IMG/VR virus record: IMGVR_UViG_3300036806_000085
Location: 1 to 44,161 of that record
DNA length: 44,161 bases
Direction: 5' to 3' (one strand)
From: a virus
Taxonomy: Duplodnaviria > Caudoviricetes
Shown here: one piece after another, positions 1 through 44,161 of the stretch
Numbering within the stretch: position 1 is the stretch's first letter
How the letters are laid out: each line of letters begins with the position of its first letter
Translations under genes and position numbers: made by a program
Notes under the pieces: generated by a model
What the model was told of the DNA's origin: nothing
Seen by the model: only the letters and a program-made list of their open reading frames with translations
The model's database searches: none

Positions 1-126
1 GCCGCAACCGCATCCGCAGCCGCAACCGCATACGCAACCGCAACCGCAGCCGCAACCGCATCCGCAGCCGCATACGCAACCGCAGCCGCATACGCAACCG
101 CATCCGCAGCCGCATCCGCGGCCGCA
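1..126. repeat. Terminal direct repeat, left copy (probable circular assembly overlap)
   Basis: 1-126 is identical to 44031-44156. The next 5 nt differ at one base (gccgc vs tccgc). Confidence 0.85.
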
Positions 127-174
127 GCCGCAGCCGCAGCCGCAACCGCATCCGCAGCCGCATCCGCAGCCGCG
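1..174. repeat. Degenerate hexamer tandem array (gccgca/accgca/tccgca/tacgca), left part
   Basis: Visible directly. On the minus strand it reads GCG-(GCT/GTT/GAT/TAT) = A-(A/V/D/Y). Confidence 0.95.
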
Positions 175-647
175 CGACTCGTTCGCATTTGTGTGCGAAT
201 CACGCTCATCGTCTCTGGCGACCATGACGGCAACGCTTCGCACGCGACCGCTTCCTGTTCTAGTCCAGCGACCCGCATCCACGCGGGCACCGCGACGTGC
301 ACGGCGAAATCCACGACTAGTCGGCGGCGTTCCCGCGGGACCGTCGCATCCGTCGTGCGCGTGTTCGGCTGGGCGAGCAAGAACGGCATCAGCGTATCCG
401 TGCGGGCGGCGTCTTGTTGGGCTTCACTGAGGTCCGGATCCCTCCACACCCAGGAGTCATTCACGCGGATACCGGCGCCGTGGAGCATCGGGTCCACACA
501 ATTTGGACATTTATCCGAGACGGGCAATCCGAGCGCGCAGTTCAACGCTTCCTCGACGCAGTACCCGTTCGTGCCGCCGCCCGCGCCGGACCGAAACTGG
601 ATCGTGCTCAACCACCGGACTTTCTCACTCGCAAAGGGACTCGGCAT
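1..647 (-). CDS. Ala-rich repeat protein, N-terminal part (continues across the circular join to 43697; ~326 aa in total)
   Basis: ATG at 647 preceded by GGAG. Translates MPSPFASEKVRWLSTIQFRSG...CVEEALNCALGLPVSDKCPNC... into an (AAAD/AVAY)n tract. Missing from the ORF track because it runs off the edge. Confidence 0.8.
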   Translation of the reverse strand, partial: MPSPFASEKVRWLSTIQFRSGAGGGTNGYCVEEALNCALGLPVSDKCPNCVDPMLHGAGIRVNDSWVWRDPDLSEAQQDAARTDTLMPFLLAQPNTRTTDATVPRERRRLVVDFAVHVAVPAWMRVAGLEQEAVACEALPSWSPETMSVIRTQMRTSRAAADAAADAVAAAAAAAAADAAADAVAYAAAVAYAAADAVAAAVAVAYAVAAADAVA

Positions 648-684
648 GATATTTTATTCTCCAGAAACCCACGTGAGGAACGAC

Positions 685-1239
685 TTACTGGCCGGTGAGA
701 AAGCGGCGGCGGGTCGAGTGCTCGGCTTCGATCCGTTGATGGCAGGACTTCCACACCCACTGCACGTGATCCACTTCGGCCCAGTTCTCGTCACCGAAGT
801 ATTTATATGTCCGGTGATGCAGTTCGCCGTCGCTGGAACGGAAGCGCAGGAAATCTTTGTTGCCGCGCACCGTGAACCAGCAGGGGATCAGCGTGTGGGC
901 GTGCCCCCACTCGGCCATCCCCGCTGAGTTGGTACCGCGAATCGTCCCGTTGCGATACCCCACGCACCGCCCACACTCGCAATAGCCTTTTGAGCGGAGA
1001 TACGCGACGTAGCGGAGGGATTTGTGGAACGCCGACGCGATCACCGTCCGGTACGCCTTGTACTTCCGGGCGATCCTTTTTTCGTTTCGTTGCTTCACCT
1101 TGGACCGTGGCTTCCCTTTCGCCTTGGCGATCGCCTTCGCCCGCCAGCGATCGTTGCGCGCCCACGCCTTCACTAACCGATCGACGCGCTTCTCCGATTC
1201 GGTCGACTGCGCCGGTTTCGGGCACGGGGAGAAGGTCAC
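685..1239 (-). CDS. HNH-like endonuclease
   Basis: RSKGYCECGRC ... ELHHRTY ... SCHQRIEAEH pattern. GTG start overlaps the upstream stop (GTGA). Confidence 0.65.
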   Translation of the reverse strand: MTFSPCPKPAQSTESEKRVDRLVKAWARNDRWRAKAIAKAKGKPRSKVKQRNEKRIARKYKAYRTVIASAFHKSLRYVAYLRSKGYCECGRCVGYRNGTIRGTNSAGMAEWGHAHTLIPCWFTVRGNKDFLRFRSSDGELHHRTYKYFGDENWAEVDHVQWVWKSCHQRIEAEHSTRRRFLTGQ

Positions 1240-1385
1240 GACTTCACCACCTTCACCACGCACGTCGGCCCATCCACGGTCATCGGCGATCTATCCCGTG
1301 CGTTCGCCGTGATGATGAAGATGTGCTCCGCCACGAACGCGGCCACCAGCGCGCGAAGGAAGATCGTGCCCCAATTCCGGGTCAT
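1236..1385 (-). CDS. Small hypothetical membrane protein
   Basis: MTRNWGTIFLRALVAAFVAEHIFII. Start/stop overlaps with both neighbours. Confidence 0.5.
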   Translation of the reverse strand: MTRNWGTIFLRALVAAFVAEHIFIITANARDRSPMTVDGPTCVVKVVKS

Positions 1386-2080
1386 TCGGTGCGCAGCGAT
1401 TCGACTGCGTCCTTGTTCGCCGGACCGTCCCGGTGTGCCTGGACCCCGGCCGCCGGCGGCAACTGCGGTTCGCCATTCGTGGCCTTCCGGTGTGTGCGAT
1501 CCCACTTCTTTCCTTTGGCACCGGCCGGTCCGCGCCGACTCCTGGGATCTGCCGCTTCCGTCGAGTTCGGTCCAACGCCGTTGTCCGGCGTTCCAGCGTT
1601 GCCGACGCCACGGTGCGGCGCCGATTCAGTCCCTTTCCCGAACTCCTTATCGTTCTCGTCTTGCTGCGCGACGATGGATTCGAGCGACTGAATCGGCAGG
1701 TGTAGTTGATCCTGCATCTGCGACGCCAGTTTGTCCGCCGCGTCTTCCGTGGAGTTGGCGTTCCGGATCCCGCCGAGTTCGGGCTGGGCGTTCACCTTCT
1801 TCTCGAGCAGGGTCACGACGCGCGTGTACTCCGCCAATGCGGTCAGCCACGCCTTCGCCAAGTCCGGGCTGACTTCGATCGCGACCGTGTCCTGCTCGGC
1901 CGACGGCACCTTGTCGAGTTCCGCCTTCAGGTTGGTAATGAGATTGATGACCGACTCAGCTTCCCGCGGCGATCGGTTGAGACGCTTCAGGTAGCCGGCC
2001 GCATCCGTGGCGATCTTCAGCACCTTGTCAATGCCGGTCCTCGTAATGTCGCGCTGCAACTTCGATGCACTGACGATCAT
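1382..2080 (-). CDS. Hypothetical protein (helical N-terminus, disordered C-terminus)
   Basis: 232-aa ORF with ATGA coupling at both ends. Confidence 0.75.
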   Translation of the reverse strand: MIVSASKLQRDITRTGIDKVLKIATDAAGYLKRLNRSPREAESVINLITNLKAELDKVPSAEQDTVAIEVSPDLAKAWLTALAEYTRVVTLLEKKVNAQPELGGIRNANSTEDAADKLASQMQDQLHLPIQSLESIVAQQDENDKEFGKGTESAPHRGVGNAGTPDNGVGPNSTEAADPRSRRGPAGAKGKKWDRTHRKATNGEPQLPPAAGVQAHRDGPANKDAVESLRTE

Positions 2081-2388
2081 ATCGGGCGTCCTGGGTGAGT
2101 GGGAGCCTTCTTGCTGGCCCGTTCATCGAGCCAGCGCTTCGTATCAGCAGCGACCTGCGGCCACAACTCTATGCCTCTCGCGTCAAAGCGAATCGTGCCG
2201 GACGGGTGTGCGACCGGCAAGCCGACGAACTCGGCGCGCTGATCGCCGCGATAGAGCCATTCGATGATGCCAGCGAGTCCGCCTTGAATCGTCAACTGCT
2301 TCTCGACCAGCCGGACCGAGAGGTAGCGCTTGACCTCGACGGGCAAGAGCTCCCACCCGCCAGGATACCGGCCGGGAATCTCGGTCAT
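2077..2388 (-). CDS. Hypothetical protein
   Basis: MTEIPGRYPGGWELLP... ATG at 2388 overlaps the upstream stop. Confidence 0.65.
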   Translation of the reverse strand: MTEIPGRYPGGWELLPVEVKRYLSVRLVEKQLTIQGGLAGIIEWLYRGDQRAEFVGLPVAHPSGTIRFDARGIELWPQVAADTKRWLDERASKKAPTHPGRPI

Positions 2389-2603
2389 GCGCGCGCAACC
2401 TTCGAGACAGGGACGACGTCGAACGCACTGCCGAACGATCCCATGTGCTCGAAGACTTCGAGTTGCGCTTCGGTCATCGTCTTCCACCGGTGCGCCGCCT
2501 TCTCAATGGCCGTCTCGCGGTGCACCTGCAGGCGTGGCGGGAGCAGGAGAAATCGCTTCGACGTGCGATGCTGGATCGCGTACTCACTCGAGTTATCGTC
2601 CAT
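2385..2603 (-). CDS. Hypothetical protein
   Basis: MDDNSSEYAIQHRT... tiles between neighbouring genes. Confidence 0.55.
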   Translation of the reverse strand: MDDNSSEYAIQHRTSKRFLLLPPRLQVHRETAIEKAAHRWKTMTEAQLEVFEHMGSFGSAFDVVPVSKVARA

Positions 2604-2871
2604 CGAAGCACCCCTCGCTTGGCGTGTGACGTATGTGACAGTCTGAACACGGTGCTGGCCGCGTATCGAACTCAGCCGCGCGCCCGCGTAGCCGCCGCTC
2701 GAGATTGAGCATGCCCGCTTCGGTGAACGGGCACGCCGTTCCGTGGACCGTCCAGAGCGGTGTGACTTTCGGAAGGATGATGCACAACGCATGGACTAGG
2801 CTCGCCGCTTCAAGCAGATCGAAGCGCGTCGCCATCGGGTTCATGTCGACCGATGCGATCGTCTCAGGCAT
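2593..2871 (-). CDS. Hypothetical protein with Cys/His motifs
   Basis: MPETIASVD...HGTACPF...PCSDCH. Overlaps the bet stop. GGAG upstream. Confidence 0.55.
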   Translation of the reverse strand: MPETIASVDMNPMATRFDLLEAASLVHALCIILPKVTPLWTVHGTACPFTEAGMLNLERRLRGRAAEFDTRPAPCSDCHIRHTPSEGCFDGR

Positions 2872-3895
2872 TGGTCGACTCCACCGGCGCCGGATGGTCG
2901 TCGTTCCACTGACGCAACCACTCGGCATCTTCGCCGGCCAGCACCTCGCCCCCTGCCTGCCGTTCGATCAGCTTGGCGATCGACGCCATCATGTCGAGCG
3001 GCACCTTACGCCGTTCGAGCTCTGATTCGACGGCCTTGATGAAGCCGACACCGAGTCGGCCAGCCGCCGTCTCTTTGCGGCCAGAATCCTTCCACGGTTC
3101 ACGGAACGTCGCGATGAGATACGACGTCGGGATGACCGCCAGCGTCCTGCCTTTGTGCTCACCGAACGTGAGTTCAACACTTCCGTCTTCGGTCGCGCGC
3201 GCGGTCATGGTCTCGCCAGCCAACCGCGGCCGGGTCGCTGACGCCGCGATCGGTGCGCGCGGCTCGTCATCAACGTCGTCGTGGATTTCATCGTCGGTGT
3301 AAAGGCCCGACAGTTCGTGCGGGAACGCCTTGCGCAGCGCGAGCGCTTCCGCGCACTTCGCCAGCATCACCGTTGGCTTCTCCTTCCACTGCTTATTGGG
3401 ATTGCCGTCCCGTTTCTTCTGCACGTACTCATCGTACATGGCGATCGCGTAGAGCGGTTCGTCAAACCCCTCGCGCAACACACCGACCTTGCACGCGACG
3501 GGCGGCTTCTTCGGGTCGAGCCACACTTCGCGGCCGTTGCCAGCAGGATCGTAGAACACGGGTGCCTTCTGGCCGCGGTACTCGCCGGTGCGCTGCGCCA
3601 CCAGCCGGAACCCGTCGATCCCGACCTGTGTGACCATCGCGTCGATCCACTGCTGCGTCTCTTCGTCCTTCGTCCGACGCTTCAGGCAGTAGATTTGCTT
3701 CGCGAACGGATCGAGTCCCGTGCGCTCGCATTGATGCACGAACAGCGCGAACTCGTCATCGCTCGCACCCTTCGCGACCGTCTTCTTCAGGAGCTCGACG
3801 AGCTCTGGCGTCAGCCGCTCGCGCAGCACCAGCGCCGTCTTGCCGACCGACGACGCGACCGCGCTGGCGCGGCTCTCTTTGTTGGTGGCGTCCAT
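2864..3895 (-). CDS. bet: Phage recombination protein Bet (RecT/Red-beta single-strand annealing family)
   Basis: ASDDEFALFVHQCERTGLDPFAKQIY, VGIDGFRLVAQRTGEY and MLAKCAEALALRKAFPHELSGLYTDDE motifs. Confidence 0.92.
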   Translation of the reverse strand: MDATNKESRASAVASSVGKTALVLRERLTPELVELLKKTVAKGASDDEFALFVHQCERTGLDPFAKQIYCLKRRTKDEETQQWIDAMVTQVGIDGFRLVAQRTGEYRGQKAPVFYDPAGNGREVWLDPKKPPVACKVGVLREGFDEPLYAIAMYDEYVQKKRDGNPNKQWKEKPTVMLAKCAEALALRKAFPHELSGLYTDDEIHDDVDDEPRAPIAASATRPRLAGETMTARATEDGSVELTFGEHKGRTLAVIPTSYLIATFREPWKDSGRKETAAGRLGVGFIKAVESELERRKVPLDMMASIAKLIERQAGGEVLAGEDAEWLRQWNDDHPAPVESTNA

Positions 3896-4503
3896 TACTC
3901 GACCCGCAGGTGAGAACCCTTCTCGACCAAAATACCGGCCGGCAGCTCCTCCCCGTTCTCCCGCGCGGCCAGAATCTTGTCGCGGTCCAGGTCGAAGATT
4001 TCCTTGCGACGGATGAACTCCGACCCACTCGCGTACAGTTCCTCGATCAGCCCTTCGCTGGCCGCCCGCACCGATGGCTGGCCGTTCGCCTGGATGCGCA
4101 CTGTGACCAGTGACGTCACGACCTTGCGCACATCACGCGATTCGAGGTTTCGCTTCAGGAACTCCTTCAGGCGTTTCGCCGCGTTCGTCTTGCGGTTGAC
4201 CACCGCCTGCAGTCGGTCGGTCTCAACCTTTGCGCCTTCGGCCTCGGCGAGCAACGTCCGAATCTTTAGGCCATAGCGTTCGACCGTTGCTTCGAAGTCG
4301 TGCTCTGCGAACGCCAGCAATTCGGCGATCGCGGGGATGGCCTCGATGTCACCCCCTGATGCCTCGATCTGCGCGGCATGTTCCTCGATCAACTCGTCGA
4401 GAATATCCAGCGCCTCGATCGCGTCGTACAGGCGCAAGGTCCGGGGGCGGCGGTCCTGCTCTTGCCGCTCTGCTTTTACGGCGGCGGCCGATACTGGTGG
4501 CAT
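3895..4503 (-). CDS. Siphovirus Gp157 family protein
   Basis: LYD-type N-terminus, coiled coil (AKVETDRL...KRLKEFL), LDRDKILAA...GEELPAG C-terminus. AGGAG before ATG 4503. Adjacent to bet. Confidence 0.8.
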   Translation of the reverse strand: MPPVSAAAVKAERQEQDRRPRTLRLYDAIEALDILDELIEEHAAQIEASGGDIEAIPAIAELLAFAEHDFEATVERYGLKIRTLLAEAEGAKVETDRLQAVVNRKTNAAKRLKEFLKRNLESRDVRKVVTSLVTVRIQANGQPSVRAASEGLIEELYASGSEFIRRKEIFDLDRDKILAARENGEELPAGILVEKGSHLRVE

Positions 4504-4579
4504 GGTGCGACTCCTTTGAGAAGTGGGGTTGTTGCTACGCGCTCTGCTGCTTTCGGTGAGCCTAGAACTCGCTGGCCTG

Positions 4580-4795
4580 TCAGGCATCGGACATGCCGAG
4601 TAGTTTTTTCGCCTGCGCCGCGCGCTCGGCCTTCCACCGCTTGATGCCAAGTCGTGTGATGAACGTGGAGCCGGCCAGCTCGGCCGTGTCGCCCGCCTTG
4701 AACTTGTTTGCGGTCAGGCGGTTCGTCACCGCGGCGCGCGTGACACCTACTTCCCTCGCGGCCGCGGCTTGCGTGAACAGGTCGGTGTCGGTCAT
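4580..4795 (-). CDS. Small helix-turn-helix DNA-binding protein
   Basis: MTDTDLFTQAAAAREVGVTRAAVTNRL is a typical HTH. 71 aa, directly downstream of a consensus promoter. Confidence 0.8.
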   Translation of the reverse strand: MTDTDLFTQAAAAREVGVTRAAVTNRLTANKFKAGDTAELAGSTFITRLGIKRWKAERAAQAKKLLGMSDA

Positions 4796-4802
4796 GGCGG
4801 TA

Positions 4803-4831
4803 AGCGTAGTACACTCGGTTTTGTTTGTCAA
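4803..4831 (-). promoter_or_regulatory. Sigma70-type promoter, leaderless, for the HTH-Gp157-Bet operon
   Basis: TTGACA-17 nt-TACGCT, then 7 nt to ATG 4795. Confidence 0.8.
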
Positions 4832-4856
4832 TAGGGAATGTTCGGACGCCGTCCGA

Positions 4857-4885
4857 TTGCGCTTTTGCGCCAGTTCACTTACTGT
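4857..4885 (+). promoter_or_regulatory. Divergent promoter, leaderless
   Basis: TTGCGC-17 nt-TACTGT-cgcgtt-ATG(4892). Same hexamers as the promoter at 32749-32777. Confidence 0.7.
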
Positions 4886-4891
4886 CGCGTT

Positions 4892-5083
4892 ATGACACAA
4901 CAGCGCAATGTTCGGCTGGTCGAGTGTTTCGGCGGTGGACCGAAGGACGGCGCCTTCGTGCCGGCGCACGCGCCGACACTCGCCATGCTCGACGGGGAGA
5001 CGTTCTACGTCTACCGCCTCACGCGTGAGGATGACGGGACGTTCTTCTACCTGCTCGACCGGACAATGCCGGTGGCGGCTTAA
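4892..5083 (+). CDS. Small hypothetical protein (63 aa), the only plausible plus-strand gene
   Basis: MTQQRNVRLVECFGGGPKDG... (GGPxDG motif common in small phage proteins). Has its own promoter. Confidence 0.7.
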   Translation: MTQQRNVRLVECFGGGPKDGAFVPAHAPTLAMLDGETFYVYRLTREDDGTFFYLLDRTMPVAA

Positions 5084-5089
5084 CGCACG

Positions 5090-5117
5090 AACGGCCCACC
5101 CGTGAGGATGAGCCGTT
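5090..5117 (-). terminator. 12-bp hairpin at the convergence of transcripts
   Basis: Minus strand AACGGCTCATCC-TCAC-GGGTGGGCCGTT pairs fully with two G:U pairs. No strong U-tract. Confidence 0.5.
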
Positions 5118-5324
5118 GCGAAGGTCGTACTTGGCAAACCGCCCGCCCCTCTTTCAGCGAGCCCTCCCGAATCACGGAGCCACCATCGGAACTGGCTTGT
5201 ACGCTTGCACGTAATCGGTTGACTCCCCAACCGCCTCCGCTTCTGTCGATCCTGCACGCTCTCCGGCATGTTGAGCGAGAGCGATCCAATGTTGACGCGC
5301 CGGAGTATGCCCTCCGGTCCTGCA

Positions 5325-5397
5325 AGCTGTCGGCGCGAATCGAACGCGCAACCTGTCGTTTACGAAACGACTGCTCTGCCCGTTGAGCTACAACAGC
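5325..5397 (-). tRNA. tRNA-Thr(CGU), CCA not encoded
   Basis: GCTGTTG-TA-GCTC-AACGGGCA-GAGC-A-GTCGT-TTCGTAA-ACGAC-AGGTT-GCGCG-TTCGATT-CGCGC-CGACAGC-T folds as a cloverleaf. Confidence 0.93.
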
Positions 5398-5542
5398 GTG
5401 GAGCGGATTCGCCTCGGACCCGCGAGTTGGGCGGCCAGTTACCACGCTAGGCGGTAACTGCGTGTGCCCAATCTGCGTCAGCGTACTTCTGTCGGCCTCT
5501 GACGATAAGCCCACTCAGGTTGCTACCCGAGAAAAGAACGTA

Positions 5543-6250
5543 CTACTTCAGCACCGCCCCCGCAACTGCCCCGCACGCTACGGCGGCACCGACCGCCACC
5601 GCCGGCCCCGCCAGCGTGCCCAGCCCGCCGCATCCCGCCGCGGCCGTCACGACGATGATCCCGTGCACCGCTCGGTGGATGATGCCCGGCTGATGGCCTT
5701 TCAGGTCGTCGATGACTTTCTGCTGGGCCTCGTGGTCTTCTTTCGACGTGCGCAACGCGAGGTCTTTCCCGACCAGCGCCGCCGCTTCGGCTCTCACCGC
5801 ATCGGTGAGTTGACCGGCGAGTCGCTGGGCCGAATCCCGCTCCGCATGGAATCGGGCGTCGAGCACGGAGTCGGCCCGCGTCACGCTGTCGATCTGAGCA
5901 CGTAACTGCGCCGCTGTTGCGCCGCTGTCCGCCGCCGCGCGTTCTGCCCGCGCGCGCGCGCCGATCGCCGCCGTATCCGCCACGTCCGTCGCCGCCACGG
6001 CCCGCACCACCGGCGCCGCGGCCTTTTGCGCGAGTTTCACCAAGGCCAGACTCGACCGCTCGAGACTATCGGCTTGCTTCGTGGTCACGGCGACCAGCGA
6101 GTCGATCGTTTTGGCGTTCGCAACGTCCTGCGCGTCCGTCGCCGTCTGCGCGCCGCTGTGGTGCCCCATGCCGTACGCGACGGCGAGCAGCACCAGCCCG
6201 ATGACGACGGCGCTACCGTACTTCTGGCCTTTCGTGGTAAGTGCGATCAT
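5543..6250 (-). CDS. Spanin-like (Rz-type) membrane protein
   Basis: N-terminal TM segment, long Ala-rich coiled coil, hydrophobic Gly/Ala C-terminus. Immediately downstream of the endolysin (ATGA overlap). Confidence 0.6.
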   Translation of the reverse strand: MIALTTKGQKYGSAVVIGLVLLAVAYGMGHHSGAQTATDAQDVANAKTIDSLVAVTTKQADSLERSSLALVKLAQKAAAPVVRAVAATDVADTAAIGARARAERAAADSGATAAQLRAQIDSVTRADSVLDARFHAERDSAQRLAGQLTDAVRAEAAALVGKDLALRTSKEDHEAQQKVIDDLKGHQPGIIHRAVHGIIVVTAAAGCGGLGTLAGPAVAVGAAVACGAVAGAVLK

Positions 6251-6726
6251 TGCGCTCCGACGGCTTGCCACACCGCCGGCATCCCACCGGACTTCAGCAG
6301 TGCGCGCGCCTGATTTGAAGGTGAAGGTTTGCACGCGCCCCACTGGTGGTGTGGAAGGTCGCGCTGTTTCCAATCCCCGCCCCACTTACACTCATGTCGC
6401 TTGAAGATCGTCGAGACGCTGGCGAACCACGCATCCGGCATCTCCCACTCCTTGACGCGGTGAATCACATCAACCGCGAGCCCAAAGCCGTGCCACGTAT
6501 ACGTTTCGTCCGGTGCGTTCGTGACGGTCGACGTTGGTGGAATCACCGTGCGCCCACGTGCGTAATACAGCACCGCGAGCTCATGCGAACGCACCGTCTC
6601 GTAGACGACCGCGTCGAGCCCCGCCGCGGTGCACTCTGCCAGCGCCAGCGAGACCGCGTCGCGAAACTTCGGTGCCAGGAGAGCGAGCGACGACTGAACG
6701 GCTGGCGTGTTATTTCCAGCGCTCAC
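6247..6726 (-). CDS. Endolysin, peptidase M15 family (L-Ala-D-Glu peptidase-like)
   Basis: YETVRS...YYARGRT...VTNA...TWHGFGLAVD...WGGDWKQRDLPH Zn-peptidase motifs. Confidence 0.9.
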   Translation of the reverse strand: MSAGNNTPAVQSSLALLAPKFRDAVSLALAECTAAGLDAVVYETVRSHELAVLYYARGRTVIPPTSTVTNAPDETYTWHGFGLAVDVIHRVKEWEMPDAWFASVSTIFKRHECKWGGDWKQRDLPHHQWGACKPSPSNQARALLKSGGMPAVWQAVGAQ

Positions 6727-7106
6727 ATGACTCCCGCGTCCGCCGTGCCGTTCGCCCATTCGTTCGGGGCGAACGCCGTCACAGTCTTCGAGACATCGGT
6801 CTTCGTCAGGGAGATACGGTTCGCGATCGCGCCAGCCAGCGCATCGAAATGCTTGGCCCCGAATGCGGTGGCGACGCTCGAGAGATAGACGAGCAGGTCG
6901 ATTGTGCTGACCTCCTCCGTGGCCTGCTGCACGCTCCCGTGCACGACCCGCGCATGGATCCCGAACGCATGGTAGCAGAAGACCGCCATCCCGAGCAGCG
7001 CGAAAAGAGGAGGGAGCACCGTTCGCGTCGCCTGTCCGACCCGAGACGCCCAGCCCCGGTCTTCGATCCGGCGACGTGGTGCGAGCGCCATCTCAGCTGC
7101 GGTCAT
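6723..7106 (-). CDS. Putative holin
   Basis: 127 aa, two hydrophobic segments, AAGGAG RBS, directly upstream of the endolysin. Confidence 0.6.
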   Translation of the reverse strand: MTAAEMALAPRRRIEDRGWASRVGQATRTVLPPLFALLGMAVFCYHAFGIHARVVHGSVQQATEEVSTIDLLVYLSSVATAFGAKHFDALAGAIANRISLTKTDVSKTVTAFAPNEWANGTADAGVM

Positions 7107-7741
7107 GTGCCCATCTCCTTCTTTACGGGAATCGCCGCACCAACCCAACCCAGCGGTCGGCCGGCCGCACTCAACACCAAGTCAGCACGACATCGTACTT
7201 CCGCGCTCTCGCGGGTTAGCACGTTCTGGTAGCGGAACGTCTCAATGAAGATGCGTTTTTGGATGATGGCGTTTTCCCACTGCTCCACGATGCGCGCGCG
7301 GTCTTCTTCGTGAATCGCCGTGACCCAGCCCCATCCCTGCATTTGTTCGGTCGTCAGCCCTGTCAGCGCGATCCATGCTTCGTTCACCCACATTTGCTGC
7401 CCGTGCGCATCGCACTCGAACATCGGAATCCGCCGTTCGTTCGACGCCAGCGATCGCGTCATCAGCCGATTCATCGCTAAGCTATCCTGCATCTCGCCGA
7501 AGCCGAGCGACATCTTCTGCACCAAATCTTTCAGCGAGCTCCCGCTATTCGTCGTGAGTTCGTGTTCAATGCCCGCGATCTTCTTGGCGGCCGTGTTCAA
7601 CTCCCACCAGTCTTGACGGAACGCGGAATAGCGCTTCCGCACCTGATGGCCAACGGCCGGCACCAAGCCGAGTGCGGCAATCGCGGATACGATCTCAGCG
7701 AGATCGCGGACGTTCTCGAGCGTGAGCGAGTCAAGCATCAT
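7103..7741 (-). CDS. Membrane-anchored PAS-domain protein
   Basis: TM (IVSAIAALGLVPAVG), coiled coil with NSGSSLKD, then PAS signature MFECDAHGQQMWVNEAWIALTGLTTEQMQGWGWVTAIHEEDRARIVEQW. Confidence 0.88.
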   Translation of the reverse strand: MMLDSLTLENVRDLAEIVSAIAALGLVPAVGHQVRKRYSAFRQDWWELNTAAKKIAGIEHELTTNSGSSLKDLVQKMSLGFGEMQDSLAMNRLMTRSLASNERRIPMFECDAHGQQMWVNEAWIALTGLTTEQMQGWGWVTAIHEEDRARIVEQWENAIIQKRIFIETFRYQNVLTRESAEVRCRADLVLSAAGRPLGWVGAAIPVKKEMGT

Positions 7742-9606
7742 GACGTCGACACTACGACCCAGCCGGGAATGTCGTGCGAATATCGGAGCACGATCGAGCC
7801 TTTCGCCGCGATCGTTACGTCCGCCCCCGTGGAACTGGTGATCCGATTCGCGGCCGCGGAGCTCGCGCTCGCGTTGGCGATCGTCATCACATGCGCGGAT
7901 GCGTTGAAAATCTGGACCAGACGGCCCGCGTAGTCCGCGACAAAGCCGGTGATCGTAAAATCAGCCGTCTCGCCGAAGATGCGGATAAACTCCATCCCGC
8001 CAAGGATCATGTTGACGAGTGGCAGCGCGACATCGTTGTTCGGCGTCGAGGAGAGCGCAAGCGTATTCTCCATCCCGAGGCTGTCGATCAGCGCCCCCGT
8101 GCCATGCCCAGAGCACCCGATCACGGTGATGAATCCGACCGAGTTGGACACACCCTGAATCTTGACCACGCCGCCCGACGTGCTGAGATACGCCCCGCGG
8201 ATCGTGAGGGCGTTGACGCCGATGATGCTGATGCACCCCTGCGCGTTCGTCTGGAGGAACAAACCGCCGGTCACCGAGCACGCCTCGGAGTTACCGACGC
8301 CCGTGCCAGAGTTGAAGGTCGTGTTCGTGTACTCCAAGAGTGGCGATCCAGAGCTCCCTTCCCACTCACCCCCGATAATCACATGTCCGAGCGCACCGGC
8401 CACGCGCACCTGCTTCGAGCACCCGTTGTAGTTGTTCGTGGCGAGTTCGTGCGCGTAGCCGCCATCATCCACGATACCCGCCACGCTGTTTGATTCGTTG
8501 ATCTGACAACGCTTGACTGAAATGCGGTTCGTGAACGCGCCACTGGCCCCGACAGTATGATCGGGACCGTTCACCAGCCAGATCGCGGCGCGCAGCTGAC
8601 TCTCGATGTTGCACAAGTCGATATCGCCGAGTTCGGTCTGATCAAAAATGACGCCGTAGTTGAACCCGCTGATGTGGACATTGAACAGCGAGACGAACGT
8701 GCCGCCGACATCGACATAGCCACCGCCGGTATTCGACCCGTTCGTGCAGACCAAGGCCAGATCACGGACGGAGGTTTTTGCGATATTCTGCACGTTGATC
8801 GTGCCGGGAAACTTGATGCCGTCGCCCGTCGTCGCCCACGTCAAGATGCTCATGGCCGGTGACTGTCCCTGCAGGATGACATTCGCCAGCATGGTCAGCG
8901 TCGCGCTGAACTTGTACGTGCCTGGGGGAACCAGTATCGTCCCGCCGCCGAGCCCGTGCACGTAGGTCATCGCCGCGGTGAACGCGGCCAGATTGTCGGT
9001 CGTGCTATCGCCGACGGCGCCGAAGTCTTTGACGGAGACGATTTCGGCCATCTTCGCATTGGCCGTTCGCTCCACCGCGCCAGTACCAGACTGCAGGAAG
9101 CCCGGATCCGCAATGACATCGGTGACGCCCTCGACTCCCAACCCATCACTGCGAACCCGCAGATAGTAGCTCGGCAGGAATGTCGAAATAACCGGATCCA
9201 CGTTTGCGGGAATCGATGGCACATGGAGCGCGAGCAGCGCGTCCGCCGCCAACTGTTGATCGACCATCATCCCGTAGTCGAGCGCATCTTCGTAATCCTC
9301 AGGGAAGAACTCGCCCTGATTGCGAAAGTCGGAGTCTTGCACCAGCGGAACGACGCGCTCGATCGTCAGCGTCCATCCGCTCGTCACGGCGTTCGTCGTC
9401 GTGATGCTCCCGCCATTCTTGGCCCCGATTCCGCCAGCGCTCACAGTGAAGTCTGCGGGATAGTTCAGCTGCGTCACGTTCCCGAGCAGATCCGTCGTGA
9501 ACACGTTCAGGTGCGTTGCGGCGAAGATTTTGTAGTTGAACGCGAACGGTCCCGTCGTTCCCGACCCGAGATAGTCGTTGCGCGTGTTCGTTGATGTGAC
9601 GGTCAT
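7738..9606 (-). CDS. Tail fibre/tailspike with beta-helix (pectate lyase-like) domain
   Basis: T7-gp17-like anchor (YLGSGTTGPFAFNYKIF...FRNQGEFFPEDYEDALD) followed by VSVKDFGAVGD...TILVPPGTY. Confidence 0.9.
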   Translation of the reverse strand: MTVTSTNTRNDYLGSGTTGPFAFNYKIFAATHLNVFTTDLLGNVTQLNYPADFTVSAGGIGAKNGGSITTTNAVTSGWTLTIERVVPLVQDSDFRNQGEFFPEDYEDALDYGMMVDQQLAADALLALHVPSIPANVDPVISTFLPSYYLRVRSDGLGVEGVTDVIADPGFLQSGTGAVERTANAKMAEIVSVKDFGAVGDSTTDNLAAFTAAMTYVHGLGGGTILVPPGTYKFSATLTMLANVILQGQSPAMSILTWATTGDGIKFPGTINVQNIAKTSVRDLALVCTNGSNTGGGYVDVGGTFVSLFNVHISGFNYGVIFDQTELGDIDLCNIESQLRAAIWLVNGPDHTVGASGAFTNRISVKRCQINESNSVAGIVDDGGYAHELATNNYNGCSKQVRVAGALGHVIIGGEWEGSSGSPLLEYTNTTFNSGTGVGNSEACSVTGGLFLQTNAQGCISIIGVNALTIRGAYLSTSGGVVKIQGVSNSVGFITVIGCSGHGTGALIDSLGMENTLALSSTPNNDVALPLVNMILGGMEFIRIFGETADFTITGFVADYAGRLVQIFNASAHVMTIANASASSAAANRITSSTGADVTIAAKGSIVLRYSHDIPGWVVVSTS

Positions 9607-12600
9607 TATCTCCCCCGTTGTCCCGTGATGAGTCCACGCGTGTAGTCGATCGGTCCGGTCGGCGTCGTCTTTCCTTGCTGCAGGTCCATCTGATAGCTGA
9701 TCGGCCGCGCCAACGTCTTCAGTGGCAGGTGCAGCAGCGTCCCGAAGAACCCGAGCGCATCCTTCACATCCTTCCCCGTGATTTGCTCGCCCGTGACCGC
9801 GCGATGCCCCGCGCGGAACGCGCCGGCTGATTCGTCAAGAAACGTTGCCGTCGGCGACGATAGCATGTTGTCGGCCGACGCGCCGGCGTGGTGGAACGCG
9901 AACTTCGCCGACTGCACCGCGACGTTGCCACCCGGCACGAACCGCGCGACGGCCTCGAACTGGCCCCAGCCCGCCCACTCCGCGAGCACGTCCGTCCAGG
10001 TCTCGTCGTCCTTCTTTTTCCGTCCGCCGATGACGTCGCGCGCCGCCGCACCCGAGACACTGAGCGCCAGCAGGCCGAACACGTACACCGCCGCCATCCG
10101 CTGTTTGCTGCTCTTCAGGCCCGCATCAGTCATGGTCTTCGCGAACGCGTCGGTGCCGAGCTGGTTGGCCTTCGCATTGAAGAATCCGTACAGCCCGAGC
10201 ATCGCCTTCTGCATGGCTGTGCCGCGCTGAATCTCGGCGATGTCTTCGGGGTTGTGGCCGCCAAGTCCTTCACGCACGACGTTGTCCGCGTAGTCGACCG
10301 CATCCTGTCCGTGGATCCCACGCTGTTCCGCCCGATCGCGCGCGCCCAACCAGACCGCCTTGTCCATCAGCGAACTCATGACGTTCGACACGAAGCCGAC
10401 GCCGTGCGCCGCAAACTCCTGCATCGTCCGCAGCTTCGACGGGTCCATGATGTCCTTGTACTGGACTTCCGCCGCGCGCAGCCGGGCGTGGTCGCGCGTC
10501 GCGATCGTCGCCGACGCTTCGTGGATCATGTCCGTCAGTTTGTTCGGCGACAACACGATGCGCGCCGCGGCGCCGGCGACGTCGTGATAGTAGACGCGGG
10601 CCTTGTTGTCCGGCGTGCGCATCGCCTGCAGCGCCGACGTGTGTAGCACCTGCTCGGCGAGAATGACCAGGTTGGCGCCGACCACCTGCTGCATCGCACC
10701 CTGCCGGACGTAGTTGATGGCACGCGAGAACGCCTTGCCGATCGCCGTGGTTTCCGGTGCGCTCGAGCGCTGGCTGGATGCGGCGCGCAGGAAGGGAATC
10801 AGCGCGTCCGAAATCATCGCCGGATTCACGCCGGCCATCGCTTCGCGGAAGTCCCGATGGTTGAAGACCTTGAAGACTTCGCGGACCGGCGGCGCCATGT
10901 GGATGTACTTCAGGACCGCGTCCAAGTGCCGCGGAAACTGGCCGGCGTCCATCACCAGCGGCCACGTCTTGCCCGTGCGGGTCTTCGTCATTCCGCTGGC
11001 CGGCTGCGTCATCAGGAACTTGCCGTCGGTGCCGAGCAGCTGGTCTTCGCTCGCGCGCATCGCGTTCTCAATCTCGGCGCCGCCTGCGACGTTCGTGTCG
11101 CCGATCGCCGGATAGTAGCCGCCTTCATAAGTGCCGAACGGCGTCTCAAACGGGGTGTGGCCGACTTCCTTCATGTATCGCGCGTTCACCGCGTAGTACG
11201 CCTTCTGCAGTTCCGGCTTCAGTTCCTCGAAGTAGTCCCATGATGACTGCAGCCAGTCGTAATCGGCCTTCGTGAGAATCTTTTCTTTCTGCATCCGGCG
11301 CACGAACGCATCCCAGTTACCGCGATCGAGGACGCCATTCTCGTCGATCGTGCCCCAGCCACGGCCGACGATCAACTTGACCAGGTTGCTCGCGGCGCCT
11401 TCCGCGTTCCCGGTGTGCAGCATGGCGCCGAGCAGTTCCGCCCGATCCTTGAACGTGTAGCCGCCGAGTTCGTGCGCGATCAGGTCGTGCACTTCCGGCA
11501 GTCCGCGCAGCGCTTCCGTGGTCTTCGCGACGCGCTCGAGCACGTCGGTCTTGTGGCCGCGGTACTTGTTCGTGGCGTTGAACACTTCGCGTACGACCTT
11601 CGACAGCGGCCCCAGCACGTTGAGCCCGTCCATGAATCGCGCCCACGACTCCACGCGGCGCGCGCCGGCCTCGAAGCTGAGCGCCGTGTTCGCCAACTTA
11701 TCGGTCGGATCAAGCGACTTCTTCACGCCGCGCGCCGCGACCCGTTCGTTCTTCCGGTCGACGACTTCCTGAACGATCGGCGCTAGGACGTCGGCGAGCT
11801 CCTGCACCTTGCCGTCCATGACCACCTGCTTCGCTTTGCGTGCCAGCGTCCACAGCTGGTCGACGGTCTCGCGAAGTTCCGTGAATTGGTCCGTCGTCAG
11901 ATCGCGGTAGTCGCGGATCCCGAGATTCCGGACGTCTTCCGTGATGGCCTGCACGTTCTCGTAGGCGTCCGGCGCGTACTCCTTGACCATCGAGAGATAC
12001 GACGTGGCACCCTTGTCGCTCGACCCGATGCCGAGTTCCGCCAGCATCGCGCGCGCGCCGTTCACAAAGTTCAGGTCGTACGCTTTCTCGAGCCGCGCGT
12101 CTGACAGGAAGACATCCTTGAACTCGTCCAGTGACTTCTCGAACTGCGCCTTCGCGTCCGTGGCCGCATCGAAGACGGCCGTCGCCATCCGCTCTTTCTC
12201 TTTGGCGTCGAGTGCGCCCTGAAAGTCGCCAGCAAGAAACTTGTCCGTCGACTCGCGGTGCGCGCGCTCAGCCGCTTTCTCGAACAGGTCCGGCCGGATG
12301 TCGCGCACCTTCGTCGAGCCGATGACCGAATCGGCCTGCTTCCGCACTTCCTCGTCGGGTGCCGCGCGCCGGTTCAGCTTCTTCACCAGCCCCTTGAACG
12401 CGGCGAAGTCGTCCGACGCCAGGTGCTCGGCTTCCAGTTTCAGCAGTTGTGCGCGCTTCACGCCACCGCGCACTGCCTCGACCGCGGCTTCTTTGATGTC
12501 GGGCACCGACGGCTGCTCGCCATGCTCGTCCCGCATCCGCTGATCCGTGAGGAAGTCGATCAGGGTGTTCTTGTTCCCAGCCTTCGACAGCGCGTCGACC

Positions 12601-15600
12601 AGCTCGCGGCCGTTCGCGAAGCCGAACATGTCGGCCACGACGCCCGCGTTCACGCCGCCCTTCTCGGCCGTCGCGAGAATCCCCCGCGGGAGTGACGCGG
12701 CGAACTCCGGTCCGTACGTCGCGACGATCGACTCCTTATTCAACTTCAGCTTCGGCGCGTCCGCCGGCAGGTCCGTCCCGTCCGGCGCCTTGCCGCGCAA
12801 GTAGTCGAGCGCCTTGTAGACCGGACGGTTGCCGACCTCTGCGCCGATTTCCGCACGCATCGGATCGCGCCACGCCTTCCACTCGGCCGACTGCTCGCGC
12901 ACGATGTCGCGCGTCATCTTCTGGCTGAGTTCTTCTTCGGCGGACTGGTGCGCATCGGCGATCGCCTTCCGGTAGCGGTCCGCCTGGTCCGCATTCATGC
13001 CAGCGGACGCGGGATCCCCGTACAGCGGTTCGACGTTCGCCGTGCGCTCGGCGTCCGCAATCTCTTCCTTCGACGCGAGCAGGCGATCGAAGACGCCGCG
13101 GACTTCCGGCGTGAGGTCGACGCCCAGCGCGCGCACGTTCTTGTAGATGTCGAGCAGCCAGTTCTTGAACCGGAAGAACGCCGTCTTCAGGGTAGCGCTC
13201 GGTGCCTTGCCTTCCATCAGGTACGCTTCAAACCCGCGCGCAAACTGTTCGTGCTGCTCGCGGGTGAACGGCTTGTCACCCTCGGCGCCGACCCATTCGC
13301 GAATCGTTTGGTAGTCGGCCTTCAGGTCTTCCGTTGCGCTCGGCGCTTTCGCCAGATCGCCCAGAACTTCGAGATAGAAGTGTCCCGTTTCATGGATGAA
13401 GGTTGAGCGGTCTGCGTTCTTCAGTAGCTCGATGCGGAACTCGCGGCCATCGCCGAACGTGATGCGACCGCGCGCCGCCTGATGCAAGATGTTCGGATCG
13501 TTCGGATCGAACGCGCCCGTGTTGCCCGTCGAACTCTTGATCTGTTCCGGTTTGAATACGACGTAGTGATCGGCTACGACGTTCGAGAGTCCCGCCGCGT
13601 CATCAAGGTTCCGGATGATGACGCCGTCCTTTCCATCCGCTTTCGCCTTCCTAATAAGTTCGGTCAGACTGCCTTCAAAGCCAGCGAAACTTTCGCCTTT
13701 CGCGTCGACAACGGCCGGCTTCTTCATCGACAGGTATACCGGCACCACATTCTGCCCACGCATCCGACTTTCGGTGTCCGCTCGGAACTGCGCTTCGAGC
13801 TTTTCGTACTCCTCGACTTTCGCATCGTGCGTCTGCCAATCGCCGCGCTTTTCGGCAGCGTCGGCTTCTTCCATAATCTTCAGCACCGCATTGTCCGTCG
13901 CGGCGTAGTGCGCGTAACTGTCGGCAACGCGCGGGCTGTCGGTAAAGAAAAATCCGATCTTCGCGCTATTTGCGCGCGTCGTGTCGCCAAGCTTACCAGC
14001 ATCGAACTCGGAGAAATCGCCGACCGTGCCGTGATAGACCTCGAGCGGCGTCCCGTCATCCTTCACGACTTTCGACTTGCCAAACCACTTCTTGAACTCT
14101 GGCGTCTCCGTGACGACTGGCTTCGCCGCCTGGTTGAACTCGAAGCCGGTAGGTTCCTGATTCACCGCGTTGCGCGTGCCCGACATGTACGCTTCCGCGT
14201 GATCCATGCCCCGCTTCGTCATCTCGGCTTCGAGCTTCGCGATCGTCTTGGCGCGCGCCGCGATGCGGCCCATCGCCTTCATCGCCCCCGGCTTTAGGCC
14301 GGTCCACGTTGCGCCTGTCCCGGTGTCGATCGCGGACGGGGCCGTATTCTCCACGGCGTTCGCGTCGATCAGCAACTTGTACTCGTTCGCGAGTTCTTCC
14401 GGCGTCGCCTTCGCCAGATTCTTCAGCCGACCGCTCGCCGTCCGTGGCCGTGCCAGTTCCGCCGCCTGCGGTGATCCCTCCTCTTCGTTCAGTCGCGCCG
14501 CTTCGGCTTCATCCGAGAACGTCGGCGTGATGCTCTCGATGAACTTCGCGCGCCCCTTCGCCGTTTCTGCGACCGCCGGTTCCGCGCTCTTGGCTTGGAC
14601 GTCGAGCTCGGCCTTCGCGGTCCCGAGTGTCGCTTCCTGCGCGCTCGCCGCCTCTGCCGCGCGCCTCGCCGTCTCGAGCTTCGCGGTGGCTTCCGGGGTC
14701 GGTTCGAGCGGCCCGCGCCCGATGGTGAGCCCGTAGCGGTTGAAGAGTTCGCGCGCGCTGACGTTCGCCCGTTCGCCTAGATTGCGAAACGCCGACTCGT
14801 AGAGTTGCGCCTGCGCTTTCGCGGCGCCCGGCCCGACGCCCGCCTTCACCAGCTGATCTTCGACGTCCGCGCGCACCTGCGCTGCGGACTGTTCCATCGG
14901 CTCCTGCTCACCCTTCGCCTGCTTCGTCGCTTCGTCCGCCAGTTCCGTCATCGTCGCCGGAAGCGACTGCAAATACTCCTGCGCTTCGCGGAACGACATC
15001 CCGTCCGGTCGCGTGCGCGCAACGTCGAGCAGCCCATCGAAGTGCTCCGTCGGCGCGACCTTCGTGATGTAGTCGGACAGCGGAATCGCGAGCCTGGCGC
15101 CGGTGGCCTGCGCATCGTGGTACGCTTTGCCGTCGTCGCCCATGATGTCGGCCGCGGCCTTCGCCGGTGACGCGCCGCGGTCCGACCAGTACTTATCCCA
15201 CTCGCCGGACTGGAAGTACACCGTCGCCGCGTCCTGCCCGCCCGTGGCCGTCTCGATCAGGCTCTTCAGGCGGTCCGGTACCGATGCTGTCGTGCCAGCG
15301 TCGTTGACTGCCCGGCCGACCTCGGCGAGTACCTGCGCGTCGTGTTGCGCGCGCATCGCATCTTCGGCCTGATCGGTCGCCTGCGCCGCTGCGGCAGCGG
15401 TCTCCGGGTGAAGCATCGCGCGCCGGCTGGCGCCGACCGCCTCCTCCGCGCCGCCGAACGCCAGCATTTGCAAGGTGGTCGAGATAGCGCGCGCCGGATC
15501 AACCGGCTCCCCGATCGCCGCCTTTCCCGCCTCCGTACCGGCAGCGACACCAACGGCAGGAGCCGCAATCGCCGCAGTCTTCGCGCCGACCTTCGCCACA

Positions 15601-16817
15601 ACGCTCGCGTCCTCGCCAGCGAGTCCAGCCGCCTTCGCACCGATGATGTTGAACAGGGTCATCACTGCGGCGGACGTGAGCCCTGCTTTCGTCGCCTTGC
15701 TGCGGATGTCCGACATCAACTGGTGATCACCGAGCGCCTTTTCGACGGCCGCTGGATCAGCCAGATCAACGCCACGCTTGGTGAACTCTTGCTCGATTTC
15801 GGACGCGATACCAACCCCGGACGCGCCAACGAACGTGCCGGCGATCCCGCCAGCCACGTTCCCGACCACCGGCACTTCACTTCCCGCCGCAGTGCCGAGT
15901 GCCGTTCCCGCGAGGATCGGCGCCATCGACGCCAAGCTCTCGACGTTCTGATACGCGAAGCCCTTCACGCGGTTCAGTCCGGCGACGTGCGCACCAATGA
16001 GGCTGATGGTTTCCCCCAGCGTGTTCGCCGCCGCGGGGTCCACGGCCATCGGCTGGTTCCCGGCGATCGCCTGGCCGAAGTTCACCAGCGCGTTGAGAAT
16101 CCCAGCCTTCCGCGCCGGACCGTTTCCGGCCATGACCGCAGACCGCGCCGCGTCCAAATCGCCTTCGTGCTGCTGAATCGCTGCTGCATACTCCTTTGCA
16201 TATGCAGGAGCTTGTTCGCGGAGCGAGTTCGAACGCACCTTCGCGGCGGCAATGTCGGCTGCGGCTTGCGCTGGCGTGGCGTGTCCGAACGCCGCGGCGA
16301 GCAGGTGCGTCGAGAGCACGAGGTCCGACATGCCGGTGGCGATAGCATTTCCCGTCGCATCCAGCGGCCCCGCGTTCTCGTCGTCGATCTTTGACGGCGG
16401 CGTGAGCAACTTGGCGCCGCGATCAACCTGCGCGAGCGGCGCAATTTCATGCTTCGCGATCGAGGCGTTGTCCGGGTCGGACAGCCAGTTCCGGAGTGTC
16501 GGACTGACACTATCTATCTGGTACTGCGTCGAGTGCTGGTCCTGCGCCTTCGCGAGTTCGTCGTAGTTCTCGTCGACAAACGCTGGCGACATGTTGAGCC
16601 GGCCAGCCAGATCCAGCACTTTCGCGTGCCGTTGGGGGTCTTTCTGCGCCGCAACGAACGCGGCGCTCGCCGTTTCCGGTGACGGCGTTACGACGGGCTG
16701 TTGGACGCGCGGGCGCTGAACGACCGGCGACGGCGTCCCTTGCACTGGCGCCGCTGGCGCTGGCTCGTCTTCTACGGCCGCGCCGCCGACGGGCACCGCG
16801 AGGTCTTCACCGGCCAC
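9606..16817 (-). CDS. Giant internal virion (ejection) polyvalent protein with ADP-ribosyltransferase-like and HExxH metallopeptidase-like domains
   Basis: 2403 aa in the T7 gp16 position. Motifs FKKWFGKSKVV...VYHGT...GFFFTD...DGVII...VFKPEQIKS and STFIHETGHF...HEQFARGFEAYL. Confidence 0.85.
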   Translation of the reverse strand: MAGEDLAVPVGGAAVEDEPAPAAPVQGTPSPVVQRPRVQQPVVTPSPETASAAFVAAQKDPQRHAKVLDLAGRLNMSPAFVDENYDELAKAQDQHSTQYQIDSVSPTLRNWLSDPDNASIAKHEIAPLAQVDRGAKLLTPPSKIDDENAGPLDATGNAIATGMSDLVLSTHLLAAAFGHATPAQAAADIAAAKVRSNSLREQAPAYAKEYAAAIQQHEGDLDAARSAVMAGNGPARKAGILNALVNFGQAIAGNQPMAVDPAAANTLGETISLIGAHVAGLNRVKGFAYQNVESLASMAPILAGTALGTAAGSEVPVVGNVAGGIAGTFVGASGVGIASEIEQEFTKRGVDLADPAAVEKALGDHQLMSDIRSKATKAGLTSAAVMTLFNIIGAKAAGLAGEDASVVAKVGAKTAAIAAPAVGVAAGTEAGKAAIGEPVDPARAISTTLQMLAFGGAEEAVGASRRAMLHPETAAAAAQATDQAEDAMRAQHDAQVLAEVGRAVNDAGTTASVPDRLKSLIETATGGQDAATVYFQSGEWDKYWSDRGASPAKAAADIMGDDGKAYHDAQATGARLAIPLSDYITKVAPTEHFDGLLDVARTRPDGMSFREAQEYLQSLPATMTELADEATKQAKGEQEPMEQSAAQVRADVEDQLVKAGVGPGAAKAQAQLYESAFRNLGERANVSARELFNRYGLTIGRGPLEPTPEATAKLETARRAAEAASAQEATLGTAKAELDVQAKSAEPAVAETAKGRAKFIESITPTFSDEAEAARLNEEEGSPQAAELARPRTASGRLKNLAKATPEELANEYKLLIDANAVENTAPSAIDTGTGATWTGLKPGAMKAMGRIAARAKTIAKLEAEMTKRGMDHAEAYMSGTRNAVNQEPTGFEFNQAAKPVVTETPEFKKWFGKSKVVKDDGTPLEVYHGTVGDFSEFDAGKLGDTTRANSAKIGFFFTDSPRVADSYAHYAATDNAVLKIMEEADAAEKRGDWQTHDAKVEEYEKLEAQFRADTESRMRGQNVVPVYLSMKKPAVVDAKGESFAGFEGSLTELIRKAKADGKDGVIIRNLDDAAGLSNVVADHYVVFKPEQIKSSTGNTGAFDPNDPNILHQAARGRITFGDGREFRIELLKNADRSTFIHETGHFYLEVLGDLAKAPSATEDLKADYQTIREWVGAEGDKPFTREQHEQFARGFEAYLMEGKAPSATLKTAFFRFKNWLLDIYKNVRALGVDLTPEVRGVFDRLLASKEEIADAERTANVEPLYGDPASAGMNADQADRYRKAIADAHQSAEEELSQKMTRDIVREQSAEWKAWRDPMRAEIGAEVGNRPVYKALDYLRGKAPDGTDLPADAPKLKLNKESIVATYGPEFAASLPRGILATAEKGGVNAGVVADMFGFANGRELVDALSKAGNKNTLIDFLTDQRMRDEHGEQPSVPDIKEAAVEAVRGGVKRAQLLKLEAEHLASDDFAAFKGLVKKLNRRAAPDEEVRKQADSVIGSTKVRDIRPDLFEKAAERAHRESTDKFLAGDFQGALDAKEKERMATAVFDAATDAKAQFEKSLDEFKDVFLSDARLEKAYDLNFVNGARAMLAELGIGSSDKGATSYLSMVKEYAPDAYENVQAITEDVRNLGIRDYRDLTTDQFTELRETVDQLWTLARKAKQVVMDGKVQELADVLAPIVQEVVDRKNERVAARGVKKSLDPTDKLANTALSFEAGARRVESWARFMDGLNVLGPLSKVVREVFNATNKYRGHKTDVLERVAKTTEALRGLPEVHDLIAHELGGYTFKDRAELLGAMLHTGNAEGAASNLVKLIVGRGWGTIDENGVLDRGNWDAFVRRMQKEKILTKADYDWLQSSWDYFEELKPELQKAYYAVNARYMKEVGHTPFETPFGTYEGGYYPAIGDTNVAGGAEIENAMRASEDQLLGTDGKFLMTQPASGMTKTRTGKTWPLVMDAGQFPRHLDAVLKYIHMAPPVREVFKVFNHRDFREAMAGVNPAMISDALIPFLRAASSQRSSAPETTAIGKAFSRAINYVRQGAMQQVVGANLVILAEQVLHTSALQAMRTPDNKARVYYHDVAGAAARIVLSPNKLTDMIHEASATIATRDHARLRAAEVQYKDIMDPSKLRTMQEFAAHGVGFVSNVMSSLMDKAVWLGARDRAEQRGIHGQDAVDYADNVVREGLGGHNPEDIAEIQRGTAMQKAMLGLYGFFNAKANQLGTDAFAKTMTDAGLKSSKQRMAAVYVFGLLALSVSGAAARDVIGGRKKKDDETWTDVLAEWAGWGQFEAVARFVPGGNVAVQSAKFAFHHAGASADNMLSSPTATFLDESAGAFRAGHRAVTGEQITGKDVKDALGFFGTLLHLPLKTLARPISYQMDLQQGKTTPTGPIDYTRGLITGQRGR

Positions 16818-18519
16818 GCGGCTTCAGCCTCATCAGCGACGCTTTATATGCGGCGACCACGGCGTCATCGGTGAGCGGCATCCCCGCTGTCCGCAACTGC
16901 TGCACGATCGCCCGATAGTCGGCGCGCGGGATGTCCTTCGCGGTAATGACGAGCGACTGGTCGCTGGTCATCTGGTCCACGCGAGCGTTCGTCTGTTTCG
17001 TGTTCGACACGCCAGGAATCCATGACACCCACGGCGAGCGCGGTTCCGAGACGATGTGTTGGGTGAGCACTTCGTTCGTCATCTGCGTGACTTCTGCTGC
17101 TGTCGCCGGCCGCTTGGTGTGCTGCTCGAAGTCTTCGACCTGCTGGTTGATCGCCTGCTTCAGTTGATTCACCGTGGCGGCGTCTTCTTTCTTGGCCCCC
17201 GGATTCAAGCCGGGCCCGAGCCCAGCGCCGCGCAAGGCGCCTTCGACGATCTGATCGTTCGTGAACACGCCGTTCAGCTTGCGCTCGACGGCCGGATCGC
17301 TCTTCAGCAAACCGCCCTGCAGTTCGTTGAAGTGTTTGGCGTCGGCGTCGGACAACTTTGAGACGTAGCTGTTTAGGTCGAGCTTGATCGCGGCGTCGCG
17401 CGTCGCGGGATTGCTGAACATTTTCGTCAGATCGCCGTACGTGCGAAGGTCCGTCTGCACCGGCACGCGCTCGTTGACCGAGGTTGCGAACCGCTTCAGC
17501 GCTTCCTGATTCTCCGCACTCATGCCGACCAGCATGGCCGGCGGAACGCTGTTGAAGTTCCCTGTTTGCCGGATGATGTCCGTGGCGGTCTGCATCGTCT
17601 TCGCAGCGACCTCGCGCGCGTTGTCATCCTTCTGCGACCAGAGTCGCGCGACTTCCGCGCGCGCCAACGCCTGCACCTTCGGATCATCGATCTTGTCGAC
17701 CGCGTCCAGCGCCTCCCCGCGCGTCGTGGTGGTCGTCATGATCGTCCGTGCCTGACGCTGCGCCTCGCCGCGCGAGGATCCAATCTCGAGCGCGCGATCA
17801 ACCTGCGTGGCTTCTGGTCCTTCGATCTGATCCTTGACCGCGTCGTAGTACTCCTTGGCGGAAATATCCTGATCGTTGGCCAACAGCCGGTCGATGACGG
17901 CGACGTGCGTCTTGCTCGCCGCCTCGAGGGTGTGCGCGTCGACCCACTCCTTCGGCAACCCGTTTCGGTTCGCGTGGTCTCGAATTGCGGCTTGCTGATT
18001 CTGAATGGACAGCGCGACGCGCTGCGGGTCGGTGTAGTTCTGCACGGCGGCGTTCGCTTCACTCGCCAGGTACGAGTTCGTCCGGTCATCATCCACGACC
18101 CGACGCTGCGTGGCGACGTGGTTTTGTACGACGCCGTCGAGCGACGACCAGTGCGACTGCACGATGTTCGCGAACGCGAGCTTCTGGTCATCATTCGTGA
18201 GCGACGAACCAATCTTCGAGACGGTGTCGTTCCACGCTTTCTGCACGTCCTCTGGCGCCGTGAACGCGTTCGTGCCGAGCTGCGATCGCACATGCGTCGA
18301 CAGGTCGGTCTCGAGTTGAGACACCTGACTGGCCGCGCCGAGTACGGCAACCTGATCAGCCTTCCGCTTCTCGTCTTGCCAGATCGCATGGAACTGATCG
18401 GCGAGCCCGGAACCATCGGGCACCGCTGGCGCCGCGCCGAACGCTTCCGGCGATGTCCGCACATCGGTCAACGGCCGTGTCGCAACGGCCGAGTCTCGAT
18501 CGATCGGTACGGTAGGCAT
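16807..18519 (-). CDS. Internal virion (ejection) protein, gp15-like position
   Basis: 570-aa helical protein with MPTVP start and FGA motif. Synteny. Confidence 0.7.
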   Translation of the reverse strand: MPTVPIDRDSAVATRPLTDVRTSPEAFGAAPAVPDGSGLADQFHAIWQDEKRKADQVAVLGAASQVSQLETDLSTHVRSQLGTNAFTAPEDVQKAWNDTVSKIGSSLTNDDQKLAFANIVQSHWSSLDGVVQNHVATQRRVVDDDRTNSYLASEANAAVQNYTDPQRVALSIQNQQAAIRDHANRNGLPKEWVDAHTLEAASKTHVAVIDRLLANDQDISAKEYYDAVKDQIEGPEATQVDRALEIGSSRGEAQRQARTIMTTTTTRGEALDAVDKIDDPKVQALARAEVARLWSQKDDNAREVAAKTMQTATDIIRQTGNFNSVPPAMLVGMSAENQEALKRFATSVNERVPVQTDLRTYGDLTKMFSNPATRDAAIKLDLNSYVSKLSDADAKHFNELQGGLLKSDPAVERKLNGVFTNDQIVEGALRGAGLGPGLNPGAKKEDAATVNQLKQAINQQVEDFEQHTKRPATAAEVTQMTNEVLTQHIVSEPRSPWVSWIPGVSNTKQTNARVDQMTSDQSLVITAKDIPRADYRAIVQQLRTAGMPLTDDAVVAAYKASLMRLKPRGR

Positions 18520-18522
18520 CGG

Positions 18523-19098
18523 CTACGGACTCCACGACCCAGAATCACCACCTTCCGGATCACCGCCGTCACCAGCGACCGTCATACCCGGACCGCCAGA
18601 CTTACCGCCAATCCCCGGAATCTTCCCTTTTGCAAACATCCCGTACGTTCGCGCCGAGCCCGTGGCCAGCGTTTCGTACGATTGATTCTCGATCGATGTG
18701 GCCTTGGCGCGCGCCGCCAGCGCCGACAAACCGGCCTGCGTCTTGTAGCCGAGCGCTTCGCGCATCGCATTATTGCGGATCGTCTGCGCATCGAGTTCGC
18801 CGAAGGTCGCGTCCTGCACCTGAACGGCCAGCGCGGAGCCACTGGACAGACTGACGCCGCTCGCCGCCAGCGCCGCGCGCGCGCGCCCGACCTCTCCGGT
18901 CGTCGCCACTTCCGCCCGTCGCGCCGCCGCACTGCCGCGACTGATCGCGTCCTGCGCTTGAATCGCCGCGAGTTTGGTATCGAAGTCGCTCTGCGTGAGG
19001 ATCGCCCCAGCCGCGCGCTGTTGGTTGACGAACGATCCGACCGCCTCCCCGCCGGACAGAACGCCCGAGGCAATCTGTGCCGATGATGCCATCGCCAT
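18523..19098 (-). CDS. Small internal virion (ejection) protein, gp14-like position
   Basis: AQDAISRG...ARAALAASGVSLSSGSAL...ELDAQTIRNNAMREALGY is typical of this class. ATG 19098 overlaps the upstream TAA. Confidence 0.8.
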   Translation of the reverse strand: MAMASSAQIASGVLSGGEAVGSFVNQQRAAGAILTQSDFDTKLAAIQAQDAISRGSAAARRAEVATTGEVGRARAALAASGVSLSSGSALAVQVQDATFGELDAQTIRNNAMREALGYKTQAGLSALAARAKATSIENQSYETLATGSARTYGMFAKGKIPGIGGKSGGPGMTVAGDGGDPEGGDSGSWSP

Positions 19099-19292
19099 TA
19101 CGCTACCCTCGCTGCGGCGTCTTCCCGCTCGAGCTTTTTGAGTTCCCGCTTCGCGACGAGCCGGTGCTGCTGGTCGTCGTTGATATTCACACCGAGCCGG
19201 ATGATCGCCTGTCGAAGTTCTGCGATACGCAACGTCCGGCGTGCGTGCGCGCGGCCGTGATCCGTCGGGTGTTGTGCGCGTCCAGGCATCAT
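19098..19292 (-). CDS. Small basic hypothetical protein
   Basis: 64 aa. TGATG and TAATG overlaps with both neighbours. Confidence 0.6.
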   Translation of the reverse strand: MMPGRAQHPTDHGRAHARRTLRIAELRQAIIRLGVNINDDQQHRLVAKRELKKLEREDAAARVA

Positions 19293-20299
19293 CAATCCCC
19301 CAGCACGTAGCGGAAAATGAGCGGCGCCACAATCGTCGCGTCCGAGTGAATGTCGAACGTCGGCGTGTCGACATCGAGTTTTGACCACGTAATCTTCTCC
19401 CGTGGCTGTGCCCCAGAATAGCCGCCGTACGACACGTGCGCATCAGTGATCTGGGTGAAGGATGCCCAGAACGGCGTCTTCTTCTCCTGCATTTCCGTGA
19501 GGAGATACGGCACCACGCAGATTGGTCCGTCGCCCGCAATGCCGCCGCCGATTTGGAAGAAGCCGATGGGAGTCTTTTTCGCCGCTGCGCGATACCAGTT
19601 CCCCATCTCTTCGAACCATTCGGTGCCGTCACGGACCGTCTTGTTCTTGACCTCGCCCTTTGCGCGGAGCCCGGCGTACAGATTGCCCGTCGTCGAATCT
19701 TCCCACCCTGGCGTAAAGATCGGGATGTTCATATCCGCCGCCGCGAGCAACCACGAGTTCGCGGGATTCCCCTCGTACTTGTCTGCCAGCACGCCAGAGC
19801 GGATGACGTCGTACAGGAACTCGTACGGGAACTTGCGCACGCCGGCCGCGTCTGCCGCCTTCCACGCGGCCGTCAGTGCGTCACCGACCGGCTTCATGGC
19901 TTCGACTTCGGGGATGGTCGAGTCCGTCACGCGCGGATGCCCCGCCTTCGCCAGCTTCATTTCCTGCTCTGGCGTCAGGTTCGCGTAATTCGGGAGATAG
20001 GTGTACGAGTTGAAGCCGACCAAGTTGAAGAGGTCTTCTTCGAGGTTTGCCCCCGTGCACCCAATCGCGCAGACGTTCCGTTCACGAATCATCCGCGCGA
20101 GCGTGATCCCGATTTGCGCGGTGCTCATGGCGCCAGCGAGCGTGACGAACATATCGCCATCCTGCTCGAGCAAACGAACCCACATCTGCGCCGCTTCCAC
20201 CGTGGTCGCCGCGTTGTAGCCTTGGAAATCGGTTTCCAGTATCCGCCCGAACGGACCGGGCGAACGCCGCAGCGGGGCTTTCGTATCGAAGAGCGACAT
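19292..20299 (-). CDS. Deoxyhypusine synthase-like / homospermidine synthase family protein
   Basis: TLAGAMSTA, CTGANLEED, PGWEDST, FQIGGGIAGD, SYGGYSGAQPREKITWSK (catalytic Lys region) and SDATIVAP motifs, all intact. 335 aa. Confidence 0.93.
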   Translation of the reverse strand: MSLFDTKAPLRRSPGPFGRILETDFQGYNAATTVEAAQMWVRLLEQDGDMFVTLAGAMSTAQIGITLARMIRERNVCAIGCTGANLEEDLFNLVGFNSYTYLPNYANLTPEQEMKLAKAGHPRVTDSTIPEVEAMKPVGDALTAAWKAADAAGVRKFPYEFLYDVIRSGVLADKYEGNPANSWLLAAADMNIPIFTPGWEDSTTGNLYAGLRAKGEVKNKTVRDGTEWFEEMGNWYRAAAKKTPIGFFQIGGGIAGDGPICVVPYLLTEMQEKKTPFWASFTQITDAHVSYGGYSGAQPREKITWSKLDVDTPTFDIHSDATIVAPLIFRYVLGD

Positions 20300-20304
20300 G
20301 GATT

Positions 20305-22851
20305 CTATCTCGCCGGCGTAAGAGAGCCCTGCGGAACGGCGGCGAGCACGCTGACGGGAACCGGATCCACCTGGCGCACGAACATCCGTCCGCCGCGGCT
20401 CCACTGCGCATCGATGTTCGCGTAGATGTATCCCGTATCCGTCGGCGGTGGTTGCGTCATGTCGTCGTCTTCGTCACGCAATTTGAACTCGTCAAGTTCA
20501 TCGAGTGGGTCAGCGCCAGCCGCCGGCGCGTTCTGGCCCGCGAAAATGCCGCGAGAACTTTCCACGAACAGCCCTACGCGATTGACCAGCACCTTCATGT
20601 CCTTCAGACTCTCCCCGCCGGCGGTGTCAATGTCGAGGGTTTCGAGGTCGCCGATATACGGTAGGCCGACCCAGATGTGCGCGTACGGCCGATCAAGCGT
20701 GACCACGCCAGCGGCAACCGTCCTGATGTCGATGCTCGAGTTATTCGGGCTCGCCACGACAAACCCATCGGCGAACACGCTGACGCTCTTTGCTTCGAGG
20801 TGCGAGAGGCCGCCGACACGCGGCACCGCATGATCCCATAGCGCGATCGGCGTGGCCCGCATCGACATCGGCACAGTGATGTTCGGGAAGCCGGTAACGT
20901 GCTGCGCGTCGGTGTAGCCATCGATCGTGAACGTCACCACGGACCCGTCTGGCGCGTGCAGCACGATCGCATCGTCGACCATCTCGCTCGTAAAGAAGTT
21001 CCCGCTCGCCTGCAGGATCAGGGTTTCGTCGTACACCCAATCGGTGCCGTACGTGAGTTCCATCGTGACGCTCCCCGCGGCACCAGCGTTGCGGCCATCG
21101 TATTCGAGCGCCGCATCCATGAACACGGGATCCGCGACGTAGTCGATAATGTCGATCGGACGCATCCGCTCCACGTAGCGCGCGGTCGCGCCGTTCACCA
21201 CCCGGCGCACGATCAGGTACACGGCATCTTCGTTCCCTTCCGGGACGACGCAGACGTTTTCCACGAACCCGTCGGTGTCATGACGATGCCACGCGATCAA
21301 CTGTTGGTCTGGAAGGTACGTGAGGCCGAGCAGCGCACCGTCAGACCGGACGATCCAGACAATGCCGTTCGGGTTCTGCTGATTCGCCCAATCGACGATC
21401 GTGAATCCTTTCAGCAGATGCGAGCTCATGATCGAGATGTCCGCTCCTTGGAACGTGTAGTACCCGTACAGCACGTTCGTCTTCAGTTCGAGCACGCGGC
21501 CGGCGAGCGCCTGCACGTACAGGATGGTGTTGTCGACCTTGACGGGCTTTAGCGCATTGCATCCGTTGTACGATCCGATCCGATCGTTCACCTGCGCCGG
21601 CGTCATGACGCCGTTCGAATCCCCATCGCACAACCATTCAGCGCCTTCTGTGCCGATGATCAGTTTGCCGAGATTTAGGATATGCTTGATCTGGTCGACT
21701 TCGTCGGAGACCATCGTGAAGACGATCGGCCCGTCGTCGGTCAGCGGCGTCGTCTGATTGAAGTTCGCGTAATCGCCGGACCGACTCGCCCACACCCGCG
21801 CGGGATTGTTTAGGGTCGACGCGAAGATGCGCCGCTGCTGGTAGAAGCCGACGACCGAGGGATAATTCCCAGCGTCAGTGAAATCGGTAAACGGTTGCGG
21901 TGGTTGCGTACTGAAGTCGGGAACTTCAGCGCCGGTATTCAGGAATGTCGGCGGTGTGCTGTACTTGATCGTGGCCTGCCCGAGCAGACCCAGTGCGCCC
22001 AGGTTGATTCCGACGTAGACGTTGTAGACCGTGCATCCGGGAACGGCGGTACAGGTGATGCTGTGTGGAGCGGCAGCGGTCGGATCAGAGAAAAAGTAGA
22101 ACGTATTCGGGGCGTCCGGCAACGACTCCTCGCCGGTCACGTCATCGATCGCCGTGATCGCATACTGCCACGTGTGCGGGCCGCTGCTCCCCGTTCCCGT
22201 CGCGGCAATGCCAGTCGGCGCCGCAGCCGATGGTGCGAAGATAATCTCCACTAACTGCCAGTGCGTATTGGAGAGGCGACGCAACTCGTATGGTGGATAG
22301 AGCGGATGCACCAGCGTCACGATGTCGCCGGACTGTACGAAGTTCAGTGTCTCGATGTCCGCCGCCGCGTACGGCGTGGTCATCTCGAAAATCGTGTCGA
22401 CCAGGGGATACCACACGCCGGGGTACGGCGGCGGAATCAAACTGCTTGATGGACCGTTCGCTTCGAGGCAGACGTATGTGACGCCGCCTGGCGGGAAACC
22501 GGTTGAGACGATATCACCCGGCACATAGTCGACGGCATCGCTGTAGGCCGGCGCATTCGCCGCGACCACCGGAGCGCCGTCTTGAAAGAACCGCAACTTC
22601 TGGTCGCCAAACTCCAACACGAGCGAATCGCGCACGTTGAAGATGAACGGAATCAGCCGTTGCTGGATCGTCGGATCCATCACGGAGTCGGCGAACTCGG
22701 TACCCGGCCGGTATGCCGCTCCGCCCTCGCGCATGATGATAAAGTTGCGACACGTGCGGAGTCCGATGATGTACTTCGCGATGTCGGTGCGCGCGTAAAA
22801 GGGCGGCGCGAGTTCCCCCGCCGCGAACGATCGCTGCGCAACGTTCGACAT
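20305..22851 (-). CDS. Tail tubular protein B / nozzle (T7 gp12-like)
   Basis: QRSFAAGELAP...RPGT, QSGDIV, YPSVVGFYQQR and AWHRHDT motifs. 848 aa. Confidence 0.9.
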   Translation of the reverse strand: MSNVAQRSFAAGELAPPFYARTDIAKYIIGLRTCRNFIIMREGGAAYRPGTEFADSVMDPTIQQRLIPFIFNVRDSLVLEFGDQKLRFFQDGAPVVAANAPAYSDAVDYVPGDIVSTGFPPGGVTYVCLEANGPSSSLIPPPYPGVWYPLVDTIFEMTTPYAAADIETLNFVQSGDIVTLVHPLYPPYELRRLSNTHWQLVEIIFAPSAAAPTGIAATGTGSSGPHTWQYAITAIDDVTGEESLPDAPNTFYFFSDPTAAAPHSITCTAVPGCTVYNVYVGINLGALGLLGQATIKYSTPPTFLNTGAEVPDFSTQPPQPFTDFTDAGNYPSVVGFYQQRRIFASTLNNPARVWASRSGDYANFNQTTPLTDDGPIVFTMVSDEVDQIKHILNLGKLIIGTEGAEWLCDGDSNGVMTPAQVNDRIGSYNGCNALKPVKVDNTILYVQALAGRVLELKTNVLYGYYTFQGADISIMSSHLLKGFTIVDWANQQNPNGIVWIVRSDGALLGLTYLPDQQLIAWHRHDTDGFVENVCVVPEGNEDAVYLIVRRVVNGATARYVERMRPIDIIDYVADPVFMDAALEYDGRNAGAAGSVTMELTYGTDWVYDETLILQASGNFFTSEMVDDAIVLHAPDGSVVTFTIDGYTDAQHVTGFPNITVPMSMRATPIALWDHAVPRVGGLSHLEAKSVSVFADGFVVASPNNSSIDIRTVAAGVVTLDRPYAHIWVGLPYIGDLETLDIDTAGGESLKDMKVLVNRVGLFVESSRGIFAGQNAPAAGADPLDELDEFKLRDEDDDMTQPPPTDTGYIYANIDAQWSRGGRMFVRQVDPVPVSVLAAVPQGSLTPAR

Positions 22852-22853
22852 GC

Positions 22854-23579
22854 TTACCGCCGATCCCGGATGGCTTCGCTGTCCGGCAACTGGTCTGGCT
22901 GTTCCTCGTTGCCCGCGTTCGCCTGAGCGCGCGCGATGGCCCAGCTATACATCTTCAGGCAGTAGTCGCCGCGCTTGAACTTATCGCCGCCCGTGACCAG
23001 TCCCGCGATGTACGCCCCGAGCAGGAACGCCAGCGCTTGCGAGAAGTCTGAGGGATAGAACGGCGGATTGTCGAGCTCGAATGTGTACTCAAGTTGTGGC
23101 AGTCCGGGTTGCGCGAGTGCTTGCGATGACGCCGGGATCGGCGCGACTGGCGCCAAGTCACAGTAGATCAACTCGCCCGAGTCGTCCGCCATGAGCCGGT
23201 ACGGAATCCGTGTCTGCGCGGTCATGATGCGCGCGGCTGGTGTCGCGTAGGGGCCAGCCGCGCTGAAACTATTCGGGAAGGGTGCGACGCTGATATTGCC
23301 GTTGAGGATCCGCCGCGCCGCCAAGCAATCGATCGGCACACGATACGCGTAGCCCCATTCGAACGTCGGTTGCTGTTCGACCAGCGCCAGCGTCACGGTC
23401 TTCGTTGCGAACGGCCACGCAAAATCGCGCAAGACCTCGTCTTTGGTCTGATCGTAAAAGTTGGAGCACGCGCGCGCTTCGGCCGACTTCTCGGTCAGAC
23501 TGGCGATGCGCTTCCCGACGGCAAGGTGCGTCAGCGCCATGTTGCAAATCGCGATCTGATTCAGCGTTGCGCGCGGCAT
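22854..23579 (-). CDS. Tail tubular protein A / head-tail adaptor (T7 gp11-like)
   Basis: ICNMALTHL...WPFATK...WGYAYRVPIDCL motifs. Confidence 0.88.
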   Translation of the reverse strand: MPRATLNQIAICNMALTHLAVGKRIASLTEKSAEARACSNFYDQTKDEVLRDFAWPFATKTVTLALVEQQPTFEWGYAYRVPIDCLAARRILNGNISVAPFPNSFSAAGPYATPAARIMTAQTRIPYRLMADDSGELIYCDLAPVAPIPASSQALAQPGLPQLEYTFELDNPPFYPSDFSQALAFLLGAYIAGLVTGGDKFKRGDYCLKMYSWAIARAQANAGNEEQPDQLPDSEAIRDRR

Positions 23580-23580
23580 C

Positions 23581-24261
23581 TCAGACCTTCCACTTGACGA
23601 GTTCTTCTTTCATCTTCACGACCTTCTGTTCACGGGTCATCGTGTAGGCGTGCCAGAAGAGGCTTGCGTTGAAGTTGAATCGCTTCATCACGTCGCCGAG
23701 CGTCTGCACCTTGAAGCCGTTCTGGGCGATGTTGCGCGACAGCGTGTAGTCGTCGATCAGATGACACCGGCTAATCTTCGCATCGCACGCGAGTTCGTTT
23801 GCGGTCGGAAAGATGTTCGCCGTCGCCTGCTCGAGCGTCAGGTCCGCGAGCGGCTTCCACAGATCGATGCACCAGTCCGACGCGATCGTACACCAATTGC
23901 ACGATCCGATGTTGCGGCCGTCGCGATGAAAGAATCGGTCCGGTCGGAAGCGAAGAGACGCGGGGTCCGTCCCGTGGTGGAAGACCGTATCTTTCGACAG
24001 ATGCGCCGTCACGTCGAACATGTCCGGGTGCACCAGCGCGTCCGCATCGAGGAAGATATTCCAGTCATTCCCCATCTCGCGACCGAGTTCGTGAATCTGC
24101 AGCTTCTCGTACACGGGCGGGAACTCCGGGAACTTCCGCTCGGTGATAATGTGGAAGTCCGCCCCGATCTTGTCGGCGTACCGCTCGAACAACGGGAAGG
24201 TGAGCGCGGTAATCTCTGGCGCATAGCCGTCAACCGCGAGCGTGAAGAGCGTCTTTTTCAT
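23581..24261 (-). CDS. Glycosyltransferase (GT-A fold, DxD)
   Basis: YADKIGADF...EKLQI...DWNIFLDADALVHPD, resembling GT8/GT34-type enzymes. Confidence 0.75.
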   Translation of the reverse strand: MKKTLFTLAVDGYAPEITALTFPLFERYADKIGADFHIITERKFPEFPPVYEKLQIHELGREMGNDWNIFLDADALVHPDMFDVTAHLSKDTVFHHGTDPASLRFRPDRFFHRDGRNIGSCNWCTIASDWCIDLWKPLADLTLEQATANIFPTANELACDAKISRCHLIDDYTLSRNIAQNGFKVQTLGDVMKRFNFNASLFWHAYTMTREQKVVKMKEELVKWKV

Positions 24262-24263
24262 GG

Positions 24264-25229
24264 TCAGGCCACCGCAACGGTAAACTGCTGACCCAGCCAG
24301 CGCTCGACCGCGTGACGCTCGCTGGAGCTGAGCACCCGCTGGTAGATGAGGATCGCTTGGAGGGTGCCCGCCAAGAACCCAGAACCGCCCAAGGAACCGA
24401 TAAACGCGGAGGTTGATGCGGTGTTCGACGAGTTACCAGCCGTGAGGAAGGCCGCGTTCGTGACGTCTTGCGTGCCGTTGATCCAGCGCGTCGCCGCCGT
24501 GTTGCCGTAGTCGAGCAGGTGCGTGACGACGTCGCGCGCGGTGGTCATTGTGTTGCCACCCGCGAGCGTGGCGAGCACGTCCGCGTCGAGGCGCACGGCC
24601 TGAAACTGCCACTTGTTTGAGGACGCGGGTCCGATGACCACCCGCGAGGTCGAGCCGCTGCCGATCCGCAACTGCAGAATGTTGCCCGCGACGCCGAGTC
24701 CTGTGATGGACTTCACCGTGAAGATCGTCAGACCCGGAACGTTCTGCCCGAGCGCGAGTGCTGGCGTTCCGCCGTCGAGTCGATCATCGATGCCATCGAA
24801 CAGCAACCCTGTCGCCGTCAGGAGCGGCTGGTTGGTGCCCGTTGCCTTCGACCAGTCAGCCGCATTGCCGCTCAGGTCGTGCCACGCGCTCACCCGTGGC
24901 GCCTGCTTCGTGATCGTGAACGTCGACAGTGCGGCTTCCGTTCCCGAGGGCGAGACCGCCCATGCGGTCCCGCTGCTGCGCGCGCCAATCGTGTAGGCGT
25001 GCCCGTTGGTGATGATCGTATCACCAGGCACGATCGCCCCATCTTGGCTCGTCGTGAACGTCACCGCAGTCGTCGCGATCGTCAGCGTGCCCGCGCCCGC
25101 GAATGCCGCAGTGGTCGAATCCACACTGCGGCGATAGTCGAGCTGCAGCGCGAGATTGGCGCGCACGGGCGGGTACACGCCGCGGCTTCCGCCGTAGTTG
25201 TTGCCAAACAAGAGACGGCGGTTCGGCAT
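24264..25229 (-). CDS. Virion protein with LamG/concanavalin-A-like domain
   Basis: VSAWHDLSGN...FDGIDD...GTLQAILIYQRVLSSSER...WLGQQF is a typical phage lectin-like module. Confidence 0.75.
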   Translation of the reverse strand: MPNRRLLFGNNYGGSRGVYPPVRANLALQLDYRRSVDSTTAAFAGAGTLTIATTAVTFTTSQDGAIVPGDTIITNGHAYTIGARSSGTAWAVSPSGTEAALSTFTITKQAPRVSAWHDLSGNAADWSKATGTNQPLLTATGLLFDGIDDRLDGGTPALALGQNVPGLTIFTVKSITGLGVAGNILQLRIGSGSTSRVVIGPASSNKWQFQAVRLDADVLATLAGGNTMTTARDVVTHLLDYGNTAATRWINGTQDVTNAAFLTAGNSSNTASTSAFIGSLGGSGFLAGTLQAILIYQRVLSSSERHAVERWLGQQFTVAVA

Positions 25230-25230
25230 G

Positions 25231-25686
25231 TTACGAGGCGTTATCCGCTTTGCGCAACCAGAGCGTGATGTCGTACGTGGCACCCGAGACCGCGCCGACG
25301 GTCGTCAGGAGGATCGACCCTTTCGCGTCGGCGTTCCCTTCGCTGGGATCCACCAAGCCGGTAATCTTCGTGAAGCCCTTTACGGCATCGACGCCACCGG
25401 CGCGTTGGCCGCGCAAATCATCGTAGCCATTCCCGGCGAGCAGCATGGCAGTGATCTGCGCCGCCGTGCGATCCCAGCCGAGCTTGACGTTTTGGAAGCC
25501 CTGCATCGCCCAGCGCACCTGCTCGATCCGCAGGCCGGCTGGCTGGACCTTGTAGTAGTTCAGCAACGCGGCGATGTCGACCTTCTTCACGGCCGACTCT
25601 CCGGTGCCATCCGACACGTTCGTCAGGTGGACGACGATGTTGGTGGGACCGTTGAAGACGGTGATGGTCGTTACGGTATCGGCCAC
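25231..25686 (-). CDS. Putative virion structural protein
   Basis: 151-aa beta-rich ORF, AAGGAG RBS, inside the head-tail module. Confidence 0.7.
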   Translation of the reverse strand: MADTVTTITVFNGPTNIVVHLTNVSDGTGESAVKKVDIAALLNYYKVQPAGLRIEQVRWAMQGFQNVKLGWDRTAAQITAMLLAGNGYDDLRGQRAGGVDAVKGFTKITGLVDPSEGNADAKGSILLTTVGAVSGATYDITLWLRKADNAS

Positions 25687-25753
25687 GGCAGGACTCCTTG
25701 TCGGCGCGCACGGTGGCGCGCATGAAAGTGAACAGCGGCCCTACTCAGCACCC

Positions 25754-26113
25754 TCAGAGCACTTCGTCGCCTTCGTCACGCGGTTCGTCGTCAGGATCGA
25801 CGATGTCCAGCGACGAGGGTTCGTTCGCATCTTCGCACCACGTCGGCAGTGCGTACTTATCCTTTCCGACCTTCACGAACTTGATGACGTGGCCGAGATA
25901 GTTCTTGCCGTTCTTGCCCTTCTTGACCGCCTCATCGTACGGCAAGAGGTCAGCGACGCGCATCCGAAACTCTGTGCCGGGGTCGCGCACGTCGGCCAAT
26001 GGATAGCCGTAGAATCCCTTGCGAATCGCCCGGACCTTGACGGTCGGCCCCACCTTCTTGTCTCGCGCCACTTCCCGCTGCATCGCTTCCGCCACGTTCG
26101 CCACTTTGCCCAT
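25754..26113 (-). CDS. Hypothetical protein (head module)
   Basis: KVRAIRKGFYG...RDPGTEF motif, AGGAG RBS, follows the cement gene. Confidence 0.7.
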   Translation of the reverse strand: MGKVANVAEAMQREVARDKKVGPTVKVRAIRKGFYGYPLADVRDPGTEFRMRVADLLPYDEAVKKGKNGKNYLGHVIKFVKVGKDKYALPTWCEDANEPSSLDIVDPDDEPRDEGDEVL

Positions 26114-26141
26114 TGTTCACGTTCTCCTGCTGGGAACTCCT

Positions 26142-26176
26142 GCGGGGCGACGCGTTTGGTTGTGGCGTCGCCCCGC
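26142..26176 (-). terminator. Perfect 12-bp GC hairpin after the capsid-cement genes (terminator or 3' stabiliser)
   Basis: GCGGGGCGACGC-11 nt-GCGTCGCCCCGC. No U-tract. Confidence 0.6.
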
Positions 26177-26189
26177 TGGTCAGAGTTCG

Positions 26190-26672
26190 TTAGTTGATGA
26201 CCACTGCCGTCGCGTAGTACTTGTGACGCCGGAACCAACTCACCGCGGCCAGCCATGCGGTGACTGTGATCGTGCTCGAGTTCGCGCCCGTGAAGTGACC
26301 GGACACGTACCGCTTCGTGATCGAGCCAGGCGGGATCGGGATGATGATGAGTTTCCCAGCGGCAAGTAGCGTCGCCGCCTGCGCTGTGGTGAACGCCACC
26401 GAGACGAGCGTGTCGGGTGAGCTCGACGCGGTCGTCGATGCGGACTGCGTCACTTCAAACTGGTACGTCTCAGTGCCGGCGTGCGTCGCCGCCACGCCAA
26501 CCGAGATGCCGAGCGCCATCGGTTCGCCGGCGGATGGGTCTGGCTGATCGCCGTTCGCACTGTAGACCGAAACGCCGCCGCCGACGGCGCCGCAGTCAAA
26601 GGAGTTCGTGGAATACGCGGACGTCGTGAGGGCCGCCGCATCCCACAGAACGGTCTGCTGGTCGAGAATCAT
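26190..26672 (-). CDS. Capsid cement protein (Bbp16-like)
   Basis: MILDQQ...STNSFD...LAAGKLIIIPIP...RYV...VTAWL pattern, directly after the major capsid gene. Confidence 0.8.
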   Translation of the reverse strand: MILDQQTVLWDAAALTTSAYSTNSFDCGAVGGGVSVYSANGDQPDPSAGEPMALGISVGVAATHAGTETYQFEVTQSASTTASSSPDTLVSVAFTTAQAATLLAAGKLIIIPIPPGSITKRYVSGHFTGANSSTITVTAWLAAVSWFRRHKYYATAVVIN

Positions 26673-26690
26673 GGTCTGTGTTCTCCTGGG

Positions 26691-27824
26691 TTACGAGACC
26701 TGCGTCTCGGTGAGGATGATCCCGTCGCTCTTCCGAATCGGGATGCCCATGAAGAACGGGATCATCTTGCCGTCGACGACCTCGAACTTCAGCTGACCGC
26801 CCGAGATGACATCGCGGCGACGCTCGACCGCGAACATCTCGTAGACCGTCCGGTTCATGTAGATGCCAGCGTTGCCCTTGTCGAACGAGGGAATGCGGGA
26901 AATGGCCATGATCAGCAGTTCAGCCAGATTTGCCGGCGTCGACTGCGTGACGAGGTTCGACACGTCGATGTTCGCGACGCGGACGCAGAAGCGCCAATCC
27001 TTCACGGCGAGGCCGCAGTCCCACATGTACTGATCGACGTACGACAGCAGTAGCGTGCCGGGGTTGCCTGCCGTCACCGCGATCAGCTGTTCGCCGAGAT
27101 CCTTGTGCTGCAACCCGCCGACCATGCCCTTCGGGTAGATCCCGTACACCGTGTCCGGCGACCACACGATCAGCCAGACCGACGTGTTGTCGACGCCGAC
27201 ACCACCGCCATCGACGATGTTCTGGCCGTTGCCCGCCGACAGGCTGGAGTACCGCGCCGAGAGGCCGACGAACTTCTCCGGCGTGATCGCCGAGCCGTAG
27301 AACAGCGTGTCGATGAACGCCTGGTTCATCCCTTCGATGTGCGCCGTCGCTTCCGACAGGCGCGCCGCGCCGGGATTGCCGCCAAGATTGGCGACCTGCA
27401 CGTCGATCGTGGAGATGTCCGCGAGTTCCGCGCACGCCTCGACGACTTGCGACTTCTGCGACTTCGTCGGCGCGATGCCCTGGTTCATGCGGCGCCACGT
27501 CGGGGTCGGCAATCCCGTCCGAATGGTGATCTGATCGCCTGTGACCAGATTGCCTTCGATGAACGGGATGTCGTACATGATTTCGTCCGTCCGGTTCAGA
27601 ATCTCGGCGACCTTCGCTTCGGATCCATCCGGGTTTTTGCCTTTGACGACGTCGACGATGTTGTAGACGCCGGCGCCGATGGTCGTGCCCATCAGCATCG
27701 GCAGGTGGTGCATCGTCTGCGTCGCGATGTCGTGCACCTGCAGCGCAACCGCATGATGACCGTACATCACAGTCACCGCGATCGCCGCGCCGAAGAGCAG
27801 ACACCACCGCGAGAAGTTCTTCAT
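26691..27824 (-). CDS. Major capsid protein (BPP-1/epsilon15-like) with hydrophobic N-terminal leader
   Basis: IPFIEGN...IRTGLPTPTWRRMNQG, LFYG...FVGLSARY, WDCGLAVKDWRFCVRVANID and FMGIPIRKSD motifs. GAGG RBS before ATG 27824. Confidence 0.92.
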   Translation of the reverse strand: MKNFSRWCLLFGAAIAVTVMYGHHAVALQVHDIATQTMHHLPMLMGTTIGAGVYNIVDVVKGKNPDGSEAKVAEILNRTDEIMYDIPFIEGNLVTGDQITIRTGLPTPTWRRMNQGIAPTKSQKSQVVEACAELADISTIDVQVANLGGNPGAARLSEATAHIEGMNQAFIDTLFYGSAITPEKFVGLSARYSSLSAGNGQNIVDGGGVGVDNTSVWLIVWSPDTVYGIYPKGMVGGLQHKDLGEQLIAVTAGNPGTLLLSYVDQYMWDCGLAVKDWRFCVRVANIDVSNLVTQSTPANLAELLIMAISRIPSFDKGNAGIYMNRTVYEMFAVERRRDVISGGQLKFEVVDGKMIPFFMGIPIRKSDGIILTETQVS

Positions 27825-27834
27825 GGTGTGATCC

Positions 27835-28617
27835 TCATGTCGTTTTTGGTGTGCCATCATCGTTGTACATGTTCGGGAACATGACTTCGGCGTCCGATTT
27901 CTTCCGCGGAGTCGCCCCGCCAGCTCCCACGATTTGCGTGCCTTCGCCCATCGACCGCCCGATGCGCGCCAAGAGACGCAACACCGACGGCTTCGAGCCC
28001 CAGCCGGATTCCTTCAGGTCGCTGAGCAGTTCCGGATCGCCGAACGCTTTCAATGCCTGCTGGACCTTCTCGATCGCCACGTCCAGCTTCGCCGGATCGC
28101 CGTGGCCGAGTTCCTTGTCCTTCAGCGCGTTCGTGCGATACTCCTGATCGCGGCGCTCCCAGATTTCTCCGCCTGGCTTCATGGCAGCGACCGCCGTCTC
28201 CCGCGCCTGCGCCGCGGCGTCCGCCTCTTTCACCCGTTCGGTCAGCAGCTTCTCGGCCCCTTTCTGGTCAAGTCCCAGCTCGCGCGCAATGGCGGCTGTC
28301 CTCTCCACGAAAGCAGCGTCGTGCTTCGACCCGTCGGGGAGCTTCAGGTCGTACGATGACGCCTGATTATGTCCAGCGGTGTTCGCGCCAGCGTTGTTGC
28401 CGCCCGCGCCGTCGGCCGCATTGTTTCCAGTCGCTCTATTCCCGTCTGCCCCGCCACCAACCGCGTTGTTTCCCGCGGTGTTGTTCTCGCCCGTCGCGTT
28501 CCCACCCGTGTTGTTTCCAGCACCGGCACCCGTGGCGTTATTGGCCACGGCTGCTGAGTTGTTCGCGCCGTCGGCGTGGCTGGTATTGGCGCCGGCGGAT
28601 GCGAGCGTGTCAGGCAT
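27835..28617 (-). CDS. Capsid scaffolding protein
   Basis: Low-complexity N/A/G N-terminus, YDLKLPDG...ARELGLDQ...LARIGRSMGE C-terminus. Directly upstream of the capsid gene. Confidence 0.8.
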   Translation of the reverse strand: MPDTLASAGANTSHADGANNSAAVANNATGAGAGNNTGGNATGENNTAGNNAVGGGADGNRATGNNAADGAGGNNAGANTAGHNQASSYDLKLPDGSKHDAAFVERTAAIARELGLDQKGAEKLLTERVKEADAAAQARETAVAAMKPGGEIWERRDQEYRTNALKDKELGHGDPAKLDVAIEKVQQALKAFGDPELLSDLKESGWGSKPSVLRLLARIGRSMGEGTQIVGAGGATPRKKSDAEVMFPNMYNDDGTPKTT

Positions 28618-28987
28618 CGGTCTCGTCTCCATCCTTCGAAGGTTTCGGAACCGGCATGTTCCGGTTCCGGGTCATCGCTTCCATCTGCATCTTGAAGTAC
28701 AGTGCCGCGTCCGCCTCGATCATCTCGCCCATGATCTGCAATCCCCATCCCTGCTTCCCTGCGTTCTCGAAGATGTACGGACTCGTCGTCATCATCGGGG
28801 TAAACACGGAACACTCGTTCATGAAATACGCGGCGAGCTCGCGCCCTTCCGGCGTCGCAAGCATGGCGCGATAGGCGTTCATCCGCCTCGCCTTGGCGAA
28901 CTTCTCGAACTGTTCCGCTTCCTTGACCTGCTCCGGATCGCCAGCGTTCTGCACCAGCGACCGGTTGGGCTCGTCGCGTCTCGCCAT
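28610..28987 (-). CDS. Bbp19-like head-module protein
   Basis: MLATPEGR...CSVF...FENAGKQGWGL pattern, between portal and scaffold. Confidence 0.7.
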   Translation of the reverse strand: MARRDEPNRSLVQNAGDPEQVKEAEQFEKFAKARRMNAYRAMLATPEGRELAAYFMNECSVFTPMMTTSPYIFENAGKQGWGLQIMGEMIEADAALYFKMQMEAMTRNRNMPVPKPSKDGDETDA

Positions 28988-29793
28988 CAGCTCGGCACGA
29001 TCTGAAGTGCCACGCCTTCGATTTCCGCTGTGCAGTTATTGTCATTGGCCGTCGTCGCCGTGATGACGGCGTAGTACGTCTCACCGGCCGCGCTCGCGTG
29101 GTCGAACCCGTACGTCTTGGTGTTCGACTGACCGAGCGCGGTATTCGCGGCAACCGTGAGATTCGCGCCCGTGCCGAGCAGCGACGAGTTGGCGGCGCCG
29201 TTCGCGCCTGACGTCATCATGCGGATGTCGAGCGTGACGTTCGTGTTGTTGTTGTTCCCCGCCTGCAGCGATCCGAGCAGGTGCGCGCCGACGAGTCGAT
29301 CGCCGCGTTTGAACCCGAAGAGCGGAACGATCAGCGTTGCCGCGGTGCAGTTCTTCGGCAACGTGGCGATCTTCGAAACATCGTCCGCATGCACGACGAT
29401 CCAGCCAGCGGTCGCGCCGACTTTCGCGCCATAGCCGAAATGCCGGATTTCGGCGCTCGCCGGAATGTCGTTCGCGAGTGTGTACGACAGCGTGTTTGGT
29501 GTGTGGTTGTTTGCGCTCGAGTCGTTCAGCGCGGCCGCGCGGAGGCGGACCTTGATCGGCACACTGCCACCGTTCACGACCGATGTCACGGCTTGGTTCG
29601 CCGCGTAGCCGACCAGCTTGCGGACACCCATATCGCCGGTCGACGGATCCAGCTGTTCCAGGTCGACTTCGAACGCATCGTTTCCGGCCGTCTGGTTCAG
29701 GCCGACGAGGACACTGTCCAGCGCTGGCACCACGATGATGCTCGATGCGTCCTGCGGATGCGCGAAGTTGCCGCTCAGATTCGTTTGGCTCAT
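28987..29793 (-). CDS. Hypothetical beta-rich protein, probably structural
   Basis: 268-aa ORF with GAGG RBS, directly after the portal gene. Confidence 0.7.
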   Translation of the reverse strand: MSQTNLSGNFAHPQDASSIIVVPALDSVLVGLNQTAGNDAFEVDLEQLDPSTGDMGVRKLVGYAANQAVTSVVNGGSVPIKVRLRAAALNDSSANNHTPNTLSYTLANDIPASAEIRHFGYGAKVGATAGWIVVHADDVSKIATLPKNCTAATLIVPLFGFKRGDRLVGAHLLGSLQAGNNNNTNVTLDIRMMTSGANGAANSSLLGTGANLTVAANTALGQSNTKTYGFDHASAAGETYYAVITATTANDNNCTAEIEGVALQIVPS

Positions 29794-29800
29794 GGGATCC

Positions 29801-31636
29801 TCATGAAACGACTGGCGCCGGCGCGGTTGCCGTCGCGTTCACCGTTCTCTTGGCGTTCAGTTTGCCGAGCAACGCCGCGATCGGACTGCCTTCTTGTGGC
29901 GCGACACCGCCGTCCTTCGCCGCTTTCGCGAGCAACGGTGCCTGCTCCGCCGCCTGCTGCCGCTGTTGCGCCTGCTGGCGCGCGCTGCGGATCGCGGCGA
30001 CGGCGTCCGGCGAGCGAAGCAGTTTCGGCGGCACGCCCATGAAGTCCGCGTGCGTGCGGATGAGTTCTTCGTCATTCACGAAGTCGAGCACTTCCGGCGC
30101 CACCTGAGCGATCTGTCCCACGAATCCAGCAAAGCGCTCGACGGCCGCGATCCCGACCATCTTCTGCGCCTGGTGCATGATCGAGATGTATTCTGGGCGG
30201 AGTGGCTGGCCCTGCAGGGCTGGCGGCGCGGGCGGAATCTGCCCTTTCCTGACCATGATGTTGAAGATGCGATCGATGGACGGATCGAACACGTCCTCGT
30301 CGAGCCCTTCGAGCATCGGTCCCAAGGCCAGCAACTTCTCTTCCTTCTTCTCGACGACTTCCGTGGCCGTATCCGGCGTTGCCCGGTCGTCTCCCGTGAA
30401 GAGAATGAACAGGTCCGCGTAGCAACTCTCTTTGATCGCCGCGCGCAGATCCGCGATCGTCTCGCGCACCGGTTGGAGTGCTGCCGCGAAGTCGACCTCG
30501 TAGACCGGCTGAAAGCGCTTCTGCCCCTGCGAGTTCAGGCCGCCGAAGACGATGTCGCCAGGCACGATCGAGGTCTTCGAATTGCGCAGATTTGAGTCCG
30601 CGTTCATCGGCGGCTTGATCATGATTTCCAAGCCCTGCGATGCGCGCTTCCGCCAGACCTGCACTTCCTTCACGTCGCCCAACGCCATCATACCGGGGCA
30701 GTTCGTGCCGTACACGTCTTCGCTATTCCGTTCCCACCGCGCCACGATGATCGGAAACTCGTCGTAGCCCTTGACCTCGAGCACGCCCTGCACGTTCGGA
30801 TCAACGCCTTGGTTCGTGGCGCCGAGTACGTAGTAGCACTGCTGGAACTTCTTGTACTTCGACTCGAACTTGTCTGGCGAGTACGACACATTCGGCTGGA
30901 TGCACTGCACCAAGTCGATCCACGCGGCGACCGTTCGCTGACGCCAGAGCGACTGCACGACCGTCGGGATCGTCGTCTTCGCCCCACGCATGAAGTCCGG
31001 CCGGCCGCTCGCATCGATGTTACCCCAGCGCGTGACGACCTGCTGCACGGTCAGGCGGAACGTGCGGATGAACGTGCGCACCTGATTGCGGTCGTCGTTG
31101 CCGCAGCTGTACATGCCAACGGGATAGTCGTAGCATCGGATGATCGTGTGATCATCCTCGAAGATCCCCATCGCCCCCGTGCCGAACGTCGCGCTGTCGC
31201 CGTACAGGACGGTGAGTTGCTTGTAGAAGTTGGAGCGCGCCATCACGGTCAGGATGCGTTGCTCGACTTCGTACAGCCATTCCTTCACGTCTTCGCGTTC
31301 GTTCAGGTCGGAGTCCGGCGTGCGCAGCTGAAACCACGGACGCGCCGGTGAACTCACGCCGGACATCATGCCGGCCTGAATCGTTCGCACCGCGCGCGGC
31401 GCCGTCGTGTCGACGATCTTCTGGTTGCGCTTGTTGCCCTTGTTCACGCCGGCGATGTAGAACCGACCGCGCGTCGGGCACAGGTAATCGTTCAAGTCCT
31501 GCCAGTGCGAGATGAAGCTCGCGCGCTCCGTCTCGAACTGGACGCGCAGCAACTCGCAATGCTGGCGCAGCGACAACCCCGCAATTGACCCACCGCCCGG
31601 ATCAACGGCGAACTCAGGAAGCAGGCTGATAGCCAC
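29801..31636 (-). CDS. Portal (head-to-tail connector; T7 gp8/Bbp21-like)
   Basis: SPARPWF, FGTG, ARW...YG..PG..ALGD, TATEV..K.EEKL..LGP and EYIS....AQK motifs. Confidence 0.95.
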   Translation of the reverse strand: MAISLLPEFAVDPGGGSIAGLSLRQHCELLRVQFETERASFISHWQDLNDYLCPTRGRFYIAGVNKGNKRNQKIVDTTAPRAVRTIQAGMMSGVSSPARPWFQLRTPDSDLNEREDVKEWLYEVEQRILTVMARSNFYKQLTVLYGDSATFGTGAMGIFEDDHTIIRCYDYPVGMYSCGNDDRNQVRTFIRTFRLTVQQVVTRWGNIDASGRPDFMRGAKTTIPTVVQSLWRQRTVAAWIDLVQCIQPNVSYSPDKFESKYKKFQQCYYVLGATNQGVDPNVQGVLEVKGYDEFPIIVARWERNSEDVYGTNCPGMMALGDVKEVQVWRKRASQGLEIMIKPPMNADSNLRNSKTSIVPGDIVFGGLNSQGQKRFQPVYEVDFAAALQPVRETIADLRAAIKESCYADLFILFTGDDRATPDTATEVVEKKEEKLLALGPMLEGLDEDVFDPSIDRIFNIMVRKGQIPPAPPALQGQPLRPEYISIMHQAQKMVGIAAVERFAGFVGQIAQVAPEVLDFVNDEELIRTHADFMGVPPKLLRSPDAVAAIRSARQQAQQRQQAAEQAPLLAKAAKDGGVAPQEGSPIAALLGKLNAKRTVNATATAPAPVVS

Positions 31637-31637
31637 G

Positions 31638-31895
31638 CTACTCGCCGCCCTGCAGTTTCAGCTCGGCAGCTTCCGATTCTTTCTCGGCCCATGCGTCACA
31701 TGACCAGAAGGCGATACACTCGACACGCGCGCCTTTCACGGTCATCGTCTGCCCAAAATGTCCGATCCATGAGAGGAACGCATCGCCGCGCTCCCATGAC
31801 TCAACGAGTTGCGGATATTCTCCGGCCGGCACCGTGTACTGTCCGGGCTGGTCGTACATATCCAGCGTGGCCAATCCATGCGGGAACTCTCTCAT
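31638..31895 (-). CDS. Hypothetical protein
   Basis: 85 aa, ATGA overlap with the upstream gene. Confidence 0.6.
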   Translation of the reverse strand: MREFPHGLATLDMYDQPGQYTVPAGEYPQLVESWERGDAFLSWIGHFGQTMTVKGARVECIAFWSCDAWAEKESEAAELKLQGGE

Positions 31896-32176
31896 AGACC
31901 GAGCAACGTCTTGCGTTGCGTCGGTGCGGCACCAGCGCCGAGCGGCGACGTTAAGATCGTGGAACTCTGCCCGCTGGCGGCAATCGCTCGCTTCTTTGCA
32001 AGCGCACCAGCCGCCCCTGCCGCCGTGCTGGCGCTCGCCTCGTCATTGACAATCTGCTTTTGTTGGTTGTCGATCAGTGTTTGCGCCTGCCCTTTGGCTT
32101 GCTGCGACTTCTGATTCGCGGTGATCGCCGACACGCCCTGAAAGAGCAGTTCAGCGCCGGCGGCGACGAAGGCCAT
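31892..32176 (-). CDS. Small virion protein upstream of the portal (T7 gp6.7/7.3-like position)
   Basis: C-terminal GQSSTILTSPLG...KTLLG motif is typical of this position. Confidence 0.7.
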   Translation of the reverse strand: MAFVAAGAELLFQGVSAITANQKSQQAKGQAQTLIDNQQKQIVNDEASASTAAGAAGALAKKRAIAASGQSSTILTSPLGAGAAPTQRKTLLGL

Positions 32177-32178
32177 GA

Positions 32179-32742
32179 TCAGCTCCGCGCCTTTGCGGAT
32201 GTCTCGATGAACGGGAAGGCGCGTGCGGCCGCCACGGGACGACGTTTCACGTAAAGCTGATCCATCAGTTCATAGCCCTGACGCTCGACTAAGTGGCCGA
32301 AGTTGAGCTCGTCTTTGGCTTTCGTGTGATGGCAGATGACGTCGATGCCTTCGCCGAACAATTCCTCTTCGCAGAACTTGAAGAACCGAATCGGCATCGT
32401 CCCGCGGTGATTCGGCTGGATGTAAATGACGTCCTGCTGCGCCTGAAGGATCTGCCGGTAGTGGAGGTTCGGCGTAACCACGAACAGGGCATAGCCCACA
32501 AGCGTCCCGCGCGGCACGATGATCTCGAACGGCTCGTCTCCGTAGACCGCGGCATCGTCCGTCCGCGCGGTGAAGGTGCGCAGGGCGCCGTTCCGCTCGA
32601 GCGCATCGTAGCGCTCGCGATCCGGCGTCAGTTCGATGTCTTGGTAGTGTGCGACTTCCTTCCAGTGCGCGAAGAGCAGGGGCAACGCCTCGTCCCAGAT
32701 GGCCTGGGTGAGCGGTTCGCGATGGAATCGCACTAATGGCAT
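32179..32742 (-). CDS. GNAT-fold acetyltransferase-like protein
   Basis: HWKEV...PD..RY..LE..G...LVGY..F.V...LHY...AQQDVIYIQPNHRG pattern. Leaderless start at ATG 32742. Confidence 0.75.
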   Translation of the reverse strand: MPLVRFHREPLTQAIWDEALPLLFAHWKEVAHYQDIELTPDRERYDALERNGALRTFTARTDDAAVYGDEPFEIIVPRGTLVGYALFVVTPNLHYRQILQAQQDVIYIQPNHRGTMPIRFFKFCEEELFGEGIDVICHHTKAKDELNFGHLVERQGYELMDQLYVKRRPVAAARAFPFIETSAKARS

Positions 32743-32748
32743 AACACA

Positions 32749-32777
32749 ACAGTAGCGTCGCAATCTGACACGCGCAA
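32749..32777 (-). promoter_or_regulatory. Promoter at the head of the virion operon, leaderless
   Basis: TTGCGC-17 nt-TACTGT-tgtgtt-ATG. Confidence 0.7.
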
Positions 32778-32809
32778 GATGCAACGATTCAAAAAGACAC
32801 AGGTGGGGT

Positions 32810-32825
32810 TGTTTCACGTGAAACA
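32810..32825. promoter_or_regulatory. parS: parS centromere site (chromosomal ParB/Spo0J consensus)
   Basis: TGTTTCACGTGAAACA is a 16/16 match to the widespread bacterial parS consensus. Intergenic. The palindrome extends to 18 bp. Confidence 0.9.
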
Positions 32826-32867
32826 ATCGAGCGGCGTATCCACCCCAATACAGGATACTCCGCTCGA
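32820..32867 (-). terminator. Intrinsic terminator whose U-tract runs into parS
   Basis: TCGAGCGG-A-GTATCC-11 nt-GGATAC-G-CCGCTCGA followed by TTGTTTC. Confidence 0.65.
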
Positions 32868-32960
32868 CCGTCAATCCACCCAACCGGTGCTTCGAATGTG
32901 CCCCGCCACTCCGCTCACTTCATCGTCCGCCTCCGGGTGTGCATCGCTGTGCCAAGGACG

Positions 32961-32989
32961 ATAGTACAACCGATTTCGCCAAGCGTCAA
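32961..32989 (-). promoter_or_regulatory. Strong sigma70-type promoter just downstream of tRNA-Met
   Basis: TTGACG-17 nt-TACTAT. Confidence 0.75.
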
Positions 32990-32991
32990 CA

Positions 32992-33065
32992 TAGCGGGAG
33001 TGGGATTTGAACCCACGGCCTCGCGGTTATGAGCCGCGCGCGCTACCAGGCTGCGCTATCCCGCG
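32992..33065 (-). tRNA. tRNA with CAU anticodon, initiator(fMet)-like acceptor stem, CCA not encoded
   Basis: CGCGGGA-TA-GCGC-AGCCTGGTA-GCGC-G-CGCGG-CTCATAA-CCGCG-AGGCC-GTGGG-TTCAAAT-CCCAC-TCCCGCT-A. C1:U72 mismatch. Confidence 0.93.
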
Positions 33066-33104
33066 TCAAAGGTGGCATGTTGGCAACGCCTCCCGCGCAC
33101 CCCG

Positions 33105-33133
33105 AAAATGCTCCCGCCTGCTGGCGAAGTCAA
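33105..33133 (-). promoter_or_regulatory. Possible promoter for tRNA-Met
   Basis: TTGACT-17 nt-CATTTT. The -10 is weak. Confidence 0.35.
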
Positions 33134-33149
33134 GAGCCGCGCCGACGCC

Positions 33150-33509
33150 TCAGTCCTTCGGGACGAAGTATATGCAGGTCGCGCAGCGCATCCCGACGCT
33201 TCGATGCTGCCACGTGTCGGCGACGTCATCGGTCGGCATACCTGCGGTCGTTTTCAGTTTGTGGTCGCCGCACCAATCTCGGCGCGTGACGACCGGATAG
33301 CCGTTCATCGTAGGCGCGTGCCGGCGACACCGCCCTAGTGTTGGGTGGTCGGCACTCCGTTTCGACGAATCTGATGGCGCTGATGCGCTTGCGATACTGC
33401 CGTCTTGATAGACCGGAGCGTACTGTCCTGTTTTTACTCTTTCCTCAATCAACTCATGCGGGTAGCCCTTGGCTTCCATTTCTGCGATTGTAAGAAATCT
33501 CGCTCCCAT
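33150..33509 (-). CDS. Small Cys-rich metal-binding protein
   Basis: GRCRRHAP...DWCGDH and CATC motifs. GGAGG RBS. Confidence 0.75.
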   Translation of the reverse strand: MGARFLTIAEMEAKGYPHELIEERVKTGQYAPVYQDGSIASASAPSDSSKRSADHPTLGRCRRHAPTMNGYPVVTRRDWCGDHKLKTTAGMPTDDVADTWQHRSVGMRCATCIYFVPKD

Positions 33510-33527
33510 CGTGTCCTCCCTAAAGTT

Positions 33528-34994
33528 TTATGCGTCGCTATTCGGATCCCAATCAGATCGGTGCCGCGAACTCGATCCGCCAGCCGCAACCACTTCCGGC
33601 GCGTTCATGGACGGCTGATCGACTACGGCGTACGTCACGGTGAGCGCGTCCCAGCGGTCCGGTGAGTGCCCGTTCAGGTTCTTCTTGATCTGGTCCTTCT
33701 CGAGCAGGCGCAGCTTCCCGTGGTCGTAGTAGAACCGTTGGGCCAGCGCTTCCCGTCTCAGTTGCGGGTCGTCCGGCCACGCGGCACCGTCCTTCACCGC
33801 CTCGGCGGCGCGATACCCAATCTCGGCCCGCTTGTTGAAGAACCGCGGGTCGTCCGGCTTTCCGGAGAAGTTCACCGGATAGATCGAGACGCCCGCGAGT
33901 GATGCCTGGTCGATCACGCCGCTGGCGAAGCCGCCAGTGTCGTCGATCAGTTCGAGCTCGGACCCCCACTTCTCTTTGCTCGCCAGCAAGGCGCTCGCAA
34001 TCTCGATCGAGTTCTGCCCGCGCATCGCCTTCAGCTTCCGGACGGCCAACCCCTGCCGCGGCGCGAACACGGTCGCGTCGTCACCAAAGCGGGCGACGTC
34101 GACGCCGATGCGCTTCTGCACGTACTGGTAGACGTCCGGCCGCAGGTGTCGCTTCACGGCTTGGTCGATGTCGTCGGCGCTCAGCAGCGCGTTGATCGCG
34201 GCCGTCGGGAACTTCCCTAGCACCGTCGCCATCACCCACGCGTTGTCGCGGCCGTACTGCTCGATCTGCTCAGCGGCCCATGCGTGGTCAGCGCGCGGAC
34301 TCCGGTCGGGATCCTCAGGGTCGTTCGTGATGATGATGATGATCCACTTGTGCGGCTCGTTCGCGCTGGCGTGGTAGAGCATCCCGTCGTGCGAAGTCGG
34401 GTTGCCCGCCTGCATGATCCGCCCGAACTCGCAGTTCGAGAACCCCTGCTCGGCGGACCGGAGCACGGCCGGCGGGATGTCGCCCGACTCGTCGATGAAG
34501 TAGGCGATGAACTTCGAGTGCAGACCCGACAGCGTGCGCCCCTGCTTCTCAACGTCGGCCTTCGCCGACCACGTACGCGCCGAGATGAACCAGGTGTCCG
34601 GGTGTTCCTTCGCGAAGAACCGCTTCTTCGTATGCTCGAACGCCGCATCCAAGAACTTCGACTGTGCCTTCCAGACCGCGATTTCTTTCCAGAGATTGTC
34701 CTTCAGGTTGTCGCCGGATTCCGAGATCGCGAGCGCCGACGGATGACGCCCAGGCGCCGCATAGCACGCCATGAAGTTCAGCGCGCACCACGCTTCCACT
34801 GCGGTCTTGCCGGGTCCGACGCACGCCTGCAAGGAGAGGCGCGACTTGGCTGTCGCCTGATCGCCGAACGCGCGCAACGCCTTGACCTGCCAGCGGTCCG
34901 GCGTCACGCCGAACTCTTCGACCACCATCTTCACGGGGTCATGCCGCCACTCGGCAAGGCGCTGCTGCGCACGCTCGATGACCGATTCAGACAT
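33528..34994 (-). CDS. terL: Terminase large subunit
   Basis: Walker A ACVGPGKT, Walker B YFIDES, GNPT coupling motif, nuclease IGVDVARFGDD and SPDRWDAL. Confidence 0.96.
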   Translation of the reverse strand: MSESVIERAQQRLAEWRHDPVKMVVEEFGVTPDRWQVKALRAFGDQATAKSRLSLQACVGPGKTAVEAWCALNFMACYAAPGRHPSALAISESGDNLKDNLWKEIAVWKAQSKFLDAAFEHTKKRFFAKEHPDTWFISARTWSAKADVEKQGRTLSGLHSKFIAYFIDESGDIPPAVLRSAEQGFSNCEFGRIMQAGNPTSHDGMLYHASANEPHKWIIIIITNDPEDPDRSPRADHAWAAEQIEQYGRDNAWVMATVLGKFPTAAINALLSADDIDQAVKRHLRPDVYQYVQKRIGVDVARFGDDATVFAPRQGLAVRKLKAMRGQNSIEIASALLASKEKWGSELELIDDTGGFASGVIDQASLAGVSIYPVNFSGKPDDPRFFNKRAEIGYRAAEAVKDGAAWPDDPQLRREALAQRFYYDHGKLRLLEKDQIKKNLNGHSPDRWDALTVTYAVVDQPSMNAPEVVAAGGSSSRHRSDWDPNSDA

Positions 34995-35069
34995 TCACTG
35001 TCGCTTGTGCAGGTGTTTTGCCGCGATTCTCGGCACCCTCTGTCGCGATGCTGTGTCCTGTCGCGACAC

Positions 35070-35624
35070 TCATGCTGGCTTCCTTTCCATCGAGCCCGCG
35101 ACCAGTTCTTCGAGCCCGATGCGCGCGCCGGCTGAGGTCAGATCGACCTTGTCGCCGTACTGCTTTGGGTTCGCCATCTTCGCCCGCCAGCGGTAGTTAT
35201 CCTCTTTCAGCCGTGCGAGTTGCACGTCCTCTTTCGTGGCGGTTTCGACCGTTTCCGTGCTGCGATCTTCCCACGATTCGCCGCTGGCTTCGCGCGCGCG
35301 CGCGTACAGTGCATGGAGTTCGTGATCTTGGGCTTTCCACATCCAGAGTTGTCGCCACGTCGTACGCTCGGCGGAGCACGCGGCGTGGATGCGTTCGCCT
35401 TGGGTGATGCGCGCGCAGACGGCTTCGAAGATGTCGCGGACGGTGCGCTGCTTGGGTGGTGGGGCGACGTAGATGGTGAGCGCGACGCGCCGGTCTTCCG
35501 CCGAAGGTTCCGGCTTCGGTGGGATGGCAGCGACCCGGCGCGCGCGCTTCGCGTTCCGATCGGTGGTCGGCTTCCGTCCTTTCTTCACTCTTTCACCCTT
35601 TGCGTGGTTTTTCACGTGCTTCAC
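35070..35624 (-). CDS. terS: Terminase small subunit
   Basis: ICARI..GE HTH-like region, YARAR, ARLKEDNYRWRAKMANPKQYGDKVD (Sf6-like). Upstream of terL. Start uncertain. Confidence 0.85.
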   Translation of the reverse strand: MKHVKNHAKGERVKKGRKPTTDRNAKRARRVAAIPPKPEPSAEDRRVALTIYVAPPPKQRTVRDIFEAVCARITQGERIHAACSAERTTWRQLWMWKAQDHELHALYARAREASGESWEDRSTETVETATKEDVQLARLKEDNYRWRAKMANPKQYGDKVDLTSAGARIGLEELVAGSMERKPA

Positions 35625-35683
35625 GCCGACTGCCTTCCGGCCAGCGCTTTCCGGCGCTGATAGACGCTCTCGATCTGCCGGCA

Positions 35684-35950
35684 CTACGGGCACCAGTTCG
35701 GCGCCGCGCCCTGCTGCTTCGCCCACCGAAAGTCTTTGCCGCAGTAGCACTTCCGGAGCAGGATGCGGGACACGCGCGGCTCCCGCTTCTGGATGGCAAA
35801 GGAGGGGTTCTTGGCGATCAGGGACGTGAGCGCTGCGTGGTGCGCGCAGACCTTCACGCCCGCGATAACCGTGACCGCATGTTCGCCGTCCATGAACCCA
35901 CACAACCCATACTGCCCGTGGCGATTGCCGCCGCGCGTGATGCTGCTCAC
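35684..35950 (-). CDS. Small Cys/His-rich hypothetical protein
   Basis: CGF...VCAHH and CYCGKDF...WCP motifs. GTGA overlap with the upstream gene. Confidence 0.55.
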   Translation of the reverse strand: MSSITRGGNRHGQYGLCGFMDGEHAVTVIAGVKVCAHHAALTSLIAKNPSFAIQKREPRVSRILLRKCYCGKDFRWAKQQGAAPNWCP

Positions 35951-36801
35951 GACTCGGGCGGCTTGCGTGCCGCTTCGAGCAAGGATTTCTGGCAAAGCAG
36001 CGCCGCGTTCACTTCGGCTTCCGTGAGCGGTTCGCCGCGGAACAGTTCGCCCAGCTTCGGCTCAATCAGTCGCCCACGGTTCTCGAGCGCCAAGCGGAAG
36101 TTTTCCGTGACGTATTCCAGCAGTCGGTCGAGTCGGTCGTTCCCGATCGCTCGGCCGTCCGGTCCGACGATGCCGTGCGCCATCTTCCCGTTGGTCACGA
36201 CCTTCTTTGCGTTCTTCGCATCACGCGCTTCCAGTTCAGCGGCGATTTTTCCGAGAATCGGGTAGCCTTCGCGCCACGCCTGGACTAGCCGCGTGTTCTT
36301 GTTCAACTGCTCGATGCACCGCTTCAGGAGTTCGGCGTTGTGCATCGTCGTTTCTGCCACGCGGTCCAAGTCGAGCCGAGTGCCGGCGCCGCGGTTGTTG
36401 AGCTCGCGCATGGCGTACGTGATGCCCAGCGTGTTGCAGAGGTTCAACCGGATCCAGTTCGCGAATCGGTGGACCTGAATGAAGACCTCGGCTACTAACC
36501 GGACCGGCAACGTCCGGAGTTGGTCGCGGGCCGGGACTTCGACGAAGCTCTCGCACGCACAGCTTTCGACATTGCATTTCTTCTTGCCGCCCGTGGCGAC
36601 CTGTTCGTGCTCGGCGCGCAGGTGCTTGCAGCCAAAGCACGGCATCGCCAGCGGCTTCAAGACGCCCATCGGCCGCGGGAACGGACGCGACTCGCCCGTC
36701 ACGGGAACCGTCATCCCTGCTGGCGTCTCATGCTCTGCGGGCGGCTGGTCGGATGCGTTGGGGATGGACCCGACGACCTTGCCCTGTTCGTTCTGCGTCA
36801 T
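35947..36801 (-). CDS. Hypothetical protein with Zn-finger-like motif and coiled coil
   Basis: CFGCKHLRAEH...CNVESCACESF. Confidence 0.75.
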   Translation of the reverse strand: MTQNEQGKVVGSIPNASDQPPAEHETPAGMTVPVTGESRPFPRPMGVLKPLAMPCFGCKHLRAEHEQVATGGKKKCNVESCACESFVEVPARDQLRTLPVRLVAEVFIQVHRFANWIRLNLCNTLGITYAMRELNNRGAGTRLDLDRVAETTMHNAELLKRCIEQLNKNTRLVQAWREGYPILGKIAAELEARDAKNAKKVVTNGKMAHGIVGPDGRAIGNDRLDRLLEYVTENFRLALENRGRLIEPKLGELFRGEPLTEAEVNAALLCQKSLLEAARKPPES

Positions 36802-37734
36802 TTACAGCGCCTTCTTGACGGCAGCTTCGACGGTCAGCGTTTCGTCCTTGATCCACTTCCAGAGCGCCACGACGCCCGCGTTGACGCCCGTCACGATCAC
36901 GCCGATTTCCTCGCGGAACTGCGTCTTCGGGATACTGACCATAATGCTCTTGCCGGCGACCTCACCCGTCTTCGTTTCGACCACCGCGACCGTCGACCCG
37001 ACTGGCAGGTGCTCGAGCACATCATCGGCCCCGATCGGATGCTCGGCCTTCCCCTTCGTCGGATGGTCCACCGTGACTGCCGTCTCCGATACCTTCGTGG
37101 CAATCGTGCCAACGGGCGCTGAATCCAGCGCGTGCGTCTGGTCCACCGCGAACGGCAGTTCGACCGCCGGCGCTCCCCTCACGCTGCCGATGTCGATCAC
37201 GTCCGCGTCGGCGCCGACCGTCGCGCTACCCTCGGGCGCTCCGCGTGGTGCTGGCGGCGAGACCACCGCGACCGGCGCCCCGTCGTAGAGGTCCGTCGCG
37301 GTCGCGATCGGCAACGCAATGCGCGCGGCGACGACCGCGATGGCCGGCTCGGCGAGCGGGATCAGCGCTTCGAGGGAATCCGAGAGCAGTCCGTCGCTTT
37401 TCAGGTTCTCGAGCATTTCGAGCGGCGGAATGCAACTCACCATCACGATCGGGAAGCCGTCGTTGTTGAGCACGATAACGTTGCCGAGTGCTGGGTTCGA
37501 TGGGTCCGATCCGGCGGCGAGCAGCGTGTCGAGATTCGCGTTCATCTCGGCGTTGTATCCCTCGCGGTTGATGATCGAGGCGTCGAACGTGAACGCTCCG
37601 CCTGGCGCCAGCACGCCACCGCGAAACTCTGCGCGTAACTCTGGGCCACTGCCCGCTCGCATCGTTGCCAACTTCGCGATCTGCTCGGCCGTTTCCGGTG
37701 ATCCGACGACGACGGTTCCCTGTTTCAGCTGCAT
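36802..37734 (-). CDS. Hypothetical acidic protein
   Basis: 310-aa ORF with GGAG RBS, abutting both neighbours. Confidence 0.75.
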   Translation of the reverse strand: MQLKQGTVVVGSPETAEQIAKLATMRAGSGPELRAEFRGGVLAPGGAFTFDASIINREGYNAEMNANLDTLLAAGSDPSNPALGNVIVLNNDGFPIVMVSCIPPLEMLENLKSDGLLSDSLEALIPLAEPAIAVVAARIALPIATATDLYDGAPVAVVSPPAPRGAPEGSATVGADADVIDIGSVRGAPAVELPFAVDQTHALDSAPVGTIATKVSETAVTVDHPTKGKAEHPIGADDVLEHLPVGSTVAVVETKTGEVAGKSIMVSIPKTQFREEIGVIVTGVNAGVVALWKWIKDETLTVEAAVKKAL

Positions 37735-37735
37735 G

Positions 37736-38335
37736 CTACTTCTCCGGTGAGTGGGTGGGTACAGTGGGTAACACAGTGATGGTGAGTTCTAAACGTGGCC
37801 GGTCAATGTCCACACCGGCGCGGATCCACGTGACGCGGTCCAGTTGCGAGTCATCTTCGTACACGATTCCGGTGAGGGCATCGTGCACCATTTTCGCGTA
37901 GTTCGCAATATCCCGGCGCGAACTTCTGTTCGGCTCGAACATGCGCGCCACGAGCATCAACCGTCCTTGGAGTGGGTGAACCGGATAGGCGCCGTTCGTC
38001 ATTTGGTCACGAAGTTCGTCTTCGGCTTTCTTCTTTCCAGCGCGATACGCCGCCGACAGAATCAGCACGGGCCTTCCGCCGCGGTACGCCGGCGCGTACT
38101 TGGCGTTGTCCGGGACGAGGAATGACCATGGAAGCACCAACTCGGCACACGCCACAGCCAGTCGACGTGCGCACATTTCTGGTAATTCGACCGCCACTTC
38201 GCGACCGGCTGGTCCGTCGTCCGTGACGCTGCGGCCGGCGCGGCGATTGATGTTCCGTCGGTCAACCTCCGCGCTCCTCTCGGCGACCGTCATGTCGTTC
38301 CAGTTTTTCACGACTTCCGAATCCAGAACTGCCAC
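37736..38335 (-). CDS. rusA: RusA-family Holliday junction resolvase
   Basis: RRDIANYAKMVHDALTGIVYEDDSQL matches the RusA D-x-(D)-N-x-x-K...D-A-L...DD motif. Start uncertain. Confidence 0.88.
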   Translation of the reverse strand: MAVLDSEVVKNWNDMTVAERSAEVDRRNINRRAGRSVTDDGPAGREVAVELPEMCARRLAVACAELVLPWSFLVPDNAKYAPAYRGGRPVLILSAAYRAGKKKAEDELRDQMTNGAYPVHPLQGRLMLVARMFEPNRSSRRDIANYAKMVHDALTGIVYEDDSQLDRVTWIRAGVDIDRPRLELTITVLPTVPTHSPEK

Positions 38336-38489
38336 GTGAGATATGCGACACTCACCACGATCAGCACGAAAGACGCGAGGTCGAACGCTTCAAGCCGATG
38401 AAACCAGCGCCGTTTTGTGCCTGCCATTTCCGACTCCTCTCGTTGCCGTGGTGGGTTCCCGCGTACACGCGCACGTAGTAGGCTGTTGC

Positions 38490-38605
38490 TTAAAAGCTTT
38501 TAACTTCAACGACATAGATGTAGCGACACGGGAAAGCGAACCAGCTTTGTTGATAGATCGTGTGGATATGTGCACAAGTCGGCACTTTCCCACAGAGTTT
38601 CCACA
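38490..38605. other. Putative replication origin: AT-rich palindrome plus four DnaA-box-like 9-mers
   Basis: TTAAAAGCTTTTAA (38490-38503), TGTGGATAT (38561), TGTGCACAA (38569), TTTCCCACA (38586) and GTTTCCACA (38597), all in a ~275-bp non-coding gap. Confidence 0.6.
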
Positions 38606-38610
38606 GACAG

Positions 38611-39021
38611 TTAGGCAGGAATCGGCACGTCGCGCACCAGCGAATCCCACACTTGGAGCTCACGGTGCCGGCGCTCGAACCGTGTCTTGACGAGCTCGCC
38701 GACCGCCTTCTTGATCAGTCCATTGTTCGCTGCGATCCGGAACAGCGGGCCGAGTGCGCTGGCGTTGTGCGTGGTCGGCGTGGATCCTTCGAGCGCCTTC
38801 CAGACATCGTCGGCCGAGAGTTTCGCCTGGTGCCTGGCGACCGAGACGAGCGCCGCGTACGCCGTCTGCTTCCAGCGGTTGTCGGCGTGGTCGTGGACGG
38901 CCTGTATTCCGGCCTCAGTGGCTTCGTGGACGGCCAAACTCCCTGCGGCAAGGGGTAAGTCCGCCCACTGGTCGGTCGGCGGCGCCTTGGAGCCGATGAT
39001 GTCGTCATCAAAGTACTTCAT
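38611..39021 (-). CDS. Hypothetical protein, possible winged-helix
   Basis: LSADDVW...ALGPLFRIAANNGLIKK...HRELQVW. AGGA RBS. Confidence 0.7.
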   Translation of the reverse strand: MKYFDDDIIGSKAPPTDQWADLPLAAGSLAVHEATEAGIQAVHDHADNRWKQTAYAALVSVARHQAKLSADDVWKALEGSTPTTHNASALGPLFRIAANNGLIKKAVGELVKTRFERRHRELQVWDSLVRDVPIPA

Positions 39022-39024
39022 GTC

Positions 39025-39330
39025 CTACGCTCCGGGAGTTGGTTTTTCAGACTGCACCAGCACAGCTTTTTGACGCGTTACTGATCTGTTGATGGGTGCG
39101 ATGGGAAGCTCACTCAGTGCGAGCCGCTGGATGCGCTTCGCCGCGCGTGCCGTCAGGCCGAGGCCCCACGATTCATGCGCCGCATCGAAGACACAGGCGC
39201 ACCGCTGACGGCGTGGCAGGGCGTGGAGCGACGGCTTGGCGTGCGCCAGAATCTCGTCGAGCGAGTAGGCATCAACCGCGCGTTCGCCAAACTGCTTTGC
39301 TCGCTTGATGCGGATACGGTGATTACTCAC
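39025..39330 (-). CDS. Hypothetical basic protein
   Basis: GTGA overlap, GGAGGG upstream. Confidence 0.55.
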   Translation of the reverse strand: MSNHRIRIKRAKQFGERAVDAYSLDEILAHAKPSLHALPRRQRCACVFDAAHESWGLGLTARAAKRIQRLALSELPIAPINRSVTRQKAVLVQSEKPTPGA

Positions 39331-39527
39331 GGGGTCGTCCCTCCCGCAGTCTTTTTGGACATCAACTTGCGCTCCTTATTCCAGCCTCGCGCGAGTCGTG
39401 ACCAGTTCCAGTCGATCGCGCTTTCGCAGCAGTCGTTCCAGATCGTCCAATGCCCTTCGCCGTTCTCCGTTCGCGTCATGGAGACGGGCTTCCCGTGCTG
39501 GCAAGGCGCAAGATTCACGTTTGGCAT
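39327..39527 (-). CDS. Small hypothetical protein
   Basis: 66 aa, GGAG RBS, PCQHG...DCC...WN pattern. Confidence 0.55.
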   Translation of the reverse strand: MPNVNLAPCQHGKPVSMTRTENGEGHWTIWNDCCESAIDWNWSRLARGWNKERKLMSKKTAGGTTP

Positions 39528-39528
39528 T

Positions 39529-39753
39529 CTATCTCTCCGGTGTCGCCGGGGGTACTGAGGAACGGGCTGGGACGCTGACCGAGATACATTTGCCGTCGAT
39601 CATCATCATGGCGCTGAATCCTTGCCGCACCTTCGGTTGGATGACGGCCGGCCGCGCCGCGAGTGCTCGCATCGCCTTCTTCGCTCGGCGTGCGCACCCG
39701 CGACATGCCCCAATGACGCCGACCTTGCCGCCGCACTTCGCGCAGGTAATCAC
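39529..39753 (-). CDS. Small Zn-finger-like hypothetical protein
   Basis: CAKC...CRGC. GGAG RBS and GTGA overlap. Confidence 0.55.
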   Translation of the reverse strand: MITCAKCGGKVGVIGACRGCARRAKKAMRALAARPAVIQPKVRQGFSAMMMIDGKCISVSVPARSSVPPATPER

Positions 39754-40361
39754 CTATTCTCCTCCGAGGGTGCCGCTGAGACGGGGGGATATACTATGCG
39801 CGGTGCGACACTCAGGTCGAGATACGGCGCGGGGATGCCTTTGAGCGGAAGCGCGTAGGCCAGTCGTCCGAACGGTTTGACCTCGCGGCTCTGCTTCATG
39901 TGGGTCTTGCCGCCCTCGTAACTCAAGCCGAGCGCGATGAAGTTGTCAGCGATGGACTCCACCAGTTCGTCCGGGTCGCACGCTTCGTCCGTCCACGGCA
40001 CGGCCACCACATCCACGTCGCGACGCAGGGTGCCGTGCACGGCCAGCGCGTAGCCCTTCGAGCGAGCGTGGACACGGGCATAGAAAATCGCGTCCCGCAC
40101 CTTCTCCATCCAGCCGCCCAACTCATGCTCTGAGATCGCATCGCGTGAAGGTTCCCGCACCGCGTCCCGGACGGAGGGCGAGGGAGGGACGGCAATCGGC
40201 GTAGCTGTGTAGTACTCCATGACCGCCTTACTCCAGCTGTTTCCGCGATCACGCGAAGGCGGGGCTTGCCAGTACAGAAAGTTGGCTCTCTCAGCAATCT
40301 TCTGATGATCGGCGTCCGCGCGCAACGGCTGATCTGGGGTCCACGGTGTCGGCTCGGTCAT
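39750..40361 (-). CDS. Hypothetical protein with nucleotidyltransferase-like motif
   Basis: GYALAVHGTLRRDVDVVAVPW...YLDLSV. Confidence 0.7.
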   Translation of the reverse strand: MTEPTPWTPDQPLRADADHQKIAERANFLYWQAPPSRDRGNSWSKAVMEYYTATPIAVPPSPSVRDAVREPSRDAISEHELGGWMEKVRDAIFYARVHARSKGYALAVHGTLRRDVDVVAVPWTDEACDPDELVESIADNFIALGLSYEGGKTHMKQSREVKPFGRLAYALPLKGIPAPYLDLSVAPRIVYPPVSAAPSEENR

Positions 40362-40573
40362 TTCGGGGCTCCTGGTGAGGGCTTGGCCGTCTTGGGTCGA
40401 GGCAGATACGCGACGTACACCTTGTTGAGCGGCAGGAAGAGTGCGACTTCATCCCCCTGCGCTTTCACCGGCGTCGTCGCCCACTCCATCATGTCGATGA
40501 TGCGCAATGTCCGGTCGCCGGTCTCGGCGCGGAGCTCGGACACGATGGCACTTTCGAGGCTTCGGAGGCTCAT
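40358..40573 (-). CDS. Small hypothetical protein
   Basis: MSLRSLESAIV... AGGAG RBS, ATGA overlaps. Confidence 0.6.
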   Translation of the reverse strand: MSLRSLESAIVSELRAETGDRTLRIIDMMEWATTPVKAQGDEVALFLPLNKVYVAYLPRPKTAKPSPGAPK

Positions 40574-41274
40574 GGCGTCTCCTGTTGCGCTGTGAGGTAG
40601 GCCCGAAGTTCTTTCGCGCACCATGCAATGTTGTCTGTATCGCCTCGAACAACGGCGTCTCCGTGTTCGAGTTCGTGCAGGATGGCCGCGAGGCGGCTGT
40701 CGGTCGTGATGGGTGTGGGCGTCTCCGCCGACGCTCCTGAGATGAGATAAGGAATGGTTTGCGTCAGTGCGTCCGCAGCTTCGCGGCGCGTGATGCTCAC
40801 CCCATGCCGAAGGAGAATCTTCGCGAGCCGTTCTGCCGCTGGCGCATCTTCTTCGACCGGCTCATATGATGGTCTACGATTTGCGGGCGTCTCCGCCGAC
40901 ACGGGGGACTCGGCTGGCGACTGATTGAGCAGGAAGCGCACGATGGCGTCCCGCTGGTCGAACGGCATTTTCTCCGCAAACCGTGGCCACCGCTCATTCA
41001 GTGTCCGGTGCAGTTGTGCCACGACCTCACGGTAGTCCGGTGTGGCGCTCTCCTGCTCTGGAAGTCCTTCGACATGATCGGCTACCTTCGCCTGGGCTCT
41101 CGTGAGCAGGATAACCGCGTCCGTCAGGTGAATGGATGCTCCGGCGCGTTCCACGGCATCCACCGCGGCGGCGATTGCGCGCTCTGTCGGCGTCCATTGG
41201 TCCATGCAGTTGCGGCGAGGGAAGTCGCTTCCAAAACGCGGCACGGTACGCGGGAGGTTCGTGGGATCGGTCAC
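40570..41274 (-). CDS. Hypothetical modular phage protein
   Basis: PRRNCMDQWTPTERAIAAAVDAVERAGA...LTDAV domain plus Pro-rich linkers. GGAG RBS. Confidence 0.7.
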   Translation of the reverse strand: MTDPTNLPRTVPRFGSDFPRRNCMDQWTPTERAIAAAVDAVERAGASIHLTDAVILLTRAQAKVADHVEGLPEQESATPDYREVVAQLHRTLNERWPRFAEKMPFDQRDAIVRFLLNQSPAESPVSAETPANRRPSYEPVEEDAPAAERLAKILLRHGVSITRREAADALTQTIPYLISGASAETPTPITTDSRLAAILHELEHGDAVVRGDTDNIAWCAKELRAYLTAQQETP

Positions 41275-41792
41275 GGGGCGATCTCCCGCGCAGCGAACTC
41301 TCGCACCAGCCGCACGGCCGCGGCCCCACTCGTCATCGCCTCATATTCGGCCCCACTGAGTTTGCCGTTCGCCAGAAACGGCGCGCAGGCCTTCTCGTCG
41401 TGCCACAAGGCGGAGAATCGTTTGGCGATCTGCTCGCCAGAAAAAGCGCTCTCCTGCTCCGGAAGGGCGGTTGGAATCGGTATTTCCAATCGGGACACGA
41501 TCAGTGCGTTGAGACTGACGCCCGCTCCGCTGGCTTCCTCGGCCATCGCGCGGTGCAAGTCAGCGCCGAGTCGGAGCAAGATGCGACCCGAATAGGTGCG
41601 GTTGGGTGCTTCACCGCGTGTCTCGCACATCGCGAGATAGTCGTCCACCGACGCGTGAAAGGCCCACTCGATTCCCTCAACCGATGTCGCCTCGAAGGTC
41701 ACGACATCAACTACGGCATCCACGGTGCCGAACAGCACGTGTGCGTCATCATCGAACACCACGCTCGCGCGATACCCGCGATACGGCTTCAT
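41271..41792 (-). CDS. hicB: HicB-family antitoxin with C-terminal extension (no cognate hicA)
   Basis: YRGYRASVVFDDD..LFGTV...VTFEATSV...AFHASVDDYLAMC...YSGRILLRL...LH...GVSLNALI. Confidence 0.88.
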   Translation of the reverse strand: MKPYRGYRASVVFDDDAHVLFGTVDAVVDVVTFEATSVEGIEWAFHASVDDYLAMCETRGEAPNRTYSGRILLRLGADLHRAMAEEASGAGVSLNALIVSRLEIPIPTALPEQESAFSGEQIAKRFSALWHDEKACAPFLANGKLSGAEYEAMTSGAAAVRLVREFAAREIAP

Positions 41793-42559
41793 CGCGCCAC
41801 CTCGGATTTGAGTGCACGGCACGTCGGTACGGCGCAAACGAACGCCTGACGTTGTCCAGCGGTTGTCGGGGCAGGGCCGGCGATCCACTCATGCTCGTGA
41901 ACTGGCGTGGTCGGCTCCTGCTCTACTGGTGGAAGGGCGGCGGCTGGGGGGTGCAGTCGGTATCCAGCTTTCAGGATGGCTTCTGCCGCGTCGTAGCCGA
42001 CCTCGCGGACATACTCGCTGCTCGTCACACCCCCATACCACCACGGAAGCGTTGCGAGCGCATCCAGCATTTCACGGGTTGGCGGCTCCGGTGCGCTCTC
42101 CTGCACGACTGCGGGGTGGAGCGCGGCCAGCGCGTTCTGCATGACGCTGGTTTCTTCGGCAAAGCCCATCGCTGCGGGACGTTTGCCGAGTTCCGCATTG
42201 CAAAGCACGTAGCCGTCGTGCGCGAGAATGCCGAGCAACTTGTCGGCGCTAACCGGCGGTGCGCTCTCCTGCATCAGGCGCTTGGCTGGCGCGTCCAGCA
42301 CGTCCGCAATCGCGCGGTGATCAGCGGCCGTCATGTTGAGCGCCACCGTTCGCACGAATGGAGTGCGGGCGCGTGCCGACTCATTCCATCGCTGGTGCAA
42401 GGAATAGCCACTTGTCCCCGCCTCAATGGTCTTGATGCCGACGCAGTTCCACGGCGCTACGTCCTGCACCGGATCGTACTCCCACACACTCCCATCGCTC
42501 AACGTGACGGTGCGCGGGGTCGGGTCTTGGGCGATCTGCTCGGTCATCGGGTTAGACAT
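41789..42559 (-). CDS. Hypothetical modular phage protein
   Basis: 256 aa with repeated QESAP linkers and a C-terminal HEHEW...CAVPTC motif. GGAG RBS. Confidence 0.7.
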   Translation of the reverse strand: MSNPMTEQIAQDPTPRTVTLSDGSVWEYDPVQDVAPWNCVGIKTIEAGTSGYSLHQRWNESARARTPFVRTVALNMTAADHRAIADVLDAPAKRLMQESAPPVSADKLLGILAHDGYVLCNAELGKRPAAMGFAEETSVMQNALAALHPAVVQESAPEPPTREMLDALATLPWWYGGVTSSEYVREVGYDAAEAILKAGYRLHPPAAALPPVEQEPTTPVHEHEWIAGPAPTTAGQRQAFVCAVPTCRALKSEVAR

Positions 42560-43241
42560 GGGCGGTCTCCTTTGGAAGAAGGCGCAAGGCGTCAGCGGTC
42601 ATGCGTTCGAGTGCCCGCACCGCGCCCGGTCCTTCGGCTTCGGCTGGCTCGCGGAGCAACGGGAGGCCGGAGTCGATCGACGCCATGACTTCCGCGCGCG
42701 TGGCCGTTCGCCCTTCGCAAATCCAGATGGTTTCGCGGGGCGCGCCGATGCGAAAGAGGACGCCGGAAGCCACGCGCATCACGCCGTAGTCTTTCGTCAC
42801 CCACACCAGCGCCACACCGGGATTTCGCTTGAGCCCGACGCCGGCCGAGGGCTGGGTCTCCGCCGGCGTCCCTGCTTCCCGCCGCTGCGCCTTCGGCATC
42901 GTGAGGAACGGACAGGTGCGGGCCGCAAACTCGGCACACTCTCGATGCGATGGCGGCTCACTGCTCACACGGTTGACGGCGCACATCGGTCCCACGACGA
43001 ACGCGAGCCACGCGCCCAGCCGTTCCCCGCAAATCCAGCACCGGCTCTGATTGTGCGCGATAGCGAGCTTCGGCGTGTCGATCACGCGAAAGTCCGGCGT
43101 GCCGTCGAACCACGCAACGAACCACGGCACCGGATACCCGCGATGGTCTACCGCCAACTTCGCGATCCGCTCCGGTATCGGGATGCCGAACTCTCGCACC
43201 TTGGTTGTCCTCGGCTCGCGCTGCGCGGTCTGGTTAGACAT
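42552..43241 (-). CDS. Conserved-looking Cys/His-rich phage protein
   Basis: RGYPVPWFVAW...CWICG...GPMC...EPPSHRECA...CPFL. AGGAG RBS. Confidence 0.8.
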   Translation of the reverse strand: MSNQTAQREPRTTKVREFGIPIPERIAKLAVDHRGYPVPWFVAWFDGTPDFRVIDTPKLAIAHNQSRCWICGERLGAWLAFVVGPMCAVNRVSSEPPSHRECAEFAARTCPFLTMPKAQRREAGTPAETQPSAGVGLKRNPGVALVWVTKDYGVMRVASGVLFRIGAPRETIWICEGRTATRAEVMASIDSGLPLLREPAEAEGPGAVRALERMTADALRLLPKETAHV

Positions 43242-43292
43242 ACTCAAATACTCCTGTGAGACGCGGAACTGATCTTTCGTTGGGTGCGGTTG

Positions 43293-43700
43293 TTAAGCTG
43301 ACTCAGCGCCAGCGAAGGTCGGGTGCTGGCCTTTCATGTGTCGCGCGAGATTCTCGAACGTCCGCTTACAGCACGGGCAGACCCCGTGCTTGACGCGGTT
43401 CTTGATGCGCGTCGTGACGCCACGCGCGGCGGAGGCTCGCCGCTGTTCGCGCGCGGCCAGTTCTCGATTCTGCCGTGCCGATTCCTCGGCCTGTTCCGTC
43501 CGATGTTTCTGGCGAGCAAGATCATCTTTCGCGCGCTGGAGTTCCGTCGTGGTGTAGCACTGCTGGTGGCCGTTCGGACACCAGAAATCGCCGCCAATCT
43601 CTTGGCGCCGCCGTTGCATCTCCGCAGGCATGCCGAACCGCACGGAGCACTTATAACACGTCACGACGGCAAGGGTGCTGACATCAACTTGTGTACTCAC
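43293..43700 (-). CDS. Zn-finger / coiled-coil protein
   Basis: CYKC...CPNGH, coiled coil, then CPCC...HMKGQH (C2H2-like). GTG 43700 overlaps the upstream TGA. AGGAG RBS. Confidence 0.8.
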   Translation of the reverse strand: MSTQVDVSTLAVVTCYKCSVRFGMPAEMQRRRQEIGGDFWCPNGHQQCYTTTELQRAKDDLARQKHRTEQAEESARQNRELAAREQRRASAARGVTTRIKNRVKHGVCPCCKRTFENLARHMKGQHPTFAGAESA

Positions 43701-44161
43701 GGGGTCGGCTCCTGAGGGGCCTGTCCGACCGCGCATGCCCCAATCAGCACGCGGACATACTCCTTCAGCAAGCGCGTAGCGAGCGGGCGGTTCGTCTTGC
43801 GCCACGCGTCCGCAGCCGCATCCGCAGCCGCATCCGCAGCCGCAGCCGCAACCGCATACGCAACCGCATCCGCAGCCGCAGCCGCATACGCAACCGCAGC
43901 CGCATACGCAACCGCATCCGCAGCCGCAACCGCATCCGCAACCGCATCCGCAGCCGCAGCCGCAACCGCATCCGCAACCGCATCCGCAGCCGCATACGCA
44001 ACCGCAGCCGCATACGCAACCGCATCCGCAGCCGCAACCGCATCCGCAGCCGCAACCGCATACGCAACCGCAACCGCAGCCGCAACCGCATCCGCAGCCG
44101 CATACGCAACCGCAGCCGCATACGCAACCGCATCCGCAGCCGCATCCGCGGCCGCATCCGC
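43697..44161 (-). CDS. Ala-rich repeat protein, C-terminal part
   Basis: The Ala frame ends ...AADAWRKTNRPLATRLLKEYVRVLIGACAVGQAPQEPTP* (TGA 43699-43697). In frame with ATG 647 when position 1 is equated with 44031. Confidence 0.8.
   Translation of the reverse strand, partial: ADAAADAAADAVAYAAAVAYAAADAVAAAVAVAYAVAAADAVAAADAVAYAAAVAYAAADAVADAVAAAAADAVADAVAAADAVAYAAAVAYAAAAADAVAYAVAAAAADAAADAAADAWRKTNRPLATRLLKEYVRVLIGACAVGQAPQEPTP
43808..44161. repeat. Degenerate hexamer tandem array, right part (includes terminal repeat copy 44031-44156)
   Basis: Visible directly. Confidence 0.95.

Follow-up and report, generated by a model that had tools for sequence, protein, structure and literature searches.

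What could a membrane-anchored protein that ends in a PAS domain be doing beside the lysis genes of a phage? The question is raised by one gene in a virus record of 44,161 bp (CheckV 100%), called here the window, by which we mean the whole stretch of DNA that was analyzed. The record carries terminase, head-tail connector, GP7-type capsid, tail, and RecT genes. Near the end of a minus-strand late operon, the genes follow in the order tailspike, PAS gene, gene for a 127-aa membrane protein, M15 endolysin, and Rz-like gene. A preliminary description had proposed that the PAS protein is a holin or antiholin component which ties the timing of lysis to the metabolic state of the host. The features of the region are these:

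7738..9606, minus strand: tailspike, overlapping the start of the PAS gene (PHROGs tail; Pfam pectate-lyase-like)
7103..7741, minus strand: membrane-anchored coiled-coil and PAS protein, 212 aa, ATG start (Pfam, TIGR00229, AF2 model, fold comparison)
7646..7702, minus strand: single transmembrane (TM) helix, residues 14-32, predicted N-out/C-in (hydropathy, charge bias)
7526..7561, minus strand: helix-break motif ELTTNSGSSLKD, residues 61-72, common to PAS-less phage membrane proteins (phrog_9869)
7127..7426, minus strand: PAS domain, residues 106-205 (Pfam, AF2 model, fold comparison)
6723..7106, minus strand: orphan membrane protein, 127 aa, candidate holin or partner (position only)
6247..6726, minus strand: M15 peptidase endolysin, 159 aa (Peptidase_M15_4, PF13539, 31.4 bits, cut-off 25; phrog_2649, E 9e-13)
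5543..6250, minus strand: candidate Rz-like spanin (phrog_1026, E 4.4e-5 only; hydropathy)

The PAS protein and its neighbors in the late operon

Successive genes of the operon are joined by four 4-bp stop/start overlaps (ATGA at 7741-7738, ATGA at 7106-7103, GTGA at 6726-6723, and ATGA at 6250-6247). The three downstream starts were chosen by us, each after a GGAG-type site, and the ORF finder gives longer upstream starts. No sigma-70 promoter or terminator was found in 5200-8200. The coupling of the PAS gene to the tailspike, M15 endolysin, and Rz-like genes, as previously described, stands; the product of 6723-7106, described as a holin, is a putative one. This 127-aa protein has one clear hydrophobic segment (residues 30-48, 1.77), no match in Pfam, PHROGs, or NCBIfam, no relative in viral contigs, and no Atlas match above 0.79; the name "holin" is therefore owed to its position alone. 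The M15 endolysin likewise has no relatives in viral contigs. The Rz-like gene, a weak match at E 4.4e-5, probably indicates a diderm host. Besides an N-terminal TM, its product has two C-terminal hydrophobic segments rich in Gly and Ala (197-234) and may be an unusual one-piece spanin.

Elsewhere on the minus strand of the window are a gene for a 2403-aa virion-type protein with ART-PolyVal and LPD22 domains (9606-16817), an ORF resembling deoxyhypusine synthase or homospermidine biosynthesis proteins (19292-20404; Pfam DS, 121 bits; best NCBIfam NF001980, below cut-off), and a HicB-like antitoxin gene (41271-41888). The DS-like ORF sits within the virion gene module and overlaps the ORF of an internal virion protein.

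The product of 7103-7741 scored above cut-off with Pfam PAS (PF00989; 31.9 bits versus 22.6; residues 106-205, profile positions 13-112 of 113), PAS_3 (PF08447; 32.4 versus 25.6), and TIGR00229 (31.6 versus 22.9), the above-cut-off PAS matches together spanning residues ~105-205; PF08448 also matched. An AF2 model built on a 17-row alignment (mean pLDDT, 79; PAS part, 81-97) placed a helix at residues 8-64, a break at TNSG, and a second helix at 68-103 that is continuous with the PAS domain. Compared by VIA, the model matched 7oo9 and 3h9w (LOV domain, cyclase PAS) with Z 15.1 and rmsd 2.0 over 104-106 residues, and Foldseek returned PAS domains throughout, with LOV domains as the top fold matches. 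On this model, the protein has a complete five-stranded PAS fold. A Pfam scan detected no kinase or other output domain, and the chain terminates a few residues past the last PAS strand, so that output would have to pass through the N-terminal helix or a binding partner. Collectively, hydropathy, Pfam, TIGR00229, AF2, and VIA bear out the architecture first described from the sequence, namely, a predicted TM helix, a predicted coiled coil, and one complete PAS domain with no output domain.

The best 19-residue Kyte-Doolittle window of the protein covers residues 14-32, with a modest value of 1.69, and is preceded by one K/R and followed by four. The same excess of basic residues after the TM was found in 14/14 relatives with a window of at least 1.5 in a 15-row alignment (the unscored row, P0002, falls just below this threshold) and in 14/14 further proteins. 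This bias predicts an N-out/C-in orientation and hence a cytoplasmic PAS domain, a topology which for the whole PAS family is a prediction from hydropathy and charge bias only.

Relatives with and without the PAS domain

Single-sequence searches recovered only 2 proteins among 614 candidates and none in viral contigs, and tblastn in cultured phages gave no match for the 7103-7741 product or for the L089 protein. Word searches yielded three relatives, and a 4-row profile then identified 43 viral loci, 41 with a PAS domain and 2 without. A DNA pattern for the motif found at least 119 viral stretches (~130 estimated) and at least 120 metagenome stretches (~280 estimated); the pattern demanded T-N and K-D, so variants are under-sampled. 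Among the matches listed, 34/119 viral stretches encode a PAS domain, 85/119 encode short closed proteins, and none are other or cut, while the metagenome stretches divide into 52 with PAS, 63 short closed proteins, and 5 other or cut. That 85 of the 119 listed viral matches do without PAS suggests that the membrane module functions without it. Pooling gave at least 296 motif proteins, repeats included, of which at least 141 carry PAS. At least 86 of the latter are distinct and fall into 14 clusters when grouped at 45% identity. Conservation of the motif at 100% in the 86-sequence set is circular, since the sequences were selected by the motif.

In the ESM Atlas, the best seven of the ten rows listed (scores, 0.93-0.98; 65-1142 members each) were clusters whose members are 99-100% viral; their proteins have 183-229 aa and no domain other than PAS. 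An exhaustive profile search of 1.84 billion proteins returned 102,699 matches, dominated by multi-PAS proteins. Within the best 150 of these, 17 were family members, 14 of them new, and 4 of the 14, all without genomic context (P0055, P0079, P0108, and P0133; 363-396 aa), possess a second coil-PAS unit. The TM-coil unit thus occurs with no, one, or two PAS domains, which argues that the module is modular. The motif was present in 0/133 of the long multi-PAS proteins among the same best 150, and together with the missing output domain this led us to reject a fragment of a sensor kinase or cyclase as the origin of the PAS protein. Two candidates were also dropped: L002, the sole GTDB match, is a chance NERRIPMF match within an unrelated ORF, and P0007 is a generic PAS protein. 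By these sequence searches, the PAS-bearing membrane protein family is large, widespread, and viral.

The PAS-less module corresponds to phrog_9869, which overlaps phrog_15431, a family annotated "holin." Proteins of both share the same TM-coil-N[SG]GSSL[KR]D module and have no PAS domain; "holin" is an annotation label only. The N-terminal half of the window protein matched phrog_9869 weakly (E 0.0096), its relatives matched at E 8e-9 to 2.7e-3, and PAS-less forms reached E 2e-32, some of them also matching phrog_15431. A PAS-less relative is matched by 19 cultured-phage records. In Streptomyces phage mu1/6, the PAS-less gp52 comes after the endolysin and holin genes, a lysis-gene position, and in Arthrobacter phage Wheelbite, gp68 is annotated as a holin. 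The preliminary description was right to connect the motif with holin-adjacent membrane proteins. Among further PAS-less loci, L060 and L067 have a CHAP endolysin gene 2.2-2.5 kb downstream. For L053 and L076, no lysis gene could be recognized by eye up to 3.5 kb away.

Counted from the motif Asn, a conserved PAS Gly lies 34, 41, or 48 residues away in 81 of the 86 sequences found; the distance is 42 in two, 49 in two (the window and P0002), and 38 in one. Ten further proteins, two of them 97-99% identical to earlier ones, have distances of 48 (five), 41 (three), 42 (one), and 38 (one). Five of the six distinct linker lengths share one two-residue phase (rough P value, 0.011, for a range chosen post hoc). 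Spacing mostly in heptad steps indicates that the coil is probably rigid and supports a continuous coiled coil joining hinge to PAS domain. Heptad insertions and deletions suit a signaling helix, but equally any coiled coil.

Within the PAS domain, the conserved positions (F108, D111, G114, W139, and G201, at 0.86-0.93) are only generic structural ones. Heme-binding PAS domains of the FixL/Dos type are marked by a conserved proximal His. No ligand-binding residue is conserved among the 14 cluster representatives, and no His or Cys is kept in 60% or more of them, which makes one common heme or LOV-type cofactor unlikely. A LOV photoreceptor was rejected, the GxNCRFLQ motif with its reactive Cys being missing in 14/14 representatives. 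The conservation of generic structural positions without cofactor residues is also what would be expected of a lysis-cassette membrane protein whose PAS domain is a constitutive oligomerization cap that fixes timing and senses nothing. PAS domains often act as dimer interfaces, and both the abundance of PAS-less versions (the 85 of 119 listed viral matches) and the tandem coil-PAS duplications in 4 of the 14 new proteins accord with such a cap. It fits less well with the retention of a whole PAS domain across lineages at ~20-30% identity, when a plain coil is enough in PAS-less forms, or with the preserved linker phase, and divergent pockets could bind different ligands. We regard a purely structural PAS domain as somewhat unlikely.

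Gene neighborhoods of the relatives

Outside one clade of large phages, genomic context was available for six lineages (P0002, P0003, P0004, and L268 are without context), and in 6/6 an endolysin-like gene lies within 4.3 kb of the PAS gene. The distance is 0.4 kb in the window and 0.3 kb in G005, in which the order is PAS gene, gene for an 89-aa membrane protein, GH19-like endolysin gene (phrog_181, E 2e-31), and, later, an Rz-like gene. A goose-type lysozyme gene, recognized by a PDB match only (3gxk, E 2.3e-4), lies at 1.6 kb in G001, and in L105/L059 a gene scoring above cut-off with Pfam Phage_lysozyme lies at 1.3 kb with two genes between. The remaining two lineages have a phrog_9589 match (E 1.8e-10) at 4.3 kb with seven ORFs between (G003) and a convergent gene at 0.14 kb with a phrog_7 match of E 0.018 only (G002). 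Judged from these sequence matches, two of the six are clean cassettes, two are near, and two are weak; late genes cluster anyway, which limits the weight of the proximity in G003 and L105/L059. In L105, G002, and G003, no gene for a protein with two TM helices (2-TM) adjoins the PAS gene.

Two side observations concern these loci. The lysozyme of L105 (5088-6104, minus strand; 338 aa) has several N-terminal hydrophobic segments and is possibly a fused or membrane-tethered endolysin. In L302, a run of minus-strand ORFs at 1498-3814, which by eye we take to resemble the 7-deazaguanine genes QueC, QueD, QueE, and FolE, sits between the lysis genes and the terminase of G001.

The clade set apart above consists of AT-rich phages of 130-160 kb, with records up to 167 kb (for example, L003 5857-7598, L004-L043, and G007), and holds 73 of the 86 distinct PAS-bearing sequences. 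Of its 73 loci, 15 are truncated and 1 is too short; in all 57 loci with enough sequence, the next gene after the PAS gene encodes a two-helix protein of 68-79 aa (profile built from 20). Complex prediction for a PAS protein of the clade and its 2-TM neighbor gave a score of 0.00, which speaks neither for nor against pairing. The 2-TM gene is mostly followed by a gene for a 305-aa protein with no match in Pfam, PHROGs, NCBIfam, or PDB. Its invariant Q..GDCV, H, and QNSWG are motifs that we take to be papain-like, and it may be a novel lysin. In the complete genome G007, no endolysin was detected with PHROGs in 111 ORFs of 110-480 aa (of 198) or with 10 lysin queries over all 198 ORFs. The link of homologs to lysis genes, implied by the earlier proposal, is not contradicted by the six lineages and is not seen in the largest clade, which has no recognizable endolysin.

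These neighborhoods bear on whether the protein serves lysis at all. It could instead be a membrane-anchored decoy or scaffold for host PAS kinases or cyclases, or a morphogenesis protein, placed among late genes for its expression. Membrane-anchored PAS-only proteins could poison host dimers, no endolysin was found in G007, and the immediate neighbors of the PAS gene are terminase or ParB-like genes in L105 and G001 and, in G002, a giant virion-type gene. Such a role would leave unexplained why the PAS gene comes directly ahead of a small membrane gene and an endolysin gene in both the window and G005, why a 2-TM gene accompanies it in 57/57 loci of the large clade, and why, in cultured phages, PAS-less relatives have holin and endolysin genes next to them. 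The D29 1-TM gene family carries the label "minor tail protein" in PHROGs, which would favor a non-lysis role, but this family proved to regulate lysis, according to bioRxiv 10.64898/2026.08.27.747656. We therefore consider a function outside lysis decidedly unlikely.

Comparison with known lysis proteins

By analogy, the action of the PAS protein is most likely closest to that of the LysF1b one-helix lysis regulators, without its being a member of Pfam DUF2746. LysF1b of the F1 mycobacteriophages Girr and NBJ and LysA2b (D29 gp30) are DUF2746 proteins with one TM, oriented N-out/C-in; their loss delays lysis, they are apparent activators of a 2-TM partner, and LysF1b is found mainly in phages of Gram-positive hosts, according to PMC13056207 and bioRxiv 10.64898/2026.08.27.747656. 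Such proteins are associated with a 2-TM (or 4-TM) gene and have a cytoplasmic tail that is 30-50% charged. Common to LysF1b and the PAS protein are a single N-terminal TM, N-out/C-in (predicted here), basic residues after the TM, a long cytoplasmic helix, and ATGA coupling to a small membrane gene. The 1-TM plus 2-TM pairing of LysF1b and LysF1a recurs in the large AT-rich clade, whereas the neighbor in the window has one clear TM. Unlike LysF1b, the protein described here possesses a C-terminal PAS domain, its gene lies upstream of that of the partner, the partner is not an r1t-type holin, and the window phage has an Rz-like gene and probably a diderm host. The 2-TM protein of the clade does not align with a LysF1a-like holin (probability, 0.2%). 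The DUF2746 profile (PF10874) matched both of two controls but 0/25 of the family proteins or N-terminal halves scanned. By hhalign, the motif and the DUF2746/LysF1b core align without a register shift, with E 0.0017 but a probability of just 15.6%; this alignment is a lead for remote homology and not evidence of membership.

Single-TM holins that are regulated through a soluble domain, T4 T and phiKZ gp142, are N-in/C-out (PMC12894885, PMC11413866). T4 holin T with its antiholins RI and RIII (class IIIa) resembles the PAS protein in combining one TM with a folded soluble domain through which a signal controls when lysis occurs. The soluble domain of T is reportedly GAF-like. T is N-in/C-out, has a periplasmic domain, and requires RI; its counterpart in the protein described here is a PAS domain, which is predicted to be cytoplasmic. 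In phiKZ, gp142 with its regulator gp143 (class IIIb) is likewise a single-TM lysis protein with a cytoplasmic regulatory domain, but it is N-in/C-out, its helical domain is N-terminal, its soluble regulator is a separate protein, and it is without PAS. Membership in the class III holins was rejected on the charge bias, which indicates N-out/C-in. Among viral models, Foldseek also matched two proteins of cultured Cellulophaga phages, made up of a TM, a coil, and a domain with a PAS-like fold (E 1.8e-4 and 2.5e-5), assigned by length to phi18:3 gp090 and phi19:1 gp108 (L295 39102-39620; L301 6203-6925). Both lie in lysis regions, gp090 two genes ahead of a GH108 endolysin. They have basic residues before the TM (by eye) and are apparently N-in/C-out, and with neither the motif, a Pfam PAS match, nor a profile match to the PAS family, they would be analogs at best.

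Could the PAS protein be the holin itself, a single-helix, N-out/C-in holin with a folded regulatory domain, as in T4 T or phiKZ gp142, and the neighbor as an accessory? LysF1b alone sustains lysis and poison-triggered lysis (PMC13056207), holins that combine a single TM with a soluble regulatory domain are known (PMC12894885), and the neighbor in the window has no holin family match. The matches that Foldseek gave to T4-type holins (E 0.06 and 0.16) are, however, not significant, the hydropathy of the TM is modest at 1.69, class III holins have the opposite orientation, and the 2-TM gene pairing in the large clade is strict. We consider this identity very unlikely. As for the earlier proposal of a holin or antiholin component, its link to lysis is partly supported, and a LysF1b-type activator or partner is a better fit than an antiholin, deletion of LysF1b being reported to delay lysis (PMC13056207).

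Our preferred reading, to which we assign a probability of roughly 0.45 by analogy with these systems, is that the PAS protein is a lysis regulator with the PAS domain as its input for a small molecule or a host protein. Translational coupling through the observed overlaps would yield the protein along with the products of the late lysis genes, and it would insert N-out/C-in as parallel coiled-coil oligomers. The TM helix and TNSGSSLKD hinge would be the lysis-active part, as in PAS-less relatives, and this unit would activate or assemble with the neighboring small membrane protein. A change of state in the PAS domain on binding a small molecule or host protein would be sent back along the coil and would advance or delay triggering, after which the M15 endolysin and Rz-like protein would complete lysis by the established pathway. 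A more specific form, in which the cytoplasmic PAS domain is wired by a rigid coil to a one-helix trigger and a host metabolite or redox state sets the burst time, we hold to be rather doubtful. If true, it would mean a lysis clock gated inside the cell, as opposed to lysis inhibition in T4, where superinfection is sensed on the periplasmic side.

A full-text search, with most subscription papers outside its coverage, found no published report of a PAS protein in a lysis cassette. By analogy, the PAS-capped form would be an addition to the one-helix kind of lysis regulator, and the PAS family would carry the recently described lysis pair of 1-TM and 2-TM proteins over to phages whose hosts are probably diderm. 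In the clade of 130-160 kb phages without a known endolysin, the run of PAS and 2-TM genes is a candidate lysis cassette. Burst size is determined by the time of lysis, which is usually credited to the holin alone. A PAS domain carried by a membrane protein of the lysis cassette would be a possible direct route for tuning the latent period to the state of the host.

Follow-up and report, generated by a model that had tools for sequence, protein, structure and literature searches.

How does a phage replicate its DNA when no gene for starting replication can be recognised in it, and what is the role of the DnaA boxes and of the parS site that it carries? The question is raised by an uncultured, podovirus-like soil phage, IMG/VR record IMGVR_UViG_3300036806_000085; the window analysed here is the whole record, 44,161 nt. 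An earlier note had described it as an apparently complete genome. Indeed, nt 1-126 are repeated at 44031-44156, with the last 5 nt unmatched, and a single 326-aa ORF is closed in frame across the join; however, the join falls within an Ala-rich repeat and IMG/VR classes the record as "linear". One contig-level DNA run, possibly the source and 58% read, barely covers the phage, with pieces that are short or repeat-derived. The virion module comprises a head-tail connector, a GP7-type capsid, tail tubular proteins and a large internal virion protein; it resembles that of phiV10, epsilon15 and BPP-1, Bbp16/Bbp19-like genes are also shared, and the major capsid protein is about 45% identical to those of phiV10, TL-2011b and Tyrion. 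Isolates of the phiV10/epsilon15/BPP-1 type have their own integrase and replication genes, whereas both are undetected in the window.

Pfam and PHROGs profiles on 90 ORFs of the window and NCBIfam on 38 gave no match to an integrase, initiator/Rep, helicase, primase, polymerase, SSB or ParA/ParB, in agreement with the earlier statement that none is recognisable; the Bet, Gp157 and RusA proteins it had listed are confirmed by the same libraries. No Rep or RNA-based origin emerged from the libraries, from Rfam, whose only families here are tRNAs, or from the folding of two unannotated ORFs. Fold or Atlas searches with the ORFs at 36802-37734, 35947-36801, 1382-2080 and 2077-2388 returned nothing usable, these being weak searches that an initiator fold could escape, and about 20 ORFs are still without annotation. 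No integrase was found next to tRNA-Thr(CGT). The main features are collected in the table below.

Table. Coordinates of the features discussed in the 44,161-nt window.
Feature	Position	Strand	Remarks
Bet/RecT annealing protein	2864-3895	-	HMM libraries
Gp157/Gam-like protein	3895-4503	-	HMM libraries
71-aa excisionase-like HTH	4580..4795	-	behind strong promoter-like site
tRNA-Thr(CGT)	5325..5397	-	between lysis and early genes
Promoter-like site, GNAT-portal-capsid operon	32742..32777	-	TTGCGC-17-TACTGT, ATG 6 nt on; assigned by eye, putative
Exact host-type parS TGTTTCACGTGAAACA	32810..32825	.	16-bp palindrome, 18 bp extended (32809-32826)
tRNA-Met(CAT)	32992..33065	-	
Terminase large subunit (TerL)	33528..34994	-	bait for collecting relatives
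RusA-like Holliday junction resolvase	37736..38335	-	downstream of box cluster, as in G406
AT-rich tract, candidate unwinding region	38473..38522		short CTA runs, palindrome TTAAAAGCTTTTAA (38490-38503)
Tandem DnaA-box pair TTGTGCACA/ATATCCACA and weak third box	38548..38577	-	8-bp period
Two DnaA-like boxes TTTCCCACA, GTTTCCACA, opposed to tandem pair	38586..38605	+	
136-aa predicted winged-helix protein	38611..39021	-	gene ends at box cluster, as in G002
HicB-like protein	41271-41792		

An oriC-like cluster of DnaA boxes and a consensus parS about 5.7 kb apart had been reported, and both sites and their spacing are confirmed. In the cluster, four 9-mers differ by one mismatch each from TTWTNCACA (38561(-), 38569(-), 38586(+), 38597(+)), a fifth, weaker box is found at 38548(-), and no box is perfect. 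Four boxes in 60 bp were obtained in 1 of 1,000 order-1 and in 0 of 1,000 order-4 simulations; the cluster is real and beyond chance. The interval 38336-38610, delimited in the earlier note, overlaps a 39-aa ORF (38308-38427). Since the box cluster and the parS occur in a genome with no recognisable gene for replication, integration or partition, the initiator is likely borrowed from the host.

In Bacillus subtilis the basal unwinding system of oriC is formed by DnaA boxes 6/7, a GC spacer and DnaA-trios (PMC8287927; bioRxiv 10.1101/2022.03.18.484894), with at least three trios expected within 16 nt of a box (PMC8287927). The window resembles it in the tandem boxes, which have one mismatch each, where up to two are allowed, and an 8-bp period, and in the adjoining AT-rich tract, also part of the pattern, which is the lowest-GC 50-mer of the genome (36% GC). 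The genome's best score for the unwinding element falls on the tandem boxes, 23.5 bits against a null maximum of 15.3 in 60 simulations, nearly the whole of it contributed by the boxes. Conversely, unlike in B. subtilis, neither dnaA nor dnaN is present, only one CTA trio follows the tandem pair, and at most two DnaA-trios lie within 16 nt of a box; because the three-trio threshold is not reached, the origin copy of the window may be decayed.

The complete element is found in two relatives, G002 and G406. G002, the closest one, is a 41.6-kb contig with 19 proteins in common with the window and a TerL match of 60%; its winged-helix gene is directly followed by tandem boxes, a GC spacer and six trios, and then by an AT tract, a second tandem in opposed orientation and a parS-like site. 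G406, a circular 42.9-kb phage, has the same order with three trios, followed by RusA, so that both reach the threshold; the second, opposed tandem is a further difference from B. subtilis. The position of their tandem is degenerate in the window, as is the candidate unwinding region. Among the non-structural genes scanned in G002 and G406, no initiator, primase, replicative helicase or integrase was matched. Conversely, six of nine other virion-module relatives (G001, G441-G444 and G448) have matches to a helicase, primase or loader, and no unwinding element was found in these six; of the remaining three, G004 has an initiator-like ORF, judged by eye, G445 a three-box cluster with no replication-gene match, and G005, in which four ORFs were scanned, neither a replication match nor a convincing cluster. 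Box cluster and own helicase/primase genes thus alternate among the virion-module relatives. Initiation by host DnaA is the likeliest reading, since G002 and G406 place a textbook unwinding element in this slot and have no replication genes detected, while six of the nine others encode them.

The lack in the window of the trio array needed for unwinding, together with the degenerate tandem position, would also fit boxes that act as a DnaA decoy or in regulation, or that are the relic of a decaying origin still kept by the relatives, replication being started in a different way, for instance by restart primed by recombination or by an R-loop; indeed, RNA-based phage origins that need no Rep exist (PMC7157519). 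We consider this rather improbable: the tandem retains its 8-bp period, the AT tract is the strongest of the genome, about 15% of chromosomal origins are likewise without a predicted element (PMC8287927), the scanner called no promoter in the region, and no other origin candidate was found in the window.

Presence of the element does not in itself imply initiation by DnaA alone. It was retrieved from 78 IMG/VR stretches, which form 36 clusters, and neither dnaA nor dnaN lies close to it in any of them; several phages that bear it (G438, G409, G415) have an initiator, DnaB or primase of their own. A nine-member cluster among the 78 matches was rejected as a coding coincidence. In P1, F and pSC101 DnaA is accessory to an own initiator, and to our knowledge DnaA is at most a helper to an own initiator in the known phage and plasmid replicons; no phage origin relying on DnaA only was found in the titles and abstract openings of the literature searched, which lay outside subscription journals and preprint supplements.

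In a second alternative, a phage protein missed by the libraries, most likely the winged-helix protein encoded beside the boxes, is the real initiator or an adaptor and DnaA is accessory. In the window, G002, G406 and G409 the boxes are found where a small winged-helix gene ends, the G002 counterpart being 70% identical, and a cryptic initiator is possible in the window because the libraries overlooked initiator-like ORFs in G409 and G004; the protein is a candidate adaptor or cryptic initiator. However, structure prediction gives a generic single winged helix, initiators are absent among the top matches, and distant homologues also occur with no box cluster nearby (L462) or at a distance of about 0.75-1.9 kb from theirs (G408, G407). 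No array of iterons was detected at the boxes, and the conserved 232-aa and 103-aa ORFs have no match to replication proteins. A search of viral contigs with the winged-helix profile returned no relatives; in G002 a HerA-like ATPase is fused to this winged helix. An initiator of the phage's own appears unlikely on this evidence.

Reading of the boxes by host DnaA can also be considered from the side of the host, which probably, if on weak indications, belongs to Gemmatimonadota or Acidobacteriota. The best near-full-length matches of tRNA-Met are in four Gemmatimonadota MAGs (85-86%), against at most 80% in Thermoanaerobaculia. Candidate hosts carry the same unwinding element, complete, between dnaA and dnaN; the Gemmatimonadota boxes are degenerate like those of the window, and boxes of the TGTGGGAA type, similar to the opposed pair, are found in their dnaA-dnaN spacers. 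The parS consensus (up to 2 mismatches) is present in 32/35 candidate-host MAGs (31/34 without the unpublished G458), and the parS of the window is the chromosomal consensus, matching that of the likely host.

This parS is the only site of the window at up to 3 mismatches and did not appear exactly in any of 2,000 Markov-simulated genomes; it is real and beyond chance. A terminator-like hairpin on the minus strand (32845-32829) has the left arm of this parS as its T-rich tail, and the promoter-like site, below the scanner threshold, is about 32 bp away. Between tRNA-Met and parS no structured RNA was detected (z = -1.36, no Rfam family), and a single 8-bp hairpin arm is in common with G002. 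The 5.7-kb spacing, which the earlier note had likened to the origin-proximal position of chromosomal parS, is not conserved: boxes and parS-like site adjoin in G002 and G406 and lie 7.5 kb apart in G407. The G002 site was overlooked at up to 3 mismatches to the exact consensus, and the relaxed motif that recovers it was chosen post hoc, after that site had been seen.

The earlier note had proposed an episome that imitates the oriC-parS region of the host, that is, a temperate mini-chromosome whose prophage is kept at about one copy for each chromosome, host DnaA starting its replication and host ParABS, acting on the single parS, ensuring its segregation. Four phages (window, G002, G406 and G407) combine an origin mimic with a parS-like site and have no integrase, and this soil-phage lineage could be one of natural mini-chromosomes, with no initiator, helicase, integrase or partition genes of their own, persisting as prophages purely through a copied oriC and parS read by host DnaA and ParABS. 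In the same direction point the parS-like sites abutting the boxes in G002 and G406, the LexA-type DNA-binding domain encoded by G002, and its recovery as a stand-alone contig binned into a MAG. Integrated copies in host genomes had been named in the note as speaking against its own proposal; when three samples of 401 MAGs were searched with the winged-helix profile, no close integrated copy was found, the matches being G002 itself and two distant ones.

Most of the evidence on parS, however, makes both the single-copy prophage and the mini-chromosome lineage quite unlikely. parS-like sites are present in 6/11 unselected terminase relatives, whatever the origin type, and in 6/35 of the records that carry the unwinding element (p=0.02); they co-occur with tyrosine integrases in G448 and G451 (the 49-record survey covered integrases other than the serine family); and a strong element (at least 26 bits) is near 0/134 viral parS loci within the fetched DNA. 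Exact parS is widespread, in about 5,700 IMG/VR stretches, and the combined pattern of opposed tandem and adjacent parS gave five stretches, of which only G406 is convincing. Thus, parS is common in the terminase clade and, across phages, shows no link with the origin mimic. Moreover, of the parts that an episomal prophage would require, no CI/S24-type immunity repressor was matched in the window, where the two regulator candidates are the small excisionase-like HTH and the HicB-like protein; no LexA-type boxes lie within its intergenic regions, and neither dif/XerD arms nor KOPS bias was found across six genomes. The major genes all lie on one strand, a further point against such a prophage; with this layout the cumulative GC skew, a check named earlier, is uninformative, showing no switch of polarity. 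Of the episome proposal, the origin half gains support from the G002/G406 slot and from the alternation with helicase/primase genes, while the maintenance half does not.

The phage-plasmids P1 and N15 have their own Rep (RepA) and Par proteins with parS repeats of their own, and replication of phi29 is protein-primed and its own. The five parS sites of this Bacillus phage are bound by host Spo0J/ParB for spore entrapment (PMC2731898), so a lytic phage can use a host parS. Like phi29, the window has a host-type parS near a putative late promoter and no ParB of its own among the ORFs scanned; unlike phi29, it has a single parS, a DnaA-box cluster and a likely non-sporulating host. Mycobacteriophage parABS prophages such as RedRock have their own ParA/ParB with parS repeats, RNA-based origins and no Rep protein (PMC7157519). 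The window shares with P1, N15 and RedRock the absence of an integrase match, and with the RedRock type also that of Rep; it differs in having no partition proteins of its own in the HMM libraries, and extrachromosomal lysogeny has been demonstrated for those phages.

On the sequence data, we give an even chance to the reading that this phage, in which initiator, helicase, primase and integrase are all undetected, begins replicating from a copied host oriC that is read by host DnaA, parS being a separate feature for ParB loading and not the mark of an episome. Host DnaA would bind the boxes and open the adjacent AT-rich tract; host helicase, primase and Pol III would then be loaded for early theta replication, and Bet, Gp157 and RusA would produce concatemers and resolve them for packaging. 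At parS, host ParB may serve to position the incoming phage DNA, to recruit SMC or to dampen the nearby putative late promoter.

If this is true, a start by host DnaA alone would couple phage replication to the cell-cycle controls of the host, and phage and chromosome would compete for DnaA. It would partially explain why many complete metagenomic phages have no replication gene, and may provide vectors for Gemmatimonadota or Acidobacteriota with short origins. The parS part would mainly extend to another lineage a trait described for phi29.

ORFs of the window were scanned with Pfam and PHROGs (90 ORFs) and with NCBIfam (38 ORFs). The matches include Bet, Gp157, RusA, a HicB-like protein and an excisionase-like HTH, and none was obtained for an integrase, initiator, helicase, primase, polymerase, SSB or Par protein; the gene inventory of the earlier note is thus reproduced. 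PHROGs overlooked initiator-like ORFs in two of the phages compared, G409 and G004, therefore the lack of matches in the window is no proof of absence; the same misses favor a cryptic initiator acting with DnaA as helper, which we consider unlikely. The gene that ends at the DnaA-like boxes (38611-39021) is predicted to encode a generic winged helix (pLDDT 74), whose best structural match is a cullin winged-helix domain (Z 9.3, rmsd 1.9, 83 residues); fold or Atlas searches with four other unannotated ORFs of the window gave nothing usable.

The record is classed as 'linear' in IMG/VR, with an estimated completeness of 100%; of the listed runs only a soil metagenome contains it, perhaps the one from which it came. 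All major genes are on the minus strand; the virion module is podovirus-like, and its major capsid protein shares about 45% identity with those of phiV10-type isolates. The window ends share a repeat and their join falls within an Ala-rich repeat. Since joining them produces a single in-frame 326-aa ORF, and another assembly (43,955 bp) encodes a protein 99% identical to its product, the genome is probably complete.

Features of the window and of related loci
Sequence	Position	Strand	Feature
Window	4958-5083	+	short counter-oriented ORF, TREDDGTFFYL motif, between lysis and early genes
L364	9897-10103	-	short counter-oriented ORF, same motif and placement, in the second phage
Window	7103-7741	-	PAS-domain protein, directly upstream of putative holin and endolysin
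Window	9606-16817	-	internal virion protein, 2,403 aa; ART-PolyVal ADP-ribosyltransferase and LPD22 domains
Window	19292-20299	-	deoxyhypusine synthase-like gene in tail/internal-virion cluster; 80% identical in G002 vs 37-45% for flanking virion genes
Window	32810-32825		exact parS
Window	38441-38620		TAG triplets, 5/6 in one 3-nt register on trio strand (38476-38556; post hoc observation)
Window	38473-38522		lowest-GC 50-mer of whole window
Window	38548		weaker fifth DnaA-like box
Window	38561-38605		four DnaA-like boxes
Window	38611-39021	-	predicted winged-helix gene
Window	41271-41792	-	HicB-like antitoxin; no HicA partner detected
Window	44031-44156		identical to first 126 nt; last 5 nt mismatched
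G002, L363	1-240		assembly break in Ala-rich low-complexity repeat gene (as in window, at different loci)
G002, L365	1500-1643		as above
G002, L363	1530-1550		TTGTCCACA-type DnaA box overlapping promoter-like region preceding GNAT gene, in slot where window has parS
G448, L498	1537-2500		parS between integrase and short tmRNA-3'-like stretch (below Rfam threshold)

Each of the four DnaA-like boxes has one mismatch from TTWTNCACA, and four boxes per 60 bp occurred in 1/1,000 order-1 and 0/1,000 order-4 simulations; indeed, the cluster described previously exceeds chance, with degenerate boxes, and adjoins the AT tract. Scored for the oriC-type unwinding element (tandem DnaA boxes, GC spacer, DnaA-trios, AT tract), the window copy reaches 23.5 bits, almost all of it supplied by the boxes; the highest score among 60 null simulations was 15.3. 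The published test for the element asks for three trios no farther than 16 nt from a box (PMC8287927), and three proximal trios are described as required (bioRxiv 10.1101/2022.03.18.484894); the window copy fails this test, having two at most within that distance. That the cluster is a decoy or a decayed site seems rather unlikely.

The closest retrievable relative, G002, is a contig of 41.6 kb that belongs to a Thermoanaerobaculia MAG and has 19 proteins in common with the window. Its homolog of the winged-helix gene is 70% identical and is directly followed by an origin-like block, composed in order of tandem boxes, GC spacer, six CTA-type trios, AT tract, opposed tandem and a parS-like site with one mismatch from the relaxed consensus; a HerA-like ATPase fused to the winged helix is also present. 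G406, a circular phage of 42,890 bp with a different virion module and three early genes in common with the window, displays the same block order, with three trios, followed by RusA. Scans of 27 genes of G002 and 22 of G406, mostly non-structural, gave no match to an initiator, primase, replicative helicase or integrase. The shared slot supports a putative origin role of the window's boxes, and these two phages are better test cases for a DnaA-driven origin than the window. In candidate hosts the same element lies between dnaA and dnaN, and in Gemmatimonadota its degenerate boxes resemble those of the window; the tRNA-Met of the window also points weakly to this phylum.

Helicase, primase or loader matches are found in 6/9 other virion-module relatives (G001 and G441-G444, scanned for ORFs of at least 170 aa, and G448, scanned without this cut-off), and none of these six has the element. 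An ORF of G004 resembles, by eye, a winged-helix initiator; G445, with no replication-gene match, shows a cluster of three boxes, and G005 shows no match and no cluster. The tandem-plus-trio pattern occurs in 78 IMG/VR stretches (36 clusters); in no case did the fetched DNA include dnaA or dnaN. Eight near-complete element-bearing records, partly annotated, comprise three that themselves encode an initiator, DnaB or primase (G438, G409, G415), one with an SF2 helicase (G416) and four with no replication-gene match (G406, G407, G412, G419). Judging from the sequences, the element does not imply DnaA-only initiation, because the first three encode such proteins. G438 (L440) and 26 related loci (L378-L452) form a phage family of about 34-35 kb and 65% GC, with a dense DnaA-box array and the element downstream of their own initiator and DnaB (genes checked in G438 only).

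The parS of the window, unique within 3 mismatches, also stands beyond chance, an exact site appearing in 0/2,000 simulated genomes; it makes up the tail of a hairpin resembling a terminator, and inspection by eye places a promoter-like site about 32 bp away. Its consensus, with up to 2 mismatches, is present in 32/35 candidate-host MAGs (31/34 without the unpublished G458), and exact copies occur in about 5,700 IMG/VR stretches vs about 7-23 expected for an assumed database size of 30-100 Gb. The 14-bp core, with one mismatch allowed, was found in 9/14 terminase relatives (reversed motif 1/14), or 6/11 after removal of three picked for parS, and in 6/35 element-bearing records (reversed motif 1/35, p = 0.11); 6/11 vs 6/35 gives p = 0.02. 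The earlier note had joined parS and a DnaA origin in one system and had read meaning into their spacing of about 5.7 kb. Neither proposal gained support: no element of at least 26 bits was detected in 134 parS loci, at least 55 of them short, and the parS-to-box distance among phages varies from abutting to 7.5 kb. At the sequence level, parS behaves as a trait separate from the origin mimic. It accompanies a tyrosine integrase in two relatives; in G448, integrase, parS and the tmRNA-3'-like putative attP all lie within about 100 bp. Six small viral contigs of 6-16 kb (L008, L023, L024, L026, L065, L069) carry 3-5 exact copies each. Host-type parS in phage is already known; the lytic phage phi29 has five sites, used by host Spo0J (PMC2731898).

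In the likeliest scheme, to which we give an even chance and each step of which we infer, host DnaA would bind the boxes and open the AT tract, the host replisome would begin theta replication there, Bet, Gp157 and RusA would produce and resolve concatemers, and ParB would load at parS. A mini-chromosome prophage is rather unlikely: origin mimic, parS-like site and no detected integrase coincide in four phages, and the lack of a close integrated copy in three samples of 401 MAGs weakly agrees with it, but no CI-type repressor, intergenic LexA box or dif site was found in the window. Thus, of the proposed episome imitating the host oriC-parS region, the origin part gains support from the slot shared with G002 and G406, whereas the lysogeny part is not supported. 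Rep-less extrachromosomal prophages are known; those in the accessible text of PMC7157519 have RNA origins and their own ParAB, differently from the window, where no Par protein was detected, and PMC10286716, in its accessible part, treats only phages with their own ParB. Among titles and abstract openings listed by searches of open-access literature, no DnaA-only phage origin appeared. The window would represent a borrowing of host factors through cis sites, in a new form.
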